A stretch of 64,000 nucleotides of DNA from positions 32,001-96,000 of IMG/VR virus record IMGVR_UViG_3300020190_000012. One strand, written 5' to 3'. Position numbers and translations under genes: made by a program. This stretch comes from a virus. Below, piece by piece: positions 1-64,000 of the stretch (its first letter is position 1; every line of letters begins with the position of its first letter). The notes below the pieces were generated by a model, which saw only the letters and a program-made list of their open reading frames with translations, did not search any database and had not been told where the DNA came from.

Positions 1-467
1 TTTTGCAAAAACAGAGCAGTAAACGGTGTGGAAACTTGAATATTTTTAACACCAGATCGAACAGCCTGATTTGCTGCCACCATACTACAAGCTATGACGG
101 CATCAGCCAAAAGACACGACTCATAGGGTCGATCAACATATCTTTCGCAGTCGTTCAAGATGTGCAGCCATCCAAAATCGTGTATACCAACAACCCGACA
201 GGCAGCAACATGGGCGGCATCTGCATCATCTCCAAAGGAGATAACCAAATCTGGCTTCGCTGATTCACAAAATACGCCAAAATTAACTGCGGCTGCAACC
301 CCCCTAGGCAGTGGCAAGCACCTTGGGATGCCTGAGTCAGTAGAAAGGTCAAAAAACACTCCGATGTGTTCTGGAAAAGATTTTTGAATATGTCGCCATA
401 TGACATCGCCAATCCTTGAATTGGCGGTCAACAGGTGGGGGCTGCACCCTGTGACTGCAATAATCAT
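1..467 (-). CDS. Glycosyltransferase-like protein (GT-B/GT4 N-terminal domain), runs off the window edge; missing from the ORF track
   Basis: ATG at 467 overlaps the TGA of the upstream gene (ATGA). My translation stays open to base 1: MIIAVTGCSPHLLTANSRIGDVIWRHIQKSFPEH...AKPDLVISFGDD...LLADAVIACS, resembling a GT4 N-terminal Rossmann domain. Confidence 0.6.
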   Translation of the reverse strand, partial: MIIAVTGCSPHLLTANSRIGDVIWRHIQKSFPEHIGVFFDLSTDSGIPRCLPLPRGVAAAVNFGVFCESAKPDLVISFGDDADAAHVAACRVVGIHDFGWLHILNDCERYVDRPYESCLLADAVIACSMVAANQAVRSGVKNIQVSTPFTALFLQ

Positions 468-1375
468 CCTGGCGGTTGCCTCCAAGAATCACCAAATCCA
501 TATGGGTGGTGATTCTGAGCTTCGGTTGCACTCCAACTGATCCTGGCAGCCTTCAACAACGTGCCCTTATGGACGAAGCCATAATCTATGCTTTTTGGCC
601 AGCACTTGTACAAGAATCGTTCAACGAGAATGACTTTAGGATCATTTGCCACGAGATACTCGTTTTTTGCTGGCTCAGATAACCTGATCACCTGACCGTC
701 AACAACCTCAGCCACATGGCAATCTTCAGATATGAATACACTGTCTAGCAAGATGAACTGACCCGCAGTAATACCGTCTGTATCTGAAAGTCTCACAAAA
801 ACATCACCCTGCTCGATATTCGATAAGACTGACACGTATCCCTTATCGCCTGCAATTGCAACAGGGTTCTTCTTGAGACCAGTTTCTACGATGTTGGCAA
901 GATGCATTAGATACTCGTAGCCCTCCTCCTGTGTTGCATCTGCAACATAACAAGTGATGTCAACCTCGTATGTTTCGTTGCTGACCTCCAAGCCAATCCA
1001 CTCAGAATTCTTGCTCTTACCATTTATTGTTATTGCAGGATATTTTATGATGTTGTCTGGATCTCCAAGATATATGCCCTGAACAAATTGCCCCTTGACA
1101 GCCTTTCGCAAATTGCAACTCCCAACGTTCCAATCAGAAAACCTGACCCCCTCTTGAAGAACTACATGCGTCTCATCGGGAACCTCCGTAATAACATGCG
1201 GATATTCAAATTCAGTACCATCGGTGATCAGTACATCATCTCCGACTTTAAAGCGATTAGAGGTTCTCAGTGTCAAAACACGGTCACCAACAGCGATGGG
1301 TTCAGTTATTGGGGATTCAGAACTGACCCATCTGTGTATGATTTGCCGAAGACTAGTGAGAACCTTATACATCAA
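464..1375 (-). CDS. Putative tail-completion/neck protein with two inserted beta-rich repeats
   Basis: Core IYLGDPDNIIKYPAITI...YEVDITCYV...LANIVETGLK resembles tail-terminator folds. Two similar segments (LRTSNRFKVGDDVLI / VRLSDTDGITAGQFIL). Lies in the structural operon. Confidence 0.5.
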   Translation of the reverse strand: MMYKVLTSLRQIIHRWVSSESPITEPIAVGDRVLTLRTSNRFKVGDDVLITDGTEFEYPHVITEVPDETHVVLQEGVRFSDWNVGSCNLRKAVKGQFVQGIYLGDPDNIIKYPAITINGKSKNSEWIGLEVSNETYEVDITCYVADATQEEGYEYLMHLANIVETGLKKNPVAIAGDKGYVSVLSNIEQGDVFVRLSDTDGITAGQFILLDSVFISEDCHVAEVVDGQVIRLSEPAKNEYLVANDPKVILVERFLYKCWPKSIDYGFVHKGTLLKAARISWSATEAQNHHPYGFGDSWRQPPG

Positions 1376-1635
1376 AGTGGATATTTCATTATTTTGTCAA
1401 CAACCCTATCAATCATATCTTCCACAATAGCATTTATCTTGTCCATCTTGACAGCATCTTCGGACGAAGCACTTCTTACTGCAGCATCTTGAGTTGCCTC
1501 TTCTCTTGAAGAGAATATTCTGGTTCCAGCATATATGCGAGATGGAGCGCTCGAAGACTCGGCAGACCCATCTTTTATGGCATTGATCTGCGCCAGAGCC
1601 GAGCTCACAATGTCTCCAATTGCTTCCATGATCAC
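1372..1635 (-). CDS. Hypothetical protein (87 aa)
   Basis: 4-nt overlaps with both neighbours. Confidence 0.6.
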   Translation of the reverse strand: MIMEAIGDIVSSALAQINAIKDGSAESSSAPSRIYAGTRIFSSREEATQDAAVRSASSEDAVKMDKINAIVEDMIDRVVDKIMKYPL

Positions 1636-2357
1636 ATATCTGGAATGTCTCTAGTCGAATCCTGATCAGTATTGGGTAGTGAATATCTGCCCAAAAGCGT
1701 AGGATTGGCAAATCTACTTGAGATTCTGGTCTGACCATGAAGAATAGTTCTTCCGTTCAATATGTTCATCAACATGACGCGTGCCTGATTTCTCAACCCC
1801 TTGCCATACTCGTTCTTCTCTGTGCCGCTCATGGCAGAGAAATGTCTGTCAAACAGGCTGGCAACACAAAGACGCGCTGATGCTCCCGGGACTGGGTCGG
1901 GGAATTTTACTCGCAGCAATCGTGATTCTGCTGCCGCAAAATCAACCAAGAAAGGGTCATTAACGATAAGGGTTGTACCGTTCGCAATATTAGCAACTGT
2001 CCTTCTCTCATTTAGAAAACCGTTTGTCAGAACAATTATATCACCCGGTACGAATACATTTGCATTGGGGCTCATGATGACGATATCTGTGTTGTATGGA
2101 TCAATATCCACCACGAGTTCAAATTCGACATCACTTATCTCTTTCAGTGGAGTGCTGTACATGGAGCTCAAAATAGAGTTTATGTACTCGTCAGCAAGCG
2201 CGATGTGCTGATCAAGAATCTCATCAGTTATCACATTACCCTTGAGGCTATTGCCAAAATTTATGAGACTACCTTTCTGTGTGAGCGTTGGATCTGTCGC
2301 GGTCGTAAAAGACTGGGCAAAAACACGCTTGCAGAGATCTCTCGTTGCGTATCCCAT
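1632..2357 (-). CDS. Head-tail adaptor, Mu gp36/DUF1320-like, with an inserted beta domain
   Basis: MGYAT...HIALADEYINSILSSMYSTPL...FPDPVPGASARLCVASLF...ARVMLMNILNG matches the gp36-like adaptor pattern. Confidence 0.65.
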   Translation of the reverse strand: MGYATRDLCKRVFAQSFTTATDPTLTQKGSLINFGNSLKGNVITDEILDQHIALADEYINSILSSMYSTPLKEISDVEFELVVDIDPYNTDIVIMSPNANVFVPGDIIVLTNGFLNERRTVANIANGTTLIVNDPFLVDFAAAESRLLRVKFPDPVPGASARLCVASLFDRHFSAMSGTEKNEYGKGLRNQARVMLMNILNGRTILHGQTRISSRFANPTLLGRYSLPNTDQDSTRDIPDM

Positions 2358-3517
2358 CAGACCTGATCCCTAGTTATAATTCCATTAAGAAGTCTGTTCT
2401 TTACAATCTGCGCAGATGTTAACAGTCCAGAGCAAACTGCGTTTAGTGGGTCTGCCGCCTTGCGGACATCCCCAATCTTGAATGGCAGTTGTATGGAAGA
2501 CATGATTCTTGCCAATTTATTCTCAAAGCCGTTTGGCATAGAAGTTCCACCGGCGATCACCACATCAAGAGGCTTGTCAAACTGACTCTTAACTTCTATG
2601 AACTTCTTGGCAAACAAACCGACGACATGACGGAGCATGGCATCATAATATGCGTCAAGCGCAAAAGCTATGTCATTATCTTCATCGATGTTTTCAAAGT
2701 CAAGAACCCGCTCCTTGAAATCTATCACCTGAGACACTGGCACCGCAGTCTGCTCTGAAACTTGTCTGTCAACCCAATCTCCGCTCCTGCTAACAGACAT
2801 GCCAAGAATCTGCATACCTTTGTATGCTACAACGCAATTTGCCCTGCCGGCACCAAATGACATTCCTATTCCACTGAAAGGGACTTCTGTGCCGTCATCT
2901 AGAACCACAGACGGCCTCTCGCTGAGAATGACAGCAAGACCTTCCTCTATGACCTTAACATTCCAATTAAGGCGGGTAAACATGGCCTTGAGACGAGCCG
3001 AATGAAAAATGCTGTCCTGACCAGCATCCGCGCATGGACTGGACACACATATGCAAACAACTGAATTTTCATCAGGAGCCTTGCCAATAGAAGATTCTAT
3101 GACTCCAGAAAGAACCAAACTCTTCTTTGGCTCGTCTCTGTTGAGGACTCCGTCCTGAAGTGGGCGGCGAATCTCAACCGACCCTGGAAATAACTTGGCA
3201 ACCTGCATTGAGTCATCTCCAACGACAAAGTACTGCATGCCATCTTTTACATATCTCCAACCATTTCTAGTCAAGATCTCTTCCAGTTCTGATGAATATG
3301 GTATTTCTACAAACGCGTTCCTGACCGAAGATACGCTTATGTTGTCACCCACTAGTTCCGCTGTCTGAAAAAACATAGTTCCCACATCCACGCCAATGGC
3401 TCGGGTGCTTGGTTTTTCTTCTTCAAAACTATTCACAGATTTCGCGGGAGCGTTCGCCAACGACGACGACCGTTTTAAGGAAGAAACATTCTGCACGGCT
3501 TTGTGGTGGGCGTTCAT
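2357..3517 (-). CDS. Actin-family ATPase, volactin-like
   Basis: Phosphate-1 GVDVGT, connect-1 IEEGLAV, phosphate-2 MSFGAGRAN, adenosine IAGGTSMPNGF, connect-2 DPLNAVCSG. RNAFVEI, VVGDD, RRPLQDG and SGDWVD resemble haloarchaeal volactin as I recall it. Confidence 0.85.
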   Translation of the reverse strand: MNAHHKAVQNVSSLKRSSSLANAPAKSVNSFEEEKPSTRAIGVDVGTMFFQTAELVGDNISVSSVRNAFVEIPYSSELEEILTRNGWRYVKDGMQYFVVGDDSMQVAKLFPGSVEIRRPLQDGVLNRDEPKKSLVLSGVIESSIGKAPDENSVVCICVSSPCADAGQDSIFHSARLKAMFTRLNWNVKVIEEGLAVILSERPSVVLDDGTEVPFSGIGMSFGAGRANCVVAYKGMQILGMSVSRSGDWVDRQVSEQTAVPVSQVIDFKERVLDFENIDEDNDIAFALDAYYDAMLRHVVGLFAKKFIEVKSQFDKPLDVVIAGGTSMPNGFENKLARIMSSIQLPFKIGDVRKAADPLNAVCSGLLTSAQIVKNRLLNGIITRDQV

Positions 3518-4047
3518 TAGAGAAGACCCTCCAATTCATCTAGTTTTTTCTTCATATCGGATGCGTCCTTAGATTTGCCTTTTTTAGGCTCTATATTTGT
3601 GGAAAGGTTGGATGCCATGCGTGAAACAACTTTTTCATGTATGGCTATAAGGTTTTCGGCTTGCGGCTCAGATATTGATTTAATGACATCAACATTTTCA
3701 ACCTGTGAGGAGACATGAACAACCTGAGGGGCAGGCATGGAAGATAGCATTTTTTTTAACTCTACTAGTGATTCTGCAATTGCGGATATGGCCTTACCAT
3801 CATTCTCTTCTCTAACTATTTTTCTCAATGCGTCCATGTCTATGGCATTCTGACGACCATGGTTAGTATCTTTTGATACTACCCTTAGATATCCAGCAAC
3901 CACGGCCTTTTTTACTGATGGGCTTGCCTCGACAATTCTCCTGTCAGCAACACTGTCAAGATCTATAGACTGACTTGGAGATAGCACCACCTTCAGGTCT
4001 CCGAGTGACAAATGCTGCCTAGTTGTATTTACCACTAAAAACATCAT
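3517..4047 (-). CDS. Hypothetical protein: N-terminal shared module plus helical, charged C-terminus
   Basis: Translationally coupled to the actin-like gene; contains PSVKKAVVAGYL. Confidence 0.7.
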   Translation of the reverse strand: MMFLVVNTTRQHLSLGDLKVVLSPSQSIDLDSVADRRIVEASPSVKKAVVAGYLRVVSKDTNHGRQNAIDMDALRKIVREENDGKAISAIAESLVELKKMLSSMPAPQVVHVSSQVENVDVIKSISEPQAENLIAIHEKVVSRMASNLSTNIEPKKGKSKDASDMKKKLDELEGLL

Positions 4048-4259
4048 CCGTGCAATCTGGTTCGAGGTAGAGGTTTGAAATTTTTTGATGGGTCTATAAT
4101 CATCGTCGAACTCTTTTTACACGATGGGCAAACCATGTGTATTGTGCCCTGCGAGAAGTTAATCTCCACATTGCCACGAGCCGCCGTACTAGAGAAGCAC
4201 GCTGGACACACCACTCTGAACACCTCATGCTCATGGGTCACCTCCTCTCTTTTAGGCAA
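4044..4259 (-). CDS. Small zinc-ribbon protein
   Basis: CPAC...CPSC; overlaps both neighbours. Confidence 0.65.
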   Translation of the reverse strand: MPKREEVTHEHEVFRVVCPACFSSTAARGNVEINFSQGTIHMVCPSCKKSSTMIIDPSKNFKPLPRTRLHG

Positions 4260-6507
4260 GGAACAAACTCCTTGCCAATTTCAACATGTAATCCCTTACA
4301 TCTTCGTAAGAACATCCTGCCTCTTTGAAAAATGGAACATCATCTATAAATGCCATTCTTTGCTCTCGAGCGCGTCTTGCCGTGCCAAGACCGCTATCTC
4401 GCCAACTCTTGATATCAGGTTCTTCTCCAATGAAGTTCATAAGTGCAACAGCTTCTTCATTGTTTATGATGACCGACTGGTTGAGTTGCCAAGCCAAGCC
4501 GGCAATCACTCTTGCAGCATTGTATTTATCTTTGTATCTATTTGTCGCCCTATCGAATGCTGCCACAAGAGCATTGTCTAACTTTTTCTGCTCTTGAGGA
4601 TCGGCATTTGTCAACGATGCTATCCATGCCGCAGGATTGAATATGCCGCCATCTTGCTTCAGTTTTTGGTATATCAACTGAACCTCATTAGGTCCACGAG
4701 CGGGAATGCGCTCAACAGTTCTGTTCGTATTGTCTTTCAACAACTGCATCATGCACTTAGCCATTTCTTCACTGTTGATGGCACCCTTGATCTCCTGCAC
4801 CTTATCTTCAAAAGGAAGACCAGAAATTCTTGGGGCCAATGTGTGCACAAGCACATATCTGCAGCGACGCTTAGCCTCTTCTTTTTTGGAAAGAGCTCTC
4901 GGTTGAGCCTGCTGAAGACTGTGAAGATCAGATCTTTCGAAATCATCAGGTGCAAAATTCGTCCAGTCCAACGGAGGATTAGCCCTATTTGCCCTGACAA
5001 TTGCAGTCAAAACCCTGATGCCCTCATTAATTTCACCACTTTCTGTGGTGATTACAATTTGAGCGTGATTGTGGTTGACATACGCTGTCTTCTTTCTACC
5101 AAACAGCGACTTCAGGTGGATAAGTGCAGGAATTGAATGGCCACGCTGCGCAACATCTATAAGCGCATCAAGCCCGTTGATGATCCTATTACGTGCGTTC
5201 GTTGCATCTTCGAGAGACTGCTGCAAAATATTTCTCATGGGCTCTACGGCCGCCTGTTGGCTCTTCATCTGCTCAGCACCAATCGCCTCAATGGAAAGTT
5301 TATCAAGTATGCTGCTCAAAGAGCCAATATGGGTGTCAAGTTTGATGGCGACATCATTCTTGAATCCTTCAAGAATTCTGATAGCCTTATCGTTGTATTG
5401 AGTAGGAGCCTGAGACTGAAGTTGCTCAATCCCACTATGAATGTTTGCAGCAAAGTCTTCGGAAGTTGTAGTTGCTGAACTATCCGGAACTACATCAAGA
5501 CCTCGTTTCTCTGGATCCACTTCTCCTAGAGCCCGAGCGGAGTCGTACTCATCCTGCGCGAACTCGTTAACTCCGAGTTCACGCCTACGCTTGTCAACCA
5601 CATATGCAAACATATGTGCAGTCGCATCTTCGTCGCCACCCTGTAGAAGATTAACAAGCCTGCACAGCAGCGTGATGCCAACAACATCAAAAGCAGATGA
5701 CGTTCCTGGCATCTGTGCAATAGTTCTGTTAGATACTGTCTGAACATTGGTCTTGCCAGACTCATTCAAAACACTTTGGACACGCTGTGGCATCTTCTCA
5801 CGATGACGATTAAAGAAACTATATACGAAGTTGCCCCTAGAGGCCTGAAAGTCAGAAATCTCTATGGCGTTTCTTCCGCCCTCAATCTCATCTAGGTATA
5901 CGGTATATGCTAGGTTTGATCTTTGCCTAAACCATTCAGCATTCAAACCATTCCTGACACATGCTGCACGAGCAGCACTTTGTTGGTTAACAAGAGCTGC
6001 CTTGCCAAATGCTGGCAAACCACCTTTGGATATCACGTCATTCAGGTGTGCGATGATGCTTAGCAGGTCATCTCCGCCTTCGGGGAACGTTGAACATGGA
6101 GACTCGTCCTGATTTACGCCTGGAACTGCTCTCATCTGCCTTGGGAGCACAATTCCATCCTGGACAATCTGGGCATCACCCTGATCCTGCATGTTCGCCT
6201 CGGGGGACTTCAACCACTCTTGCAAACATGTTAAACTTTCAGACAAAATATCTTGTGCTTCATCGGCAACACGACTGTCATCCTCGTATTCATTAATTTT
6301 TACATAAGCCTCCTCAGACAGGCGATTCAACTCCTCCCGCCGAACATCAACAGACCTATCAGCGTTATTGGCAGCCTGCTCCATGCTTGTGATCACGCCA
6401 GTTAGGTATGCATGTAATTCCCTGTTGCGACTATATATATAATTGAGTTTACGAGTCGCCGACTCGCAAGATCCAGCTGCGGTTTTTTGAAATTTCTGTG
6501 AAAACAT
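4252..6507 (-). CDS. Large helical hypothetical protein (~750 aa), possible internal virion protein
   Basis: Long ORF (track 4252-6600). I prefer ATG 6507 (MFSQKFQKTAAG), which gives the N-terminal K-x-A pattern; the start is uncertain. Confidence 0.7.
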   Translation of the reverse strand: MFSQKFQKTAAGSCESATRKLNYIYSRNRELHAYLTGVITSMEQAANNADRSVDVRREELNRLSEEAYVKINEYEDDSRVADEAQDILSESLTCLQEWLKSPEANMQDQGDAQIVQDGIVLPRQMRAVPGVNQDESPCSTFPEGGDDLLSIIAHLNDVISKGGLPAFGKAALVNQQSAARAACVRNGLNAEWFRQRSNLAYTVYLDEIEGGRNAIEISDFQASRGNFVYSFFNRHREKMPQRVQSVLNESGKTNVQTVSNRTIAQMPGTSSAFDVVGITLLCRLVNLLQGGDEDATAHMFAYVVDKRRRELGVNEFAQDEYDSARALGEVDPEKRGLDVVPDSSATTTSEDFAANIHSGIEQLQSQAPTQYNDKAIRILEGFKNDVAIKLDTHIGSLSSILDKLSIEAIGAEQMKSQQAAVEPMRNILQQSLEDATNARNRIINGLDALIDVAQRGHSIPALIHLKSLFGRKKTAYVNHNHAQIVITTESGEINEGIRVLTAIVRANRANPPLDWTNFAPDDFERSDLHSLQQAQPRALSKKEEAKRRCRYVLVHTLAPRISGLPFEDKVQEIKGAINSEEMAKCMMQLLKDNTNRTVERIPARGPNEVQLIYQKLKQDGGIFNPAAWIASLTNADPQEQKKLDNALVAAFDRATNRYKDKYNAARVIAGLAWQLNQSVIINNEEAVALMNFIGEEPDIKSWRDSGLGTARRAREQRMAFIDDVPFFKEAGCSYEDVRDYMLKLARSLFLA

Positions 6508-6615
6508 GATGTCTTTTCCCATAAATGGTATTTCTGACTTATCACGACCTATCCTTGTGAGGAGGTGTGAGGAGAACATGCGCCCCGCCCAACACCACAC
6601 GCCGCCACGGTGGTG

Positions 6616-7305
6616 TCAGTTTTTTTCCTTGTATTTGAGGTCTATCTGGGAAACAAGACCATGTCGCTGACAAGATTCTGGTGGGAATTCAAAATAACCC
6701 ACCCCGCCCAGGCCCTTGAGTCTTCTCAGGGCGTCTGTAAGGCCATTCCTAGACGACCTGCAGTCTAGGTCGCACTGAAATTCGTCCCCAGCAACAACTG
6801 CCTTAGATGACTTGCCAAGCCTGGTCAGGAATAGGTGCATCTGCTCGGGAGTGCTATTTTGAGCCTCGTCCATGATCATGAAAGTGTTTTCAAACGTGAC
6901 GCCACGCATGAAGGCAAGAGGTAGTATTTCAATCTGATCAGATGCCATCATTCTGCCAGCCGTGCTCTTACCAAGTATCTTCTCCATAATCATTCTGACC
7001 GGAGAAACAAAAGGATCAAACTTTTGCTCAAGAGACCCAGGAAGATATCCTAGCCTTTCACCCGCACTGACATAGGGACGCGTCAAGACAATTTTACTGA
7101 TTCTTTTTTCACTCAACATCCGCAGGGCCATACCAGTGGCAATGGTTGTCTTACCTGTTCCTGCCATTCCATATAACATAGTCACCGCGCTGTCCTCAAT
7201 AATTTTAATAGCCTTCTTCTGATGATCATCAAGTGGTTTGAATGCTATGTGGGGCCCAGAACGATTGTCCTCAACCAACTGCTTGCGCCTAGACTTGTTG
7301 CTCAT
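6616..7305 (-). CDS. phoH: PhoH-family ATPase
   Basis: GMAGTGKT Walker A, LTRP, GERLGYLPG, FMRGVTF, MDEAQN, LTRLG, GD..QCDL, RH.LV. Confidence 0.95.
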   Translation of the reverse strand: MSNKSRRKQLVEDNRSGPHIAFKPLDDHQKKAIKIIEDSAVTMLYGMAGTGKTTIATGMALRMLSEKRISKIVLTRPYVSAGERLGYLPGSLEQKFDPFVSPVRMIMEKILGKSTAGRMMASDQIEILPLAFMRGVTFENTFMIMDEAQNSTPEQMHLFLTRLGKSSKAVVAGDEFQCDLDCRSSRNGLTDALRRLKGLGGVGYFEFPPESCQRHGLVSQIDLKYKEKN

Positions 7306-7727
7306 GTCGCCTTTCCTCCTAGCGTTAGAATTACAAAACCAGACGAACGAGAATCACGGCGGCACACAATACCGTCCGTGAGCATTGAGCCGTAGAAAGA
7401 GTCCAACTCTCCCATACGTGATACGATTACGTCCCAAACAGGCGAAGGGAGGCGGATACGCCTCCCTTCAAGTAACTGCAGTCTTATTTTTATTGGGTTA
7501 AAGTCTGTCAACGACTCAACCTGTACTAAAAAGTCGTCAAATTCATTAGCCAATTCTAACTGCCAAAAACCAGATTCGTCTCTTGAACGCCTCAAATAAT
7601 CTATCTGATCGTAGCCCATTGACTCTCGCAGATGAGCCAACTGCTCGGCATTGAGAAGACGGGTCAATCTGCAAAATTCTGGATATGATTCGAAAATGGG
7701 TACGTCTTGCGTCTTTTTTCGTTTCAT
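7302..7727 (-). CDS. Hypothetical protein
   Basis: ATG 7727 overlaps the upstream TGA (ATGA); the track start at 7766 is probably too long. Confidence 0.6.
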   Translation of the reverse strand: MKRKKTQDVPIFESYPEFCRLTRLLNAEQLAHLRESMGYDQIDYLRRSRDESGFWQLELANEFDDFLVQVESLTDFNPIKIRLQLLEGRRIRLPSPVWDVIVSRMGELDSFYGSMLTDGIVCRRDSRSSGFVILTLGGKAT

Positions 7728-8020
7728 GTCCTGATGCTCAAGGGGGCGTTGAGCATGATGCGACACATGTTCAACACATGGGTGGTATCAGCATCTGATT
7801 CGCCAGCAGCGAACTTAACCAAAAGTCCGTTGTCAAGAGCAATACCCCTCCCTGAAAGCAAAATGTTTCTAAAATTTTGAGTTATCCTATTCACTGCAGG
7901 ATCATCATTGTTGATGATGTGATTTTTCATCTCTTCAGTGGCAAGGGCGTAAAAGAAACAATCATCCTCCCCTGCAACCTTGTCAAGCAACTCTCGCAAA
8001 ACTTTCTTGTTTACGATCAT
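7724..8020 (-). CDS. Hypothetical protein (98 aa)
   Basis: Coupled by 4-nt overlaps on both sides. Confidence 0.6.
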   Translation of the reverse strand: MIVNKKVLRELLDKVAGEDDCFFYALATEEMKNHIINNDDPAVNRITQNFRNILLSGRGIALDNGLLVKFAAGESDADTTHVLNMCRIMLNAPLSIRT

Positions 8021-9015
8021 ACACCACCACCTGTAAATATGTACCTAAACCATCTACTCCTGCCGCCAGGTAAAGTGTATTCAGGAGTGACAATATTTCT
8101 ACTCTTGGGATATGGGCCAAGTTTCTTGCCATCCAAGAAGCCTTTTACACTCTCTTCATAATTCTTTTTCAAAGTGTCTAGACTGCTCGAAAGATTTGAC
8201 GCACGCTCAGCACCGCCAAAAACAAGTTGCGGCTCCTGAAAAGCCAAAGACAGCATCATCTCTCTTATGGCATCGGCTGCGGCGCCGTAAAGAACAGCTG
8301 GGACAATCTCGCTTGGCACTGAAAAAAGACTGTAGTTGCTTCTGGGTGGATAAAAATTGAACTTGCCAAGTGCATTCGCCAAAAATCTGTACAACTGATC
8401 ATTGGAAAACCATCTGAAATTGTAGTCGGCATTCACAATGTCATATGATGTCAATGGTATGTCAAATGTAACTGTACCACGAAAATAATTCGTAGAAAAG
8501 CCCTCGTCTACGATGTTATTGTTTCTGTAGATTATGACGCCTGCTGACTGATTCCACCTCGGGAAAGAAAAGGCGAAAGTGGCGTTGTCTTTTGATGTAC
8601 GACCCTGCTCAAAATACACAGGTATGTTCATGGTTGGTCTTATGTGGTATTCAAGAGCAACTATAAGATCCCTAACCTGCCCAAAGTAAACACCTTCTGG
8701 ATCTGGTCTCTCATTTATGACAACCTCTTGCGTAATCGTGTTTGTTTCAATCCCATCATTATATGACCAGGTTAAATCCCAACGACCAACTTCTGCATCA
8801 GATGCAACCGACCATATGTATGCATAATAACCGTCAGATATCGTAATTGCGGTGTCTGCATCGACATCAACCTCTCCAGACGGACTGGTCAGAGTCACAG
8901 ACACATCAGTGGCTGCGACGGGCTGAGAGTTGAGAGATGTCAAACACAGGAACAAACTGTTTGAAGTGCCTTGGGTAAATGTTCCTTGAGACTCTGTCGA
9001 TTGACTTAGTGCCAT
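8017..9015 (-). CDS. Putative virion structural protein: N-terminal Ig-like domain and adaptor-like helical C-terminus
   Basis: VSVTLTSPSG...GYYAYIWSV...GRWDLTWSY is Ig-like; WFSNDQLYRFLANALGKFN...VLYGAA resembles head-tail adaptors. Confidence 0.5.
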   Translation of the reverse strand: MALSQSTESQGTFTQGTSNSLFLCLTSLNSQPVAATDVSVTLTSPSGEVDVDADTAITISDGYYAYIWSVASDAEVGRWDLTWSYNDGIETNTITQEVVINERPDPEGVYFGQVRDLIVALEYHIRPTMNIPVYFEQGRTSKDNATFAFSFPRWNQSAGVIIYRNNNIVDEGFSTNYFRGTVTFDIPLTSYDIVNADYNFRWFSNDQLYRFLANALGKFNFYPPRSNYSLFSVPSEIVPAVLYGAAADAIREMMLSLAFQEPQLVFGGAERASNLSSSLDTLKKNYEESVKGFLDGKKLGPYPKSRNIVTPEYTLPGGRSRWFRYIFTGGGV

Positions 9016-9788
9016 CAGAATTTCCTCAAGTCTTGCGAGGTTCTTCCTGTTGATGTTACTTCAATACGACCGGGAATACCTGCTTGAGAAACCTGAACAC
9101 TAGGCATAGGAGAGCCAAAACCGACAACTGCTCCAGAAGGAGATTCAAAACACAAGGCATACATTCCGGATTTTATCGCCACCACCATGGCATCAGTCAA
9201 TTCAGTAAACTTCAAAGATCCATATGGCGGACTATAAGAAACTCGCCTGAGGTCTTGTGTGGTTCTTAGACCTGCATCTACTGTACGCAGTGAAACTCTG
9301 CTGACCTGCGCAGTAGATGTTCCTGCGGACACCTTGGCGTATACAACTTTATCATTGAAAGGATAGAAAACCGATGCAGATCCAGCCCTAGATCCAGACA
9401 TAAAAAAGTTGTCAAACCTACTGTTTTCGTCAGATGAAAAGGCTCGCAAAGCGATTTGCGAAGGATCGTTCCCGCGAATAGCCACGCCAAGAACAGGATC
9501 CCACAACAACTCCTCATGAGACATAAGCAGATCATCAGCAGCTGGCGAAGCTCCCATCATCTCATAGATGCAGACATTCACTTTATCATTTTTAATGCCG
9601 TCAGCCACTACTGAAGCCGCATACATCGGGAAATGGAGCAAATCCAAAGTTATGACTGCAGCAGAATGTGTTATGGCAGATGAAAAAATGCCTGAAGACG
9701 GGTTTAGCTTTAGACCATCTTCTGATGTGCATATACAGTAAAAAACAGATTGTCTTGGTGCAATAAATCTCACCGAAAATGACGGCAT
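9015..9788 (-). CDS. Hypothetical beta-rich protein
   Basis: 257-aa ORF, 1-nt overlap with the downstream gene. Confidence 0.6.
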   Translation of the reverse strand: MPSFSVRFIAPRQSVFYCICTSEDGLKLNPSSGIFSSAITHSAAVITLDLLHFPMYAASVVADGIKNDKVNVCIYEMMGASPAADDLLMSHEELLWDPVLGVAIRGNDPSQIALRAFSSDENSRFDNFFMSGSRAGSASVFYPFNDKVVYAKVSAGTSTAQVSRVSLRTVDAGLRTTQDLRRVSYSPPYGSLKFTELTDAMVVAIKSGMYALCFESPSGAVVGFGSPMPSVQVSQAGIPGRIEVTSTGRTSQDLRKF

Positions 9789-9791
9789 GAC

Positions 9792-10553
9792 TTATGTTTC
9801 CATCATTTTGTCAACTATGCCTCTTGGATTAGGATCGACGCCAAAAGCAATCATATTTGCAGCAACTCCGGCAACAAAGGCGTTGGCAAAACTAGAGCCT
9901 CTAGAATCCATAAATCTGTCTCCAACAGTCATCGTGTCATATGTCCAATTTGGCATAGTTATCCTGATGCCGTCAGCAGATGGGGAGTTAACACCGCCTA
10001 CTGCCACTGAAATAACCCCAGAATCCGAGGATGGGAAGGCATAAGAGCGTGTGTCAGGAACTGCAGAAAATATTAGTATGTCCTTTGAAAGCAACTTTTT
10101 TATCACCTCTGAGGCGAGATGTTCTTCTTCAGAAGATGTAATACTACAAACCACCATGTCACATTGGGAAGCCATGCACCACAAAAGTCCTCCAACAAGA
10201 GCAGATATGTCTCCTGACCCATCCGACTTTGCACACTTGGCGTGAAAGAAACTAGCTTCATGACAAAGACCTGGCATGCCAGAGGCATGAGAAGAAGATA
10301 AAATGCCGGATACAGAAGTCCCGTGGCCATCTCGGTCGTATGGCTCTTCGTCATCAACCATGCTCACTTGCCTGCTACTATTATTCAACTTGATATCCCT
10401 GTGTATGGGAGCCCCAGTGTCTACAACCCCGATCTTGAGAGATGAGCAGTCAGCCCTCTCAACTCTGAAGCCGCCATGTGCTGGCAAGACAACCTTCCTA
10501 ACCCTGGGCGATATTCTCAGTCTTCTATCCGGAGGAAAATTACCCAACACCAT
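9792..10553 (-). CDS. Subtilisin-like serine peptidase (S8)
   Basis: Triad motifs GVVDTG (Asp), DGHGTSVSG (His), GSSFA (Ser). ATG 10553 is preceded by GAGGAGG. Confidence 0.8.
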   Translation of the reverse strand: MVLGNFPPDRRLRISPRVRKVVLPAHGGFRVERADCSSLKIGVVDTGAPIHRDIKLNNSSRQVSMVDDEEPYDRDGHGTSVSGILSSSHASGMPGLCHEASFFHAKCAKSDGSGDISALVGGLLWCMASQCDMVVCSITSSEEEHLASEVIKKLLSKDILIFSAVPDTRSYAFPSSDSGVISVAVGGVNSPSADGIRITMPNWTYDTMTVGDRFMDSRGSSFANAFVAGVAANMIAFGVDPNPRGIVDKMMET

Positions 10554-11265
10554 CGGGCAGAACCTCCTCTTCAACCATGTCCGCAAAACCAAAAACAGGA
10601 CTGCGGGCCATTGAAGACCTTAGCAGAAGAGCTCTGCCACCACCCGAGGCACAGCCCCATGCGCATACAGGGTCATCTGTTACCAGCGCACACACGGTTC
10701 TACTCTCTTCGATTCTCTTCACTAAACTCTTGCGGACAGGCACGTGCCAAAGCCTGCCTGTCTCGAAAAACTTTGACTTGATAGCCATGCGGAGGGAGTC
10801 ATTAGAAATTGAAACACCCTGCCTGTCGTGCATTTTGGGAGAAAACTGAGTATAAAAACTTGGCAGCACAACATCGTCAAAATGAAACGCCTTAGACAGA
10901 GAAGATAGAACAGACTGATCCTCAAGGTACGCAGAAAGTATGTGAGAAAATCTTGCTTCTGTTGCCACTATAGATCCACGATCAAGCACAAAACCAGAAG
11001 CATCAAGACTAAACGCATGACGGCAGTCAACCATGGAATCTGAAACGCATATAACCTCATCAAACTGCCCCCTAGAAACAGTGTGCAGATTAGCAAAAGA
11101 TGGCTTAGTTGGAAGCATCTGCTGAAGCCCATCCTCCCATCCCGCTGAGGAAGAAACAGTAAGTTCACACCGCCCATCATGTATACGCTTCATGATCTGA
11201 AGCACTGAAGAGGTGATGAGTATGCCCCATTCAGATGGAGGCGGAATCAAACATATCTTTTTCAT
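10540..11265 (-). CDS. Divergent GT9 (heptosyltransferase)-like protein
   Basis: N-terminal KICLIPPPSEWGILITSSVLQIMK and C-terminal IEESRTVCALVTDDPVCAWGCASGGGRALLL echo GT9 motifs but are degenerate. Confidence 0.4.
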   Translation of the reverse strand: MKKICLIPPPSEWGILITSSVLQIMKRIHDGRCELTVSSSAGWEDGLQQMLPTKPSFANLHTVSRGQFDEVICVSDSMVDCRHAFSLDASGFVLDRGSIVATEARFSHILSAYLEDQSVLSSLSKAFHFDDVVLPSFYTQFSPKMHDRQGVSISNDSLRMAIKSKFFETGRLWHVPVRKSLVKRIEESRTVCALVTDDPVCAWGCASGGGRALLLRSSMARSPVFGFADMVEEEVLPDGVG

Positions 11266-11266
11266 T

Positions 11267-11869
11267 TTATAGCCTTATTTCGGCAGCGTTTCTGATCCCG
11301 CCGGGCAAAACATCATCGTCATCATCAGCTACCATATCATCACTATCTCTCCTACGCACAGAGCGTCGAGATTTCTTACTTGCTGCTTGAGCTTCTTTCT
11401 TGAGTTTCAGTTGCTCGTTGTGTGCCTGACATATGGCTGACAATTCCTGTCTAGACAACCTGATCAGACGACCTGATGATATTAAAGACAACACCTGGGC
11501 CGGAATGTCTCCATATTCTTTTTTAATCAAGGATAAAGACTTACCATCTGTTTTGCCATCAAACTTTAAAGGAGGCTTAAGATTGGTTAATATCAAGCAT
11601 CCATCCTTAGTCGAAGCTATAAGGTCTTTCTCTTGTGATGCCTGATGGGCAGAAGAAACAACGCCTGCAAACACAGGAAGAGAAACAGTCTGCGAAACAG
11701 AGTGATTCCCCAAGACCACATCTTTGAGAGTCATCAAACCACCATCAACCACGACTGGCACGTTCATCAGTTCGGGATGAACCACCACCCTATCAACGGG
11801 AAGAGAATAAACCTTTTCTCCCATAAACACAACCCTGTTAAAATCTCTGTCATAAAATGCTTTCATCAT
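11267..11869 (-). CDS. Hypothetical protein with a basic/acidic tail
   Basis: 200-aa ORF coupled to the upstream glycosyltransferase. Confidence 0.65.
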   Translation of the reverse strand: MMKAFYDRDFNRVVFMGEKVYSLPVDRVVVHPELMNVPVVVDGGLMTLKDVVLGNHSVSQTVSLPVFAGVVSSAHQASQEKDLIASTKDGCLILTNLKPPLKFDGKTDGKSLSLIKKEYGDIPAQVLSLISSGRLIRLSRQELSAICQAHNEQLKLKKEAQAASKKSRRSVRRRDSDDMVADDDDDVLPGGIRNAAEIRL

Positions 11870-13209
11870 CTTGTCACTAGGCCTTTGAATTGCGAAATAA
11901 CGGCGTCTGCAGAGCAGATATCAGTTAATTTTGATGCTGCCCTTAAAGCCATCAAATTTCTCTTTTTGTCAGATGCAGACCAACATGCTCTCATAGATTC
12001 TCCAAATCTTTGGATAAATTCTACACCAACTGTATCCGCCATAACCGTCCCATCCCATAAAATTGTGCCAGTTATGCCAGGCTTAATGGTGTTCTTATTA
12101 ACATCAACCAAAAAGGCTGAAGAATCATCGAGAAAATCGAGTTGACCGCCAAACCTTGGGGCAACTGAAGGTATGCCGCACATGGCGGCTTCTGCATAAG
12201 GAAGACAAAATCCCTCTCCTCGAGCAGCTAGCACGCATGCATCCACAGATCTGTACAATTTAGCAAGATCTGCTTCAGTAATATTTTTGGATATCCTGAC
12301 CACAAGGGGCGGATGCTTCTTGCCACACTTTGACACCAAATCAGAAACCGTGTTTGCGAATCGTTTTTGAGCATCTTCTCCGCGCTTATCTCTATGCGCC
12401 ACGATGAGACAGACATCATCTGATGGGTCAAATTCATTAAGAAATGACTCGATTACATTGGTTCCAACCTTTCTAGGGCTCATCCCGAATATCGTAAAGA
12501 ACTTGAAACTTGGTAGAGGATGTGAGAATTGATATTCTGCGCCTTTGGTGCAAAAAACACCGTCGTTAATGTGTGGGCTCAAGACTTTGGCATCAATTCC
12601 GTACTTTCTGAAAGTGTCACAGCAGAATTTGCTTACGCACCAAACCTTTTCATACTTCTTGGCAGAGGTCACAACAGCATCATTAAGGGTCTCTGATTCA
12701 ACAGTCGTATAGAGGACTCTAATGCCAGATTGGCCTGGCGAACCAAATGTAGGAACCACACTATGTATGTCAAGCATGCCTTGACATCTTGGCCTTATTG
12801 GTAATCCGCATCGTGCGTCTTCGTACAAAAGCTGAGGCTTACCAAGGTCTACTGGGTCAACGCTTACTGAAATGTTTTTTGCCGTAAGTACCCTAACCAA
12901 ACCTCTGTTCACCTTGCCATATCCTGAGTAGTCTAAAAATTGACCCCTGACAACGACATCATCAAACATGGCATCACCAGATGGCTTCTTCGCTTTCGAT
13001 GACATTTTTGCTAGCGCGACCTCTATGCCGTCGGTCTGATCGTGATCTACCACAACAACATAGCCCTTTGCAACCGCCGAACGAAGAGATGGCGCGGATC
13101 TCACCCGATCTGACGGTATCTCAAATTTATCACCATCATCACCAGCGGGGATGCGGTCATCCCATTCGGGAACATATACGGGTATACCAAGGGCGTTTCT
13201 TACGATCAT
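11866..13209 (-). CDS. GT4-family glycosyltransferase with an extra N-terminal module
   Basis: SGYGKVNR; LYRSVDACV; RGEGFCLPYAEAAMCGIPSVAPRFGGQLDFL (EX7E motif). Confidence 0.9.
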   Translation of the reverse strand: MIVRNALGIPVYVPEWDDRIPAGDDGDKFEIPSDRVRSAPSLRSAVAKGYVVVVDHDQTDGIEVALAKMSSKAKKPSGDAMFDDVVVRGQFLDYSGYGKVNRGLVRVLTAKNISVSVDPVDLGKPQLLYEDARCGLPIRPRCQGMLDIHSVVPTFGSPGQSGIRVLYTTVESETLNDAVVTSAKKYEKVWCVSKFCCDTFRKYGIDAKVLSPHINDGVFCTKGAEYQFSHPLPSFKFFTIFGMSPRKVGTNVIESFLNEFDPSDDVCLIVAHRDKRGEDAQKRFANTVSDLVSKCGKKHPPLVVRISKNITEADLAKLYRSVDACVLAARGEGFCLPYAEAAMCGIPSVAPRFGGQLDFLDDSSAFLVDVNKNTIKPGITGTILWDGTVMADTVGVEFIQRFGESMRACWSASDKKRNLMALRAASKLTDICSADAVISQFKGLVTR

Positions 13210-13215
13210 AGTATG

Positions 13216-13242
13216 TTATCGGAGAGAAACACATGATTCTTA
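13216..13242 (-). promoter_or_regulatory. Candidate sigma28/FliA-type promoter for the GT4-neck-actin operon (leaderless)
   Basis: Minus strand reads TAAG-N15-TCCGATAA-N6-ATG, against the sigma28 consensus TAAA-N15-GCCGATAA. Confidence 0.45.
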
Positions 13243-13718
13243 GCCAAACAGGGTATAGTTATCAAATCAGAGGCCTTGGCGGACTTGGAAAGCTCAGATT
13301 GAGCGTTGGGTTATCGAACACATGCAGACTAGAACCATTGTGCACAGATACCACGCCTGACGGATATTCTTACATATCACTAGGGGGGTTCAGAATAGGG
13401 ACATCAACCTACGGACAAGGAAGGGCAATGTGGGTGTATCGTCCAGAAGAGATGTCTTTAGATAATGTCTATGAAACAGTGTGGAATGGACTAAAATTTG
13501 AAGTTGCAACAAACGCTAATAATAAATCTTTTTGCTCCTATACGATATCTTACAGTTCAGAAACGCCCACGTCTAATAATATGATCAGAATAGGAGGGGG
13601 CAACATATCTGTCGATGCTTCAGGAAGAGTTTTGTTCGCAGATCAAGAAGGAAGTCAAGGACGACCACGAGAATTCAAAGAGGCGGTCATAGGTTCTATG
13701 ACTAATAACGCTAGGTAG
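13233..13718 (+). CDS. Hypothetical beta-rich protein, paralogue of the next gene
   Basis: Shares TCRLEP, TPDG.SYISLGGF.IGT, GLKFE and IGGG.IS.D..GR.L with 13799-14758. Confidence 0.75.
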   Translation: MILSQTGYSYQIRGLGGLGKLRLSVGLSNTCRLEPLCTDTTPDGYSYISLGGFRIGTSTYGQGRAMWVYRPEEMSLDNVYETVWNGLKFEVATNANNKSFCSYTISYSSETPTSNNMIRIGGGNISVDASGRVLFADQEGSQGRPREFKEAVIGSMTNNAR

Positions 13719-13798
13719 ATTTGACGATATGTGGGCAGTATCTCTCTATTCTCACTCTATCCTGTCCGAAGGCGAATGGTGAGTGGAAAAAATTAACA

Positions 13799-14758
13799 AT
13801 GGAAATCACAAATACTGGATACACTTCTGAAGAAAAAAACATTGGGGGTGCTGGGAAGTTACTTATTGATATTGGAACCACAGGCACCTGCAGGCTAGAA
13901 CCAGTCTCAACAATATATACACCAGATGGAAATTCTTACATATCTTTAGGTGGGTTTCAAATAGGCACGGCTACTTTTGGATCAGACAGAGCACTGTGGG
14001 TGTTCACTCCAAACATGTCTACAAACAATTTAGAAGAGACACACTGGCGTGGTCTCAAGTTTGAAATAGTGTCAGATACAAATTACAAAGCACTTTGTTC
14101 ATACAATATATCATACTCTAGGGAGAACGATACAACTAATAATTATGTGTGGATCGGAGGTGGCAGGATAAGCATCGACATATTAGGCAGAATCCTGACG
14201 GTGAACAAGGGCATCCCAGAAGAGACTAAAGAAGCAATGATTGGGTCTAAAAGGGTCACCTTGGGTAGGTTCGGCAATTATTGGGGTATAGCAATCTATT
14301 CTCGTTTCACATCATGCGCCCAGAGCACAATAAATCCTCAACTGGCAAATAGTATTATTCTGCAGAACTCATCATCATACACAAGAACAGTTTTGACAAC
14401 AACATTTGATCCACTAGTTCCATGCCCTGACGGGATACAAATTTGGCTGCAAAATACAAGCGATACCGCCACGAACCAAATATATTTTGAGGTCAGTACC
14501 AATGGAGGAACAACGTGGACGGATATAGTTCCAGACATTTCGAGCCCGAGCGGGTCGACAGTGACAATTTTGCCAGATAAGGAATTTGGAACGGATATAC
14601 TACTTACAGTCAGCCCTTGGTCAGAATTTTTTGAAGGTTCACCTAAATTTAACGAGAATTGGGGACAAGAAGTTCCAACCACACATATATTTACTGTGAA
14701 AAACATTAGCGACAATTCCGCCATCCAAACAATAACCGTTAACATAGACAGCGTCTGA
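13799..14758 (+). CDS. Hypothetical beta-rich protein; paralogue of 13233-13718 with an added C-terminal domain
   Basis: ATG 13799 (MEITNTGY) aligns with the paralogue start (MILSQTGY). The C-terminal domain contains a BNR-like STNGGTTW. Confidence 0.75.
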   Translation: MEITNTGYTSEEKNIGGAGKLLIDIGTTGTCRLEPVSTIYTPDGNSYISLGGFQIGTATFGSDRALWVFTPNMSTNNLEETHWRGLKFEIVSDTNYKALCSYNISYSRENDTTNNYVWIGGGRISIDILGRILTVNKGIPEETKEAMIGSKRVTLGRFGNYWGIAIYSRFTSCAQSTINPQLANSIILQNSSSYTRTVLTTTFDPLVPCPDGIQIWLQNTSDTATNQIYFEVSTNGGTTWTDIVPDISSPSGSTVTILPDKEFGTDILLTVSPWSEFFEGSPKFNENWGQEVPTTHIFTVKNISDNSAIQTITVNIDSV

Positions 14759-14770
14759 TTATCAGATGAT

Positions 14771-14807
14771 ATAAAAAGAACTGCCCACCCCTTTCGGGGT
14801 GGGCAGT
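14771..14807 (-). terminator. Rho-independent terminator after the major capsid gene
   Basis: Perfect 12-bp stem ACTGCCCACCCC/GGGGTGGGCAGT, GAAA loop on the minus strand, followed by TCTTTTT. Confidence 0.92.
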
Positions 14808-14833
14808 CGTGCTTCAAAATTCACCCGAACCTA

Positions 14834-15703
14834 TCAGGTGGTTGTAGCCTCCACGGTGATGACGGACACAGCGTAGTCGTTCATGACCACGATGCCGACT
14901 TCCTCGTAGATCACCCAACCAAGACGCAACTTCTTCGGATCATCAGCGGGAAGGACAGTGATGTCCTGGCGGATGGGGAAGGCGCCCACGGTGTCGGGAC
15001 TTGCAGTAACGATGACCTTGCTGTCATCGAGTTGGCTGGACACATGGATATCAGCCGTCCACAGGTGACCGTAAAGACCAGTGGTGAGGATCTCACGTGT
15101 GGTGGCCTCATCATAGAAGTCTTTACCGAAGCTGCGAACTGCCGAATAGGACTCAGGGTGCATGACCACCTTTGAGGCCACCAGATCGTGGGTCTCAATG
15201 TTCTTGTAGGCAGAGTTCAGAGACGCAGTCTCCAAAGTGCCGCTGTTGGTGATCTCGTTAGATGATGTAGTAGCAGCAATCAGAGCGTTGAAGATATTGC
15301 GATCCTCTTCCTTCTGGATTGCCTCTTTTGCCTTGATCTGGGCACGGTCAACGATGTAGAAGCGACGTGCTTTGATCTCGGACAAACGGATGGTGGGGTG
15401 TGCTGCGATCTCGAATGTGGGGACAAGAACTTCCTCACCCTCGGTGATCTGATCAGGCACTGCACCCTGACGGGCAACGACTACTGCCACGGAGGCAACA
15501 TCGCGCTCGTAGCGGGGAAGAGCGCCCTGTGGGAGCTCGTCCACCATCAGGAGCTTGCGACCGACGGCCTGGTACTCCAGGGAACGCCGAATCGGCTCCA
15601 CCATCGCCTGGGCAAGGGCAACGCGCCCCTCCTCAGTCGACAAGGCCTGTGCGATCACGGCCTCTTTCTCATCGTAAGTCAAACCATCTTTGTTGATGCT
15701 CAT
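14834..15703 (-). CDS. Major capsid protein (HK97 fold, compact, encapsulin-like size)
   Basis: Position after the protease and decoration genes, strong codon bias, AAGGA RBS before ATG 15703, own terminator. Motifs LAQAMVEPIRRSLEYQAVGRKLLMVDELPQGA, VPTFEIAAHP, LGWVIYEEVGIVVMND. Confidence 0.88.
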   Translation of the reverse strand: MSINKDGLTYDEKEAVIAQALSTEEGRVALAQAMVEPIRRSLEYQAVGRKLLMVDELPQGALPRYERDVASVAVVVARQGAVPDQITEGEEVLVPTFEIAAHPTIRLSEIKARRFYIVDRAQIKAKEAIQKEEDRNIFNALIAATTSSNEITNSGTLETASLNSAYKNIETHDLVASKVVMHPESYSAVRSFGKDFYDEATTREILTTGLYGHLWTADIHVSSQLDDSKVIVTASPDTVGAFPIRQDITVLPADDPKKLRLGWVIYEEVGIVVMNDYAVSVITVEATTT

Positions 15704-15767
15704 TGTGTTTTTTCCTTTCTCCGACACCCCCTGATTCACGCATCAGGGTGGTAAGTCGGAAGATTCA

Positions 15768-16349
15768 TTAGGCAGATTGGACGTTCAGGGCAATTCGAAT
15801 GAAGTTGCCCAGCGATGCATGACCATCAAGATCGGTACCAGGAATACCGCTTGGATACATATTCTGTGCAGCAATCAGAAAACCGACCTTGTTGCCGTTG
15901 TTGGTGGCGGTGGTCGTGATTTTGCCAGAGTTAGTAGCCTGCCCGACATAGACAGCAACGCCTGCGGCGTTGTCGCTTGCGGCGTCGAACTCAGTGGAGA
16001 CATACTGGTCAGTCAAGAACTCGCCCGCGCCCGTGTAGACGGTGATCTTGCCAGAAGCAAGGGTCTCGTCGAACATATCGCTTACGCGATTGCTGGTGGT
16101 GCGGGTGCTACCAGAACCGTTGACAACGACAGACGCAGAGTATGCGTTGCCGCTGGTGCTGGCGAGCTTGCTGTCACCGGCCAAACCAATGGTGAAACCA
16201 CCGGAAGTGTCTGGCAGTTTGACATAGGGACGCAGATCACTTGCGGTGTCTACGGCCAGAGCTACGCCCATGCCCTCTGTGATGTTGCCGCTGCCACTAG
16301 CGACGGCAAACTGTGTTGCGATTGTGTGATGAACTGGAATCAGTGCCAT
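15768..16349 (-). CDS. Putative capsid decoration/cement protein
   Basis: Lies between scaffold and MCP; ATG 16349 with AAAGGA RBS; G/A/T/S-rich; SGKITVYTGAGEFLTDQY. Confidence 0.65.
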   Translation of the reverse strand: MALIPVHHTIATQFAVASGSGNITEGMGVALAVDTASDLRPYVKLPDTSGGFTIGLAGDSKLASTSGNAYSASVVVNGSGSTRTTSNRVSDMFDETLASGKITVYTGAGEFLTDQYVSTEFDAASDNAAGVAVYVGQATNSGKITTTATNNGNKVGFLIAAQNMYPSGIPGTDLDGHASLGNFIRIALNVQSA

Positions 16350-16401
16350 GTTGGGTTCCTTTACCCTTCTTTGGTGAAAAATCCTCTCAAGCCGTCGGTC
16401 T

Positions 16402-19400
16402 TCACTTGAAGACCCGACGCAGTACGTTGGTCTCAGTCTGATCTGCCAACTCCACCTGCTGCTGCAGTCGGAACATGGACGAGATCTTGGACTTGAGATC
16501 TCCATACGCATTACGCTCACTCTTCTGCTCGGGGATCACAAAAGCCGTTTCTGACCCTGCCGAGGCCGTCTTCAGGCCCTTGGCGACGACACCCTCTGCG
16601 AACATTGCCTTCTCAAGGTCCACGAGCTGAGCCACCTTGTAGCCCATCAACTCTTTGGCTTTTGCAGGCAGACTGTCTGCAGAGATCATCCCTGCAGCAA
16701 CCATCTTGCCAGCAACCTTGAGAGCCAACTCGCTGGAATCTTCACCAGCCTTCTTCTTTGCATAGCCGCCAACTGGACCGGACTTACCCGATCCAACCTG
16801 GCCGCCTGTCATTAGATTCTGCTTCTCTGCACCGTCCTGACCGCCAACCGGTATGGAAGGCAGGCTCAGACCTGCAGACTCGTTACCCTCTGGAACTTCA
16901 AGTTCTCCCATGCCTTCAAGACCTTCAGAGGTGCCCACGTCGCCAAGATCTTCCTGGTTCTGCACCAACTCGGTCTTGAGACCAAGCTCAGAGGCAAGCT
17001 TGGCCAATGAATCGGAGAATGCAGCCTTCTGGTTATGAAGCTTGCCAGAGGCAGATTTACCTGCTCCTTGGACACCGCCAGTGGCCATATTGCCCTTCTC
17101 TCCCTTGATCTTGTCGCCACTGAAGCTAGGACCATCAACGGGAACCTTGGGCATGTCTGCATCGAAGCCTTCGCCGTGCTCTCTGCTGAGCGGCTTGCCG
17201 CCGTTCTCAACGACCTTTGGCGATTTCAGACCAGCCTTGCCCGTCATGACGGTACCAAGTTCTGGCTGCTTCTGTGCATGACCTATCTCGACAGCCTTCT
17301 CTCCTGCCTCCTTGGTCAGGGCAGATGCAAGACGTGATATGTCAAGTTCCAACTTGCCTACGCCAACAACTCTGCCACGACGGAGGGCCATGGCCTCCTT
17401 CTCAATGTCGAAGGTCTCGTTTGACTTGGATTTGGCATAATTTGGAGCTGTCTTTTCCATGACTGCATCTTTCTCTTCTGTTTCTCCATTCGGATTATCG
17501 TCAGAAGAGTCTTCGTCAGAAGAGTCTTCGTCAGAAGAGTCTTCGTCAGAAGAGTCTTCGTCTTCAACAGTAGGTGACACCTCGACTGACTCTTCTTCAT
17601 CCACGTCTTCGACATCGTCGATGTCGTCGACCTCAACGGAATCTTCAGGCACATCCGTGCCAACATCATCAGACATCTCAGCCCCCATGTCGACCTCTGT
17701 GTCCATATCACTCTCATCTTCACTCCAAGCCTTAGTTAGAGCCTTCTGTATCTGCTCGTCAATCTGCTCAAGAACTTCTGGGGTCACATCGAGAGTGACG
17801 GAAATGGTCTTTTTGTCACCAGATTCAGAATCATCCTCGCCATCGAATGGATCGGATTCTTCCGTTTCATCCTGCTGTGACAAGTCAGTCTCTCCGTCGC
17901 CATCTGCGAGATCATCGGCGAGATACTCCTCGTCCTCTGCATAGGCAGCTTTGATCATCTCACAAGCATTGGAAGCCTGCTTGAGACCCATGCCTTCGCG
18001 GACAAGGTCCTCTACGCACTCGCACATAGGATCCGGCTGCGCCCAAGATGAGGCAACCTTGTCAGCCACGATTGTGCTGTACACATTCGCACCGGCAAGT
18101 TTGCTGCACACGCAATCTGGAAGGCTGTTTCCACGGCAAGGACCGCTGAGCGCCACGGAATCAGCGCCATACCTCCTGGCGAGTTTTTCCACGCACTCAT
18201 TCATTGGGAATTCACCATGCATGGTGAATGCCTTCTTGAATGAGCCAATTGCAGTCTCATCTTCAGAAGCTATCTTGACCTGCTTTACGGCACCCTTGCT
18301 GAGGGCTTCGTTCAAAACTTCGGCCTTCTTGACAACAGACATGCCGTCGAATGTTGCACGATCAACGCCAACTTCATTCAGGGCAGAATTAATAGATGCA
18401 CGCTTACGGGCGCAGCTGCTGCATGATGCCTTCTTAAACTCTGGCACCCATTCCCACTGAGCATACACATCCTTAGGAGAGGTGGTCGACGCGGCAAGAC
18501 GAACCTTGTACATCTGACCAGAGTCCAAGCACATCCATGTTTCGTTGTCAAGTTTGACGGTATTTCTCTCGCCAGTGATTGGGCTCACAGATCCTAGAGC
18601 ACCCTTGCTGGCGATCTTCCTGAGTGTTTCTGGAGTGATGCGGGTGGATGCAGCAACAGGAGGAAGCCCTGGTGCCCCTAGGGGTGGCATGCCGGGTGGC
18701 AGTTCGGCGCCAATCCCGCCAAGACCCTTATCTGGCTCTGCAGGGTTGTCGCCGCCAACATCCTCTTTGTCAATATCTCCGTCAGTGATATTGTCAAGAA
18801 GAGATGCATCTGGAATAACCTTGATGGTGAATCCACTGCCGCAACCCGGGCCTTTGCACTGGCTCTTGCCGCCAGCAACATCAACATCCTGGTTGCCACA
18901 CACGACGCAAACCGCAGCTGGTGGCTTGGCCTTGCCGAGGGTGTCTGTGTCGAGACCAAGAGGGTCTGTTGGCGCCGAAGCGGGAGCTCCAGGCATACCA
19001 GCGGGGGCCCCTGGTGCTGGCGGAGCGCCAGTCAGCGCCTCTGCGCCAGGCATGCCGGGAGGCATGGCACCTGGAACCGCAACACCAGCACCCATGCCTG
19101 CTGGATTTAGGGCGCTGGGCATGGCGCCTCCAACTTGAGCCTTCTTCTCAAGTCGCTCAATCTCCTCAAGCAACTTGGCACGACGAGATATCCTGTCTTC
19201 TCGAGAATCATAAGTCTCAGAAGATGCGACCGCGACCTTTGTCTTGGGGGCTTTCTTCATAGTGCTCTCCACATCGGATGCAAACTTGTGGTATGCCTCT
19301 TCCTCTGCAGAAGTGAGCATTTTTGCCTCCTTGACCACTGCCTCAACAATGCCATTGGCATCGTCGAAATCTATTGACATCGGTACAACATCAACACCAG

Positions 19401-22062
19401 GGAAGCGACTAGAGATCATGCCCTGAGCAAACTTGGTGACCTCCGCTATAAAGTTAATCTTATCTGATGGGTCTGCTGAAATGTCCTCGCCAACAGTGCA
19501 GCAAACCTTGTAGAGACCATCTTCAGGACGGAAGGCCTGGCGGATCGCGTCCTCAAATGAGGCATCCTTTGCCAGGGTTTCAGAAGCATCAGTTGCCATC
19601 TTGGTGGCCTGCTCGACAGCTAGGTCATTGTTCGCGCAGTGGATGAACGCCTGGATGGCATCCTCGGCAGTGACATTCTTGGCATTATCTGCGATGGAGG
19701 CCAAAACAAGGTCGATGGGCTCGGCCATGAGACCTGCAGAAGCACCCTTGGTCATCTCAGAGTTTCTTTCGGCAACTTCACGACGCTGAGACACAGTCCA
19801 AGGGGCTGCATTAATAGAAACCATGAAGGCAGCCTTGGCATGTCTTGATGGCTTGGCTGATATGTACTGCGCAACCTTGGAGATGTCGACGGGATCTAGA
19901 CCATAGATTGCAATGCCATCAGCAATAGAACGGGTTGCAATCTTGACAAGGTCAACTGTACTTGCCTTCTTGGCCATCGATCCGAGTTGAGCCTCTGTAA
20001 TTGCAGTTGGATCGACCCACTTGTGATCCTTACGGAGAATGTCGAGTTGGGCAGACTGAACATGGTCTGTCCAGTCTGCTGGTATCTTGGCAAGGATCTC
20101 GCGGGTTGCATCACCCCACTGACCCTCTGTGATCGTTTCTGGGAAAGAGTTCCAACGTGCCATGAATCCGTTGGATCCGCTAGCTAGTTGCATCTCTGTC
20201 GTGCCTTCGGATGATCCAGACCTCACCTGCGGTGATGCACTAGACACATCTTTGAACGCAGGCTTGGATGCACCAAGACGGCTGTCTGACTCGATGATTT
20301 CGGTGTACTCCGCACCGGTACGTGCGCCCATGCCATTGCCTTCGACAAACTGCCCTTCGATTATGGTGGAAGGAGAGTTGTCGGTGCGGTTTGAAGCTGT
20401 TTTAACGGTGCGGTTGTTAATGTCCAATTCAGGCTCCTTACTAGAGTTGATGTTTTCTTGTTTTTCAAGGGATGCAAGGATGATGAGGGCTGCGCCTTCT
20501 GGATCTTCAGCGATTGCACTCCTCAAGTTATGAGGAAACGCGTCTGCAGATGATGCTCTGACGACACGACCGTCAACAACTTCTGTTATAAACGATTCGC
20601 CGTCAGAGTCGGCGGATATCACAACAGAACAGTTGGCTGACGCGACCTTTGCAATGATTTGGTTCTGTGCCAAAAAATCCTCCGAGGGGAAATACTCGCC
20701 ATCTTCCACGCGGATGGCAAGTCCCTTGCCTCTAATATTGTTTTTTTTCCAAATCTCCTCCCCAAAAGCTGACCTTGGAATAAAAGTTGGCTTGGTAACC
20801 CTGCCTATGTCGTCACCCACATCCTGAAAAGACGGGGTTCCCAAAGATGGGGGTCTTGGGGAGGGTTGCTGAGGCATAGACATTGGGGCCGCTGTTGCAG
20901 GCGCCATTGCAGATGGGGTGGTTTGTGATATCTTTCCACCATCGACAGGCGATGCTGGTGCCGATGTCCCCCTTGCCATCTGTTCAGAAGATGGAGATGG
21001 CAACTGTGCATAACCCATTTCTATAAGTTCATCTGTGGTTTTTTGCACATTCGACATGACCTTAACAAGATCGCTGACATATTCCATAGAAACTGCCTGT
21101 TTTTGTGCCATCATGGACCTGGCAACACGCTCAAGCAGGTTCATTGCTTCATTCAACTCTCCAATTTCTTGTCGACCTGCCACTTTTTTCATTCCGCAAA
21201 CCCCGTCCTTGCAGAATGATTCCTCTGCCACCTTGCTAAACCCCTCGTTTACAGCCCTGACCCTCTCAACAAGGCTAGCAATCTTTTTGCGGACGCCTTC
21301 GGGGTTGAGTATTTCTTGCACGAGGCAATCATGGCATGCTGGATTGACCACAAAACTATCTTCGATAAATTTGACACCAAAATTGTGTTCAAAAATTTGT
21401 TGATCTTTATGTGTGTGGATCTTCTTTTCGCCCTTTTTGCAACCGCAAACTGGACAGGGCTCGTCGCCAGCATTGGGAGACTCATGATACTTACAGACAT
21501 GATCGCCATTGAAGCGCTTCTTCTTGCGCTCTTTGATATGTGAGCAAAATTCTTTTGCAGTTGCAGCTCTGTGATGGCATATGCTGCAGCATGAGTACTG
21601 TACTTGACAGCCCATGGATGTGCCGTTCACGTATCCCTGCTCTATGCCCCTAGCAAGCCTAGGGAAGGCCACGCGGTCAACCATGTTAATTGTATATATA
21701 CCGCCAGTGGAATCGTCGTACCATGCGTGTACAACCTTGCCCCTTGCCTTCTCGATGTCGTCATTTTGGTGGTTGACAAAGACCGGAACCCCGATGAACG
21801 TTTTGGCGGCACGCTTTAACTCAGTCTCACTGAACCAGTCGCCGTTGTCATTGACCTCATTCTTCTTTATTGCAAATACCTTAACAAATAAATGATCGGG
21901 GTGTTCCTTGACGGCTGCAGTTATGTCGAATCCGTTCAGGTCAGTACCAACCTTGGCCGCCTGTTTCTGCAGTGCTTCCGTGTTAAACTCATCCCAATCC
22001 TCGGGAACATTAAGAGCAGTAACCTGCCTCGACCCTGAAATGGAAAACTTGCTTGGAATCAT
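16402..22062 (-). CDS. Giant prohead protease-scaffold protein (1886 aa)
   Basis: N-terminal NDNGDWF...TFIGVPVFVNH...ARGKV...GTSMGC..CSIC resembles HK97-type prohead proteases (His/Ser). Followed by several CxxC pairs, Pro/Gly-rich and acidic tracts, and a helical C-terminus. Lies between portal and MCP. Confidence 0.8.
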   Translation of the reverse strand: MIPSKFSISGSRQVTALNVPEDWDEFNTEALQKQAAKVGTDLNGFDITAAVKEHPDHLFVKVFAIKKNEVNDNGDWFSETELKRAAKTFIGVPVFVNHQNDDIEKARGKVVHAWYDDSTGGIYTINMVDRVAFPRLARGIEQGYVNGTSMGCQVQYSCCSICHHRAATAKEFCSHIKERKKKRFNGDHVCKYHESPNAGDEPCPVCGCKKGEKKIHTHKDQQIFEHNFGVKFIEDSFVVNPACHDCLVQEILNPEGVRKKIASLVERVRAVNEGFSKVAEESFCKDGVCGMKKVAGRQEIGELNEAMNLLERVARSMMAQKQAVSMEYVSDLVKVMSNVQKTTDELIEMGYAQLPSPSSEQMARGTSAPASPVDGGKISQTTPSAMAPATAAPMSMPQQPSPRPPSLGTPSFQDVGDDIGRVTKPTFIPRSAFGEEIWKKNNIRGKGLAIRVEDGEYFPSEDFLAQNQIIAKVASANCSVVISADSDGESFITEVVDGRVVRASSADAFPHNLRSAIAEDPEGAALIILASLEKQENINSSKEPELDINNRTVKTASNRTDNSPSTIIEGQFVEGNGMGARTGAEYTEIIESDSRLGASKPAFKDVSSASPQVRSGSSEGTTEMQLASGSNGFMARWNSFPETITEGQWGDATREILAKIPADWTDHVQSAQLDILRKDHKWVDPTAITEAQLGSMAKKASTVDLVKIATRSIADGIAIYGLDPVDISKVAQYISAKPSRHAKAAFMVSINAAPWTVSQRREVAERNSEMTKGASAGLMAEPIDLVLASIADNAKNVTAEDAIQAFIHCANNDLAVEQATKMATDASETLAKDASFEDAIRQAFRPEDGLYKVCCTVGEDISADPSDKINFIAEVTKFAQGMISSRFPGVDVVPMSIDFDDANGIVEAVVKEAKMLTSAEEEAYHKFASDVESTMKKAPKTKVAVASSETYDSREDRISRRAKLLEEIERLEKKAQVGGAMPSALNPAGMGAGVAVPGAMPPGMPGAEALTGAPPAPGAPAGMPGAPASAPTDPLGLDTDTLGKAKPPAAVCVVCGNQDVDVAGGKSQCKGPGCGSGFTIKVIPDASLLDNITDGDIDKEDVGGDNPAEPDKGLGGIGAELPPGMPPLGAPGLPPVAASTRITPETLRKIASKGALGSVSPITGERNTVKLDNETWMCLDSGQMYKVRLAASTTSPKDVYAQWEWVPEFKKASCSSCARKRASINSALNEVGVDRATFDGMSVVKKAEVLNEALSKGAVKQVKIASEDETAIGSFKKAFTMHGEFPMNECVEKLARRYGADSVALSGPCRGNSLPDCVCSKLAGANVYSTIVADKVASSWAQPDPMCECVEDLVREGMGLKQASNACEMIKAAYAEDEEYLADDLADGDGETDLSQQDETEESDPFDGEDDSESGDKKTISVTLDVTPEVLEQIDEQIQKALTKAWSEDESDMDTEVDMGAEMSDDVGTDVPEDSVEVDDIDDVEDVDEEESVEVSPTVEDEDSSDEDSSDEDSSDEDSSDDNPNGETEEKDAVMEKTAPNYAKSKSNETFDIEKEAMALRRGRVVGVGKLELDISRLASALTKEAGEKAVEIGHAQKQPELGTVMTGKAGLKSPKVVENGGKPLSREHGEGFDADMPKVPVDGPSFSGDKIKGEKGNMATGGVQGAGKSASGKLHNQKAAFSDSLAKLASELGLKTELVQNQEDLGDVGTSEGLEGMGELEVPEGNESAGLSLPSIPVGGQDGAEKQNLMTGGQVGSGKSGPVGGYAKKKAGEDSSELALKVAGKMVAAGMISADSLPAKAKELMGYKVAQLVDLEKAMFAEGVVAKGLKTASAGSETAFVIPEQKSERNAYGDLKSKISSMFRLQQQVELADQTETNVLRRVFK
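17498..17562. repeat. 15-bp tandem repeat, 4.3 copies, encoding (EDSSD)n
   Basis: Exact unit TCGTCAGAAGAGTCT. Confidence 0.95.
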
Positions 22063-22472
22063 GCCCTCACTGTCCTCGGGATTCTTACATTAGCCAAATG
22101 GGTCAATGTATAGTTGAACTGATTCTTAGGATATGGTATTCTGTATTTATCTGAAAGGAAAGACAGGGCCGAAGCAATGTTAGTAAAATATTTTCCATAC
22201 GGGCTGTAGACTTTAGACTCAAATTTCATCCAGTTGGATGGCAACTTTTTGATACCTGCAAAAAATGCCTTCTTGAGATCTTTGGTTCTCGCTGGCGAGC
22301 ATACAACATAATAGTCTGAGTTGGTGGTGTAGTCGTGGCCTTGCCATCTGTGGTATGCCCCAGAACCAATTTCCCTCTCGTATCTCTTCTTGAGAGGCTC
22401 GGTACGCTCAGTGTATACCTCTTCCCAATTGATGTTACGGTCACGTATCCTGCGTGCTGAAATCTTCAGCAT
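22059..22472 (-). CDS. Basic hypothetical protein between portal and protease
   Basis: ATG 22472 minimises overlap with the portal; the stop overlaps the protease ATG. Confidence 0.65.
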   Translation of the reverse strand: MLKISARRIRDRNINWEEVYTERTEPLKKRYEREIGSGAYHRWQGHDYTTNSDYYVVCSPARTKDLKKAFFAGIKKLPSNWMKFESKVYSPYGKYFTNIASALSFLSDKYRIPYPKNQFNYTLTHLANVRIPRTVRA

Positions 22473-24654
22473 GGGATGCACCTGTTGGTAAGAAAATGTC
22501 GGCCACATCTGTGGAAATGACACGAGGCTCTCCATCAGATAAAGATGCCGAAGTTTTGCCCAAAATCCTCCGCTCTTCTATCGCTTCTCTAATATTTGAC
22601 ATCACAACTTGAGCAACTTCGTCCACCCGACTGTTGAGGGCACCCTCTTTTATCCTTATAACCCGCCAACCAAGTTGTGCAAGTTTCATGTCTCTTGCTC
22701 GGTCACGCTCAATGGCTTCGGGATCTGAATGCCACATTTCTCCATCTGCCTCCACATCAACTCCGATTTGAGGATATGCAAAATCTAGAAGGAATGGCTG
22801 TCTCTGACCTGGCATGTACTGCTGGAATTGTGCAAAAAGTGGGTACGGAACCGCAAGTTGGTTGAGGATCGATGCCAACTTCTGCTCCGGCTTTGTCAAA
22901 AATATCTTCGTAGGCTGTGGAGGTTTGGGCATATCTTTTGCCTTTGGCCCCTTGCCCTTCTTAAATATCTTTCCTGACAAAATGGATGCGGCTGCCGCCA
23001 TGGGCGGAGCACCAGGGTTGCCACCCATGGCAGGAATTGCCGATGGAGCACCACCAGGCGGAGACATCCCCAAATCCATCGGCGGTGCACCTCCGCCCAT
23101 GGGGGCTGGAGCAGGCGGCGCACCACCACCAGCACCTCCCAATCCGCCCATTATGCTTCCTAGGTCTCCGATTCCGCCGCCGCCACCGCCGCCACCAGGC
23201 TGTCCGCCAAGAACCTGACCTCCAGTACCCGCCATAACCTGTTCTTCCCTGATGCGTGCAACCTCAATATCAAAGTCTATATCAAATGTATCAAGCAACT
23301 TTTGCCTGCTGATAACCTGCTTGTCATACAACTGAATAATCTTGTTCAACGATTCAGAGTTGTCACGAAGACGAAGATCGTTCCATTTTATTCTTGGATA
23401 CAGCCATACAGTTTCGTTCAACTGCTTCGATTTTACTGTGTCAACAAAACCCTGCATTTGAGCAACGGGTAAGAATATGTTTCTTTCTGCCCACTGTGCC
23501 AACTCCATACGCCAGGTTTCAAGTCTTCTGATGAGGGTCTCCACGCCAACAGCAGCACCAGAATAAGCCTGCATCTCTCCGTTGAGCAAGGTCTGGTTGA
23601 GCATTAGACCGTCAAGCATCTCCTTGCCGACATATTCGAGCTGATTGCTTATATCGTGGATTTTGCCAGTTGCACCCTCCCAAGTCATCTCGAATGCATG
23701 GTGAGTAACAATGGTCAAATTTGGATCATTTGCCACTGCAGCAAGTTGAGCCTGCACATCTGCAATATCCATCTCATTTGCAGGGCGCTCGGCAGTGCCA
23801 ACCTTTACTATTCTTATTGGCAATATATGACGCTCTGCCACGATCCAGTTCGCTGTCATCAACTTGGTTTTGTATGCAATCGTCATGAAGAGTCGACGCA
23901 GCAATGACTCTCCATAAGTTCCATAAGGACTCCCCTTATGTCGCAAATGACTCACGCAGCGCGGACTAAGAGGTATGGCCTGCCCGGCGGCAACAAGGTC
24001 ACGAACCTGCGGAGATATCTTGTCATAGATATCCTTTGGCTTCTTCTGCTGCACCACTCTGCGTAGATCATCATCTGGCAACATGGCAATTGTTGGGTGG
24101 TCGGCAAGTTGCGTGTTTTGAACCTCAACGAAATCTGGATTGAGGATCATCAGTCTTTTGAATGTTCCGCCCGGATGGTTGCATATCGTGCCGTCAGGAA
24201 GGTTTGTCCTACCTCCGCACACTGGGCAGTCTATTTCCAAAAACACGAAAACATCACCAAGCAAAAAATATTCGTGCGATATCTTTCTGAACCAGTGATC
24301 AAGGTTGAGTTTTTCAACCATGTGCTCAAAATAGTTCAAGACCTTTCGATCTCTGCACTCCAGTTTGAATCCATTCATGGGGAATGTTGCATAGAAATCT
24401 ATACCACCAGCAGCCTTTGGCTCGTTTTCGTAATAGAAACGCGCCCACTGGTACACTTCCTTGCGTCTGCTTGCTATCTGCCAACTCTGCGGAGTGTGCA
24501 GAGGAGAGAAAAACATCGGCTGGGTGAATATGGTGGACACATTCCCACCAACATATTGAGCCGCCTTGGTCAGCGGCAGCGGAACTATAGTTCCGTTTGC
24601 ATATGTCTTGTTGTCCACCATCGATTCACTACTTGCGTTTTTCTTGGTTGCCAT
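22441..24654 (-). CDS. Portal protein with Gly/Pro/Met linker and C-terminal DUF559/Vsr-like endonuclease domain
   Basis: Portal-like WARFYYENEP..AGGIDFY..FP, EYFLLGDVF, LNPDFVEV, HLRHKGSPYGTYGESLL. C-terminal TKPEQKL...LDFAYPQIGVDVEADGEMWH...DRARDMKLAQLGWRVIRI. Confidence 0.85.
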   Translation of the reverse strand: MATKKNASSESMVDNKTYANGTIVPLPLTKAAQYVGGNVSTIFTQPMFFSPLHTPQSWQIASRRKEVYQWARFYYENEPKAAGGIDFYATFPMNGFKLECRDRKVLNYFEHMVEKLNLDHWFRKISHEYFLLGDVFVFLEIDCPVCGGRTNLPDGTICNHPGGTFKRLMILNPDFVEVQNTQLADHPTIAMLPDDDLRRVVQQKKPKDIYDKISPQVRDLVAAGQAIPLSPRCVSHLRHKGSPYGTYGESLLRRLFMTIAYKTKLMTANWIVAERHILPIRIVKVGTAERPANEMDIADVQAQLAAVANDPNLTIVTHHAFEMTWEGATGKIHDISNQLEYVGKEMLDGLMLNQTLLNGEMQAYSGAAVGVETLIRRLETWRMELAQWAERNIFLPVAQMQGFVDTVKSKQLNETVWLYPRIKWNDLRLRDNSESLNKIIQLYDKQVISRQKLLDTFDIDFDIEVARIREEQVMAGTGGQVLGGQPGGGGGGGGIGDLGSIMGGLGGAGGGAPPAPAPMGGGAPPMDLGMSPPGGAPSAIPAMGGNPGAPPMAAAASILSGKIFKKGKGPKAKDMPKPPQPTKIFLTKPEQKLASILNQLAVPYPLFAQFQQYMPGQRQPFLLDFAYPQIGVDVEADGEMWHSDPEAIERDRARDMKLAQLGWRVIRIKEGALNSRVDEVAQVVMSNIREAIEERRILGKTSASLSDGEPRVISTDVADIFLPTGASHAEDFSTQDT

Positions 24655-24684
24655 GAGATGATGTCCTATAGTGGTTTTTCGTCA

Positions 24685-24870
24685 TCATGCCTGCACGGCA
24701 ACAACTTGAGCTAGAGACGCTCCACAGTTAACACAATTAGACGCTGTTGCGTTGTTACAGCTCCTACAAACTGGACAATTTTTCTTCCAGCCTGCCATTG
24801 GCTTTTTCTTCTCACCATCTCTGAACGGGGTCGAGAGGGGGTCGAATGCGGCAGTTTTAGATGCCGTCAA
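24685..24870 (-). CDS. Small zinc-ribbon protein
   Basis: CPVC..N....NCVNCG; begins MTASKTAA. Confidence 0.6.
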   Translation of the reverse strand: MTASKTAAFDPLSTPFRDGEKKKPMAGWKKNCPVCRSCNNATASNCVNCGASLAQVVAVQA

Positions 24871-25838
24871 CTCTTTTTTTTTGATGCCGAAATGTTGAAT
24901 GGGGCAAAAGTGACGCGACCATTATTCCCCTTCAAATCACCACGTGCTGCAGCCATTCTAGATTCTAGAGAACTAAATTCAGGGATGAATGGGCGCGGAC
25001 TGCCGTCAGTTGGAACGCGCAGATCGTTGCCAACTGGAACGACTTTGTTAACTTCAAAACGATCCTCAATGTAACCACCGCCCGACAGACCGTGAGCTCC
25101 ATCGAAAGGACGATAATATTTGTCCATGACATTGCCACGCCACAATGTTTCAAAATCTATGTCGTAGATTCCGCCAAAGAAGAACTGGTTGTTCTTGTTG
25201 CGTTCAAGAGCAGAAATATTACTCTCCACATCTCTAATGAAGGGGCTTGGCCTTGTTTGCCCTGGGCCAAACAATATGATGTTCTCCATGTTACCATGTG
25301 AGGCCTGCTTAGTCAAGTTGAAAACATTTTTCTTAGAAGCAGTCTTAACTGTTTTTGTAATCTTAGAAAACCGCTCGGCAAGTAGGCTGATCTGCTCGTC
25401 TGAAGCCTCCACAATCCTGTCTAGGCTGGCAGCTGCCTTCTCAACTGCGTCCACCGGAACAACAGATGGAGCAATCACATCAGAATATATTTGGAATGCC
25501 CTGTCAGCAATATCGGCAGAATTTTCTGAATCCTCGTCCTGTTGATAAAAATCTTGAAGAGCCTCTTCAAACATGGAGGCGTTAGGTGATGTGCCGAGAC
25601 GGGGTGCGAAAAAACCATTCCACACCTCATTGTAGCCAGATCCAGGCTCACCATCCCTCCTGAAACTATTCAGGAATTCAAACATTTCCGTGTGGTTTGA
25701 GAATGACGGCAACTCCACTTGCGCCAAGCCCGCAGTCTGTGGGGCAACTGGATCCATGACAAGTGGGGCCTCAGGCACAAGCAACTGCTCTGCTTCCGTC
25801 GTTCTTATCTGCGCAACTTTGGAAAGATTGAATTTCAC
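24867..25838 (-). CDS. Hypothetical head-region protein
   Basis: 323 aa with coupled overlaps; FNLSKVAQ and an internal FNLTKQAS. Confidence 0.75.
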   Translation of the reverse strand: MKFNLSKVAQIRTTEAEQLLVPEAPLVMDPVAPQTAGLAQVELPSFSNHTEMFEFLNSFRRDGEPGSGYNEVWNGFFAPRLGTSPNASMFEEALQDFYQQDEDSENSADIADRAFQIYSDVIAPSVVPVDAVEKAAASLDRIVEASDEQISLLAERFSKITKTVKTASKKNVFNLTKQASHGNMENIILFGPGQTRPSPFIRDVESNISALERNKNNQFFFGGIYDIDFETLWRGNVMDKYYRPFDGAHGLSGGGYIEDRFEVNKVVPVGNDLRVPTDGSPRPFIPEFSSLESRMAAARGDLKGNNGRVTFAPFNISASKKKS

Positions 25839-26476
25839 TTGAATTGTTTACCTTTAAGCGCTTCGAACATTCTTGTGACGGCACTAACATCAGAAGACGA
25901 AGGCCTTCTTGATGCATGCTTTGATGCCAAAGAGTCAAACATGGAAGCAGCCATATCTCTGCTGTTGACTGGAGACTTCGGCTGAGCCACCTCACATTCA
26001 ACAGTTGGCTTGGCAACCATCGGAGCATCCTTGATGTGGGAGAATGCCTCCTTGTCAAAGATGCTAACAGAGTCGTTGCGAATGAGACCTCTGCCGCCAG
26101 ATTTGCCAGAAAGAGATGAGACATGAGCGGCCATCCGCTCCGCAGAGGTGGGCAAGGGTTCTTCCTCCTTGACAGCATGCTCATTCACACTATCGGCAGC
26201 CACCCGTGGAGCAGGTGGGTCCTTAAGCCCAAATAGGGTGTCTGATGCGGCCTTTACTCCAAGGCTCCCAACATGCCCACCTGCATCAATTGTGTGTGAG
26301 CCTAAAAGCCTATTACGGAGCAATCCTCCCTCGGAAACCTCGGTCTCAGGAGAGCCAGCCACTTTACGAGCAAAGTTTTCAAGCCAAGAAGGCCGAGAAG
26401 CTTCTTCTGCTAGCTTTTCAACTTTGTTCCCAAAAAGTTCAGACCGACCCTCATTTTGATTTTTGAAAATTCTCAT
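25835..26476 (-). CDS. Hypothetical head-region protein
   Basis: 213 aa, 4-nt overlaps. Confidence 0.7.
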   Translation of the reverse strand: MRIFKNQNEGRSELFGNKVEKLAEEASRPSWLENFARKVAGSPETEVSEGGLLRNRLLGSHTIDAGGHVGSLGVKAASDTLFGLKDPPAPRVAADSVNEHAVKEEEPLPTSAERMAAHVSSLSGKSGGRGLIRNDSVSIFDKEAFSHIKDAPMVAKPTVECEVAQPKSPVNSRDMAASMFDSLASKHASRRPSSSDVSAVTRMFEALKGKQFK

Positions 26477-27081
26477 ATGCGGAAACCTGCTTTCTTCAGG
26501 GCATCTGCCATGGCAGATTTCCTCATCATGAAGGCATCATGATGTGCCGAAGCAGCCTTTGCGATGGCATCTCCTGCAAGATCTGCAAACGAATCGTTTT
26601 CGGTGGAAGGCTGGACGGCTTTGGGCTTTTTGCTGCTGAAATTGACTATATAGTTACGACCCTCATGACTCATATTTCCCTCCAAGCCAAATGCCTCACA
26701 GATCTGACCTGCAATTTGTGAAGCATGAGACTCTGTGATACGAGATTTTGCAGTCGCTGAAGGTATCATGAAAGATCCACTTAACTCACCTGACCCAATC
26801 GAAGATATCTGCCGAAAGATTTTCTTAGAGACCTTCGGGTCTGTCAAATGTCTTGGTTCAACACCAAGACCTTCCAAGACTGCAAAAACATACTCCCTCA
26901 AAGACTTCTCTCTGCCCTCATTCGATGCAGGCGCCTGATCCTGTGACGGGGCGGGCAGAGGAGCTGAACTGCCCGTATCCATGTATACAGACCCCATTTC
27001 AGGCTGAGGGATCTGCTCGTCTGCCAACTTAAAAAGCTGGCTCTGCATATGCCTGCGTCGGCCCACCGGCAGGAAAGACAT
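26473..27081 (-). CDS. Hypothetical head-region protein
   Basis: 202 aa, in operon. Confidence 0.7.
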   Translation of the reverse strand: MSFLPVGRRRHMQSQLFKLADEQIPQPEMGSVYMDTGSSAPLPAPSQDQAPASNEGREKSLREYVFAVLEGLGVEPRHLTDPKVSKKIFRQISSIGSGELSGSFMIPSATAKSRITESHASQIAGQICEAFGLEGNMSHEGRNYIVNFSSKKPKAVQPSTENDSFADLAGDAIAKAASAHHDAFMMRKSAMADALKKAGFRI

Positions 27082-27084
27082 CGT

Positions 27085-27696
27085 TCAGTTCTCCGTGTCA
27101 AGAACGGCGTCTATGAAGTCCTTGGGCCAAATGTTGGACCAGTATGAACGGAACTTGCCCTTCTGCTTGTCGGTGAGATTGGCTATCTTGACAAACTTCG
27201 GATGCTCAGATGAAGTCTTCGGCCGACGAGGAGGATTGCTATGCGGCCTGTAGGCATTTCCTATCTCCTCTTCCTCGCCACCAGAATCAGATGCGCAGGA
27301 TGAGTCTGACTCCTTTGTGCCATAACCGCAGCCAGCGGCAGCAACAGCACCCATGGCCTCTGTGATCTCTTCATCAGCGTGGTCGTCTTCAATATCCACA
27401 TCGGTCTCGTCATCGCTGGAATTGGCAAGAACGAGCAAGACCTCGTCGTCATTTACCTTGATCACGTCGGCAATCTTGCTGAAGCCATCGGATTCGGCTT
27501 CCTTGGGCTTCTTTTTGCGCTCATTGATCTTGTCCTTGATGAAGGCAGGCAATTCTTTCTTAGCCTCCTTCTCTAGGACTTCTGGCGCATCGACTGCAGA
27601 TGCCTGCTTACTCATCCCACCTGTAACGTCCCGAATGATGTCATTAAAACTTCGGGACGGCCCATTGACTGATATTTTATTGCTGAAGAACTTCAT
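27085..27696 (-). CDS. Acidic hypothetical head-region protein
   Basis: ATG 27696 with AAAGGAG RBS; KQAS, KEAK, KIAD, KIAN motifs. Confidence 0.75.
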   Translation of the reverse strand: MKFFSNKISVNGPSRSFNDIIRDVTGGMSKQASAVDAPEVLEKEAKKELPAFIKDKINERKKKPKEAESDGFSKIADVIKVNDDEVLLVLANSSDDETDVDIEDDHADEEITEAMGAVAAAGCGYGTKESDSSCASDSGGEEEEIGNAYRPHSNPPRRPKTSSEHPKFVKIANLTDKQKGKFRSYWSNIWPKDFIDAVLDTEN

Positions 27697-27733
27697 ATTT
27701 GCTCCTTTGTTGTTCTTTTCTCTTAAACCCCAA

Positions 27734-28324
27734 TCACACCTCGTCAGGGAGTGATGCTTTGGTAATTTCCCACGCCTCATCTCTCAAGCAAGAAGCTGCC
27801 ACACGCAGCCTGCCTGCTGTCGAAGGATCTTTCGATTGTATGGAAGAGGCAACTTTTCCCATTTCGTTTGAACATCGAACCAGTCTGTCCGGAATGGCTA
27901 TTGCGTGCTCTGCAACTGCCTCTGGAATGGCAATCCTCTCTGGAGTTCCAGAAGCCATCTTTGCTTCAATTATGGTCTGAAGATTGAAATCCCCACCCAT
28001 TGGTTCTTTTTCCCATGAACCATCAGAAGATGCGTACTTGTTCCAGGTCTTCACGTCGCCAGAAATTGCAGATACATATTCACTGTGACACTCGCTCCAC
28101 GCCTCCTGTGGACGCATGCCCTGTGCACGCTTGTGTCTAAAACATCCCTGCCAGCACCTGCTGTTGCGCACAGCCACCCCTTGTATGCCCATGTACTGAG
28201 CGGTTTTGACCATAGAGAGGTCAGACGCAATATCGTCAAGTCTAACCGCCTGTGGATGATTACCATTAGCGTCAAGTCCGTTGGCAATGAGAACAATGTC
28301 CTTGATGATATTTGATAGTTCCAT
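27734..28324 (-). CDS. Hypothetical head-region protein
   Basis: 196 aa; IANGLDANG....A.RLD helical leader then VKTAQY; Cys-containing core (CWQGC..., ECH). Confidence 0.7.
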   Translation of the reverse strand: MELSNIIKDIVLIANGLDANGNHPQAVRLDDIASDLSMVKTAQYMGIQGVAVRNSRCWQGCFRHKRAQGMRPQEAWSECHSEYVSAISGDVKTWNKYASSDGSWEKEPMGGDFNLQTIIEAKMASGTPERIAIPEAVAEHAIAIPDRLVRCSNEMGKVASSIQSKDPSTAGRLRVAASCLRDEAWEITKASLPDEV

Positions 28325-28328
28325 GACT

Positions 28329-29171
28329 TCAAGTAACTACGAATTTACGCGTAAATGTCCTGCTCGGGAAAGAAAATCTGACTATTCTGGTCAATAAATA
28401 ATTTCTAGGCGCTCCAACCGTTGTGTCCCATGAAACAACCACCTGTCTGCGGCTGGCTTCAGAAAAATGCATATCGTGAGGTTCAATCTCCCTTGAAATA
28501 ATTTTGCCGCCCTCTGTCAAATATTCTATAAGCATAGACTGCCTGTTTGCCACAGACCACCTGACTGCATCACCAACTCCTGAAAAATTTGGGACTGCAA
28601 CAGATATAGAAACCTGAGAATCTGCTGCAGACCTGGCTGGATCCGTGACTATTTGGGCTCTATCTGCGGGAACCTCATCTGCCTGAGGAGGCGGGGTCGA
28701 AGCAACATCCTCCCCTTCTGACGATTGTCTGATCTCTGCAAAATCAACACGATCTGGGTCCAAGGACGTCAGTGGCATCTTTTGGGCGAGTTTATAGCTT
28801 CTGTTAAATATGCAGCAGGGTTGGACGCCATCTGTATTGAGATGACACTCATCGCCAACCCTGAATCCATTCTTGGAAAGCCAGCCATCGGGCAACTCAA
28901 CGACCAAACTACACGGCTCAGAAGACGAAACCGATGTCAAATCATGAGGTCTTATCCTGCCAACTGTGACAATTTTACCAAATGGATTTACAAAAGCTAT
29001 GTCCAATGGCAGAAATGTGTTCATACCCCAAAAACTATGTCGCTCTGGCCTGTCAAATACAAAAGCCATGCCATGCCCGTCTTCTAGCTCATGCCTGAAC
29101 ATCAAACCTCTTTCTCTGAGATGTGGCTTATCTGCCAATTCAACCACAACTCGAGAAAATTGGTTATTCAT
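28329..29171 (-). CDS. DUF192-WYL domain fusion protein
   Basis: DUF192: VELAD...RERGLMFR..L....GMAFVF.....SFWGMNTFLPLDIAFV...VVELP.G. WYL-like: IEYLTEGG..ISREIEPH...VVVSWD....APRNYLLTRI. Confidence 0.8.
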   Translation of the reverse strand: MNNQFSRVVVELADKPHLRERGLMFRHELEDGHGMAFVFDRPERHSFWGMNTFLPLDIAFVNPFGKIVTVGRIRPHDLTSVSSSEPCSLVVELPDGWLSKNGFRVGDECHLNTDGVQPCCIFNRSYKLAQKMPLTSLDPDRVDFAEIRQSSEGEDVASTPPPQADEVPADRAQIVTDPARSAADSQVSISVAVPNFSGVGDAVRWSVANRQSMLIEYLTEGGKIISREIEPHDMHFSEASRRQVVVSWDTTVGAPRNYLLTRIVRFSFPSRTFTRKFVVT

Positions 29172-29382
29172 ACTCGGAGACACGAAAGCCCCCACGAACA
29201 AGACGATCTGCGAAGTCCTCGCACTCATTCTCGTCATCAAATTCTAGGCGATATCCAGATCCGTGACGAAAAACATCGGCCCCAACGCCGCGAGCCCGCC
29301 TAAGCGCCTCATCTAGACTCCAGGAGCGCTCAAAAGAACCTGAAGGTCTTGTGGGTCTGTCTTTCAGTATGCAAACTCTCAT
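29164..29382 (-). CDS. Hypothetical protein (72 aa)
   Basis: Fills the operon gap with short overlaps. Confidence 0.55.
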   Translation of the reverse strand: MRVCILKDRPTRPSGSFERSWSLDEALRRARGVGADVFRHGSGYRLEFDDENECEDFADRLVRGGFRVSEYE

Positions 29383-29726
29383 CGGCGTGCAATCCCAGTT
29401 TTGACTGTGTTCTTGATAGCAAAAACACAGTCGTCGTCATTCAGAATGACCGCTTCTAGAAGCCGCTTACCGTTTGCGGTAATCTTTATTGTTTCCCCAT
29501 GCCATTCTGCAAATCCCAAACTCTCGAGATTGATGAGTTCATCAGTTCTCAAACCAAACGGCCTTTTAAACGTAAGGGGCTCTATCCCAGCTTCTCCAGA
29601 CTTGAAAAGTGAATACAAAACCTTTGCCGCCTTGCCCTTAGGGTCGCCAAGTCCAGATATTGCAGACCCCGACCTCTCGCGCATGATGAAATCAAGTATA
29701 GAACTGTTTGCGGTTTTTAGATTCAT
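29379..29726 (-). CDS. Hypothetical protein, winged-helix-like
   Basis: ATGA overlap at 29726; LINLESLGFAEW....KITANGKRLL resembles a wHTH wing. Confidence 0.55.
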   Translation of the reverse strand: MNLKTANSSILDFIMRERSGSAISGLGDPKGKAAKVLYSLFKSGEAGIEPLTFKRPFGLRTDELINLESLGFAEWHGETIKITANGKRLLEAVILNDDDCVFAIKNTVKTGIARR

Positions 29727-30604
29727 CCCAAGTGTTTCCAAAGGTATTCCCTGTACTTGTACGGACTTTCATTCTTCGCATTATCTATAAGATATGGCTC
29801 TGTTGCCAACTCTCTCCAGTAGAATCCGGGTCTGAAACGAGGCTCATTATATGCCTCAGTCCAAGAGCGATATCTGTGTTGGCTCTTGCGAGCGATCGAA
29901 TCACCCTCAATGCTCTCCTCTATGTCCCTCCAGGGGATCACACGATCACCCATTGGAAGATCTAGGCGACCCCACGGGCCATCCATCACGGAAGCAATCT
30001 TTTTAGATAACGAAGCAGTGAACAACCTGTGCTTATACGAAAGGCGCGCAATCATGTACTCATGAAGAGATATTTTGGAAAGCAGCGCAGATATTTCCGA
30101 ACAAGCAGGAGTGGGAAGTTTTGCCACATCGAATGAAGCCATGAAGTTTCTTATGATTTCATGCTTCACCTGATCATTCAACCGATCCTTGGCTGACATG
30201 GTGCACAATCCTTCAAGAGCACATACCGCCATCCTTGAGCCGACTACAGAACACGAACCGGCAGAAGGAATAGATTCAAGCACGTTACAAAGTGCTGTCC
30301 AAAGATCTTCAAGCACAATGGCCAATTCATCAGCCCTCTTGGAAAGAGCTGGTTGATAATCTGAGGCAAGAACCTGCATCTGAATCTGTGGATCAAAAAC
30401 AACATCGACGCCAACCTTAACGCCGAGTCGTGCGAGTTCTATCTTTGCATGATCAGGACTTATTGTTGGAGTTGCCATCGCATTTTGCTCCCACCAGCGA
30501 ACTGGCATAGCCACTGTCATAGAGCAGAGTAAAATAACGGCACAATTTCTTGCGGTTTTTCGTCCTAAGATTCTTAAGTACACGCGTGAATTTGTCCGTT
30601 GCAA
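29723..30604 (-). CDS. Hypothetical head-region protein
   Basis: Long ORF in operon; start uncertain. Confidence 0.65.
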   Translation of the reverse strand: MQRTNSRVYLRILGRKTARNCAVILLCSMTVAMPVRWWEQNAMATPTISPDHAKIELARLGVKVGVDVVFDPQIQMQVLASDYQPALSKRADELAIVLEDLWTALCNVLESIPSAGSCSVVGSRMAVCALEGLCTMSAKDRLNDQVKHEIIRNFMASFDVAKLPTPACSEISALLSKISLHEYMIARLSYKHRLFTASLSKKIASVMDGPWGRLDLPMGDRVIPWRDIEESIEGDSIARKSQHRYRSWTEAYNEPRFRPGFYWRELATEPYLIDNAKNESPYKYREYLWKHLG

Positions 30605-30614
30605 TTCTAACCAT

Positions 30615-31136
30615 TCAGCCTATCTCCGTGTTCATAATCCCAAATATGGAATCATCAACAACTGCTTCCTTGGATTTCTTAGTTCTAGACACTTTGCGCG
30701 TGACCTTCTTTTCTGACCGTGATGGCTTGTCTTTCTTTGCGATTTTCTGGTCACTGGCCGCATCGGAAGAAACTGAAGCCACCAAAGAAGAGCATGACAA
30801 ATGTCCAGCACTCACAAGTTTCATGGCAGTCTCTATGTTAGGATCAGACTTCTTCAAAATGAAACACTGCTTGGGAGCTAGTGTTCTCTTCAAAAAAGAG
30901 ATCGTTAGGCCGCCACTCTTGGCATTCGAGAACTCTACTTCGTCCTCGGATGTCTTACTAGATATATCTTCATTCGCAGAATCGAATGATATGTAGCCCT
31001 TCTTCTTCGCCCACAGTACACTTGGATGAAATGCAAATTCGTCTGGCAAATCAACAACAGTACCAGGCTTGAACTTATTCTTGATCGAAGACAAAACCAA
31101 TTCACCTTTTAGTGTTTCAGAAACTATTACTTTCAT
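30615..31136 (-). CDS. Hypothetical protein with two copies of a small shared module
   Basis: PSVLWAKKKGYI and a second weaker copy ending LVSAGHL; basic tail. Confidence 0.7.
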   Translation of the reverse strand: MKVIVSETLKGELVLSSIKNKFKPGTVVDLPDEFAFHPSVLWAKKKGYISFDSANEDISSKTSEDEVEFSNAKSGGLTISFLKRTLAPKQCFILKKSDPNIETAMKLVSAGHLSCSSLVASVSSDAASDQKIAKKDKPSRSEKKVTRKVSRTKKSKEAVVDDSIFGIMNTEIG

Positions 31137-31579
31137 ATCTTTCTTCTCCTGTGTAACATTTTTTCCATGCTGCCCGAATTGGGAGCACCCTCAAATATGG
31201 TTCTTCCACGAGAAACTGGAGACGATGGGTCTGCCCATGTTCCGTCATTAGTTCCCTCTTGATATTCAGTCTCGCCTTCAAGTCTTTCTCGACCAGAGAA
31301 CGGATCCTCTGGGTCACCATAGTCAAAATCATGATTATATCTGTACTCATGATCGCCAATGCCCTGCTCCCAAAGCAAAAAGTCAGAGGCCATGTCAGGA
31401 GGTTCTCCGGCAACACCCTGAGACATAGGCGTTGTAAATTTATAACCCTCTCCGCTATTGGGGCCCCGATGCAATTTATATGGATCAACCCTATCAAAAG
31501 GGCGAAGAAGCGTGTTCGGCACAGTTGTGCCGAGGTTGGCAACCTTGACCAGCCAACTGTGGCTCTCAAGGCGGAGCAT
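31133..31579 (-). CDS. Hypothetical protein
   Basis: 148 aa, begins MLRLESHSWLVKVAN; in operon. Confidence 0.65.
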   Translation of the reverse strand: MLRLESHSWLVKVANLGTTVPNTLLRPFDRVDPYKLHRGPNSGEGYKFTTPMSQGVAGEPPDMASDFLLWEQGIGDHEYRYNHDFDYGDPEDPFSGRERLEGETEYQEGTNDGTWADPSSPVSRGRTIFEGAPNSGSMEKMLHRRRKI

Positions 31580-31582
31580 CAG

Positions 31583-32275
31583 TTACCCAATAACCATATA
31601 GGAAGACAATATGGTTTTCTTGCGACTGTTAAGCTCTGATATTTCAGACACTTCGTCTCTATGCAACTGTCTTTCCTCTGAAGCAGCAGCTAGCCTGATT
31701 TCAAAAAGCCTTCTGTCGATCGCAAACAGATTGGACTGAGCTTCTTTGATGACAACATCTTTGTTTATGTTCTTTAGGTTGGATGGCGCATCTTCAACTG
31801 GGAGATGGCCAGTGTTCTCGATGCGCCCTGCCCTGTTGACAACAAGAGAATCGTCTGCATCCACAGGATCAACATTAGGTTTACCTGTGTTGAAGTGTAG
31901 GGAAAACAGGTCTCTCTCACCCTTCTCTGCCTCTGCGTATGCCTTCCTGAATTTTTGGTCAAAGGCCTCACTTGCCATGTTTATGTCAGAAACAGGAGAG
32001 GACTCGCGAGATTTTCGATAAACAAGATTACTGTCATATCCTGAATCAGCCTCATCAAGGCGTGCTTCAACAACTCTTGTGGCATATGTCTCATCCCGCT
32101 CTGCCAGCCTCTGAGCAACAGACTTGTCAGCTTCGTCGCCATGAGACTCATCTATTGCCCGAGGAAGACTCATGTCGTCCATGGACGATGTCTTGTTGTC
32201 TTCCCTGTTCTGCTCCAAAAATTGTTCTCTTGATGCAGATTTAATCAAACCCATACGTCTCAAAAAGTTGAACAT
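31583..32275 (-). CDS. Hypothetical protein immediately downstream of terminase
   Basis: ATG 32275 with GAGGAG RBS; MFNFLRRMGLIKSAS. Confidence 0.75.
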   Translation of the reverse strand: MFNFLRRMGLIKSASREQFLEQNREDNKTSSMDDMSLPRAIDESHGDEADKSVAQRLAERDETYATRVVEARLDEADSGYDSNLVYRKSRESSPVSDINMASEAFDQKFRKAYAEAEKGERDLFSLHFNTGKPNVDPVDADDSLVVNRAGRIENTGHLPVEDAPSNLKNINKDVVIKEAQSNLFAIDRRLFEIRLAAASEERQLHRDEVSEISELNSRKKTILSSYMVIG

Positions 32276-32277
32276 TT

Positions 32278-34164
32278 TCAGCTCCTCATATCCTTTGCTA
32301 CCCTTTGACCTGAGCCAACACCATACGGAATACCCTGCATGGACCTCCACATAGTCTGATCCTCACCCATAGTTACTGACAATCTAGCCAGTCTACCTTG
32401 CGGCAACCTAGATTCATCTTGCTTAAATGTAGAAAAACAGGCCCCGGCAAGGGCATCGACAAGATCGTCTGTCCTGACTGTACCGTCCCTCTTGGCAAAA
32501 ACACGATAGCCTGTGGGCATGTATTTACGCTGTAAATATAGCATTTCATTCTTCATCGGTTCGTGATAAGGAATATATAATTTCCCACTAGAAGCCAAGT
32601 CATAAAGATAGTCGTAAATGATAATCTTGTAGCGTTTGGTGAAGCGCGTCAATTTTGCTGGTATCCCCTTCGCCTGCAGCCCTTTTATGCTTGCTGCCGA
32701 GTTCCACTGGTCGAATGACACCTGAGACAAATAGAATCTTCTGCTCAGTTTTGCTATATATGACTCTATCTCCTCATTGACTATGGGCTTGTCCTTACTG
32801 GGTTGCCAAAACTTTATGTGGTCAACCACTACCCTGAAATCCATCTTGCCAGTGTCCTTTTTTATAAATTGTTCTCTATGGCAGACCACGAGGGCATAAT
32901 TATGGCTTGAAGTAGCTGGGTCAAGATGACAGAAATAAAACTGGCCAGGCTCACCATATTCTTTCAACTGTAAGGATGGCTTGAAACAAGCCTCGACTAT
33001 GTCCCTTGGAAAGAACGAATATCCAGCCGTTCCTGTGAATTCGGCACCAAACTCCATCTCAAACTCTTCATCCTGCATTTGGGAAAACATTTGGCGAAGG
33101 CCATCTCGATTCTGCCTGGTGTTGACCACCCACGTCGGCAGCCGCATAGACAACCTTTGTGGAACTGTTGGAGAAGTTCTGAACAGGTCGTAGAACACAC
33201 CTTCTTTACCACGCGGACTTGAGATACATATGATCTTGCCATCGTAAATAAACCTTTCCCGCTCCACCCCTTCTTCGTCGATGTATTTCTCTTGGCGAAC
33301 GTATGTGGATGTCGCGGGCGCTAGAGTTCTATATATTGCCTCTCCACCGCTAGACCCGGGGGTCTGCCTGTAGAGACCAACCTCGTCAAGCATGAGACAA
33401 TAACAACCTATACCTGCAAGAGAGTCAGAGTTTGAGTGACCTGATCGGATGACCACAGAGCCAGGAGAAATAGGCAGACCTCTTGCCGTCATCTCTTCGT
33501 TTCTCTTCCTGTCTGCAGGAGTCATGATGTACATCGTATCCTGAAGCATTCCTTCTGGGCTGATTTTGTCAGAGAAATAAATACTCTTCACAACTTTATC
33601 CCTGATCTCTTGAAACAAGATTTCTGCCTGCTTAGAAGAGTTTGCAATGGTGAGAATGGTAAATGGAGCACCTGTACTCAGACCATACATGGCATGCGGA
33701 TCTCCACCCGGGGACTCAATCAACTTTAGAGCCTCATAAAGTGCCAAAATGGATATAACAAAATCCTTGCCAGAACGACGCCCCCACACTAGCACTAACT
33801 CCTGAAACAGATTTCCGCTTTCGTATTTCTTTAGAAGGTCACCATTTTCGAAGTCGGGGTCGTCAAGATCATATTTCTTACACAACTCAATCTCTTCATC
33901 AGTCAACTTCAGATCTTCATTCCCCTTAGTGCCCCTATAGAAGGCTTTGAGTGCAATCCTCTGGAATGGGAACAACTCAATCGGGGTTGGTTCGTAATAA
34001 CCCATCCCCAAGTATTCACGACTCTCAATAAATTCGACTATTGAGGGTATCTTACCAGACGAAGCAACTTGACCGCCTGCCTCGTTTTCGAGTGACTCCC
34101 TGAAAGCTGTCAACTTGGCGAGGAGTGGATTGGTCTTGCGAGGGCGACCGCGCTTAGCCATCAA
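32278..34164 (-). CDS. terL: Terminase large subunit
   Basis: LFPFQ, Walker A WGRRSGKD, Walker B LMLDEVG, coupling motif ISSP, EFGAEF, nuclease HLDPA, FDQWNS, TDDLVDALAG. Confidence 0.93.
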   Translation of the reverse strand: MMAKRGRPRKTNPLLAKLTAFRESLENEAGGQVASSGKIPSIVEFIESREYLGMGYYEPTPIELFPFQRIALKAFYRGTKGNEDLKLTDEEIELCKKYDLDDPDFENGDLLKKYESGNLFQELVLVWGRRSGKDFVISILALYEALKLIESPGGDPHAMYGLSTGAPFTILTIANSSKQAEILFQEIRDKVVKSIYFSDKISPEGMLQDTMYIMTPADRKRNEEMTARGLPISPGSVVIRSGHSNSDSLAGIGCYCLMLDEVGLYRQTPGSSGGEAIYRTLAPATSTYVRQEKYIDEEGVERERFIYDGKIICISSPRGKEGVFYDLFRTSPTVPQRLSMRLPTWVVNTRQNRDGLRQMFSQMQDEEFEMEFGAEFTGTAGYSFFPRDIVEACFKPSLQLKEYGEPGQFYFCHLDPATSSHNYALVVCHREQFIKKDTGKMDFRVVVDHIKFWQPSKDKPIVNEEIESYIAKLSRRFYLSQVSFDQWNSAASIKGLQAKGIPAKLTRFTKRYKIIIYDYLYDLASSGKLYIPYHEPMKNEMLYLQRKYMPTGYRVFAKRDGTVRTDDLVDALAGACFSTFKQDESRLPQGRLARLSVTMGEDQTMWRSMQGIPYGVGSGQRVAKDMRS

Positions 34165-34504
34165 ATCTCCTCACTCTATACCCAACAGATGCTATACACA
34201 ACTTGAAGTCGACCTCTTGTCCTACATGTTTCATCGATGTTGCTGCATTTGTCTCCAAAAGAACTCCTGTTTCTCCATCAATACGCCAGAAAAAGAACCT
34301 ACTCAAGCGCTCAGGATCCACCATATAAACATATTTCATCAAATATTCTGGTATGCCTTCGCAGGCAGCGCATATGGGTTCTACATTTGACTCTGGGACA
34401 CAAGACCAAGCAAATATGTCGTCTCTATCAGCCATTTTGGTGGAGATGGCAGACTTCACAATTTCTGCCTGCTTCAGAGGAATCACCACATGGAAAATAT
34501 CCAT
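34154..34504 (-). CDS. Hypothetical protein upstream of terminase
   Basis: ATG 34504 with AGGAGG RBS. Confidence 0.65.
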   Translation of the reverse strand: MDIFHVVIPLKQAEIVKSAISTKMADRDDIFAWSCVPESNVEPICAACEGIPEYLMKYVYMVDPERLSRFFFWRIDGETGVLLETNAATSMKHVGQEVDFKLCIASVGYRVRRFDG

Positions 34505-34546
34505 GAGACACCTCCTATCCACAAAGATATTTACCAACAAACGACA

Positions 34547-34575
34547 ATAATACCTTCACAAAAACAAAACGTCAA
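34547..34575 (-). promoter_or_regulatory. Sigma70-type promoter upstream of the terminase/head operon
   Basis: Minus strand reads TTGACG-N17-TATTAT. Confidence 0.65.
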
Positions 34576-34972
34576 TCATACTAACTCTTCTACAGACTAG
34601 AAAACTCTTAGTGTCACATCTGTGTCACACATACACCATAGCGCACACTATTCACATCAGATAATTGAATGGCTTATAGACCGCAAAATAAGAGAACTTG
34701 ACATAAACATACTCTCGCCGACCCACAAAAAGAAGGAATTGTACTTAATCATGTACCATAGATACTGCTAGCAGCAATATGCATAGTGTGAGATGCTGCG
34801 CTTCTAAATTACTTCCGTATACAATACTAGATAATACCATAGATGACTAACCTATAATGTATATTAGTACCAAACATAGGCATCTGACTTCAAAGTTTTA
34901 GGTCTATCTATATCGATTGCGTTGACTTCAAAAATCATGGTAATGATAGTACAAATCTAAAAATGGTGTAAT

Positions 34973-35545
34973 CTACATATGGCAGATTACAAAGTACTCG
35001 TTTTTATCTATCTTGTTGTTCTTATCAATAGTAAAATTACTAACCCCTAGACCCAATAAAAGGTTACGGAGTTCTATTTCACTAAAGTATACAAATCGAT
35101 CTTGCTGAAAAACTTTTAGTTCTTTTTTTACGCTTTCCTTAAATACTGTAAAGACGAGTAGGGATCTACAAACCTTTAAAGACTGTTCTAACAGCTTCTT
35201 TAAAAGAAGCTTATTCTTGAGCTCGTCACCATCAATGTTGTAGGTAACCGTACCGAACAGACACACTAGATCATAACTGCCTGTGGTAGGGATTGTTATA
35301 TATACCGAACAACTGCACAACTTTAGCGTCTCCGGGCGTATGTCTACCGCCTCATAGGTGGAGTCTAAGTTGTTCTCCTCTAACCACTCGTGTAAGTAGC
35401 ATGGTCCAGATCCAACATCCAGTACAGACTTAAACTTGTGCCCTTTAAGTATCTCGAATCTCTTTTTGGCTAAATCTTTACCATAGCCATTACTAATAGG
35501 CTCTGGATAGATATCGTACAGACCTTTGATATTATGCTTATTCAA
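34973..35545 (-). CDS. Class I SAM-dependent methyltransferase
   Basis: SVLDVGSG, YEAVDIRP, YDLVCLFGT; paralogue of the adjacent gene. Confidence 0.88.
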   Translation of the reverse strand: MNKHNIKGLYDIYPEPISNGYGKDLAKKRFEILKGHKFKSVLDVGSGPCYLHEWLEENNLDSTYEAVDIRPETLKLCSCSVYITIPTTGSYDLVCLFGTVTYNIDGDELKNKLLLKKLLEQSLKVCRSLLVFTVFKESVKKELKVFQQDRFVYFSEIELRNLLLGLGVSNFTIDKNNKIDKNEYFVICHM

Positions 35546-36132
35546 GATTCTCCTACTTTTCGGTGGATTACAACAAAATACTCCTCTCTATCGTAGTTGT
35601 CGTTTTCTATGATTTCATATTTTGTTACTTTCAAATCTGTCAATAGGTTCACCACATCTTGCTTGGTGTAGTATAGAAAACGATTTGCCTCAATCACCAC
35701 GGGATGATTTATCTCATTTTTCATAACTGTAAATAACAAATACTTTTTGCTTGCTTGTATAGACTCCTGTAAAAGCGAGACAAGAGTTTGTTTGTTCTTT
35801 TCGTTGTCGTAATCTAAATTGTAAGTTACGGTTCCGAATAAACACACCAAATCGTATACTTTGTTTTTTGGTATTTGTGTGTATGTTTGGCAGTCACACA
35901 GCGCAAGTGCTTGAGGTCTTATATCCACGGCTTCATAATCGGTTTTAATATTATTCTCCTTTAACCAGTCAAGAAGAAAACAAGCACCGCTGCCAACATC
36001 CAAGACCGAATTAAAATCAAACAGTTTCAGAATTTCAAATCGTTGATATGCAAAAGGCTTGCCATAACCATTTTCGGCTGGCTTTGTGTAAACTGTTTCA
36101 AGAGTATGGGGATCACGCTGACTTGGTAACAT
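35542..36132 (-). CDS. Class I SAM-dependent methyltransferase
   Basis: SVLDVGSG, YEAVDIRP, YDLVCLFGTVTYN. Confidence 0.88.
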   Translation of the reverse strand: MLPSQRDPHTLETVYTKPAENGYGKPFAYQRFEILKLFDFNSVLDVGSGACFLLDWLKENNIKTDYEAVDIRPQALALCDCQTYTQIPKNKVYDLVCLFGTVTYNLDYDNEKNKQTLVSLLQESIQASKKYLLFTVMKNEINHPVVIEANRFLYYTKQDVVNLLTDLKVTKYEIIENDNYDREEYFVVIHRKVGES

Positions 36133-37312
36133 GGTAAGAACTAGACCCAGTGCAGTATACGGTTACACTGGTCGTAGAGGTAGAGCCGAAATTTTCGTTT
36201 GTTAGGGTTCCTGATGACGAGAAAGCAAGAGTACCGCTCTTTACCAGTATTTTGAAATGAACCCCAGTGCTTAATCCGTTTATAGTACAAGTTAGAGTTG
36301 CTTTTCCACTGGCAGGATTAGATATGAAAATCTTTCCGTCATCAGAATCTGTTACTGACCAAGATGCTGTCTTTGTTTCAAATGCAGCAGATGTAAAACG
36401 AGCAAGACGAGTTGACTGAATGGGTCCGCTGAATGTACTGCCCCCAGGTGCACCGAAGTTTATTGAAAGTGCAGAAAAAGTGATTCCACTTGCGCTGTCG
36501 TCTACTGTAATGGTAGTACCGTTGGCGCCGCCGTCCCAGTCTCCAATGACAGTAGTCCCCATACAGCCATAGCCCATAAAATCAGTTGCGCCGAATAAGC
36601 CAAAGAAATGCACGTCAGTAGAAAAATACAAACTATGGTAGCTCTTCACAGCACTGTAAGTTCCGGAAAACTTATTTCCAGAACCAAACAATTTAAATGT
36701 ACTACCGCTGACTTCAGAACCCATCGTAAGGCTTTGGGCGGTTCCAGATCCTGTGGCTATATTTACGGTTGTGGTGCCTGCTGCAATATTGAGGGTTGAC
36801 GATGAAGTAGTTATATCCCCGCCATTTACAGCAAGGTCCCCAGAAATGGTTAATGAGTCAGTGGTTTTGTTGTAGGTAAGTCCTGCATCTCCGCCAAGAG
36901 CAGAACCACCATCGTTAAACATTATTTGTGTATCAGAACCAGAAATAATCGCAACCGTACCAGAGGCGTCAGGAAGTGTTATAGTCCTGTTGGAGGTGGG
37001 ATCCTGAACGGTCAGAGTGGTGTCTTTGTTATCTACTGTTGCCCCCTCAAAAACAATGCCGTTGTTGAAGGTGATATTCCCTGAAAATATCTTGTCGCCC
37101 GTAACGGTCTGTGTGGTGGATAGGGTGACAAGATTTGTTGCCAAATCGGTCGTTGCCGATAACTTCTTCACAGTGCCACTGGTGTTCTTGATGAAGAGTG
37201 CCTCGTCAGCGGCATTTATTGCAATTTCACCAAGTTCTAGAGAAGTATCCGGCTGCGCAGAAGCAGATGTCGAGTACAAATGCTGAATGATACTCTCTCT
37301 AGTCACTGGCAC
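36113..37312 (-). CDS. Tail fibre/appendage-like protein
   Basis: N-terminal LELGEIAINAADEALFIK, QTVTGDKIF, IVFEGAT...PTSNRTITLPDASGTVA; T/S/G-rich; GTG start. Confidence 0.75.
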   Translation of the reverse strand: MPVTRESIIQHLYSTSASAQPDTSLELGEIAINAADEALFIKNTSGTVKKLSATTDLATNLVTLSTTQTVTGDKIFSGNITFNNGIVFEGATVDNKDTTLTVQDPTSNRTITLPDASGTVAIISGSDTQIMFNDGGSALGGDAGLTYNKTTDSLTISGDLAVNGGDITTSSSTLNIAAGTTTVNIATGSGTAQSLTMGSEVSGSTFKLFGSGNKFSGTYSAVKSYHSLYFSTDVHFFGLFGATDFMGYGCMGTTVIGDWDGGANGTTITVDDSASGITFSALSINFGAPGGSTFSGPIQSTRLARFTSAAFETKTASWSVTDSDDGKIFISNPASGKATLTCTINGLSTGVHFKILVKSGTLAFSSSGTLTNENFGSTSTTSVTVYCTGSSSYHVTKSA

Positions 37313-37352
37313 GACATAGCCATCACTTTCTACATAACATTATACGATCAGA

Positions 37353-39407
37353 TCAGGTGAAGGTTCCACCCCTGATGTTGGCAACAAGTGTTCCAACCGA
37401 GTATCCTGTTGCACCAGTGTTGACGGTGGTGGTGGGTTCCGATTGTGAATCCACAAAAAGTCTAAACTTTCCGTCCGAAGCATCGCGGATAAGACCGCAA
37501 TACAGGTCCTGCGATCCACTTGTGTCATAGAGGCCGTAGAAACCGATGTCAACACTGTCAGCGGTGCTGTTGCCATTGGCGAGTTTTATGAGCGGGTCCT
37601 CAACCGATAGGGTCGAGGTGTTAACTGTGACGGTTGTTCCGTTGACAGTCAGATCACCAGTCACGGTCAAGTTGTTGCCAACCGTGGCGTTGTAGCCAAG
37701 CGCAACGGTGCCGCCTGCAGAAGATCCTATGTTGACATTTGTGGTTGACCCAGATTCTCCAATTGCACCTATATTTATGGTGTTGGTGGATCCACTTCCC
37801 GTCGCGCCATTGGCAATTCCAGTGGTTGCACCAGATGCCCCATCGTACCCGAAGCTTGCTGTGGTGGCTGCGCCAAACGCGTTGACGGTTGTTGCGGTGC
37901 TGTCAAACACATTCTGTGTCGTCGTGTTTCCGACAAGTGTGCCGCCACGGATAGTGGTGGTGGCTGTTGTCGAATCACCCATGGTGATGGCGGTGGCTGC
38001 ACCGCCAAGATTCAGGGTCGTTGCCGTGGTGTTGAAAAGGTTCTGTGTCGTCGTGTTCCCGACAAGGGTGCCACCACGAATTGTGGTTGTAGTGCCACTT
38101 GTCGCACCCATGGTGATGGCGGTTGCTGCACCAAAAGCATTCACGGTTGTTGCGGTAGTGTTGAATACAGCTTGTATTGGACAAGCACCCACCAGAAAAG
38201 GGCTGTTTACCGTAGTCGTGCCGCCTTCAACAGAACCAATGTTTACATTAGTGGTAGAGAACTCCGCACCACCAGTGCCCAAGTTTAGAGTTTTGGTGGT
38301 TAAACTAGCAGCAGCACCAGTCGAAATGTTGGTGGTTGAAGCAGCAGTGCCATTGTAACCGATGTTCGCCGTGGCGGCTGCACCAAAAGCATTCACAGTT
38401 GATGCAAGGGTATTAAAGACATTCTGTGTCTGCGTGCCCCCGACAAGTGTACCACCCCTAATTGTGGTTGTTGTACCAGCTCCAGCACCAATTGTGACTG
38501 TAGTTGCCGCTCCACCTACGTTTAGAGTTGTAGCATTTGTATTGAATACTGTTGCTGTACCAGCAGCTGTAGTTGTAATGTCTCCGCCGTTGACAGCAAG
38601 GTCGCCTGTTACCACTGTATCTGCATTATTGATTGTTGTTGTACCAGTTGCAGCACCAATTGAAACGGCTGTTGCGACAAGGCCAATATTGAGTGTTGTG
38701 GCTGTAGCCGTCACAAAATTAAATGACGCGGCACTAGTTCTGATTACCCCTCCGACAGAAATGTCGCCTCCAACGCTGAGGGAGTCCGACGCCGCATTGT
38801 AGGTCAGACCATCACTGTCCACCCTCAATGCGGTGGCGCCAGAGGTGGCATTTGTGAATGCGATGTATGCGGTTGTGGTGGCATCGTCATTTGTGACGCT
38901 CACATTCGTGGCGGTGTCCACTCCTCCCCAACTGAGAACACCGCTGCCATCCGTGGTCAGAACTTCGGACGCATTGCCGTCATTCGCCGGCAGGGTGAAT
39001 GTATATGCTGCATTCGAAGTGGTGGCAGTGGGCGCCTGAAGGGTCAACGTTCCACCACCACCGCCACGGGCTGTGAATACTATTTCACTTGTTGTCCCGA
39101 GACTCAAGTCCCCGGTAAGCGATCCGCCGGAAAGCGGCAGATAATTTCCAGCTAGGCTTTTTACGGCATACTGGGTTGCCAACTTATTGTTTTCACTGCT
39201 GACGCTAGACCAATCGATGGTTGCTTGATCTTCAATGATCGCACCCACCCAGTTCGCCGTATTATTACTGTTAGAGCCTACAAAGAGTTTCTTGTTACTG
39301 CCTGACCCATTGGCAAAAGCTAACTCGCCATCATACAGATCAGAAGGGGCTGTCGTTGCAGAAGAACCATACAGGACGGTTATAAGTGATTCTCTCGATG
39401 TTGGCAC
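37353..39407 (-). CDS. Tail fibre/appendage-like protein with 43-aa internal repeats
   Basis: N-terminus paralogous to 36113-37312 (MP..RES.I..LY...GE.A); YLPLSGGSLTGDL; C-terminal GDLTVNGTTVTVNT..LSVEDPLI; AAAGGA RBS, GTG start. Confidence 0.8.
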   Translation of the reverse strand: MPTSRESLITVLYGSSATTAPSDLYDGELAFANGSGSNKKLFVGSNSNNTANWVGAIIEDQATIDWSSVSSENNKLATQYAVKSLAGNYLPLSGGSLTGDLSLGTTSEIVFTARGGGGGTLTLQAPTATTSNAAYTFTLPANDGNASEVLTTDGSGVLSWGGVDTATNVSVTNDDATTTAYIAFTNATSGATALRVDSDGLTYNAASDSLSVGGDISVGGVIRTSAASFNFVTATATTLNIGLVATAVSIGAATGTTTINNADTVVTGDLAVNGGDITTTAAGTATVFNTNATTLNVGGAATTVTIGAGAGTTTTIRGGTLVGGTQTQNVFNTLASTVNAFGAAATANIGYNGTAASTTNISTGAAASLTTKTLNLGTGGAEFSTTNVNIGSVEGGTTTVNSPFLVGACPIQAVFNTTATTVNAFGAATAITMGATSGTTTTIRGGTLVGNTTTQNLFNTTATTLNLGGAATAITMGDSTTATTTIRGGTLVGNTTTQNVFDSTATTVNAFGAATTASFGYDGASGATTGIANGATGSGSTNTINIGAIGESGSTTNVNIGSSAGGTVALGYNATVGNNLTVTGDLTVNGTTVTVNTSTLSVEDPLIKLANGNSTADSVDIGFYGLYDTSGSQDLYCGLIRDASDGKFRLFVDSQSEPTTTVNTGATGYSVGTLVANIRGGTFT
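37860..38520. repeat. Imperfect internal repeats in the fibre gene (129-nt spacing between best copies)
   Basis: TTCTGTGTCGTCGTGTT.CCGACAAG at 37912 and 38041, with a related copy near 38422. Protein unit TTTTIRGGTLVG.T.TQN.F. Confidence 0.8.
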
Positions 39408-39622
39408 GGTTTTTATCCTTTAATTTTGCGCTTCTGATTCATTCTATATGTTTTTCGGTAAAAGTTACCTCTACACCTGTGTATACAACATACACAACTA
39501 TATCATAGAATTTATTAATTATTTTCTCTTTGGAGGTCGCACAAACGGAAAGAAACCGCAGAAATTGCTATGCTGATAATTACTAGAACAAGTATCGTAG
39601 CATGGCCTTCTATAGACCAAGA

Positions 39623-40549
39623 TTAGTTACTGAATAAACCCGCCCTGGTGATCTGTTGTCTTGTGTATCCCTCGAGATAATCAGCATCAACTCCATATAT
39701 CAGTGACCCATCTCCAGATGGGTACCTGAGAAGACTATCGAAGACAGGAACATTTCCTTCTCCGTTGCCAACATCTCTAGTTACAACAGTCCCTAGCCCT
39801 AGCGTTGCTCGTTGCGTGTTGGCATCGGGGTCATCAAGCAGGGCTTTGCCTGCCGCCGTAATATCTCCACCGAGCTTAGATGTTGAAACCACTTCGGAAT
39901 CAATCGTCCATGTGGAGCCAGAACCACTGACGGTGATGTCGCCCTTGTCTCCGTCTGTGATGCCTGCACCGCCAGCTGGAGAAGATGCAACCCATGCAGA
40001 CCCAGTCCATGTGGGAACCTGTCCAGATGCTGCACCGCTCTGTGCTATTTTTGACAATGGCACGGAAGATACGGAAACTGTTGCTGTTCCACCATTGGAC
40101 AGTGACACGGATATGGTGCCGTCCTGATTTGACAGGCCCTCAAGCTTTGGTGGCGACAACAGGCGCCACGCTGTGCCGTCCCACTGCCACTTGCGTCGGC
40201 CGTGGATGATGATCTGACTGACGGTTGGGGACTGGATCAAGACCATGGCTGTGGTGGCTGCAGAAAGTTGTAAAAAGTCTCCCTCAGAACCAAACTCAAC
40301 CCATGCAGACCTTCCCTGCGGATCTGTGTACCATACCGCCTCCCTACCAGTTATAGGATTTATCCAACGCCCACCTAAAGATGGCGACGGGGGCTGTGTT
40401 GGGGATATTTCAGTCTTCTGTCTAACAATAGTGGCTGGTACCCATTTGCCCTGGGACTGATTCCAAACCAGCGTATTGCCGTCCTGTGGCTGATGTCTTG
40501 CGACATCAGCAAGATCTTTCAGTCTGGAAATCGGAACATTTGGAGACAT
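39623..40549 (-). CDS. Tail fibre-like protein
   Basis: LKDLADV...PQDGNTLVWNQSQGKWVP, GQVPTWTGSAW, ITDGDKGDITVSGSG, GKALLDD...QRATLGLG. I place the start at ATG 40549; the track's extension to 40819 looks non-coding. Confidence 0.72.
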   Translation of the reverse strand: MSPNVPISRLKDLADVARHQPQDGNTLVWNQSQGKWVPATIVRQKTEISPTQPPSPSLGGRWINPITGREAVWYTDPQGRSAWVEFGSEGDFLQLSAATTAMVLIQSPTVSQIIIHGRRKWQWDGTAWRLLSPPKLEGLSNQDGTISVSLSNGGTATVSVSSVPLSKIAQSGAASGQVPTWTGSAWVASSPAGGAGITDGDKGDITVSGSGSTWTIDSEVVSTSKLGGDITAAGKALLDDPDANTQRATLGLGTVVTRDVGNGEGNVPVFDSLLRYPSGDGSLIYGVDADYLEGYTRQQITRAGLFSN

Positions 40550-40673
40550 AGCCACAAAAGATGTTTCACAAAAACTGGTTCTTTCCCCCCATCTGAAAAA
40601 ATTCTTCGTGCAGATAAGTTGACAATTTTCAGTATTTTTTGTTTTCCGACCACCCGTAGGACGAATAATTAGA

Positions 40674-41151
40674 TAGGTCTCTCGCCTGTATCGGAGACCA
40701 AAATCTTGGTGTGGCGCTTCTGGGGGCGCCTGATGGGTTTTGAGCAATCGCCCCCGACGGACGTAAGTCTGGTCCAACAGCTCAAGTATGCTCAGGAGTC
40801 GGGAGCTATTAGGCATCATGCATCCACAAGGCGCATGTGTGTCACCGATGGGGTTTCTACAGTCTACAGGAAGTCTGCCCGTGCACCGTCCCAGGTGTGC
40901 TTATGAAACATATCGATCAGTCATGGTCGGATGGGATGATACACCTTGATGGAGGATGACCTCTTGCCAGTGTTTGGGTGTATCAAGATGTTCTTGGCAA
41001 GAGTGGCAAAGACAAGGGATTATTGTCTCTACATCACGGGTCGTATGTCGTTGTTGTAAATCTGTATATATATAATATACCTATACACCGTTGGGCCGAA
41101 GGTCCAACGGCTGTGGTGCACATCCGGCGGAGCCAGGATTGTGCACCACCA
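40674..41151 (+). ncRNA. Candidate structured non-coding RNA (class unknown)
   Basis: No convincing ORF; numerous stems, G-U pairs that work on the plus strand, a GTAA tetraloop and two crossing perfect 9-bp helices. Confidence 0.45.
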
Positions 41152-41244
41152 TTCTGCCTTGATGGTCATTCCCAATTGAGTTGATACCTATTTTTAAGAG
41201 CAATGCCAAATTCTTTCCTGAACTAGGTGTTCATGAACATTTAT

Positions 41245-42117
41245 TTATTCAGCGGATGCATCAGACCAGTCTGGATGCATACTTTGCATATCAATCAGGG
41301 ATGATTCTCCCCACATTTGACGGACAGTCCTCAAGATTCCATCACTATGTGTGGTACACAGGAACTGTGTTTTTGGGAATTGAATATTCAAAGCCTTAAC
41401 CAATCGTGGATGCCTACGGAAATAGACATGCATCTCAAGATTGTCAACTAAAGCCATACTCCTGTCATCAGACAACTTCATGCAAAGATGACGCAACAAT
41501 GTTGCTATCTTTTTCTCTCCATCACTCATTCTCTTGTGGTGAACCCTAGTGAACCCTTTTCTGATACAGAAATCCTGATAGAAATCCACCCTTTCACCTG
41601 ATTCGGCTGTTGTCACAAGCTTTCCGAGTTCACAAGGCAACCCATAAACCTCGTCAGCAAGTTTAAGAAACCTTTCTCCCAAATGAGATGGGAGTTGAAA
41701 CTTGTACATATTCATGGGGTGGTCTGCATCACAGTAGGCAGCCCAACCATCTGATCCTGAAGGGGCTTCTTCAAGCCCATTTTCAACTATTTCTCCACCT
41801 ATGATGGAGACATTCGATACTCCACCATCATGAAGAAATTCAGCATACATACTGCATGGCTCTGAAGATGGAATGTAGGCAGCCATAGTTGGGTCATAAT
41901 CAGGATTGTATGTCAATTTTCTGAACAGCATAGAATTATCACGCCCCCTCAGCATTCTTGGGGTGGAAACAATCCTGATGGCATGCATAAGTGTTGACTT
42001 ACCCGTGCCATTTGGTCCGAAAAATACGGAGAACGGTCTGTTTTCTGGATAGAAGTCAAAACTTGCGTCCTTCAACCCACAAAAATTCTTCAACTTCAAA
42101 CTTTTGAGCCAATACAT
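41245..42117 (-). CDS. ABC/SMC-like ATPase (AAA_21/OLD/PtuA-like)
   Basis: LKSLKLKNF, GPNGTGKST, signature MSDGEKK, Walker B ALVDNLEMH, QFLCTTHS. Confidence 0.85.
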   Translation of the reverse strand: MYWLKSLKLKNFCGLKDASFDFYPENRPFSVFFGPNGTGKSTLMHAIRIVSTPRMLRGRDNSMLFRKLTYNPDYDPTMAAYIPSSEPCSMYAEFLHDGGVSNVSIIGGEIVENGLEEAPSGSDGWAAYCDADHPMNMYKFQLPSHLGERFLKLADEVYGLPCELGKLVTTAESGERVDFYQDFCIRKGFTRVHHKRMSDGEKKIATLLRHLCMKLSDDRSMALVDNLEMHVYFRRHPRLVKALNIQFPKTQFLCTTHSDGILRTVRQMWGESSLIDMQSMHPDWSDASAE

Positions 42118-42121
42118 GCAG

Positions 42122-42802
42122 ATGAAAACCTTTCAAGAACTTTTATCGGAAATTGAGCCACACAAGGCAGCGGTAGAAATAATTACTTCTGCATTGGATA
42201 GAGGTATACAGCCTGACAGCATTATCGCCGAATTCGATGTTAGCAACGGGATGATGAAGTCAAAGGGTAAAGCAAACACATGGATCAGATTTGACTGCAA
42301 GCCAGGTGTGATAAAAAATCTGATCCAAATCATGTCTGAAACTAGTTATGTTTGCGACGACGATGTCCAAGCCATGGACAGGTGGAGAGACGAAGTATCC
42401 AAGATTCTAGAAACCGACATGCTCCATAAAATCCGTGAAGCCATAAGGGAAAGAATATTGGGTGGAGCCACGCCAGAGGCAATACCACTCCATGACATAC
42501 AAATCACGGATTTAGACATAAGTGATCTACCTGAAGACGACTGTGTCTTAGTGATCAAAAAATCAGCGCCACAGGGTGAGGAAACCCAACCTGTGTCTGA
42601 GGATATATTTGGAGAGAAGGGGCGCACTGGGGAGACCATACAGCAGGTGGTTGACCGCAGGAAGCGGGAGGGGGATCCGAGGTACAAATGGGTTGTTGAC
42701 GTGGAGCAAAGAAAGCATTTTTTTGAGGTGACGGTGTCAATTTCCGCCGACTATTCATTATCTTCTTTGGAGGGGGTTTTAAAAAAACCAAGAAAGGTAT
42801 AA
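42122..42802 (+). CDS. Hypothetical protein
   Basis: About 226 aa; starts back-to-back with the ATPase gene. Confidence 0.65.
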   Translation: MKTFQELLSEIEPHKAAVEIITSALDRGIQPDSIIAEFDVSNGMMKSKGKANTWIRFDCKPGVIKNLIQIMSETSYVCDDDVQAMDRWRDEVSKILETDMLHKIREAIRERILGGATPEAIPLHDIQITDLDISDLPEDDCVLVIKKSAPQGEETQPVSEDIFGEKGRTGETIQQVVDRRKREGDPRYKWVVDVEQRKHFFEVTVSISADYSLSSLEGVLKKPRKV

Positions 42803-42820
42803 CCTGGAGGATTTTCATCT

Positions 42821-43156
42821 ATGATGGAATTTGTTTCTGATTCTGCCGACATAAAAAAGACGGCAGCAGAGTATCAGGGCAAAGAGGTTACGCTGAGGAA
42901 TATACTTCCTGGCGATGTTAAGAAATTTAAGGTCTATGTAAAAGATCCGTCCTCTGGTAATGTCAAGAAGATTAACTTCGGTCATGGCGGGTCATCTGCC
43001 AAGGCTAGAGGCGAAAAGACCATGTCAATAAAGAGAAATAATAGTGACAGGCAGAATAATTTTCTTGCACGTCACAAGTGCGACACCGCAAAAGATCCCA
43101 CGACGCCAAGGTATTGGTCATGCAAGGCATGGCGTCGCGGAACAAAACTACCCTGA
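42821..43156 (+). CDS. Small basic phage protein (AEYQG...KKFKVYVK...RH.C...YWSC family)
   Basis: GGAGG RBS; I recall this motif set from small proteins of T4-like marine phages. Confidence 0.7.
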   Translation: MMEFVSDSADIKKTAAEYQGKEVTLRNILPGDVKKFKVYVKDPSSGNVKKINFGHGGSSAKARGEKTMSIKRNNSDRQNNFLARHKCDTAKDPTTPRYWSCKAWRRGTKLP

Positions 43157-43167
43157 AAGGAAACAAA

Positions 43168-44199
43168 ATGGCTCATATCAAAACAGCAAGTAATGGGACA
43201 CAGAAGATTTCAATGTCCACCCCGGAGTGGATTGATATTGGTTTGAAGCGTGGTCTGCTCTCAATTGATCCCCGAGTTCCAAGATTCGCTGCAGAGCTTA
43301 CAAAGTCTGCTGGTCTCGAACCTGGCAAGGCAAGTTATACAACGATCAAGAAAGCCATGCAGAATGAAGAGATCATGGCAAAGATCGCAGAAAACCTTGA
43401 AGGAAGTTCGCTGATCAAGACTGCTCAGCAGGTCGGTCAGGACACAGGAGGCCCAGGCTGGGGTAGTACCGCTGCCACTGCCGCTGCAGGTCTTGCTGCC
43501 GCACCCCTCCTCACCCAGGGCGGCAGGGCCATGTACACCAACCTTGCCAAAAATGTCGGTTCTGGTCTCGCGAGCGCCGGACAGAGCACCGCTGGAACCC
43601 TTGGTGGACTTGGAAGTGCCTTTGGCAGAGGATTTGGTGGAGCACCTGTTGGTGGCGCAGCAACAACGTTTGGCAATGTCGCAAAAGGCGTAGGAGGTTT
43701 CGCGGCAAGAATGGCTCTCCCAGCCCTTGCGGGCGTCGGAGGTTTCTTGGGCAGCAAGTACCTGATAGATTACTTCAAGGACAAATCCAAGGGCGATGCA
43801 GCTCCAAACCCAGAACTGATGACCGACCCGGCAAAGCAGAAGTTAATCATGAGGTCAATATATCAATTCAACCAGTTGGCTCCAACGCTGAAGGGTATGT
43901 CTAGCAGCATTGACAAGCAGCTTGACACCGTAGCGTCAGCCGTGACTGACACTATCCAGACAATGCAGCAGATGCAGAACAATAATATGACTCCAACCGT
44001 GACCACCCCTGAAGAGCAGAGGGCAAAAGAGTTGGCAGATGCCCAAGCAGCTCAGGCTGCTGCTCAGGCCGCATACGCGAAGTCTATGGCAGGTCCACAG
44101 GTTCAGGCTCCCGTTGGCCTGCCAGCCGCCCCTGTCCCAACAGGTCCACAGGTTCAGTCTCCCGTTGGTCTGCCAGTCGCCCCTGTTCCAACACGCTGA
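43168..44199 (+). CDS. Gly/Ala-rich putative internal virion/ejection protein
   Basis: ATG 43168 with AAAGGA RBS; glycine-zipper-like hydrophobic segments; W..IG...G leader. Confidence 0.65.
   Translation: MAHIKTASNGTQKISMSTPEWIDIGLKRGLLSIDPRVPRFAAELTKSAGLEPGKASYTTIKKAMQNEEIMAKIAENLEGSSLIKTAQQVGQDTGGPGWGSTAATAAAGLAAAPLLTQGGRAMYTNLAKNVGSGLASAGQSTAGTLGGLGSAFGRGFGGAPVGGAATTFGNVAKGVGGFAARMALPALAGVGGFLGSKYLIDYFKDKSKGDAAPNPELMTDPAKQKLIMRSIYQFNQLAPTLKGMSSSIDKQLDTVASAVTDTIQTMQQMQNNNMTPTVTTPEEQRAKELADAQAAQAAAQAAYAKSMAGPQVQAPVGLPAAPVPTGPQVQSPVGLPVAPVPTR
44090..44193. repeat. 51-bp tandem duplication (GPQVQ.PVGLP.APVPT x2)
   Basis: Units start at 44090 and 44141 with few mismatches. Confidence 0.9.
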
Positions 44200-44220
44200 T
44201 CAGAAACAGAAAGAACAAAA

Positions 44221-44856
44221 ATGAACGACAAGAAAATGATAAAAATATCAGACCGTCAGTGGATTGAAGCAGGCATCAAGCGTGGGTATCTCGCAAAAGG
44301 CCCCGAGGGTGTCATGCTTCGTAAAGAAGCATTGGGACCACTTGCTGCCCTCGGTGTAGGTGCTGCTCTACCTGCTGTGTGGGAAGGTGGCAAATGGCTG
44401 TGGAACAAAGCCACGGACAATCGTAGTTTAGGAGAACTTTTTTCCGGGTACGGTATCAATCCACAAAAATTTCAACAGATCCAGACGAACTACAAGTTGC
44501 TCATGAGTCACCTTGACAAGTTGTCCACGATGTCCCCGCGTGTTGCTCAGGCAGTCACGGCAGCAAAAGTCGAAATGGCAGCCAAGATGAACGACATGGC
44601 ACGACAGATTGGTGTTGCAGGAGGTTCTGCCTCTTTCGGCGGTCAGCAACTTGAGGAAGAAACCACCGCTGCACACAAGAAGCAGCTGGAGGACATTCAG
44701 AAGAAGACCCAGATGTATGGCGCTCTTGGCAAGGGACCTGGAGGCGAACTGCCGAAAGACTTCAACCCACAAGCCCCTGTCAAGCCTACTGGCGGAACAC
44801 CAAATCAGTCTGCCACAGCAGCCGCTCCTAAGCCACCAGGAGCTCTAGCAGCCTAA
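44221..44856 (+). CDS. Putative internal virion protein, distantly related to the preceding gene
   Basis: Leader KISDRQWIEAGIKRGYL; hydrophobic LGPLAALGVGAALP directly after RKEA. Confidence 0.7.
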   Translation: MNDKKMIKISDRQWIEAGIKRGYLAKGPEGVMLRKEALGPLAALGVGAALPAVWEGGKWLWNKATDNRSLGELFSGYGINPQKFQQIQTNYKLLMSHLDKLSTMSPRVAQAVTAAKVEMAAKMNDMARQIGVAGGSASFGGQQLEEETTAAHKKQLEDIQKKTQMYGALGKGPGGELPKDFNPQAPVKPTGGTPNQSATAAAPKPPGALAA

Positions 44857-44867
44857 TTCAATTCACT

Positions 44868-45356
44868 ATGGATAAGGTTGCTCAGTCATCTGAAGTGTCT
44901 GGAGCCCAACGTATGAGGGCTCGTGATGTTGGTCTTTCTGGCAGCGCTGCCCAGCCAGTGGCCCCATCAGCAAGGGACATGGCAGCCCGGGGTGCAGGCT
45001 CGATTCGTGCATGGGGGCCTTCTGCAACATCCAGGGACAATGTGGCCGCAGCTCCGCTTGGCAACATGGGCACAGTTCCTGATACATCTCAGTGGGGAGC
45101 TCCTAGTACATCTCAGCGGATGGTTCAGCAGTCGCAAGGACAACAGGCTGTTGCACAACCAGCGTGGCAATACAATCCAAATGCAGCACAGGTAACCACT
45201 CCGACTCAGGTCGGAGAGGATTCATATGAGGTTTGGACTGGTCCACATCAGTATTCAGGTCAGCCTGTTGACATGAAGTGGGTCATTTCGCTGCAGACAG
45301 GTGGAAAGTGGCAGCCGACACAGGAACTTAGAGCCCACCAAGGGCAGGGAACTTAA
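44868..45356 (+). CDS. Low-complexity hypothetical protein
   Basis: Begins MDKVAQ; in operon. Confidence 0.6.
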   Translation: MDKVAQSSEVSGAQRMRARDVGLSGSAAQPVAPSARDMAARGAGSIRAWGPSATSRDNVAAAPLGNMGTVPDTSQWGAPSTSQRMVQQSQGQQAVAQPAWQYNPNAAQVTTPTQVGEDSYEVWTGPHQYSGQPVDMKWVISLQTGGKWQPTQELRAHQGQGT

Positions 45357-45357
45357 C

Positions 45358-46350
45358 ATGGATAAAATTTACACAGGCTTTGGACCACTGACCACCCTCA
45401 CAGACCCAAATGAGGCAAGCATGGTTCTCGACATGTTCAGGGATATTGCACGCTCAAAGCAGGCACAATCCTTTAACCAGATGGCTGCTGATAAAGAGAA
45501 TGCTGCCATAGCCGCCGAAGCCAAGAGTTGGCTTGATGGAGGCAAGGAATGGTACATCGCCATCGGTGGTCCGCACTACGAATCTCTTGACCCCGCAAGC
45601 AAGAAAAAGTTACTTGAGTATTACATCAAGAAAATGTCAGAAACTGGACTGTTTTCAAATAGGGAGTCCGCCATAGATAATGCATTCAGGCTTCAGCCGC
45701 GACTCAAACCATTAGGGGAAAATAGGGAACAGAAGGCTATCCAGATACTGAAATATGAGTTGGAAAGGATTCAGTCTGCCCTACAGCAGCCTGCTCAGCA
45801 GCCGACGCAGCCTGCTCAGCAGCCGACACATCAGCCTTCAAGACAACCTGCAGGTAAGAAGCAGCCCAAGGCCCAAGAAACCCCATCATCAGTCAACACA
45901 ACTGACGCAAGCGACTCACAGCAATCCACCGCCGCTGCGAAAGACAAGGCAGGCGGCAAGGGGGCCACTACTCAGCAGGCAGATGCAGGTGGAAAGCCCA
46001 AGGCTGCGACTCCTGGTCAGCAGGGCGGTTCTGGTGTGGGGCTTCTGTCTCTCGTTGAACAAGGACTGGCAGTCGTGCTCGATGCCATCAAAAAGATGCC
46101 GTCTGCGCCCAAGGTTTCCGATCAGGTTCTCGCCCAGATGATTGTCGCAGACCAGCCGCAATATTGGTTCCCAAACAACGAGGTGTCAGAAACTGGCTTT
46201 TACGGACCGTTTGCGCGTGGACAGAACATTTTCTGGGCAGAGATTGAGTATAACGGTCAAGCTGGGCAATTCATGTACAGTGGCAGGTATGCATCTGTTC
46301 CTGCTGCGGCGTCTCAGGCAGTTCAGCAATCATCTGCTCAGGGCACCTAA
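45358..46350 (+). CDS. Q/P/A-rich hypothetical protein
   Basis: ATG 45358 directly after the previous stop; contains SKQAQ and QQPA repeats. Confidence 0.7.
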   Translation: MDKIYTGFGPLTTLTDPNEASMVLDMFRDIARSKQAQSFNQMAADKENAAIAAEAKSWLDGGKEWYIAIGGPHYESLDPASKKKLLEYYIKKMSETGLFSNRESAIDNAFRLQPRLKPLGENREQKAIQILKYELERIQSALQQPAQQPTQPAQQPTHQPSRQPAGKKQPKAQETPSSVNTTDASDSQQSTAAAKDKAGGKGATTQQADAGGKPKAATPGQQGGSGVGLLSLVEQGLAVVLDAIKKMPSAPKVSDQVLAQMIVADQPQYWFPNNEVSETGFYGPFARGQNIFWAEIEYNGQAGQFMYSGRYASVPAAASQAVQQSSAQGT

Positions 46351-46363
46351 GATATTATCCGTT

Positions 46364-46408
46364 AAAAACAAAAAGGGCTCCCTGATGGGATGCCCTTTTT
46401 GTTGTTTC
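46364..46408. terminator. Bidirectional rho-independent terminator between convergent operons
   Basis: AACAAAAAGGGC-TCCC-TGAT-GGGA-T-GCCCTTTTTGTT with A and T tracts on either side. Confidence 0.85.
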
Positions 46409-46420
46409 TTATGATCTCGC

Positions 46421-46564
46421 TTATTTGCTCTGCTTCTTCACATCTTTAACGCAACGTTCGTATTTCTTTTTATCATCTCTGCCGACAGATACTGTGCAAA
46501 CAGCCCAAGGATTTGGGTCATACTCCTTCTTCTTGGCCTGCTTATACCAATTGCCGTGATTCAT
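46421..46564 (-). CDS. 47-aa basic mini-protein, missing from the ORF track
   Basis: ATGA overlap with the upstream stop; MNHGNWYKQAKKKEYDPNPWAVCTVSVGRDDKKKYERCVKDVKKQSK; ends just before the terminator. Confidence 0.75.
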   Translation of the reverse strand: MNHGNWYKQAKKKEYDPNPWAVCTVSVGRDDKKKYERCVKDVKKQSK

Positions 46565-47157
46565 CGTCTTCTCGCTGCTGACTGCTGGGCTTGCCTTGCA
46601 GCCCTTACTGCTGCAACATTGTCCTTTCTCTCCTTTTCTTTTTGTGCCCTATCTCTGTCGGCGCCGGCTTTGATATTGATATCGTTAATGACCATTTTTG
46701 TGTACGGTTCAACAAGATCACCCTTTGTGTTGTACCGATAGATGTACTCCCTCACCCTGTCCGAATACATTTCAATTGTTTCACCCCTCTGAATTGGTGG
46801 CACGGTTTTCAAGAAGGCACTTCTTGCAGCAATATAATCATCTGCATTCATTTGTGACAGGACGGCATCATCTCCCTCAAGTATTGCCCTGATCTGTTCC
46901 TGGATACTGGACCTGGTTCTCTCTTGTATGATTCTTGAAAAATTGCTTTGCTTTTCAAACAACTGCCGATACTGGGCCTTCAACTGTTCTATCTGTTGCT
47001 GCCTCTGCTGCTCAAGTTGCGGATTTGGATTTTTGGGCTGTTTGGACAAGTTGGCCAACTGCATCTGAATCTGTACTATTTGACGCTGTATAGCAATCAT
47101 TGTGGGATCGCCCTGCTGTTGCTGTTGCGCAATTTTTGAAATGCTATATATACTCAT
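46561..47157 (-). CDS. Gln-rich coiled-coil protein
   Basis: ATG 47157 (MSIYSISKIAQQQQ) avoids overlap with the divergent gene. Confidence 0.7.
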   Translation of the reverse strand: MSIYSISKIAQQQQQGDPTMIAIQRQIVQIQMQLANLSKQPKNPNPQLEQQRQQQIEQLKAQYRQLFEKQSNFSRIIQERTRSSIQEQIRAILEGDDAVLSQMNADDYIAARSAFLKTVPPIQRGETIEMYSDRVREYIYRYNTKGDLVEPYTKMVINDINIKAGADRDRAQKEKERKDNVAAVRAARQAQQSAARRR

Positions 47158-47202
47158 GCAAGGTATTTTGCTAGTAATGGTCGAAAATTCCTCTAGAAGA
47201 AC

Positions 47203-47700
47203 ATGCCAAACGACATAGATGACACTTTGACAGAAATGGGCATACGGATTGCCAACGACGCCATCGTTTATATTAAATCTGGTATCGATATCTTCAATCA
47301 TAACCCTCTGCCCCCTACCCCTAGAGATGATCTTGTCAATTTGAACCTGCATGGTTCGGAAGGAACAGATTACGACAGAAGTTTTCTGTCCTTCCTGATC
47401 CAAAATATCATTGAAAAAATTGAAGAATCATTGATTATGACTGAAGTCAGGCTTGAAAAACCAGCAATATTTTTTGGTAAAAAGAAGAACAGGAAGTCTT
47501 GTCCCGAGGCTAAAGACATGAAGATAAAAAGCCTGTACGAACCCCAGAGGCGTGCCACTGCTGGGGAGATAGCCTCTTTGGGTCAAATTATTAAGATCAT
47601 TGAAATGCAAGACTTTGTCGATCATGTCAGAAATTGTTCTGCACTAGTTGACAGGGCATGTAGAGAATTCAAATTGGCTGTTGAAAGGTTTTCCCGATGA
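47203..47700 (+). CDS. Hypothetical protein
   Basis: 165 aa, coupled to the next gene. Confidence 0.6.
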   Translation: MPNDIDDTLTEMGIRIANDAIVYIKSGIDIFNHNPLPPTPRDDLVNLNLHGSEGTDYDRSFLSFLIQNIIEKIEESLIMTEVRLEKPAIFFGKKKNRKSCPEAKDMKIKSLYEPQRRATAGEIASLGQIIKIIEMQDFVDHVRNCSALVDRACREFKLAVERFSR

Positions 47701-48284
47701 AAGAAATCAGATCAAAATCATATTCAGAAAAGAAAGCATCTCTCGGCGAGTCAATGTCTCGTGGTTTTGACATATTCTCCAGGATGACAAGCCATCCGCT
47801 GTGGGGAAGTTTCTGGAAAGGAACCCACCTGGACGCAAAGTCAGGTCTGCTTGGGCAGGGGTTGCAGTCTCTTGAGCGGGCTGGAGTGACAGACAGGGAA
47901 GGTCGAGAACTTGCCTCGGTCACCAGAGACATGGTTTCTCTTATAGATGCCACTGAACCGAACTGCCACAAGATACCCGAGTCTATTAAAGACGCGCTGC
48001 AGAATATGCATAGCCAAGGCATTGGTATGCTTCGAGGTTATAAAACCAAATCTAATACATGGAGACAGTGGTGCTTAAGTACTTTTGATTATAAATTTGG
48101 TCCATTCGCACATGCGTACAATATCTACATCAACAAACATACCGATGAAATTGGCAAGGTTGACGAAAAAGCAGAGAAATTCGCAGACTCACAAATGTCA
48201 TTGCTATTTGAATCAGTCCGCAACCTCAGCAACAGAATATCAGCTGCCAATGGCACTAGTCCAGGAGCCCCGCCTTGTCCATAA
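47697..48284 (+). CDS. Hypothetical protein
   Basis: Begins MKEIRSKSYSEKKAS. Confidence 0.65.
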   Translation: MKEIRSKSYSEKKASLGESMSRGFDIFSRMTSHPLWGSFWKGTHLDAKSGLLGQGLQSLERAGVTDREGRELASVTRDMVSLIDATEPNCHKIPESIKDALQNMHSQGIGMLRGYKTKSNTWRQWCLSTFDYKFGPFAHAYNIYINKHTDEIGKVDEKAEKFADSQMSLLFESVRNLSNRISAANGTSPGAPPCP

Positions 48285-48745
48285 ATGATGCCACCAAACT
48301 TGTCAGGGCTCAACATGATGTCCCAATTTCTGCAGAATCTCAGATCATAGCAGACAGCATCAGCAACACAAAAAGCGCCATATCATTAGCTGCTGCCATG
48401 ATCATAAAAAATGAACATATGCAGTCGACCATAGTTGGTCTTGTTACGGAAATAGAAAAACTTAAGAATCAGGCCAATCAACTTGCCACGTACATGGAAG
48501 AATATGTTCCTGAGGACATGGCTGCCATAGAGATGGCCAAGAAACTAGGTAGGGGGTCTGAAGCATCTAGGGGGACAGACCTTGCTCAAGCCATGCGGCA
48601 GGCTGTCTCTGCCACGAAGAAGGCCTCTATTGAAGCTGGCAGGGCATGCAGTTCGGACACGATGAGGGAACTTTCAGAGAGCATACTGCGGCTTGACAGC
48701 GCGTTCACAAACTCAGGTATTGACCGACCCTATCCAAGACCATGA
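48275..48745 (+). CDS. Helical hypothetical protein
   Basis: 156 aa, short overlap with the preceding gene. Confidence 0.55.
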   Translation: MSINDATKLVRAQHDVPISAESQIIADSISNTKSAISLAAAMIIKNEHMQSTIVGLVTEIEKLKNQANQLATYMEEYVPEDMAAIEMAKKLGRGSEASRGTDLAQAMRQAVSATKKASIEAGRACSSDTMRELSESILRLDSAFTNSGIDRPYPRP

Positions 48746-49201
48746 TAGTGGTCTTGAAGAGAACTCTCCTGCTGAGATATCAGAAGCCCCGCAATTTAGG
48801 TCTTTCCACTCTGCGGACGAATCTCCAATCGGTAAGTCTTTTTCCATAGAAGCTCTTGCAAGTGTTTCTGCAACCAGTGCTGGACATGCAATGAAGTTTT
48901 CACGCATGAATTCAGCAACAGATATTTTGTGACTAGATCTCACTGATTTAGAAAAAACCTTGAAAAGGTGTGCTGACCTTGGAACAGAGGTGTCTATCCT
49001 CCTCTGAAGATCGCTACCTAAGGTGGCTATTCCGGTCAAGAAAGACCTCGACCTAAAATTGAGATAGTTGGTGTCTGTTTTGTAGACAGTGGATATCAGT
49101 CTTGGCAGATAGCCTAATACATCTACCATCTCTTCTTTGATAACAGCAACCGCGCTCAAAGATTCCCAAAATGTTCTTGGTTTTATTGTTAGCCTGATCA
49201 T
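48713..49201 (-). CDS. Hypothetical protein
   Basis: 162 aa, ATGA-coupled. Confidence 0.55.
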   Translation of the reverse strand: MIRLTIKPRTFWESLSAVAVIKEEMVDVLGYLPRLISTVYKTDTNYLNFRSRSFLTGIATLGSDLQRRIDTSVPRSAHLFKVFSKSVRSSHKISVAEFMRENFIACPALVAETLARASMEKDLPIGDSSAEWKDLNCGASDISAGEFSSRPLSWSWIGSVNT

Positions 49202-51006
49202 GTGGTTGCTATGGTGGTGGTCTCAAACCACTCGCCTACCGTTGTTCTGTCAAGAATTTGTCTGATCATAACCCGACCTCTTTCAGATATTTTCAAACTA
49301 GATCCAGAATTTCCTGATATCATCCTGATGTTTGCACCGACCCTTCCAGAGAATACTCCCAAAAGAGGTATTTCTTTCATCCTTCCTGAATATATCTCAT
49401 ACTTCCATCTACTCTGGTTGTTGTAACTTTTCAACTCGTCGATCAGATCTCCGTCCTCATTGTATACCTTCGCTTGGAAGTGTATAAATCCAAGCATTCC
49501 GTTCATGTCCTGCAGTGGGAACTCTGCAGTCCAAGTTCCAGGCTTCTCCACATTGAGTGCAGATATTTCCTTAATCAGTTGTGGGCCCCCTGGAGTGTAA
49601 GATAAGAAAGATCCAGATAGTTTTTGATTTGCATTACTGACGAACTCAACGAATGATGGTTCGATATTTAAATTTGACTGCCCATATGATATCTGTGATA
49701 CAAAATGATTGTAACCTATCATCAAAAAAGAAAGACTACCTTTAGTACTCACGACTCCATTATCTGTTGAAAAAGGTGTAACAATTTCTCTCATTTTTAA
49801 TTTAAAAAGAGCGTCTGAGACATCTGTTGATGGTGTGAAAAAACTATTTAGGTATGCATCTATCTTCTTTCCGCTCCTGTTCATCTTGGCCACAATTTGT
49901 GACAGCATGAACATGGTTTCTTCTAGCATTTCTACACTATTCAGCTTCTGGGTTGCCACAGACCTATTGACGGTGAATTTTCCAAATGGGCATCCTATAC
50001 ATCCGAACGACGTGTCCAACGCAGGAGATGAAAGACACCAAGACTCCCCACATGTTTCCTTGTTTGCGACTGATATGAACAGGGATGTTGGATGCGGAGC
50101 CCCTCCAAACTCATCGTATTGCCCATATGGATCCTGCTGAATATATGGATCAATCATGTCTGCAGGTGGTGGCCCAACGGATCCAATCACAAAGCCATAA
50201 CCAGCAGACGCAGCAGACACACACGGGGAAAATCCTCCGTCGGACGGTCTGACTTTCGATAACGATCCACCATCAGCATTTACGAATATGGCCCTCTTGT
50301 CAAATCCACTAACGAAATAAGATTCATTGGCCTCCTGCAGACCCCAACCATAAAAGAAGCTGTCTCCTGAAACATAGGGAAACGAAGAGTCATAGGGTAT
50401 TGGCTGTTCCACCGACCTTCTGTATGAAGGAAACATGTCAGGCGCAAGTCCATTTTCAAACTCTTCTAAAGATCGAGACAAATAATCGCTTGTCTTACCT
50501 CGAGGAGGATATGGATCAAGGAGCAGGATCCCATATACATCAACACCAACAAGATTTGATACGACCTGATCAATCAGTTTTCTCGATTGAGCCACAGTTG
50601 GCATGTCCAGGGATGACACTGGTATAATCCCAAGTTCATACAACTTTGATGATCTGATGTTCCCAGAAGCATGGAAAGCAGGATTTCTTTTGCCTGGTTC
50701 CAATGGGTATGGGCTTGACAAACGCGAGCACGACGAAACATATCCACCATTGTGAAGAAACGCGACTGGCACCCGAAATCCAAGCACAAATGCACTGACT
50801 CCTTCTCTTCCTGCGTTTCTCAGTGGAGTCTCTATAGTGTTTCTGAATTCTTCATAAGAATCTAGAATTGGCTCTGTTGAACAGTCTAGTGGAACAGTCC
50901 TAGATGAGGAAGCGCCAAGGGCAGCAATATATAACTGCGCCAGTTCTTTGCTTTCAGAAACGGCCGCATTGTACCCAACAATGACCTTGGAATATTCGGG
51001 CATCAA
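49198..51006 (-). CDS. Divergent TIGR03790-like protein with C-terminal extension
   Basis: VIVGYNA....SKELAQLY...IETPLR...FVLGFRVP...NPAF and P.P..LF......TCGES...S.P......IGCP recall the TIGR03790 pattern. Confidence 0.5.
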   Translation of the reverse strand: MMPEYSKVIVGYNAAVSESKELAQLYIAALGASSSRTVPLDCSTEPILDSYEEFRNTIETPLRNAGREGVSAFVLGFRVPVAFLHNGGYVSSCSRLSSPYPLEPGKRNPAFHASGNIRSSKLYELGIIPVSSLDMPTVAQSRKLIDQVVSNLVGVDVYGILLLDPYPPRGKTSDYLSRSLEEFENGLAPDMFPSYRRSVEQPIPYDSSFPYVSGDSFFYGWGLQEANESYFVSGFDKRAIFVNADGGSLSKVRPSDGGFSPCVSAASAGYGFVIGSVGPPPADMIDPYIQQDPYGQYDEFGGAPHPTSLFISVANKETCGESWCLSSPALDTSFGCIGCPFGKFTVNRSVATQKLNSVEMLEETMFMLSQIVAKMNRSGKKIDAYLNSFFTPSTDVSDALFKLKMREIVTPFSTDNGVVSTKGSLSFLMIGYNHFVSQISYGQSNLNIEPSFVEFVSNANQKLSGSFLSYTPGGPQLIKEISALNVEKPGTWTAEFPLQDMNGMLGFIHFQAKVYNEDGDLIDELKSYNNQSRWKYEIYSGRMKEIPLLGVFSGRVGANIRMISGNSGSSLKISERGRVMIRQILDRTTVGEWFETTTIATT

Positions 51007-51485
51007 CTACCTGTTGATCCAAAACCTCCAGATCCCCTCCCTGATCGGGAAACGGAATCACGCACAAATTCTGCCACCATGGGCATCATGGGTACAAGTT
51101 GAGCAATTCGGTCACCTTTCTTGTATTTCTTCATCATTTCAGGTTTGTTTTGATTTCTGATTGGTCTGAAGGCGGCAATTATGTTACCCCTGTAGCCAGG
51201 ATCGATAAGACCAACGGAGTTTCCCATCACCAAATCTGTTTTGCAAACACTGCTGCGCGGAAACAGAAGCAAATATGCACCATGCGGGTCGCATTTCACG
51301 CCAGTGTTGTATTTGATGAGGTCTACCGATCCATCAAGACCAAATGTCGCCTCTCCATCGTCAAGAGCCACTAGATCCCATCCTGCGTCGTCTGGGTGGG
51401 CCTTTTGAGGAGGCGTTGCCCCCTCCTCAAGTTCAAATTTTATGACATGCTTCAGATCAAAAGCAACATTGATGTTATGATACAT
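51003..51485 (-). CDS. dut: Trimeric dUTPase
   Basis: AGWDL, PRSS, GLIDPGYRG, GDRIAQL, RGSGGFGSTG. Confidence 0.96.
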   Translation of the reverse strand: MYHNINVAFDLKHVIKFELEEGATPPQKAHPDDAGWDLVALDDGEATFGLDGSVDLIKYNTGVKCDPHGAYLLLFPRSSVCKTDLVMGNSVGLIDPGYRGNIIAAFRPIRNQNKPEMMKKYKKGDRIAQLVPMMPMVAEFVRDSVSRSGRGSGGFGSTGS

Positions 51486-51493
51486 TTATATCC

Positions 51494-54034
51494 TCAGTTG
51501 CACTTGGTCCATCCACAAGATCTGCAGGTTACACAACCTTCCTGCCTGATCAGACTGCATTTGTCTTTTGTCTCACAGCTGGCACAAGTCTCTCCTGTGA
51601 CCTCGGTGCCATCGGGAATATATTTTTTCAGAGCTCGTGCAACAGATCTGCTGAAGTTATTCATGTCTCCCTGAACCTTCTCAAGTTGCTGAACAATGAA
51701 CTGTATATCTGCACCATGACGCAAAGCAGTCGAAATTATCCTCGTGAGAGCAGCCTCGTCCTCAGTCTCCTTGTCATTCACTTTGCTGATTGACAGTCTA
51801 CTGTCATATTTATCAACGAGATCGATTCTGTATTTGCCTCTAGCCTCCTTCGTTGTCAGTCCCGAAGTGAAAGACTTGGAAACCATCAGTTCCTTATCGT
51901 CTCCATCTGATTTGTTTGGAAGGGCAAAGACTTCATATGGTTTGCTTTTTAGAAGACCAACAAACACCACGAATGGAGAGCCCTTCACCTGAATGTGATG
52001 AACATCGCAAGCGAGAGTTTCCGGCCTCTTTGGGGCTTTGGTGTTGATGATTTCATCATTCTTTTCAGCAGATGCCTTCTTTTCATCAACAAGTACCCCA
52101 GTTCTACACCCATCGCGATAGATGGTGATACCTTTGCAGCCAGCCTTCCAGGCAGTTCTATAAATCTCATCAACTGCCTCGACTGTGGCATCGGCCGACA
52201 GATTTAGGGTGGAACTGATGGCGTGATCTATGTGCTTCTGCGCCGAAGCCTGTAACTTGACTCTCTTCTTCCAATCAAGTTCAGATGCAGTGCTGCCCGC
52301 CCATGGACTTTTGGTGATGTCGTCCTCTCCTGTGACATCAACCCACATCTTAACCTTTGGCGGATACACTTTAAACTCCATCCAGTGATCTCCGTTTTGG
52401 TCAACAAAATCGGATCGGAATCCAATGTCTCCTGGGTTCCCCTTTTTTCTTCGGATGTATGGAGCAACCATGAACTGTGGTTCAATCCCAGAACTTGTCT
52501 GTGTCAAGATAGAAACTGATCCACATGGTGCCGTAGTTAGCAGAGCGATATTGCGCCTTCCGTATTTCTGCATGTCGGCATAAAGCTCTGGATCTTCAGA
52601 CTTCATTCGTTTTAGGAACGGATTGCCTGACTCTTTATCTGCGTCCCAAATTGGGAAGGCTCCAATCTCCATCGCCATGTCAACGCTGCTCCTGTAGGCA
52701 GACAATTTCATGGTCTTGTATATCTTGGTGATTGTGGATATTCCCTCATCTGAAGTGTATGGCATGCCCAAAGCTGCAAGGGTGTCTCCCACAGCAGTCA
52801 ATCCCGTTCCCGTTCGTCTGCCTCTCGAGGCAGCATTTCTTATGTCTTTCCACAACTCAAGTTCTCGCTGGCGGAATTTAGGCTCCTCGGGGTCCTTCTT
52901 GACCTTGTCAATGATCCTGTCGATGCATTCAATCTCAAGATCCACCAAATCATCCATCAATCTCTGGCACACGGCAACATGCTCAGAGAACAATTTGAAG
53001 TTGAACTTGGCCTTGCTGGTGAATGGATTTTCAACATAGCTGAAGGCATTCAAAAGCATCAGACGGCAAGAGTCAAATGCAGACAGCGGGATTTCTGAAC
53101 ATGGATTCGTGCTGATTGTTTCAAATCCATCAGATGCATAGCAATCAGCAGGACTTTCCTTGATGATGTTGTCCCAGAACAGAAGACCAGGCTCGGCCAT
53201 GTGGTGTGCATTTTCAACAATCAAGCGCCATATCTTCTTGGCATCGACATTCTTTCTGATCTGTGGCTCGTCCGAATTGCATGGCCACCTCTGCTCATAC
53301 TTTTCTCCCTTATCAACTGCCTCCAAGAAATCATCATACAGCATGACTGATATGTTGGCTCCGGTGACTTTTGTCAGGTCTCGCTTCATAACCGTAAACT
53401 CTTCGATGTCCGGGTGGTGGACATCAAGGGTCAACATAAGGGCACCGCGTCGACCTGCCTGTCCAACCTCTCTGATGGAATTTGAAAAGCGCTCTGCGAA
53501 AGATATCACGCCAGTGCTTGTTCGGGCGGCATTCCTTGTGGGGCTGCCGTTCGGTCTGAGATTGGAAAGATTCAAGCCAACTCCGCCACGACGCTTGCTG
53601 ATCTGAACCAGGCATTCGTCTGCGGACATGATAGAGCCGTAAGAATCGTGCGGAGATGCAATGACATAGCAGTTGCTCAGGCTGATGTATTGCTGGTTGT
53701 TGCCAATCCCGTACATCGGAGATCCCTGCGGCACTATGTACTTGAAGTGATCCATCAGACTGAAAAGAAATTCAGCAGAATACGGATTCTTGAACTTTTT
53801 AGCCTCTATGCGTGCGAACTCTTTTGCGATCCTCCAGTGCATGTCCTTCGGAGACTTCTCTAGCAGGTTGTTCTTTCTGTCTCGGAGGGCATATTTGTCC
53901 ACGAATACTTTTGCAGACAAGTCGTCTCCACCGAAGTAGGCCGTGCTTGCAGTAAGGGCCTCCTGATAGGAGTATATATTCTTTTCGCACGAACCACATG
54001 AAACACCGCCACAGCACTTGTTTTCGTTTTCCAT
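51494..54034 (-). CDS. nrdJ: Class II (adenosylcobalamin-dependent) ribonucleotide reductase
   Basis: LSNCYV, RRGGVG, RRGALM, ANISV, AEPG, TNPCSEI, TAPCGS, SSGIEP, ISSTLN, KGITIYRDGCR, C-terminal TSCPD-like domain and Cys ribbon; no nrdB adjacent. Confidence 0.93.
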   Translation of the reverse strand: MENENKCCGGVSCGSCEKNIYSYQEALTASTAYFGGDDLSAKVFVDKYALRDRKNNLLEKSPKDMHWRIAKEFARIEAKKFKNPYSAEFLFSLMDHFKYIVPQGSPMYGIGNNQQYISLSNCYVIASPHDSYGSIMSADECLVQISKRRGGVGLNLSNLRPNGSPTRNAARTSTGVISFAERFSNSIREVGQAGRRGALMLTLDVHHPDIEEFTVMKRDLTKVTGANISVMLYDDFLEAVDKGEKYEQRWPCNSDEPQIRKNVDAKKIWRLIVENAHHMAEPGLLFWDNIIKESPADCYASDGFETISTNPCSEIPLSAFDSCRLMLLNAFSYVENPFTSKAKFNFKLFSEHVAVCQRLMDDLVDLEIECIDRIIDKVKKDPEEPKFRQRELELWKDIRNAASRGRRTGTGLTAVGDTLAALGMPYTSDEGISTITKIYKTMKLSAYRSSVDMAMEIGAFPIWDADKESGNPFLKRMKSEDPELYADMQKYGRRNIALLTTAPCGSVSILTQTSSGIEPQFMVAPYIRRKKGNPGDIGFRSDFVDQNGDHWMEFKVYPPKVKMWVDVTGEDDITKSPWAGSTASELDWKKRVKLQASAQKHIDHAISSTLNLSADATVEAVDEIYRTAWKAGCKGITIYRDGCRTGVLVDEKKASAEKNDEIINTKAPKRPETLACDVHHIQVKGSPFVVFVGLLKSKPYEVFALPNKSDGDDKELMVSKSFTSGLTTKEARGKYRIDLVDKYDSRLSISKVNDKETEDEAALTRIISTALRHGADIQFIVQQLEKVQGDMNNFSRSVARALKKYIPDGTEVTGETCASCETKDKCSLIRQEGCVTCRSCGWTKCN

Positions 54035-54078
54035 TTTTCTCCATATTTCTTTTGACCGCTTGAGTCCTTAATACAAGA

Positions 54079-54744
54079 TTACGATCTTAGAGACGAAGAT
54101 CTTCGTCTGATCATCGAAAGATATTGCTCTCGCCCCAGTGCATGTTTAGCAAATTTCTTTGTTGCATTGTAAACTGCATGTGGACTAGATGATAAGTTTT
54201 CGACTTCTTCATGTGTAAAGTTTGTGGATATCCATTTTAACCCGTCGGCACATAGCCTTGGAGTGTGCGGCTTCCAGTCTCTGTTGTTGCCGTAAAAGTC
54301 TGTCATGCGGCCTTTTGACCTGCAATTCATCCCAATCATGAAAATTGGTCTGCATCCTATAGTTGCAGCAAACTGCACGGCCAATGGCCCTGTTGATCCT
54401 CTTCCATAAAGCACAGAAGGATCAGAACTTTTGTGAAACTTTTTACCTCGAATGGTGAAATGAGAAAATCTGTTTCCAGGATCTGCATGTGGTGGGCAGG
54501 CACACACACCGTCAAATCTTTCAAGATCCATCCTGCAATCTCTCATTATTTCAGGATCTTGCCACATCAAAAAAGAAAGCTTCATAGCCCTGTAGGCTCT
54601 GTTAATTCCTATTGTTAAAAACGGCTCCACCATGTTTAGATTGATGTCAAGAAGCGAAGGAGAATTTCCTATGATAAAGCATGGTGTTTCATGAAACATC
54701 CCAGTCAATTTGGATAGTGTAATCTTATTCTGTCTTGTTGACAT
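54079..54744 (-). CDS. DUF115/Maf-like nucleotide-sugar transferase-like protein
   Basis: CFIIGNSPSL, TIGINR, ST...AVQFAATIGCRPIFMIGMN. Confidence 0.7.
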   Translation of the reverse strand: MSTRQNKITLSKLTGMFHETPCFIIGNSPSLLDINLNMVEPFLTIGINRAYRAMKLSFLMWQDPEIMRDCRMDLERFDGVCACPPHADPGNRFSHFTIRGKKFHKSSDPSVLYGRGSTGPLAVQFAATIGCRPIFMIGMNCRSKGRMTDFYGNNRDWKPHTPRLCADGLKWISTNFTHEEVENLSSSPHAVYNATKKFAKHALGREQYLSMIRRRSSSLRS

Positions 54745-54747
54745 TTG

Positions 54748-55572
54748 TCATTCTCTATCGACGAGCATCTTAACATACTCAGATGTCTTAAGTTTTTTCA
54801 GGGCCTTTTTGTGTATTTTGACAACATCAGAAAGACCAATCTCTAACTTTTTAGACACCTCTTCTTCGGACATATTCTCTGCATATATCATGCTACACAC
54901 CCTGCCGGCAATTATTCCTATCTCCCTGCTTATATTTGAAAACATCTGTTCTGATTCATCTGTTTGAACGCAGGCAGACCTTATATCTGCTTTTATGAGT
55001 ATGTCTTTAGAATCATTGTTGTTTTCATCTTGCACAAAGATAGAAATCAATCCCCTCGTAGTCCCATCCTTCACAACCTTGTCTGGCTTTTCAACTCCTG
55101 CTTCTGTCAGTGCACAAATGAGCTCGTGTTCATTTGGCTGTCGTCCGTTCACTGCCACAAACTTCTCCCTATGCACATCCAATATCGCCTGTCTCTGTCT
55201 GACTAGCCTTGGAGACCAAGTTGATTTCCTCATCTCATCATACATCGATCCAAATAGTCGATATGTGGCGAATGTCTCAAACTTATTTCCCTTGCCTGGA
55301 TCGTATTTGTTTATAGCATCCATAAGCCCGTGCGCAGCGTAACTTTTTAGATCTTCTTTGCTGTGTTCTGGGTGCTTGTAATGCATCAATTCTGCCAATT
55401 TGTTAACAAGATCATAATTCTCTTCTGCTATGCGATTTCTAAGCATGATATATTCACACTGGAATGCGCTGCCCGCCCCACGTAATTCTTTTAATTTTAT
55501 CCAGCAATCAAGCGGCGTTTCTTGCCGCCTAATGCCGCGATTCCCTCTTCTTTTTGGATGCGTTGTCTTCAA
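54748..55572 (-). CDS. fliA: RNA polymerase sigma factor, FliA/WhiG (sigma28) family
   Basis: LRNRIAEENYDLV, GLMDAINKYDPGKGNKFETFA..R..G.MYDEMR..W.PRLVR, GRQPNEHEL, region 4 EEVSKKLEI...V.KIHKKALKKLK. Start uncertain (TTG 55572; track 55644). Confidence 0.88.
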   Translation of the reverse strand: MKTTHPKRRGNRGIRRQETPLDCWIKLKELRGAGSAFQCEYIMLRNRIAEENYDLVNKLAELMHYKHPEHSKEDLKSYAAHGLMDAINKYDPGKGNKFETFATYRLFGSMYDEMRKSTWSPRLVRQRQAILDVHREKFVAVNGRQPNEHELICALTEAGVEKPDKVVKDGTTRGLISIFVQDENNNDSKDILIKADIRSACVQTDESEQMFSNISREIGIIAGRVCSMIYAENMSEEEVSKKLEIGLSDVVKIHKKALKKLKTSEYVKMLVDRE

Positions 55573-55579
55573 ATGTAAG

Positions 55580-55873
55580 TCACTCTTTTCTTGGCAAAAA
55601 CTTCCATGCTGCCAATCCAACCGCGCCCAGCAACGCAACAACAATGACCCTATTTAAGTATGCCCATTGCGTAGTGGATTCATTTTGCAATCCTTTTGCT
55701 TCTGTCATCGGTATTTGCACACGCTCCTCTTCAGGAACATGTTGAACTGACAGCATGATCTGCTTGTCGACTACGTCTTGCTTTGATTCAGTTTTGCATT
55801 CCTGCACCTCGGCAGGCAAGGCATAGCACGAACTCATGGCCATTGCCATGATTATCATTATGATCTTTGTCAT
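55580..55873 (-). CDS. Small membrane/lipoprotein-like protein
   Basis: Hydrophobic N-terminus ending MSSC, and a C-terminal transmembrane helix. Confidence 0.55.
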   Translation of the reverse strand: MTKIIMIIMAMAMSSCYALPAEVQECKTESKQDVVDKQIMLSVQHVPEEERVQIPMTEAKGLQNESTTQWAYLNRVIVVALLGAVGLAAWKFLPRKE

Positions 55874-55875
55874 TG

Positions 55876-56220
55876 TTAGCCGTTCTTATCTATGGTATTG
55901 AGAAAATCGATTACATAGAAACTTATGGCAGAGGCAACTAGCCCGCTGAATGGCCAATATGGCCACCCTGCTAGCTCTTGGTAGAACCATAATCCCCATA
56001 TAACTTCTATTATGCCTGCCATCCAAAAAGAACAACAAACAGTGCATTCTAGCAATTTTGTTACATAGCCAATGCGCATCTTTGTCATTACCCATCGGAT
56101 GAAATTACTTATGTAACTCACTGGCGCTTCGTCGCGCTTTTCAACAAGCACCGTGGCCCCAGCGACCCCAAGCACGGCAAAGCTAAACAACGACATGACA
56201 TCTTCACCACTCATATGCAT
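55876..56220 (-). CDS. Small membrane protein, DUF1360-like
   Basis: Hydrophobic segments and LLECTVCCSFW motif. Confidence 0.55.
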   Translation of the reverse strand: MHMSGEDVMSLFSFAVLGVAGATVLVEKRDEAPVSYISNFIRWVMTKMRIGYVTKLLECTVCCSFWMAGIIEVIWGLWFYQELAGWPYWPFSGLVASAISFYVIDFLNTIDKNG

Positions 56221-56476
56221 CGATCATATACCTCATGCTTTGTATCCAATTTTCTATTGCTATTTCTCCATGCAGTTCCATCCGCCTAGTAACAACCAAA
56301 ATTGGAGTGTCTTCCCAAACGCATACCTCAAAAACCAATCCACTTTTCACGAGCAGATACGAGCACCTGTCCGCAGGCTTTCCTATAGGTGTATAAAAAA
56401 GCACTTGTCTCTGATTTGGCCAGTTGTTCCGACCACATACGACCACAATGTAAAATACACGTAGATTTAGATACAT
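56204..56476 (-). CDS. Hypothetical protein (90 aa)
   Basis: First ORF of the minus-strand operon. Confidence 0.45.
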   Translation of the reverse strand: MYLNLRVFYIVVVCGRNNWPNQRQVLFYTPIGKPADRCSYLLVKSGLVFEVCVWEDTPILVVTRRMELHGEIAIENWIQSMRYMIDAYEW

Positions 56477-56524
56477 CCTGTCTGGCTAGTAGGTGATAAT
56501 GCTTCATTAGGGAAATCATATGAT

Positions 56525-56926
56525 ATGGAAGAGGCTAAAAAATCAAAAATAGTAGATTGTATTGGAAGAATTATTCCAAACTGGAATGCAGTTGAATTGT
56601 TCTCTCTTTCACTGCCTTCGAACGCCAATATTGGAAGAGAAATGCCAGATGGCATAGTTTGCCACTTGGGTCTCAACCCGCCGTCGAGCGGGTCATTTTT
56701 TAAGGTAAAAATTCTTGGTAAGCCAAGAATACTTCACGACAATGTTCGTGATGAATATGAAAAGTTGAGCAACATAATCGCCTCAGGCATGAAACTAGAT
56801 CCCGGGTCTGAGATTCCTGCTTTTGTAAAACATGGAGATTTCGATGGGATTTGGTTCAGTTCCCCTCGTACTCTTGTTGTAGTCAATCCTGGTAAATTCA
56901 GAATCTCTTCATATGGAGTAAGATAA
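56525..56926 (+). CDS. Hypothetical protein
   Basis: 133 aa, 1-nt overlap with the next gene. Confidence 0.6.
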   Translation: MEEAKKSKIVDCIGRIIPNWNAVELFSLSLPSNANIGREMPDGIVCHLGLNPPSSGSFFKVKILGKPRILHDNVRDEYEKLSNIIASGMKLDPGSEIPAFVKHGDFDGIWFSSPRTLVVVNPGKFRISSYGVR

Positions 56927-57507
56927 TGGCAAGTTTAAAAGACAAAACACCATCAGCAAGTTACAAAGATCTGCTGCACGTCGACAACGGTGGCAATGGA
57001 GTGTCTAGCTCTGAGCATATTCCTGTCAGGGATGGCGCAGGGAATGCCACCGGCATCAGTTTGGGAGCTGGCAAGGTTTCAGTTGATTTCGGAGGTGGAG
57101 TGGCATCGAATGCAGTTTTTGTATCTCAGATGCACATGTGCGAATCAAAAACTCATCAGTTGTCAGATACTCTCAATATAGATCTTGCGACCGATTCTGC
57201 AAAGTTGATAAAATACGATGGATACGATGACGGAGAAACGACAACAACGGTGAAGGTTTTTCTCACTTCTTTGGCTGACATTTCAGGATCAGGCACTGGA
57301 GTTTTTGCTGAAACTAGACTGGTCATATCTGCAGGCACTGACATCACCATATATTTTAAGAACGAAAATGACGAATTATTTGCCACCGTGCCGTACACTC
57401 AGCCAAAATATCTTTCTTTTAAGATTGCTGGCTTCATGGAGTCTTCAACTTCAAATCCTGTTTTCTTCATAACGGAAACAGAATCATTTGACAACCCAAG
57501 CCTTTAA
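56926..57507 (+). CDS. Possible virion appendage protein
   Basis: MASLKDKTPSASYKDLLHVDNGGNG...VRDGAGNATGISL resembles N-termini of phage fibre proteins. Confidence 0.5.
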   Translation: MASLKDKTPSASYKDLLHVDNGGNGVSSSEHIPVRDGAGNATGISLGAGKVSVDFGGGVASNAVFVSQMHMCESKTHQLSDTLNIDLATDSAKLIKYDGYDDGETTTTVKVFLTSLADISGSGTGVFAETRLVISAGTDITIYFKNENDELFATVPYTQPKYLSFKIAGFMESSTSNPVFFITETESFDNPSL

Positions 57508-57513
57508 TAACTC

Positions 57514-59052
57514 ATGGTATTAGGCAAAACAAAAGAAATGGTTGAAGCTCTGCTTCTTCCGCATGAAACCAGGGGCACAACAATTGGCTCGGCGGATGTT
57601 GTCCTGGCCTCGATTGATATGCCATCCGATCTTAAATGTCTGCTGATATGTGACTCTGCCACAAGCGATGCAGATGTTCTCAAATGCAGGGCTCTAGTCA
57701 GGTGGCTGATGCGACCTACTGGACATTCGTTAAAAGTACTTGCCACTCCCGACAAACATGTTTTGCTTGTAATCTGCAAACCTGCAGACGAAGACACTAT
57801 TTTAGACTTTCTCGAAAATGGGGCGTCTTCCCTCCATGTGTTTTCAGGATGGTCAGATCTGCTTTCTTCATCAATACTTCTGAGTATCAGGGCCTTGCTT
57901 CATAGAATGGATGAAACCGATCCTAACTTCAGAACTTCTTTGAGCGCAGAGGTTGAAAGATTAGACAGTATAGGAGTTTTTTCAACATCTGCCCTTGGAG
58001 AAATGAAAGACACAGTGTTTCTTGCCTCTTGGGTCGCCAACCGACTTCTGCACAAATTCGGAGAGATTCAAAATCTGAACACTCTTACTTTTGGCGAAGA
58101 AAACCCATCATCTGTATCTGCATTGGCAGACGGATGGGTCGATGACCTCTTCGGAGAAGAGGCAGAGTTTCATGGAATAGACATGCTTCAGTTAAGTTCT
58201 GTCTGCAACGACCTAGTGGTGCAAGATCTTGATGGGCGCCTGCTTGACGGGACAGGAAACTTGCTCGGTTTGAGCCTTAACAACAGTATGAGCAAGAGAT
58301 TTAATATAAATTTAGGGCATTTTACATCAGCAACGAAAAGCAATTCCAACACGAAGCTTATATCAACAAATCACAGTGTATCAACCACACAAAGCAATAT
58401 GCTTGGTCCAGCAGGGACTGTAAATATTAATTTTGATAAATTTGATGGCGCAAGAATAAAGGTTGAAGGCGAATCATTTGGCATGGTTGTAGAAATGTAT
58501 AGTCAAACATTCAACATATCACAAAGTGGCAAAGACTCACGTCGCGGGAGTTATAACCACCCACAGAGCGAGTACATTTATATAGATGATTTTGATAATG
58601 TCATTTCTACACCATCCTTAGAGGAGCCATACTATTTTTCTGGATTCGCACACATTCGTACAGTTATGAGACGCAACTCTCCATCTCCGTTGCCGCCACC
58701 GACATGGAGAGAATTTATATTGATACTCGAGTATCAGGGTGAGCCTAACGCTAATTTTGATGTTTATTTCAGACAGTACAACATCCAGCCCTGGTGGGCT
58801 GGTGGGGATACAACGAAGTGGCTATACACACCGCAGATATCAGAGAGGGTCAACTTTTCCAAATGGAAGCAAGATTTAGCCAATACTGCTGTTTATTCAA
58901 TTCGCCTATTAAATCATACCCTGTGGGATATTGATCCTTCTGATTATTTTGGCCACACACAATCAGAACTATACCAAAGCATGACGGCATCATACGGCGC
59001 ATTCCGATCTTTTAGGTCCAAGATTTTTAGTAAATTGCTGTATAAGAAATGA
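57514..59052 (+). CDS. Hypothetical protein (512 aa)
   Basis: Long ORF, no motif recognised. Confidence 0.7.
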   Translation: MVLGKTKEMVEALLLPHETRGTTIGSADVVLASIDMPSDLKCLLICDSATSDADVLKCRALVRWLMRPTGHSLKVLATPDKHVLLVICKPADEDTILDFLENGASSLHVFSGWSDLLSSSILLSIRALLHRMDETDPNFRTSLSAEVERLDSIGVFSTSALGEMKDTVFLASWVANRLLHKFGEIQNLNTLTFGEENPSSVSALADGWVDDLFGEEAEFHGIDMLQLSSVCNDLVVQDLDGRLLDGTGNLLGLSLNNSMSKRFNINLGHFTSATKSNSNTKLISTNHSVSTTQSNMLGPAGTVNINFDKFDGARIKVEGESFGMVVEMYSQTFNISQSGKDSRRGSYNHPQSEYIYIDDFDNVISTPSLEEPYYFSGFAHIRTVMRRNSPSPLPPPTWREFILILEYQGEPNANFDVYFRQYNIQPWWAGGDTTKWLYTPQISERVNFSKWKQDLANTAVYSIRLLNHTLWDIDPSDYFGHTQSELYQSMTASYGAFRSFRSKIFSKLLYKK

Positions 59053-59316
59053 TCATCGGACTGGCATTATGGAATGCGCCAAAGATCTTGCAGCAGCAAT
59101 CGGCAGTTTCCCAGTCTCTTTTAAAGCCGCACATATCTCAGACTCGTCATTCGCATTCTCTACAACTGATGCAATCTTTATTGCGGCATCATCGGATATG
59201 CTGATCCCGACACAGTTTTCTATCAGTTTCTTTATGCTTTTTGGAGACTTTGCCGACATGGATCCATGAATGTCTGCTATCTTCTCCAACTGTCTCTGAT
59301 ACCAGTTGTTTATCAT
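59053..59316 (-). CDS. Hypothetical protein
   Basis: Begins MINNWYQRQLEKIA; ATGA-coupled to sod. Confidence 0.65.
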   Translation of the reverse strand: MINNWYQRQLEKIADIHGSMSAKSPKSIKKLIENCVGISISDDAAIKIASVVENANDESEICAALKETGKLPIAAARSLAHSIMPVR

Positions 59317-59939
59317 ACCTCTCCCTCCGACATGAGTATCCTGTTTTCCACTTCTTTCCAGTTGATTACCTCCCAGAAGTTGTTAACCCAGTCGTTCTTA
59401 CGATTACGCCTGTCAAGATAATACGCATGCTCCCACAGGTCGCATCCCAACACTGGGTAGCCGATCCCGAGGCCAAGAGGATTGTCTTGCATTTTGGTCT
59501 GCACTATGTCAAGAGTTTTGTTCCGCACCACCAGCCAAACCCACGAACTGCCGAAAGAATCAGAGCATGCATCAACAAATTCAGACTGCATGCCGTCAAT
59601 GTTTCCAAATGATTCTTCAATCATTTTATTCAGCATGTCTCCTGGCTTGTCTGGATTGGGTGTCATCATAGGCCACCATATCTGATGGTTGAAAACGCCG
59701 CCTGCGTTGTTTCTGATTTTTAGCCATTTACCGTTTTCGGCCGACCCAACTTCGACGATAAGCTTTTCTATGTCCAGTTCAACCAGAGACGGTTCATCTG
59801 CAAGAAGTTCATTGAGCTTGTCGCAGTAGGCCTTGTGGTGTTTTTGATGGTGGAGACGCATGGTTTCTGAACCTATGTGCGGGTCCAAATCTCCATATCC
59901 ATATGGCAATTGTGGAATTGTGTGCTTTATGATTGGCAT
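59313..59939 (-). CDS. sodA: Fe/Mn superoxide dismutase, Mn-type signature
   Basis: LPYGY..L.P.I, HHQKHH, NNAGGVFNH, FGSSWVWL, QDNP, DLWEHAYYL. Confidence 0.93.
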   Translation of the reverse strand: MPIIKHTIPQLPYGYGDLDPHIGSETMRLHHQKHHKAYCDKLNELLADEPSLVELDIEKLIVEVGSAENGKWLKIRNNAGGVFNHQIWWPMMTPNPDKPGDMLNKMIEESFGNIDGMQSEFVDACSDSFGSSWVWLVVRNKTLDIVQTKMQDNPLGLGIGYPVLGCDLWEHAYYLDRRNRKNDWVNNFWEVINWKEVENRILMSEGEV

Positions 59940-60386
59940 TCACATTCCTGTAGGTGGAGCCGCTCCGCCTGGAGGTTCGCCAGCGGGGGTAGGAGGCTTT
60001 GGCGTCTGTGGCCCAAGCTCAAGACCATACCATCCACGTATCACGGGTGGATCCTGCGTCAGATCTACATCAAGTTGCGATGGAAATAGTCTAGAGCCGT
60101 CTGCCTGACATGCATCCATGAGTGCGCTTTCAACTGGATCATCTGAATTCTTTCTGCTTCGGAGCGCCCTCCTGAACAGCACATTGAGTCTATTCAGATG
60201 ATCTTCATCGTTATTTGTGTCTTTGTCAATAAGAGCCGCATCGATTCCTGAAACGGTGCCTGCGACTCCAGCTGGACCGCCAGTGGCTCCGCCTGGTGGA
60301 GCCCCAATATCTTGGGCAATTTTCGACGTGCCAAACGCATGACCGATCTTAAGCCAGTCTGCATACGACAACTTTACATGCTTCAT
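59940..60386 (-). CDS. Hypothetical protein with W..IG...G leader
   Basis: MKHVKLSYADWLKIGHAFGTSKIAQ followed by a Gly/Pro-rich segment. Confidence 0.7.
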   Translation of the reverse strand: MKHVKLSYADWLKIGHAFGTSKIAQDIGAPPGGATGGPAGVAGTVSGIDAALIDKDTNNDEDHLNRLNVLFRRALRSRKNSDDPVESALMDACQADGSRLFPSQLDVDLTQDPPVIRGWYGLELGPQTPKPPTPAGEPPGGAAPPTGM

Positions 60387-61858
60387 ATGCCCATCATTTC
60401 AAGCTTGTCATATATCTGCACAAGGTAGATGCACAGTTTAACATTGCCCAAGGCTTCTTTGCCCTGCCCGCCGCCTATCCTGGTTTTGTTTATTCTCAAA
60501 TCGCCAGTTTCTTTGTTGGTGACAAACATTTCAGAATTATACTTTTTGAAAAAGTCAAGCAGTCCACCTTTGGCAGCCTTTAGTGTCTGCACTCTAAGCT
60601 GGCTTTGACTAATTTCTTCTAGTTTGGAAAAATATCTGTTTTTACACACGATGCTGATGATTTCATCCATGTGTTTGATCACCTTGTCGACATCTTCAAT
60701 TTGTTCTGTCTCTATTCCGGCCATCATGGCCCTTCCCTGCGCCTCATAATTCCTCATATGGGCGTACCCCTGCAATCTGGAATGAACAAAAGCAGGCATA
60801 TCATCGATTGTGAGTACTGGTATACTGCTAGGAACCTGTCTCCTCAGATTCTCAGCATCAACTGGCTCCCTGGGAGTTGTAACTCTATCTCTTTTTCTTT
60901 GTCGCTCCTGAACTATTCTTTCTGCGACATCGGCAATGAACACCAGCATGCCGTCAACCTGATTTTGTGCCTCCTGTCGATCTACTCCCTTTTGTACGAG
61001 GTTGCTGACCAGGTTGCTCAAGTCTAGTCCGTTCGCCCTAATATGTGTCGCCAACTCATCTTCTTGCCCAGCAGAATTTGAGAGAATGCGCACTATCACA
61101 CTTTCAAAAGTGGAGAACATGCTTCCATTTTTTAATGCATCAGCAAATGCGGCTTCAGCACCACGAGAGAAATTTTTCTGCAATTCAACTCTTCCCGCAG
61201 CTTCAGGCGCACCCTGTCTCGCTGCTGCCGCTGCAATCTGAGCTTCAAGCTGAGTCTTTCTGTCTTGAGCAATTTTTCGAGCAGCTCCCACCATTTGGCA
61301 CCACGCCGGTATCCCGCCACGACGACCAGCATCTTCAAGGCCTTCCATAAATCTATTGTGCCTTTTTATTAAGATGTTCAACGCCTCCATTCTGATCTTT
61401 TCGGTATTTATGTGTATATCTTTGGCTTGGGTAAATATTGGATCGTTCTCATCTATGGTTCGTATCTCCTGATTGGTGATATCAAATATCGTGAATTTTT
61501 CACCAGTTTTTTTATCTTTTTCCCGCTTCAATATGAAGTAGTATACATCTCTGCCGTTAGGTCCCGGAGCCGCCTTGAACTCATGGTGCTCCAAATAATA
61601 CCATGCAGGCAGCATGAGGTTTTCTAGATTTGGAGGCAGCCAGGGCATATGCTGCCTGATCAAATCGGCAAGCACTCCTTTTCCACCCCCAGTCATTTCA
61701 TGTAGGCTTCTTGTGAACAGGGGAACCACCACGCCCTGTCCTCCCTTTGCTCTAATCTGCCCCTCTATGTCGGTTGCCACCCCCGGAATTTGCGAACGTG
61801 CATAATCAGGACTGACCTGAGCAACTACAACTTCTATATTCTTGTTTGAATTTTTCAT
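60383..61858 (-). CDS. Helical hypothetical protein (491 aa)
   Basis: Long ORF, coupled overlaps. Confidence 0.75.
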   Translation of the reverse strand: MKNSNKNIEVVVAQVSPDYARSQIPGVATDIEGQIRAKGGQGVVVPLFTRSLHEMTGGGKGVLADLIRQHMPWLPPNLENLMLPAWYYLEHHEFKAAPGPNGRDVYYFILKREKDKKTGEKFTIFDITNQEIRTIDENDPIFTQAKDIHINTEKIRMEALNILIKRHNRFMEGLEDAGRRGGIPAWCQMVGAARKIAQDRKTQLEAQIAAAAARQGAPEAAGRVELQKNFSRGAEAAFADALKNGSMFSTFESVIVRILSNSAGQEDELATHIRANGLDLSNLVSNLVQKGVDRQEAQNQVDGMLVFIADVAERIVQERQRKRDRVTTPREPVDAENLRRQVPSSIPVLTIDDMPAFVHSRLQGYAHMRNYEAQGRAMMAGIETEQIEDVDKVIKHMDEIISIVCKNRYFSKLEEISQSQLRVQTLKAAKGGLLDFFKKYNSEMFVTNKETGDLRINKTRIGGGQGKEALGNVKLCIYLVQIYDKLEMMGI

Positions 61859-62682
61859 GCTAAACTGAAGCCTCCGATAAGGTTGTTTTTGGACAACTGT
61901 TCTAAGTCTGACTTGTTTTTGTCAGCTTGTTGTTGGATGGTTGACATTTGCTCCTGAATTTCGTTCATTGCATTCTGAATCTCCACGCAATCAGGACTTT
62001 GAGATTCATTTCCCTGCTTGCATCCGACGTTGTATGCCTGCTGCTTGGAGGCCAGTTGTCGTTGCAGAGCAGCCAGTTGATCCGCCATCTTCTTGCTGCC
62101 TCCGCTTAGGGCCTCTTGAATTCTTTTGGTTTGCTCTGCGTTCGTCTCCATGGCCTGCATGGCAACCCCTTGGGCCTGCGGAGACTCCATTTGTCCTATG
62201 GGTATCATCGGTTGCTGCTGTTGTGCTGACTTTATCCACCCCGCATTTTCGCCGATGCGGATCCAATCTTTCTTAGTCATGGAAAGCGTTAATCCAGGTG
62301 GAGCGTTCCACCGCCTGCCCATGTCTATTGGCTCGATTGCTCTCTGTTCTCTCCTTTTGCCAAACGACTGAGACCTGCCGAGTAGTCCTTTAAATTGTGA
62401 TCTGTCCTCGTATGTTCCGAAGACTTTATAGACACATTTGCCAGAATCACTCTTCACAGAATCCATGACTTTTCTATTTTGGATTTTTTTGGGATCAGCA
62501 CTGTCAAAGTACAGTTCTGGTTCTGCCAAGCCCCTGACCACGTCTTCTTCATTGACGATGTACAGCGCTATGGGAAAGGAGAAGGACTTTCCAGATGCAA
62601 TCAGGTCTTCTGCTGCTTTTGCAGCCATAAATTTGGTCACGACATCGGTTTTCTTGAGCTCATCTTCACTGCAGTTTGCCAT
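61855..62682 (-). CDS. Hypothetical protein with internal W..IG...G motif and Gln-rich coiled coil
   Basis: LSMTKKDWIRIGENAGWIKSAQQQQ; GAGAGG RBS. Confidence 0.75.
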   Translation of the reverse strand: MANCSEDELKKTDVVTKFMAAKAAEDLIASGKSFSFPIALYIVNEEDVVRGLAEPELYFDSADPKKIQNRKVMDSVKSDSGKCVYKVFGTYEDRSQFKGLLGRSQSFGKRREQRAIEPIDMGRRWNAPPGLTLSMTKKDWIRIGENAGWIKSAQQQQPMIPIGQMESPQAQGVAMQAMETNAEQTKRIQEALSGGSKKMADQLAALQRQLASKQQAYNVGCKQGNESQSPDCVEIQNAMNEIQEQMSTIQQQADKNKSDLEQLSKNNLIGGFSLA

Positions 62683-62684
62683 GT

Positions 62685-63110
62685 TTATCCTCTCGCTTCT
62701 TCTATGAAGAGACCAAGGTCTTCCGTAAGAACATTTCTGATTGCGTCAAAGGCGTCTTCTTTTTCGACACGAGCCATCACCTTTACCTCCACAACATTCA
62801 TTTCATCTGATGGCTGGTTAACGCTGATGAGTTTTACATCCTTATTCATCTTTAGATATAACGGCAACTGATTTTTAATTCTCTTTGGTGGCGAGTAAAC
62901 AAATATGAATTCGAACACGTCGTTATTATCTGACCAGTCATCAACTTCATCGGAATTACGGAGACGCGACTCCCAAGAATCTCGGGAACCGCCCCTCACG
63001 GCAGGCTCTCCAGACATAATCAATTTCCAAAATTGGTCGTCAGGATCTCCTGCCTTGATTGCAGTGCGGACGAGAGAAGAGGAATCTTTTATTGAGAATA
63101 TTCTTCGCAT
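62685..63110 (-). CDS. Hypothetical protein
   Basis: ATG 63110 (MRRIFSIKDSSSLVRTA); track start 63131. Confidence 0.6.
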   Translation of the reverse strand: MRRIFSIKDSSSLVRTAIKAGDPDDQFWKLIMSGEPAVRGGSRDSWESRLRNSDEVDDWSDNNDVFEFIFVYSPPKRIKNQLPLYLKMNKDVKLISVNQPSDEMNVVEVKVMARVEKEDAFDAIRNVLTEDLGLFIEEARG

Positions 63111-63159
63111 GATTCTTTTTACAAACCACAATCGCCATTTCCTTTGCCGATGAAACCAT

Positions 63160-63936
63160 ATGCAAAATTGGTTACTGTACAGAACCCATCAAAACGATGA
63201 AAAAACACAAGGTAGATTTGATGAGTTGAGCCACCTACTCAGTGGGATGGCAAATGTTGTATGGATGTGCGACGGAGATTCAGCCGAAGGCTGTCAGTAT
63301 GGGGGTGTATTGGGTAAAAACTCATCCATTTTTACCAATACAGATTATCGAATTCGGCAAATTTGGCCCAAAATCTTTGAAACATATGATTCTTGTCCAC
63401 AAGACACCCCTAGGGTTTTTCCCAAGGACGGTGGCCCCAAAAGACCCATCAAGTGGGTATTGGGACATCTTCCAGCACTCCAATGGTGGAGGGAAAACGG
63501 AAGACCAGAGGGCAGGTTTATGGTGTGGGAGCACGACCTGTGGTGGGATGCTCCATTTAGAGCCGCCCAGGCCCTAACTCCAGCATTTGCTCACCATAAG
63601 TTTCTTGCCCACCCGGTAAAAACATACAGACCTGGCCCTGATGCCATACAGCCGCCAACTGTGCGTCCTCCAGAATGGCTAAAGGACACCACGATATGTC
63701 ACTACACTGCCACCGTGATGTCAGCAAGACTCATGGCATCGCTTGATGAAATTAGTGAAGAAGGATGTTGGGGGCACTGCGAACTTCTAGTTCCGTCCGT
63801 GGCTCACCATCATAAGAATGGTGGAGGTGCAGCGTCTTGGATGTCCGTGGCCGGACATCCGGCCCTGCGACCAGTTATACACCGATTCCCGGGTCAATCT
63901 CCAGGGAAAAAACCCCAGAGATTATTCATTCGCTGA
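63160..63936 (+). CDS. Glycosyltransferase-like protein (GT-A/DUF3405-like)
   Basis: LLYRTH, FMVWEHDLWW (ExD), MSARLM..L, GHCELLVPSVA. Confidence 0.5.
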   Translation: MQNWLLYRTHQNDEKTQGRFDELSHLLSGMANVVWMCDGDSAEGCQYGGVLGKNSSIFTNTDYRIRQIWPKIFETYDSCPQDTPRVFPKDGGPKRPIKWVLGHLPALQWWRENGRPEGRFMVWEHDLWWDAPFRAAQALTPAFAHHKFLAHPVKTYRPGPDAIQPPTVRPPEWLKDTTICHYTATVMSARLMASLDEISEEGCWGHCELLVPSVAHHHKNGGGAASWMSVAGHPALRPVIHRFPGQSPGKKPQRLFIR

Positions 63937-64000
63937 GCCCCTCTAGGCTCAGTATCCCTGCAGCTATCCACTGTGAGCAGTTAGAAACAACACCGTTGCC

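Follow-up and report, generated by a model that had tools for sequence, protein, structure and literature searches.

A volactin-family actin encoded among the virion genes of very large phages, and its candidate adaptor

We identified an actin of the volactin family encoded between the head and neck genes of a phage and coupled to the gene for a 176-residue candidate adaptor. The good conservation of this actin gene, its coupling to the partner and its position between the head and neck genes make it probable that the phage forms actin filaments of its own during virion assembly. To our knowledge, the phage-built cytoskeletons described so far are made either of tubulin (PhuZ and TubZ) or of ParM/Alp-type actins that handle DNA. 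The gene described here belongs to a different actin family. In uncultured phages with the largest genomes it is a core gene whose conservation is close to that of the terminase, and both it and its phage-only partner are integrated with the genes for virion assembly. Our literature searches turned up no report of actins of the volactin family in phages. The cytoskeletal items named in a survey of huge phages are PhuZ and the phage nucleus only, and the words 'actin' and 'MreB' are absent from its main text (PMC7162821); a further paper mentions Hsp70 co-chaperones only (PMC7824862).

Results and Discussion

Identity and fold of the phage actin

The window, the 64,000-nucleotide stretch of DNA analysed here, comes from an IMG/VR record of 130 kb whose completeness is about 29%. 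The source is a very large, uncultured, lake-water phage. The actin gene (386 aa, positions 2357..3517, minus strand) matched the Volactin family PF25216 in Pfam with an E-value of 2.9e-57 and 195 bits against a cut-off of 35, with residues 40-369 covering positions 2-321 of the 321-position profile, and the match was repeated with the same result at genome level. MreB_Mbl (PF06723) gave a partial match to residues 95-253 at 21.9 bits, under its cut-off of 27, and the same scan returned neither a ParM/StbA match nor, at E<=0.1, a match to PF00012 (Hsp70). PHROGs held no family for the actin. Judged by its sequence, the protein is an actin-fold member of the Volactin Pfam family, a family of actin-fold ATPases, rather than an MreB or a ParM.

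The segments that the initial annotation had listed as diagnostic can all be read in the translation (DVGTM, RNAFVEIPYS, VVGDD, RRPLQDGVL, EGLAVILSE, FSGIGMSFGAGRANCVVAY, SVSRSGDWVD, GGTSMPNGF and LPFKIGDVRKAADPL). It had also claimed the five actin-fold motifs, and phosphate-1, connect-1, phosphate-2, adenosine and connect-2 do all align with E. coli MreB; the stretches DVGT, EEGLA, SFGAG, AGGTS and DPLNAV align with family members as well as with MreB, and the likeness to MreB extends to the RPxxxG, IEE/NEG, GGD and DP motifs. Within the phosphate-2 loop the phage actin carries a serine (S-F-G-A-G) where MreB, FtsA and actin carry an aspartate (D-I-G-G-G). The S-F-G-A-G loop is among the motifs typical of the family of volactin (VolA, HVO_2015) that the phage protein shares, and since the serine is family-wide it does not separate the phage protein from volactin.

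An AlphaFold2 model of the actin (pLDDT 86.6, pTM 0.84) has a core of about residues 38-375, preceded by a disordered N-terminal tail (residues 1-27) that is specific to the sub-clade. The best matches among solved folds were BeeR (8r2n; Z 26.6, 311 residues aligned, rmsd 3.6), crenactin (4bql; Z 25.4, 320 residues aligned, rmsd 3.9) and C. crescentus MreB (Z 24.8). Despite this likeness in fold, the identity of BeeR and crenactin to the phage actin is 14-16% and the structure-based identity of MreB 15-18%, and we found no sequence-level match to any PDB chain, the best being MamK at E 0.43 and a profile search giving none at E<=0.01. The ParM-type structures scored lower (Alp7A Z 19.7, R1 ParM 18.5, AlfA 16.9).

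That the nearest solved folds are all filament formers supports a filament; counting against it are the non-canonical serine of phosphate-2 and the nucleotide-binding domains of Hsp70 proteins, which match the actin model at Z 21-22.3, with BiP at the upper value not far behind the 24.8-26.6 of the filament formers. Hsp70 homologues are also the closest viral predicted structures to our model. These observations, together with a cassette position fixed between head and neck genes, would suit a non-filamentous actin-fold ATPase that serves the very large capsid or neck as an assembly chaperone or head-completion factor, with the 176-aa protein as its co-chaperone or substrate. Such a protein may be likened to Hsp70 or to the closterovirus Hsp70 homologue, a component of the virion tail whose gene lies among those of the virion. 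We consider this rather unlikely, as the phage actin has the strong Volactin match and no Hsp70 family signature, and its 386 residues comprise an actin core and a disordered tail in the predicted model, with no substrate-binding domain. The characterised member of the family also polymerises: volactin of Haloferax volcanii assembles in vivo into dynamic filaments that contact the membrane at their tips (PMC10869688).

Gene neighbourhood and coupling

On the minus strand the genes run from terminase, portal, capsid protein and PhoH through a 782-aa protein, a zinc ribbon and the 176-aa protein to the actin, which is followed by an adaptor-like gene and large tail-side proteins. The placing of the actin within a morphogenesis block, with head genes before it and adaptor-like and tail-side proteins after it, thus agrees with the initial annotation, as do the positions and strand of the four open reading frames it described (386, 176, 71 and 241 aa) and the coupling between them. 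Start and stop codons overlap across all four genes, as ATGA between zinc ribbon and partner, TAATG between partner and actin, with GGAGGG 9 nt upstream, and TGATG between actin and adaptor-like gene. Promoter and terminator scans remained at chance level.

The same arrangement recurs in relatives. In tblastn searches of 39 related loci the adaptor-like gene lay directly 3' of the actin at every one, the 303-aa gene was present at 38 and PhoH at 31. The 176-aa partner was found at 29 of the 39, and by position and alignment it is recognisable at 33 loci plus 3 duplicate loci; the pair is conserved in related phages, a check that the initial annotation had proposed. The 782-aa protein was found at one.

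The adaptor-like gene (241 aa, 1632..2357, minus strand) had been called a head-tail adaptor. Its N-terminal part resembles Mu gp36/DUF1320, and weak but concordant matches make it a probable head-tail adaptor: PF07030 (Mu Gp36) at 22.6 bits, which falls under the cut-off of 24.7, with matches of 19.5-22.6 bits in three of the five orthologues scanned, phrog_195 at 3.7e-6, and PDB 8rka_B (DUF1320) at E 0.029 with a profile. Downstream of it are an 87-aa protein (1372..1635, minus strand; dN/dS 0.175), whose position is held in relatives by an ORF of 73-114 aa, and the conserved 303-aa protein (464..1375, minus strand), which is probably a neck or tail-side structural protein and gave no PDB sequence match with a profile.

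Upstream of the partner lies the 71-aa zinc-ribbon protein (4044..4259, minus strand), with a CxxC...CxxC pattern and a C-terminal LPRTR. Its start is uncertain, being either TTG at 4259 or GTG at 4241. Its Pfam zinc-ribbon matches were sub-threshold only and PHROGs held no family for it; the cysteine pairs are kept in it and in 28 orthologues, though three of these sequences differ slightly in spacing. The 782-aa protein (4252..6600, minus strand) was likewise assigned no family by PHROGs, nor by Pfam in a scan of 8 orthologues. Its conservation is one of position alone, a large ORF of 714-1185 aa occupying the place in relatives. A PhoH-like ATPase (6616..7305, minus strand; PF02562 at 6e-65, phrog_170) forms the upstream edge of the cassette.

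We also considered whether the actin could serve as a host-takeover cytoskeleton, replacing or disrupting the shape or division machinery of the host, for example to make the cell larger or more stable when virions are very large. Genes of this kind tend to be early and variable; the actin gene, by contrast, has a fixed place in the presumably late structural block and equals the hallmark genes in conservation. The highest 19-residue Kyte-Doolittle means of the actin, partner and zinc ribbon are 0.83-1.08 (0.83-0.84 for the latter two), and none of the three has a membrane-binding segment. In Haloferax, HVO_2015 is adjoined by HVO_2016, a CdpA-like membrane protein with four transmembrane segments (PMC12126565); the neighbours of the phage actin are instead the soluble 176-aa protein and the zinc ribbon. 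We therefore regard host takeover as very unlikely, even though volactin is a cell-shape actin of the same family (PMC10869688) and the phage protein has the weak resemblance to MreB in both profile score and fold described above.

The known phage and plasmid actins act on DNA, which raised the question of whether the phage actin might position DNA in the manner of ParM or AlpC, in replication, in partition during a carrier state or in bringing the DNA to where it is packaged, the zinc ribbon or the 176-aa protein being the DNA-binding adaptor. A zinc ribbon could bind nucleic acid, and in some cellular proteins a ParB helix-turn-helix is fused to the PF25216 domain. There is also a precedent in prophage CGP3 of Corynebacterium glutamicum, where alpAC lie at the end of the prophage and belong to its early genes, and AlpA, encoded upstream of AlpC, binds both AlpC and DNA, including repeats in its own promoter region, both proteins being needed for efficient CGP3 replication (PMC4446434). 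Compared by description, the likeness is that of a phage-encoded actin with a co-transcribed upstream adaptor gene. However, the cassette studied here is fixed in the structural block and not in a replication or early locus, and a search of positions 1-9100 of the window for iterons or a centromere-like array of repeats turned up nothing beyond three direct matches of 12-16 nt, each in two copies. The partner belongs to no recognisable DNA-binding family or fold, and the ParM-type structures score below BeeR, crenactin and MreB. DNA positioning is in our estimate unlikely.

Conservation, selection and phylogeny

Relative to the window, the actin is 55-61% identical, the major capsid protein 72-77% and the large terminase 49-55%, so that conservation of the actin falls between the two hallmark proteins. 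Against the closest relative (L003), dN/dS was 0.107 for the actin, 0.085 for the partner, 0.135 for the zinc ribbon and 0.098 for the adaptor-like gene. We found 413 homologues of the actin at E<=1e-3 in a word-indexed search and 827 cluster representatives in a full scan. The low dN/dS, a sign of purifying selection, and the many homologues put the actin observation beyond chance. Close relatives contain inteins (three of three tested by Pfam) and homing-endonuclease genes inserted next to the actin gene, both of which are consistent with a highly conserved target.

The 782-aa neighbour evolves fast, with a dN/dS of 0.62 against the same relative. Ejected or internal virion proteins often evolve fast, and the actin gene lies among virion genes; it is conceivable that the actin, perhaps with the 782-aa protein, is packaged in the capsid and ejected with the DNA so as to act as soon as the next infection begins. 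The actin is strongly conserved where its neighbour is variable, and we consider this highly improbable.

In a tree of the family the phage actins were monophyletic within PF25216 (SH-aLRT 100), and E. coli MreB fell outside the family. The initial annotation had tied the protein to haloarchaeal volactin. Family membership stands, and with it the separation by sequence from MreB and ParM, but the haloarchaeal link calls for qualification: the phage clade sits on a different branch from four representatives taken as haloarchaeal-looking by their acidity (pI 4.15-4.26). PF25216 is not a family peculiar to haloarchaea; its named members come from Patescibacteria, Planctomycetota and Bacteriovoracaceae MAGs, and we recognised no haloarchaea by name among the cluster members.

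The relatives of the window phage have genomes of 461-548 kb. In five relatives that are 98-100% complete we found one volactin-family actin copy per genome, and a search for tubulin (PF00091) in the same five gave none. The actin is thus a single-copy core gene of a tubulin-less clade of phages of about half a megabase. The runs listed as containing the stretch itself comprise 20 DNA runs from lake or freshwater metagenomes and no RNA run. In the species genomes, searched with two narrow patterns, a single cellular-genome locus appeared, on a contig of 7.6 kb that had been assigned to an Asgard MAG; as this contig bears the entire phage module, we read it as mis-binned phage.

The 176-aa partner and a model for its action

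The partner gene (3517..4047, minus strand) encodes a protein whose layout, in an alignment of the window protein with 33 orthologues, consists of a folded N-terminal domain (residues 1-60), a variable linker, a conserved helix (IHEKVVSRM) and a near-invariant C-terminal tail ending in ELEGLL. In the AlphaFold2 model residues 1-60 have a pLDDT above 90, the linker is disordered and helices span 127-150 and 162-175, a predicted build that resembles that of an adaptor. The partner has no Pfam family and no significant PDB match by sequence, and Foldseek returned no match to its fold at E<=0.001. Searched with VIA, the N-terminal domain reached at best Z 4.4 (MVP repeat, YqbF, GINS B-domain and ribosomal proteins), with none outstanding.

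In ParM/ParR systems the C-terminal helix of a small adaptor docks on the actin. The partner shares with ParR a folded N-terminal domain, a linker and a C-terminal helix, and its conserved tail suggests that this helix would be the actin-docking element. The two systems differ in gene order, which is reversed here with the partner upstream of the actin. Positions 1-9100 of the window lack a centromere-like array, and the phage actin has no ParM/StbA match and is further in fold from R1 ParM than from BeeR, crenactin or MreB. We considered the ELEGLL tail as a docking signal common to several proteins and rejected it: in G000 the pattern occurs on the partner and on no other ORF. Among five further genomes (G001-G005) it occurs once each in two (G001 and G002), just upstream of the actin gene.

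On balance we favour a model in which the volactin-family actin would polymerise with ATP into filaments in the infected cell at the time when the virion genes are expressed, a timing we infer, and the 176-aa protein, translated just before the actin, would act as its adaptor. The C-terminal helical tail with its ELEGLL end would bind to the actin in the way that the tail of ParR binds to ParM, and the folded N-terminal domain would hold the cargo. As this domain has no recognisable fold relative, any cargo named is conjecture; the fixed place of the cassette between head and neck genes makes an intermediate of the capsid, neck or packaging the likeliest. Since the proteins are small and appear soluble, the idea is directly testable in vitro. 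If the actin does polymerise, very large phages would organise assembly in a crowded cell by actin rather than tubulin, the volactin family would gain a second, viral biology, in which, unlike volactin, the gene is phage-borne and set among head and neck genes, and the compact two- or three-gene system would serve for studying the evolution of actin-adaptor pairs.

It is tempting to extend this to the clade. Tentatively, the tubulin-less phages of about half a megabase may have an actin cytoskeleton of their own with a phage-only, helix-docking adaptor that moves or positions capsids or neck intermediates during assembly, the same design being used across many other phage lineages. Were this true, it would be for actin what the PhuZ spindle in nucleus-forming jumbo phages is for tubulin. 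We propose a functional analogy between the two as phage-built cytoskeletons in large phages; PhuZ differs in its tubulin fold, and tubulin (PF00091) is absent from the five complete relatives. A volactin-family actin with an upstream docking-helix gene would then represent a kind of viral cytoskeleton that is widespread and has not been described before.

More distant phage actins

Within INPHARED, relatives of the actin were found in two uncultured huge phages only, LR745208.1 and LR756511.1, at 27-29% identity and flanked by different genes. The partner HMM gave nothing significant beside these two distant actins, the ORF directly upstream of the LR745208 actin scoring E 0.077. PHROGs returned nothing informative on the neighbours of the more distant phage actins.

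We collected 57 distinct, more distant phage actins, of which 44 have an upstream ORF of at least 100 aa on the same strand. An L-x-x-L-[RK]-type helix motif, defined post hoc on data already seen, stands at the end of 33 of these 44 ORFs and of 34 of the 657 other ORFs at the same loci. The tail of the module clade is acidic, with ELEGLL at its very end, and those of the other lineages are basic and of the ALKALRK type; the tails thus differ, and on our reading the two may be equivalent. The partner HMM also matched the upstream neighbours at several of these loci (L090, L059, L105/L106/L110, L064 and L073).

A coupled cassette encoding a volactin-family actin

The four genes of the cassette lie on the minus strand, where the initial annotation had placed them, and encode a 71-aa CxxC...CxxC Zn-ribbon protein (4044-4259), the 176-aa partner (3517-4047), the 386-aa actin (2357-3517) and a 241-aa adaptor-like protein (1632-2357). 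They are coupled through start and stop overlaps, as had also been proposed, with ATGA linking the Zn ribbon to the partner, TAATG linking the partner to the actin, with GGAGGG 9 nt upstream, and TGATG linking the actin to the adaptor-like gene. Consensus promoter and terminator scans of positions 1-9100 returned matches at chance level.

The actin belongs to Pfam PF25216 (Volactin), with an E-value of 2.9e-57 and 195 bits against a cut-off of 35, and its residues 40-369 cover positions 2-321 of the 321-position profile. The sole other Pfam family at E ≤ 0.1 was MreB_Mbl, whose 21.9 bits fall short of its cut-off of 27, and we found neither a PHROGs family nor a PDB chain matching by sequence. 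An AlphaFold2 model built from an alignment of 29 homologues gave a pLDDT of 86.6 and a pTM of 0.84, with residues 1-27 disordered. Foldseek matched this model to the MreB/Mbl, actin, MamK and BeeR structures in the PDB (E ~1e-12 to 1e-11, 12-19% identity). In the VIA structure scan the BeeR filament scored highest (Z 26.6, 311 aligned, rmsd 3.6), followed by crenactin (25.4), C. crescentus MreB (24.8), actin (22.9), the BiP nucleotide-binding domain (22.3), MamK (21.8), FtsA (20.9), Alp7A (19.7), R1 ParM (18.5) and AlfA (16.9). The motif strings that were originally listed can all be read in the translation, and alignment with family members and E. coli MreB located phosphate-1 (DVGT), RPLQDGV, connect-1 (EEGLA), phosphate-2 (GMSFGAGR), GDWVD, the adenosine motif (AGGTSMPNGF) and DPLNAV. 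The phosphate-2 serine is common to the whole PF25216 family, in contrast to the aspartate found there in MreB and FtsA. The family match, the model, its structural neighbours and the aligned motifs together uphold the actin fold.

By analogy with volactin, which polymerises in vivo (PMC10869688), the actin would be expected to polymerise. Hsp70 folds do follow close behind the filament formers in the structure scans, and the protein could instead be an assembly ATPase working without filaments, in the manner of Hsp70 homologues, a reading that we consider unlikely.

Within the sub-clade of the window, the N-terminus (residues 1-39) carries an extension of ~38 residues that is disordered and rich in Ser, Ala and Lys, which differs in sequence among the closest relatives and is missing from most of the clade. 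We also observed a match in BFVD to Gp506 of Bacillus phage G (G3MAP7), a protein of 371 aa predicted to adopt an actin-like fold (TM 0.55-0.57, 15% identity). Phage G is cultured, with a genome of 498 kb, and Gp506 is absent from the sequence matches in the phage collection.

Position within the volactin family

A HMMER scan of 1.84 billion cluster representatives returned 827 proteins at E ≤ 1e-3, 485 at ≤ 1e-10 and 173 at ≤ 1e-30. Beyond archaea, the family has named members from Patescibacteria, Planctomycetota and Bacteriovoracaceae MAGs, and some members are fused to a ParB HTH, a Wzz/ParA-type module or a Ser/Thr kinase. Among the cellular or unassigned representatives P0211, P0223, P0267, P0136 and P0175 are such fusions and also some tandem duplications of 729-750 aa. 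In the neighbouring ESM Atlas clusters PF25216 was present in 100% of members; most of the clusters are viral, with one archaeal.

We built a quick IQ-TREE phylogeny (LG+G4, 150 rows) from the window, 24 phage loci, two GenBank huge phages and 121 of 150 representatives, the other 29 being dropped as fragments or two-piece matches, with E. coli MreB and FtsA as outgroup. The module-bearing phage actins formed one clade (SH-aLRT 100, stem 0.47), nested among unnamed sequences in a larger clade of 47 rows (SH-aLRT 100). Elsewhere in the tree were the named bacterial representatives and four acidic ones of haloarchaeal appearance (pI 4.15-4.26). The kinship to haloarchaeal volactin proposed in the initial annotation stands at the level of the Pfam family, and the phage clade lies apart from the haloarchaeal-looking branch; 'volactin-like' describes family membership and makes no claim of a sister relationship to HVO_2015.

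Genomic setting of the cassette

The parent IMG/VR record, of which the window covers 32001-96000, is 130,267 bp long, with a CheckV completeness of 29%. Using PHROGs and Pfam we identified the large terminase (32278-34164), a 737-aa portal (22441-24654, minus strand), an 1886-aa protein with a protease-like N-terminus (16402-22062, minus strand), the major head protein (14834-15739) and a PhoH-like ATPase (6616-7305, minus strand), in addition to ribonucleotide reductase, dUTPase and a sigma factor. Past the low end of the window lie genes for proteins of 910-2658 aa and one minor-tail-protein match. These flanking identities place the actin cassette between the head genes and the neck and tail side, in one long minus-strand block.

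The gene downstream of the actin had been called a head-tail adaptor. It is a putative adaptor on matches that are concordant but weak: PF07030 at 22.6 bits, under the cut-off of 24.7, phrog_195 at 3.7e-6 and PDB 8rka_B (DUF1320) at E 0.029, with three of five orthologues giving the same sub-threshold PF07030 match.

Phage actins with adaptors, such as AlpC/AlpA and the ParM type, are a known kind, from which the present system differs in actin family, genomic setting and carrier phages. The literature searched contained no account of phage actins from the volactin family. A DNA-positioning role like that of ParMRC or of AlpAC (PMC4446434) would be an alternative, and we regard it as rather doubtful given the location of the cassette and the lack of any repeat array within 1-9100 able to serve as a centromere.

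Several further features of the structural block were observed. The 1886-aa ORF sits between the portal and capsid genes, and similarity to head-maturation-protease-like PHROGs (phrog_2774, phrog_18299) covers its first ~190 residues, the remainder having no family. The C-terminal stretch of the portal ORF (residues ~588-693) matches HNH-endonuclease PHROGs. Two glycosyltransferase-like genes (phrog_2170) lie at 11866-13209 and, in coordinates of the source record, at G000:C1:12582-13646, both on the minus strand.

Conservation in related phages

A word-indexed search with the actin retrieved 413 proteins at E ≤ 1e-3, of which the top 120 were all PF25216, with 55-100% identity and many on contigs of 100-465 kb. 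An IMG/VR scan with the 29-homologue alignment yielded 39 loci on contigs up to 548 kb. Scored by tblastn with the window proteins, the adaptor-like gene was present in all 39, the 303-aa gene in 38, PhoH, embedded in the structural block, in 31, the partner in 29, the Zn ribbon in 23, the 332-aa gene in 22 and the 782-aa gene in one. The positional order is kept nearly throughout: a large ORF (714-1185 aa), then genes of 56-77 aa and 167-222 aa, the actin, and genes of 237-246, 73-114 and 297-312 aa. The partner could be extracted and aligned from 33 loci, three others being duplicates and L006, L032 and L039 being excluded for short flanks or broken frames. The proposed pairing of actin and 176-aa protein is conserved in these relatives.

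Comparison of the window with its nearest relative gave dN/dS values of 0.107 for the actin, 0.085 for the partner, 0.135 for the Zn ribbon and 0.098 for the adaptor-like gene, revealing selection on the cassette, against 0.62 for the 782-aa protein. This fast-evolving protein (4252-6600, minus strand), upstream of the cassette, keeps its position (714-1185 aa in relatives) and has no Pfam or PHROG family. Five relatives with a rated completeness of 98-100%, which span 461-548 kb and include three bearing terminal repeats, carry one PF25216 gene each. Tubulin (PF00091) was found in none of the five, the control being positive in 13 of 14 cellular genomes. Identity between the window and these genomes was 72-77% for the capsid protein, 55-61% for the actin and 49-55% for the terminase.

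The closest GenBank phage by terminase is uncultured (485 kb, 27% identity), and this comparison revealed no close cultured phage. The window stretch was also present in 20 DNA runs from lakes or other fresh water, with no RNA run on record. A species-genome collection gave a single match, a 7.6-kb contig (L041) in a MAG labelled Candidatus Asgardarchaeum abyssi. Because it bears the whole phage module (Zn ribbon, partner, actin, adaptor-like gene and 306-aa gene), it is most likely mis-binned phage DNA rather than an archaeal gene. The representative P0282 was noted as a likely case of the same kind.

The partner protein and a recurring gene pair

The partner family (131 proteins, 175-203 aa) has no Pfam domain, and in the Atlas its members are all viral. 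Its N-terminal ~60 residues are conserved, whereas the linker after them varies; then come a conserved helix, I-H-x-R/K-T/V-V-D/S-R, and the near-invariant terminus xELEGLL. In the AlphaFold2 model residues 1-60 (pLDDT >90) form four strands, three short helices and one strand, the linker is disordered, and helices 127-150 and 162-175 have pLDDT 65-75; solved structures gave no clear fold match. The ELEGLL ending occurs in no other ORF of the source record, and of the five complete relatives only two contain the pattern, each with a single match immediately upstream of its actin gene.

To look beyond the clade, we searched IMG/VR with six family members that are more distant, obtaining 139 viral stretches and retaining 80 loci. 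Four belong to the module clade and three (L059, L090, L120) are intermediates retaining parts of the module; the remaining 73, with 57 distinct actins, have no detectable adaptor-like, 303-aa or Zn-ribbon homologue. Of these 57 actins, 44 have an ORF of ≥100 aa on the same strand whose end lies no more than 200 nt from the actin ORF. The motif L-[KRAEL]-x-[LMATVIK]-[RK] is present in the last 25 residues of 33 of these 44; among the other ORFs of ≥100 aa from the same loci, 34 of 657 have it. This contrast is large although inflated by the motif having been defined after viewing these tails. A typical tail reads DxALxALKALRK and then basic residues, and the ORF upstream of the actin in LR745208 has the same type of ending. 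The full partner HMM matches the upstream neighbours in L090 and L059 (E ~1e-18) and, weakly, those in L105/L106/L110, L064 and L073 (1e-5 to 5e-5). These tail counts and HMM matches therefore indicate, at the level of sequence, that phage PF25216 genes recurrently follow a gene whose product ends in a short amphipathic helix, also in loci with otherwise different neighbours. Our interpretation is that the acidic ELEGLL tail of the module clade may be equivalent to the basic ALKALRK tails.

ParR docks on ParM, and the C-terminal helices of the partner may dock on the actin in a similar way, leaving the N-terminal domain to hold cargo. Because of the fixed place of the cassette and its coupled translation with the adaptor-like gene, this cargo would belong to head completion or head-tail joining. 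The complete scheme, in which the actin polymerises, the partner docks and its N-terminal domain carries such cargo, is the account we favour, with moderate confidence. A takeover of host shape by the actin appears improbable, and a protein that is packaged and ejected very improbable. None of the cassette proteins contains a membrane-type hydrophobic segment.

Mobile elements in and around the actin gene

Extra ORFs separate partner and actin in 10 of the 39 loci. Five were scanned, giving three LAGLIDADG_2 endonucleases, one HNH endonuclease and one ORF without a family. The free-standing homing-endonuclease genes in this gap lie at L014:7175-8002, L015:7181-8005, L010:7277-7999 and L016:6678-7592. 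Several actin-family representatives are of double length with two-piece matches, and the three scanned (P0121, P0123, P0131) contain Intein_splicing and LAGLIDADG domains. The insertions occupy at least two positions around the phosphate-2 loop, one of which directly precedes the near-invariant Cys corresponding to C228. About a dozen other representatives, from close and distant relatives, are also two-piece. The large terminase matches in two pieces in two of the complete relatives (G002:C1:386539-389520 and G004:C1:53011-55890, with open frames of 1005 and 1047 aa), which suggests that it holds an insertion, perhaps an intein.
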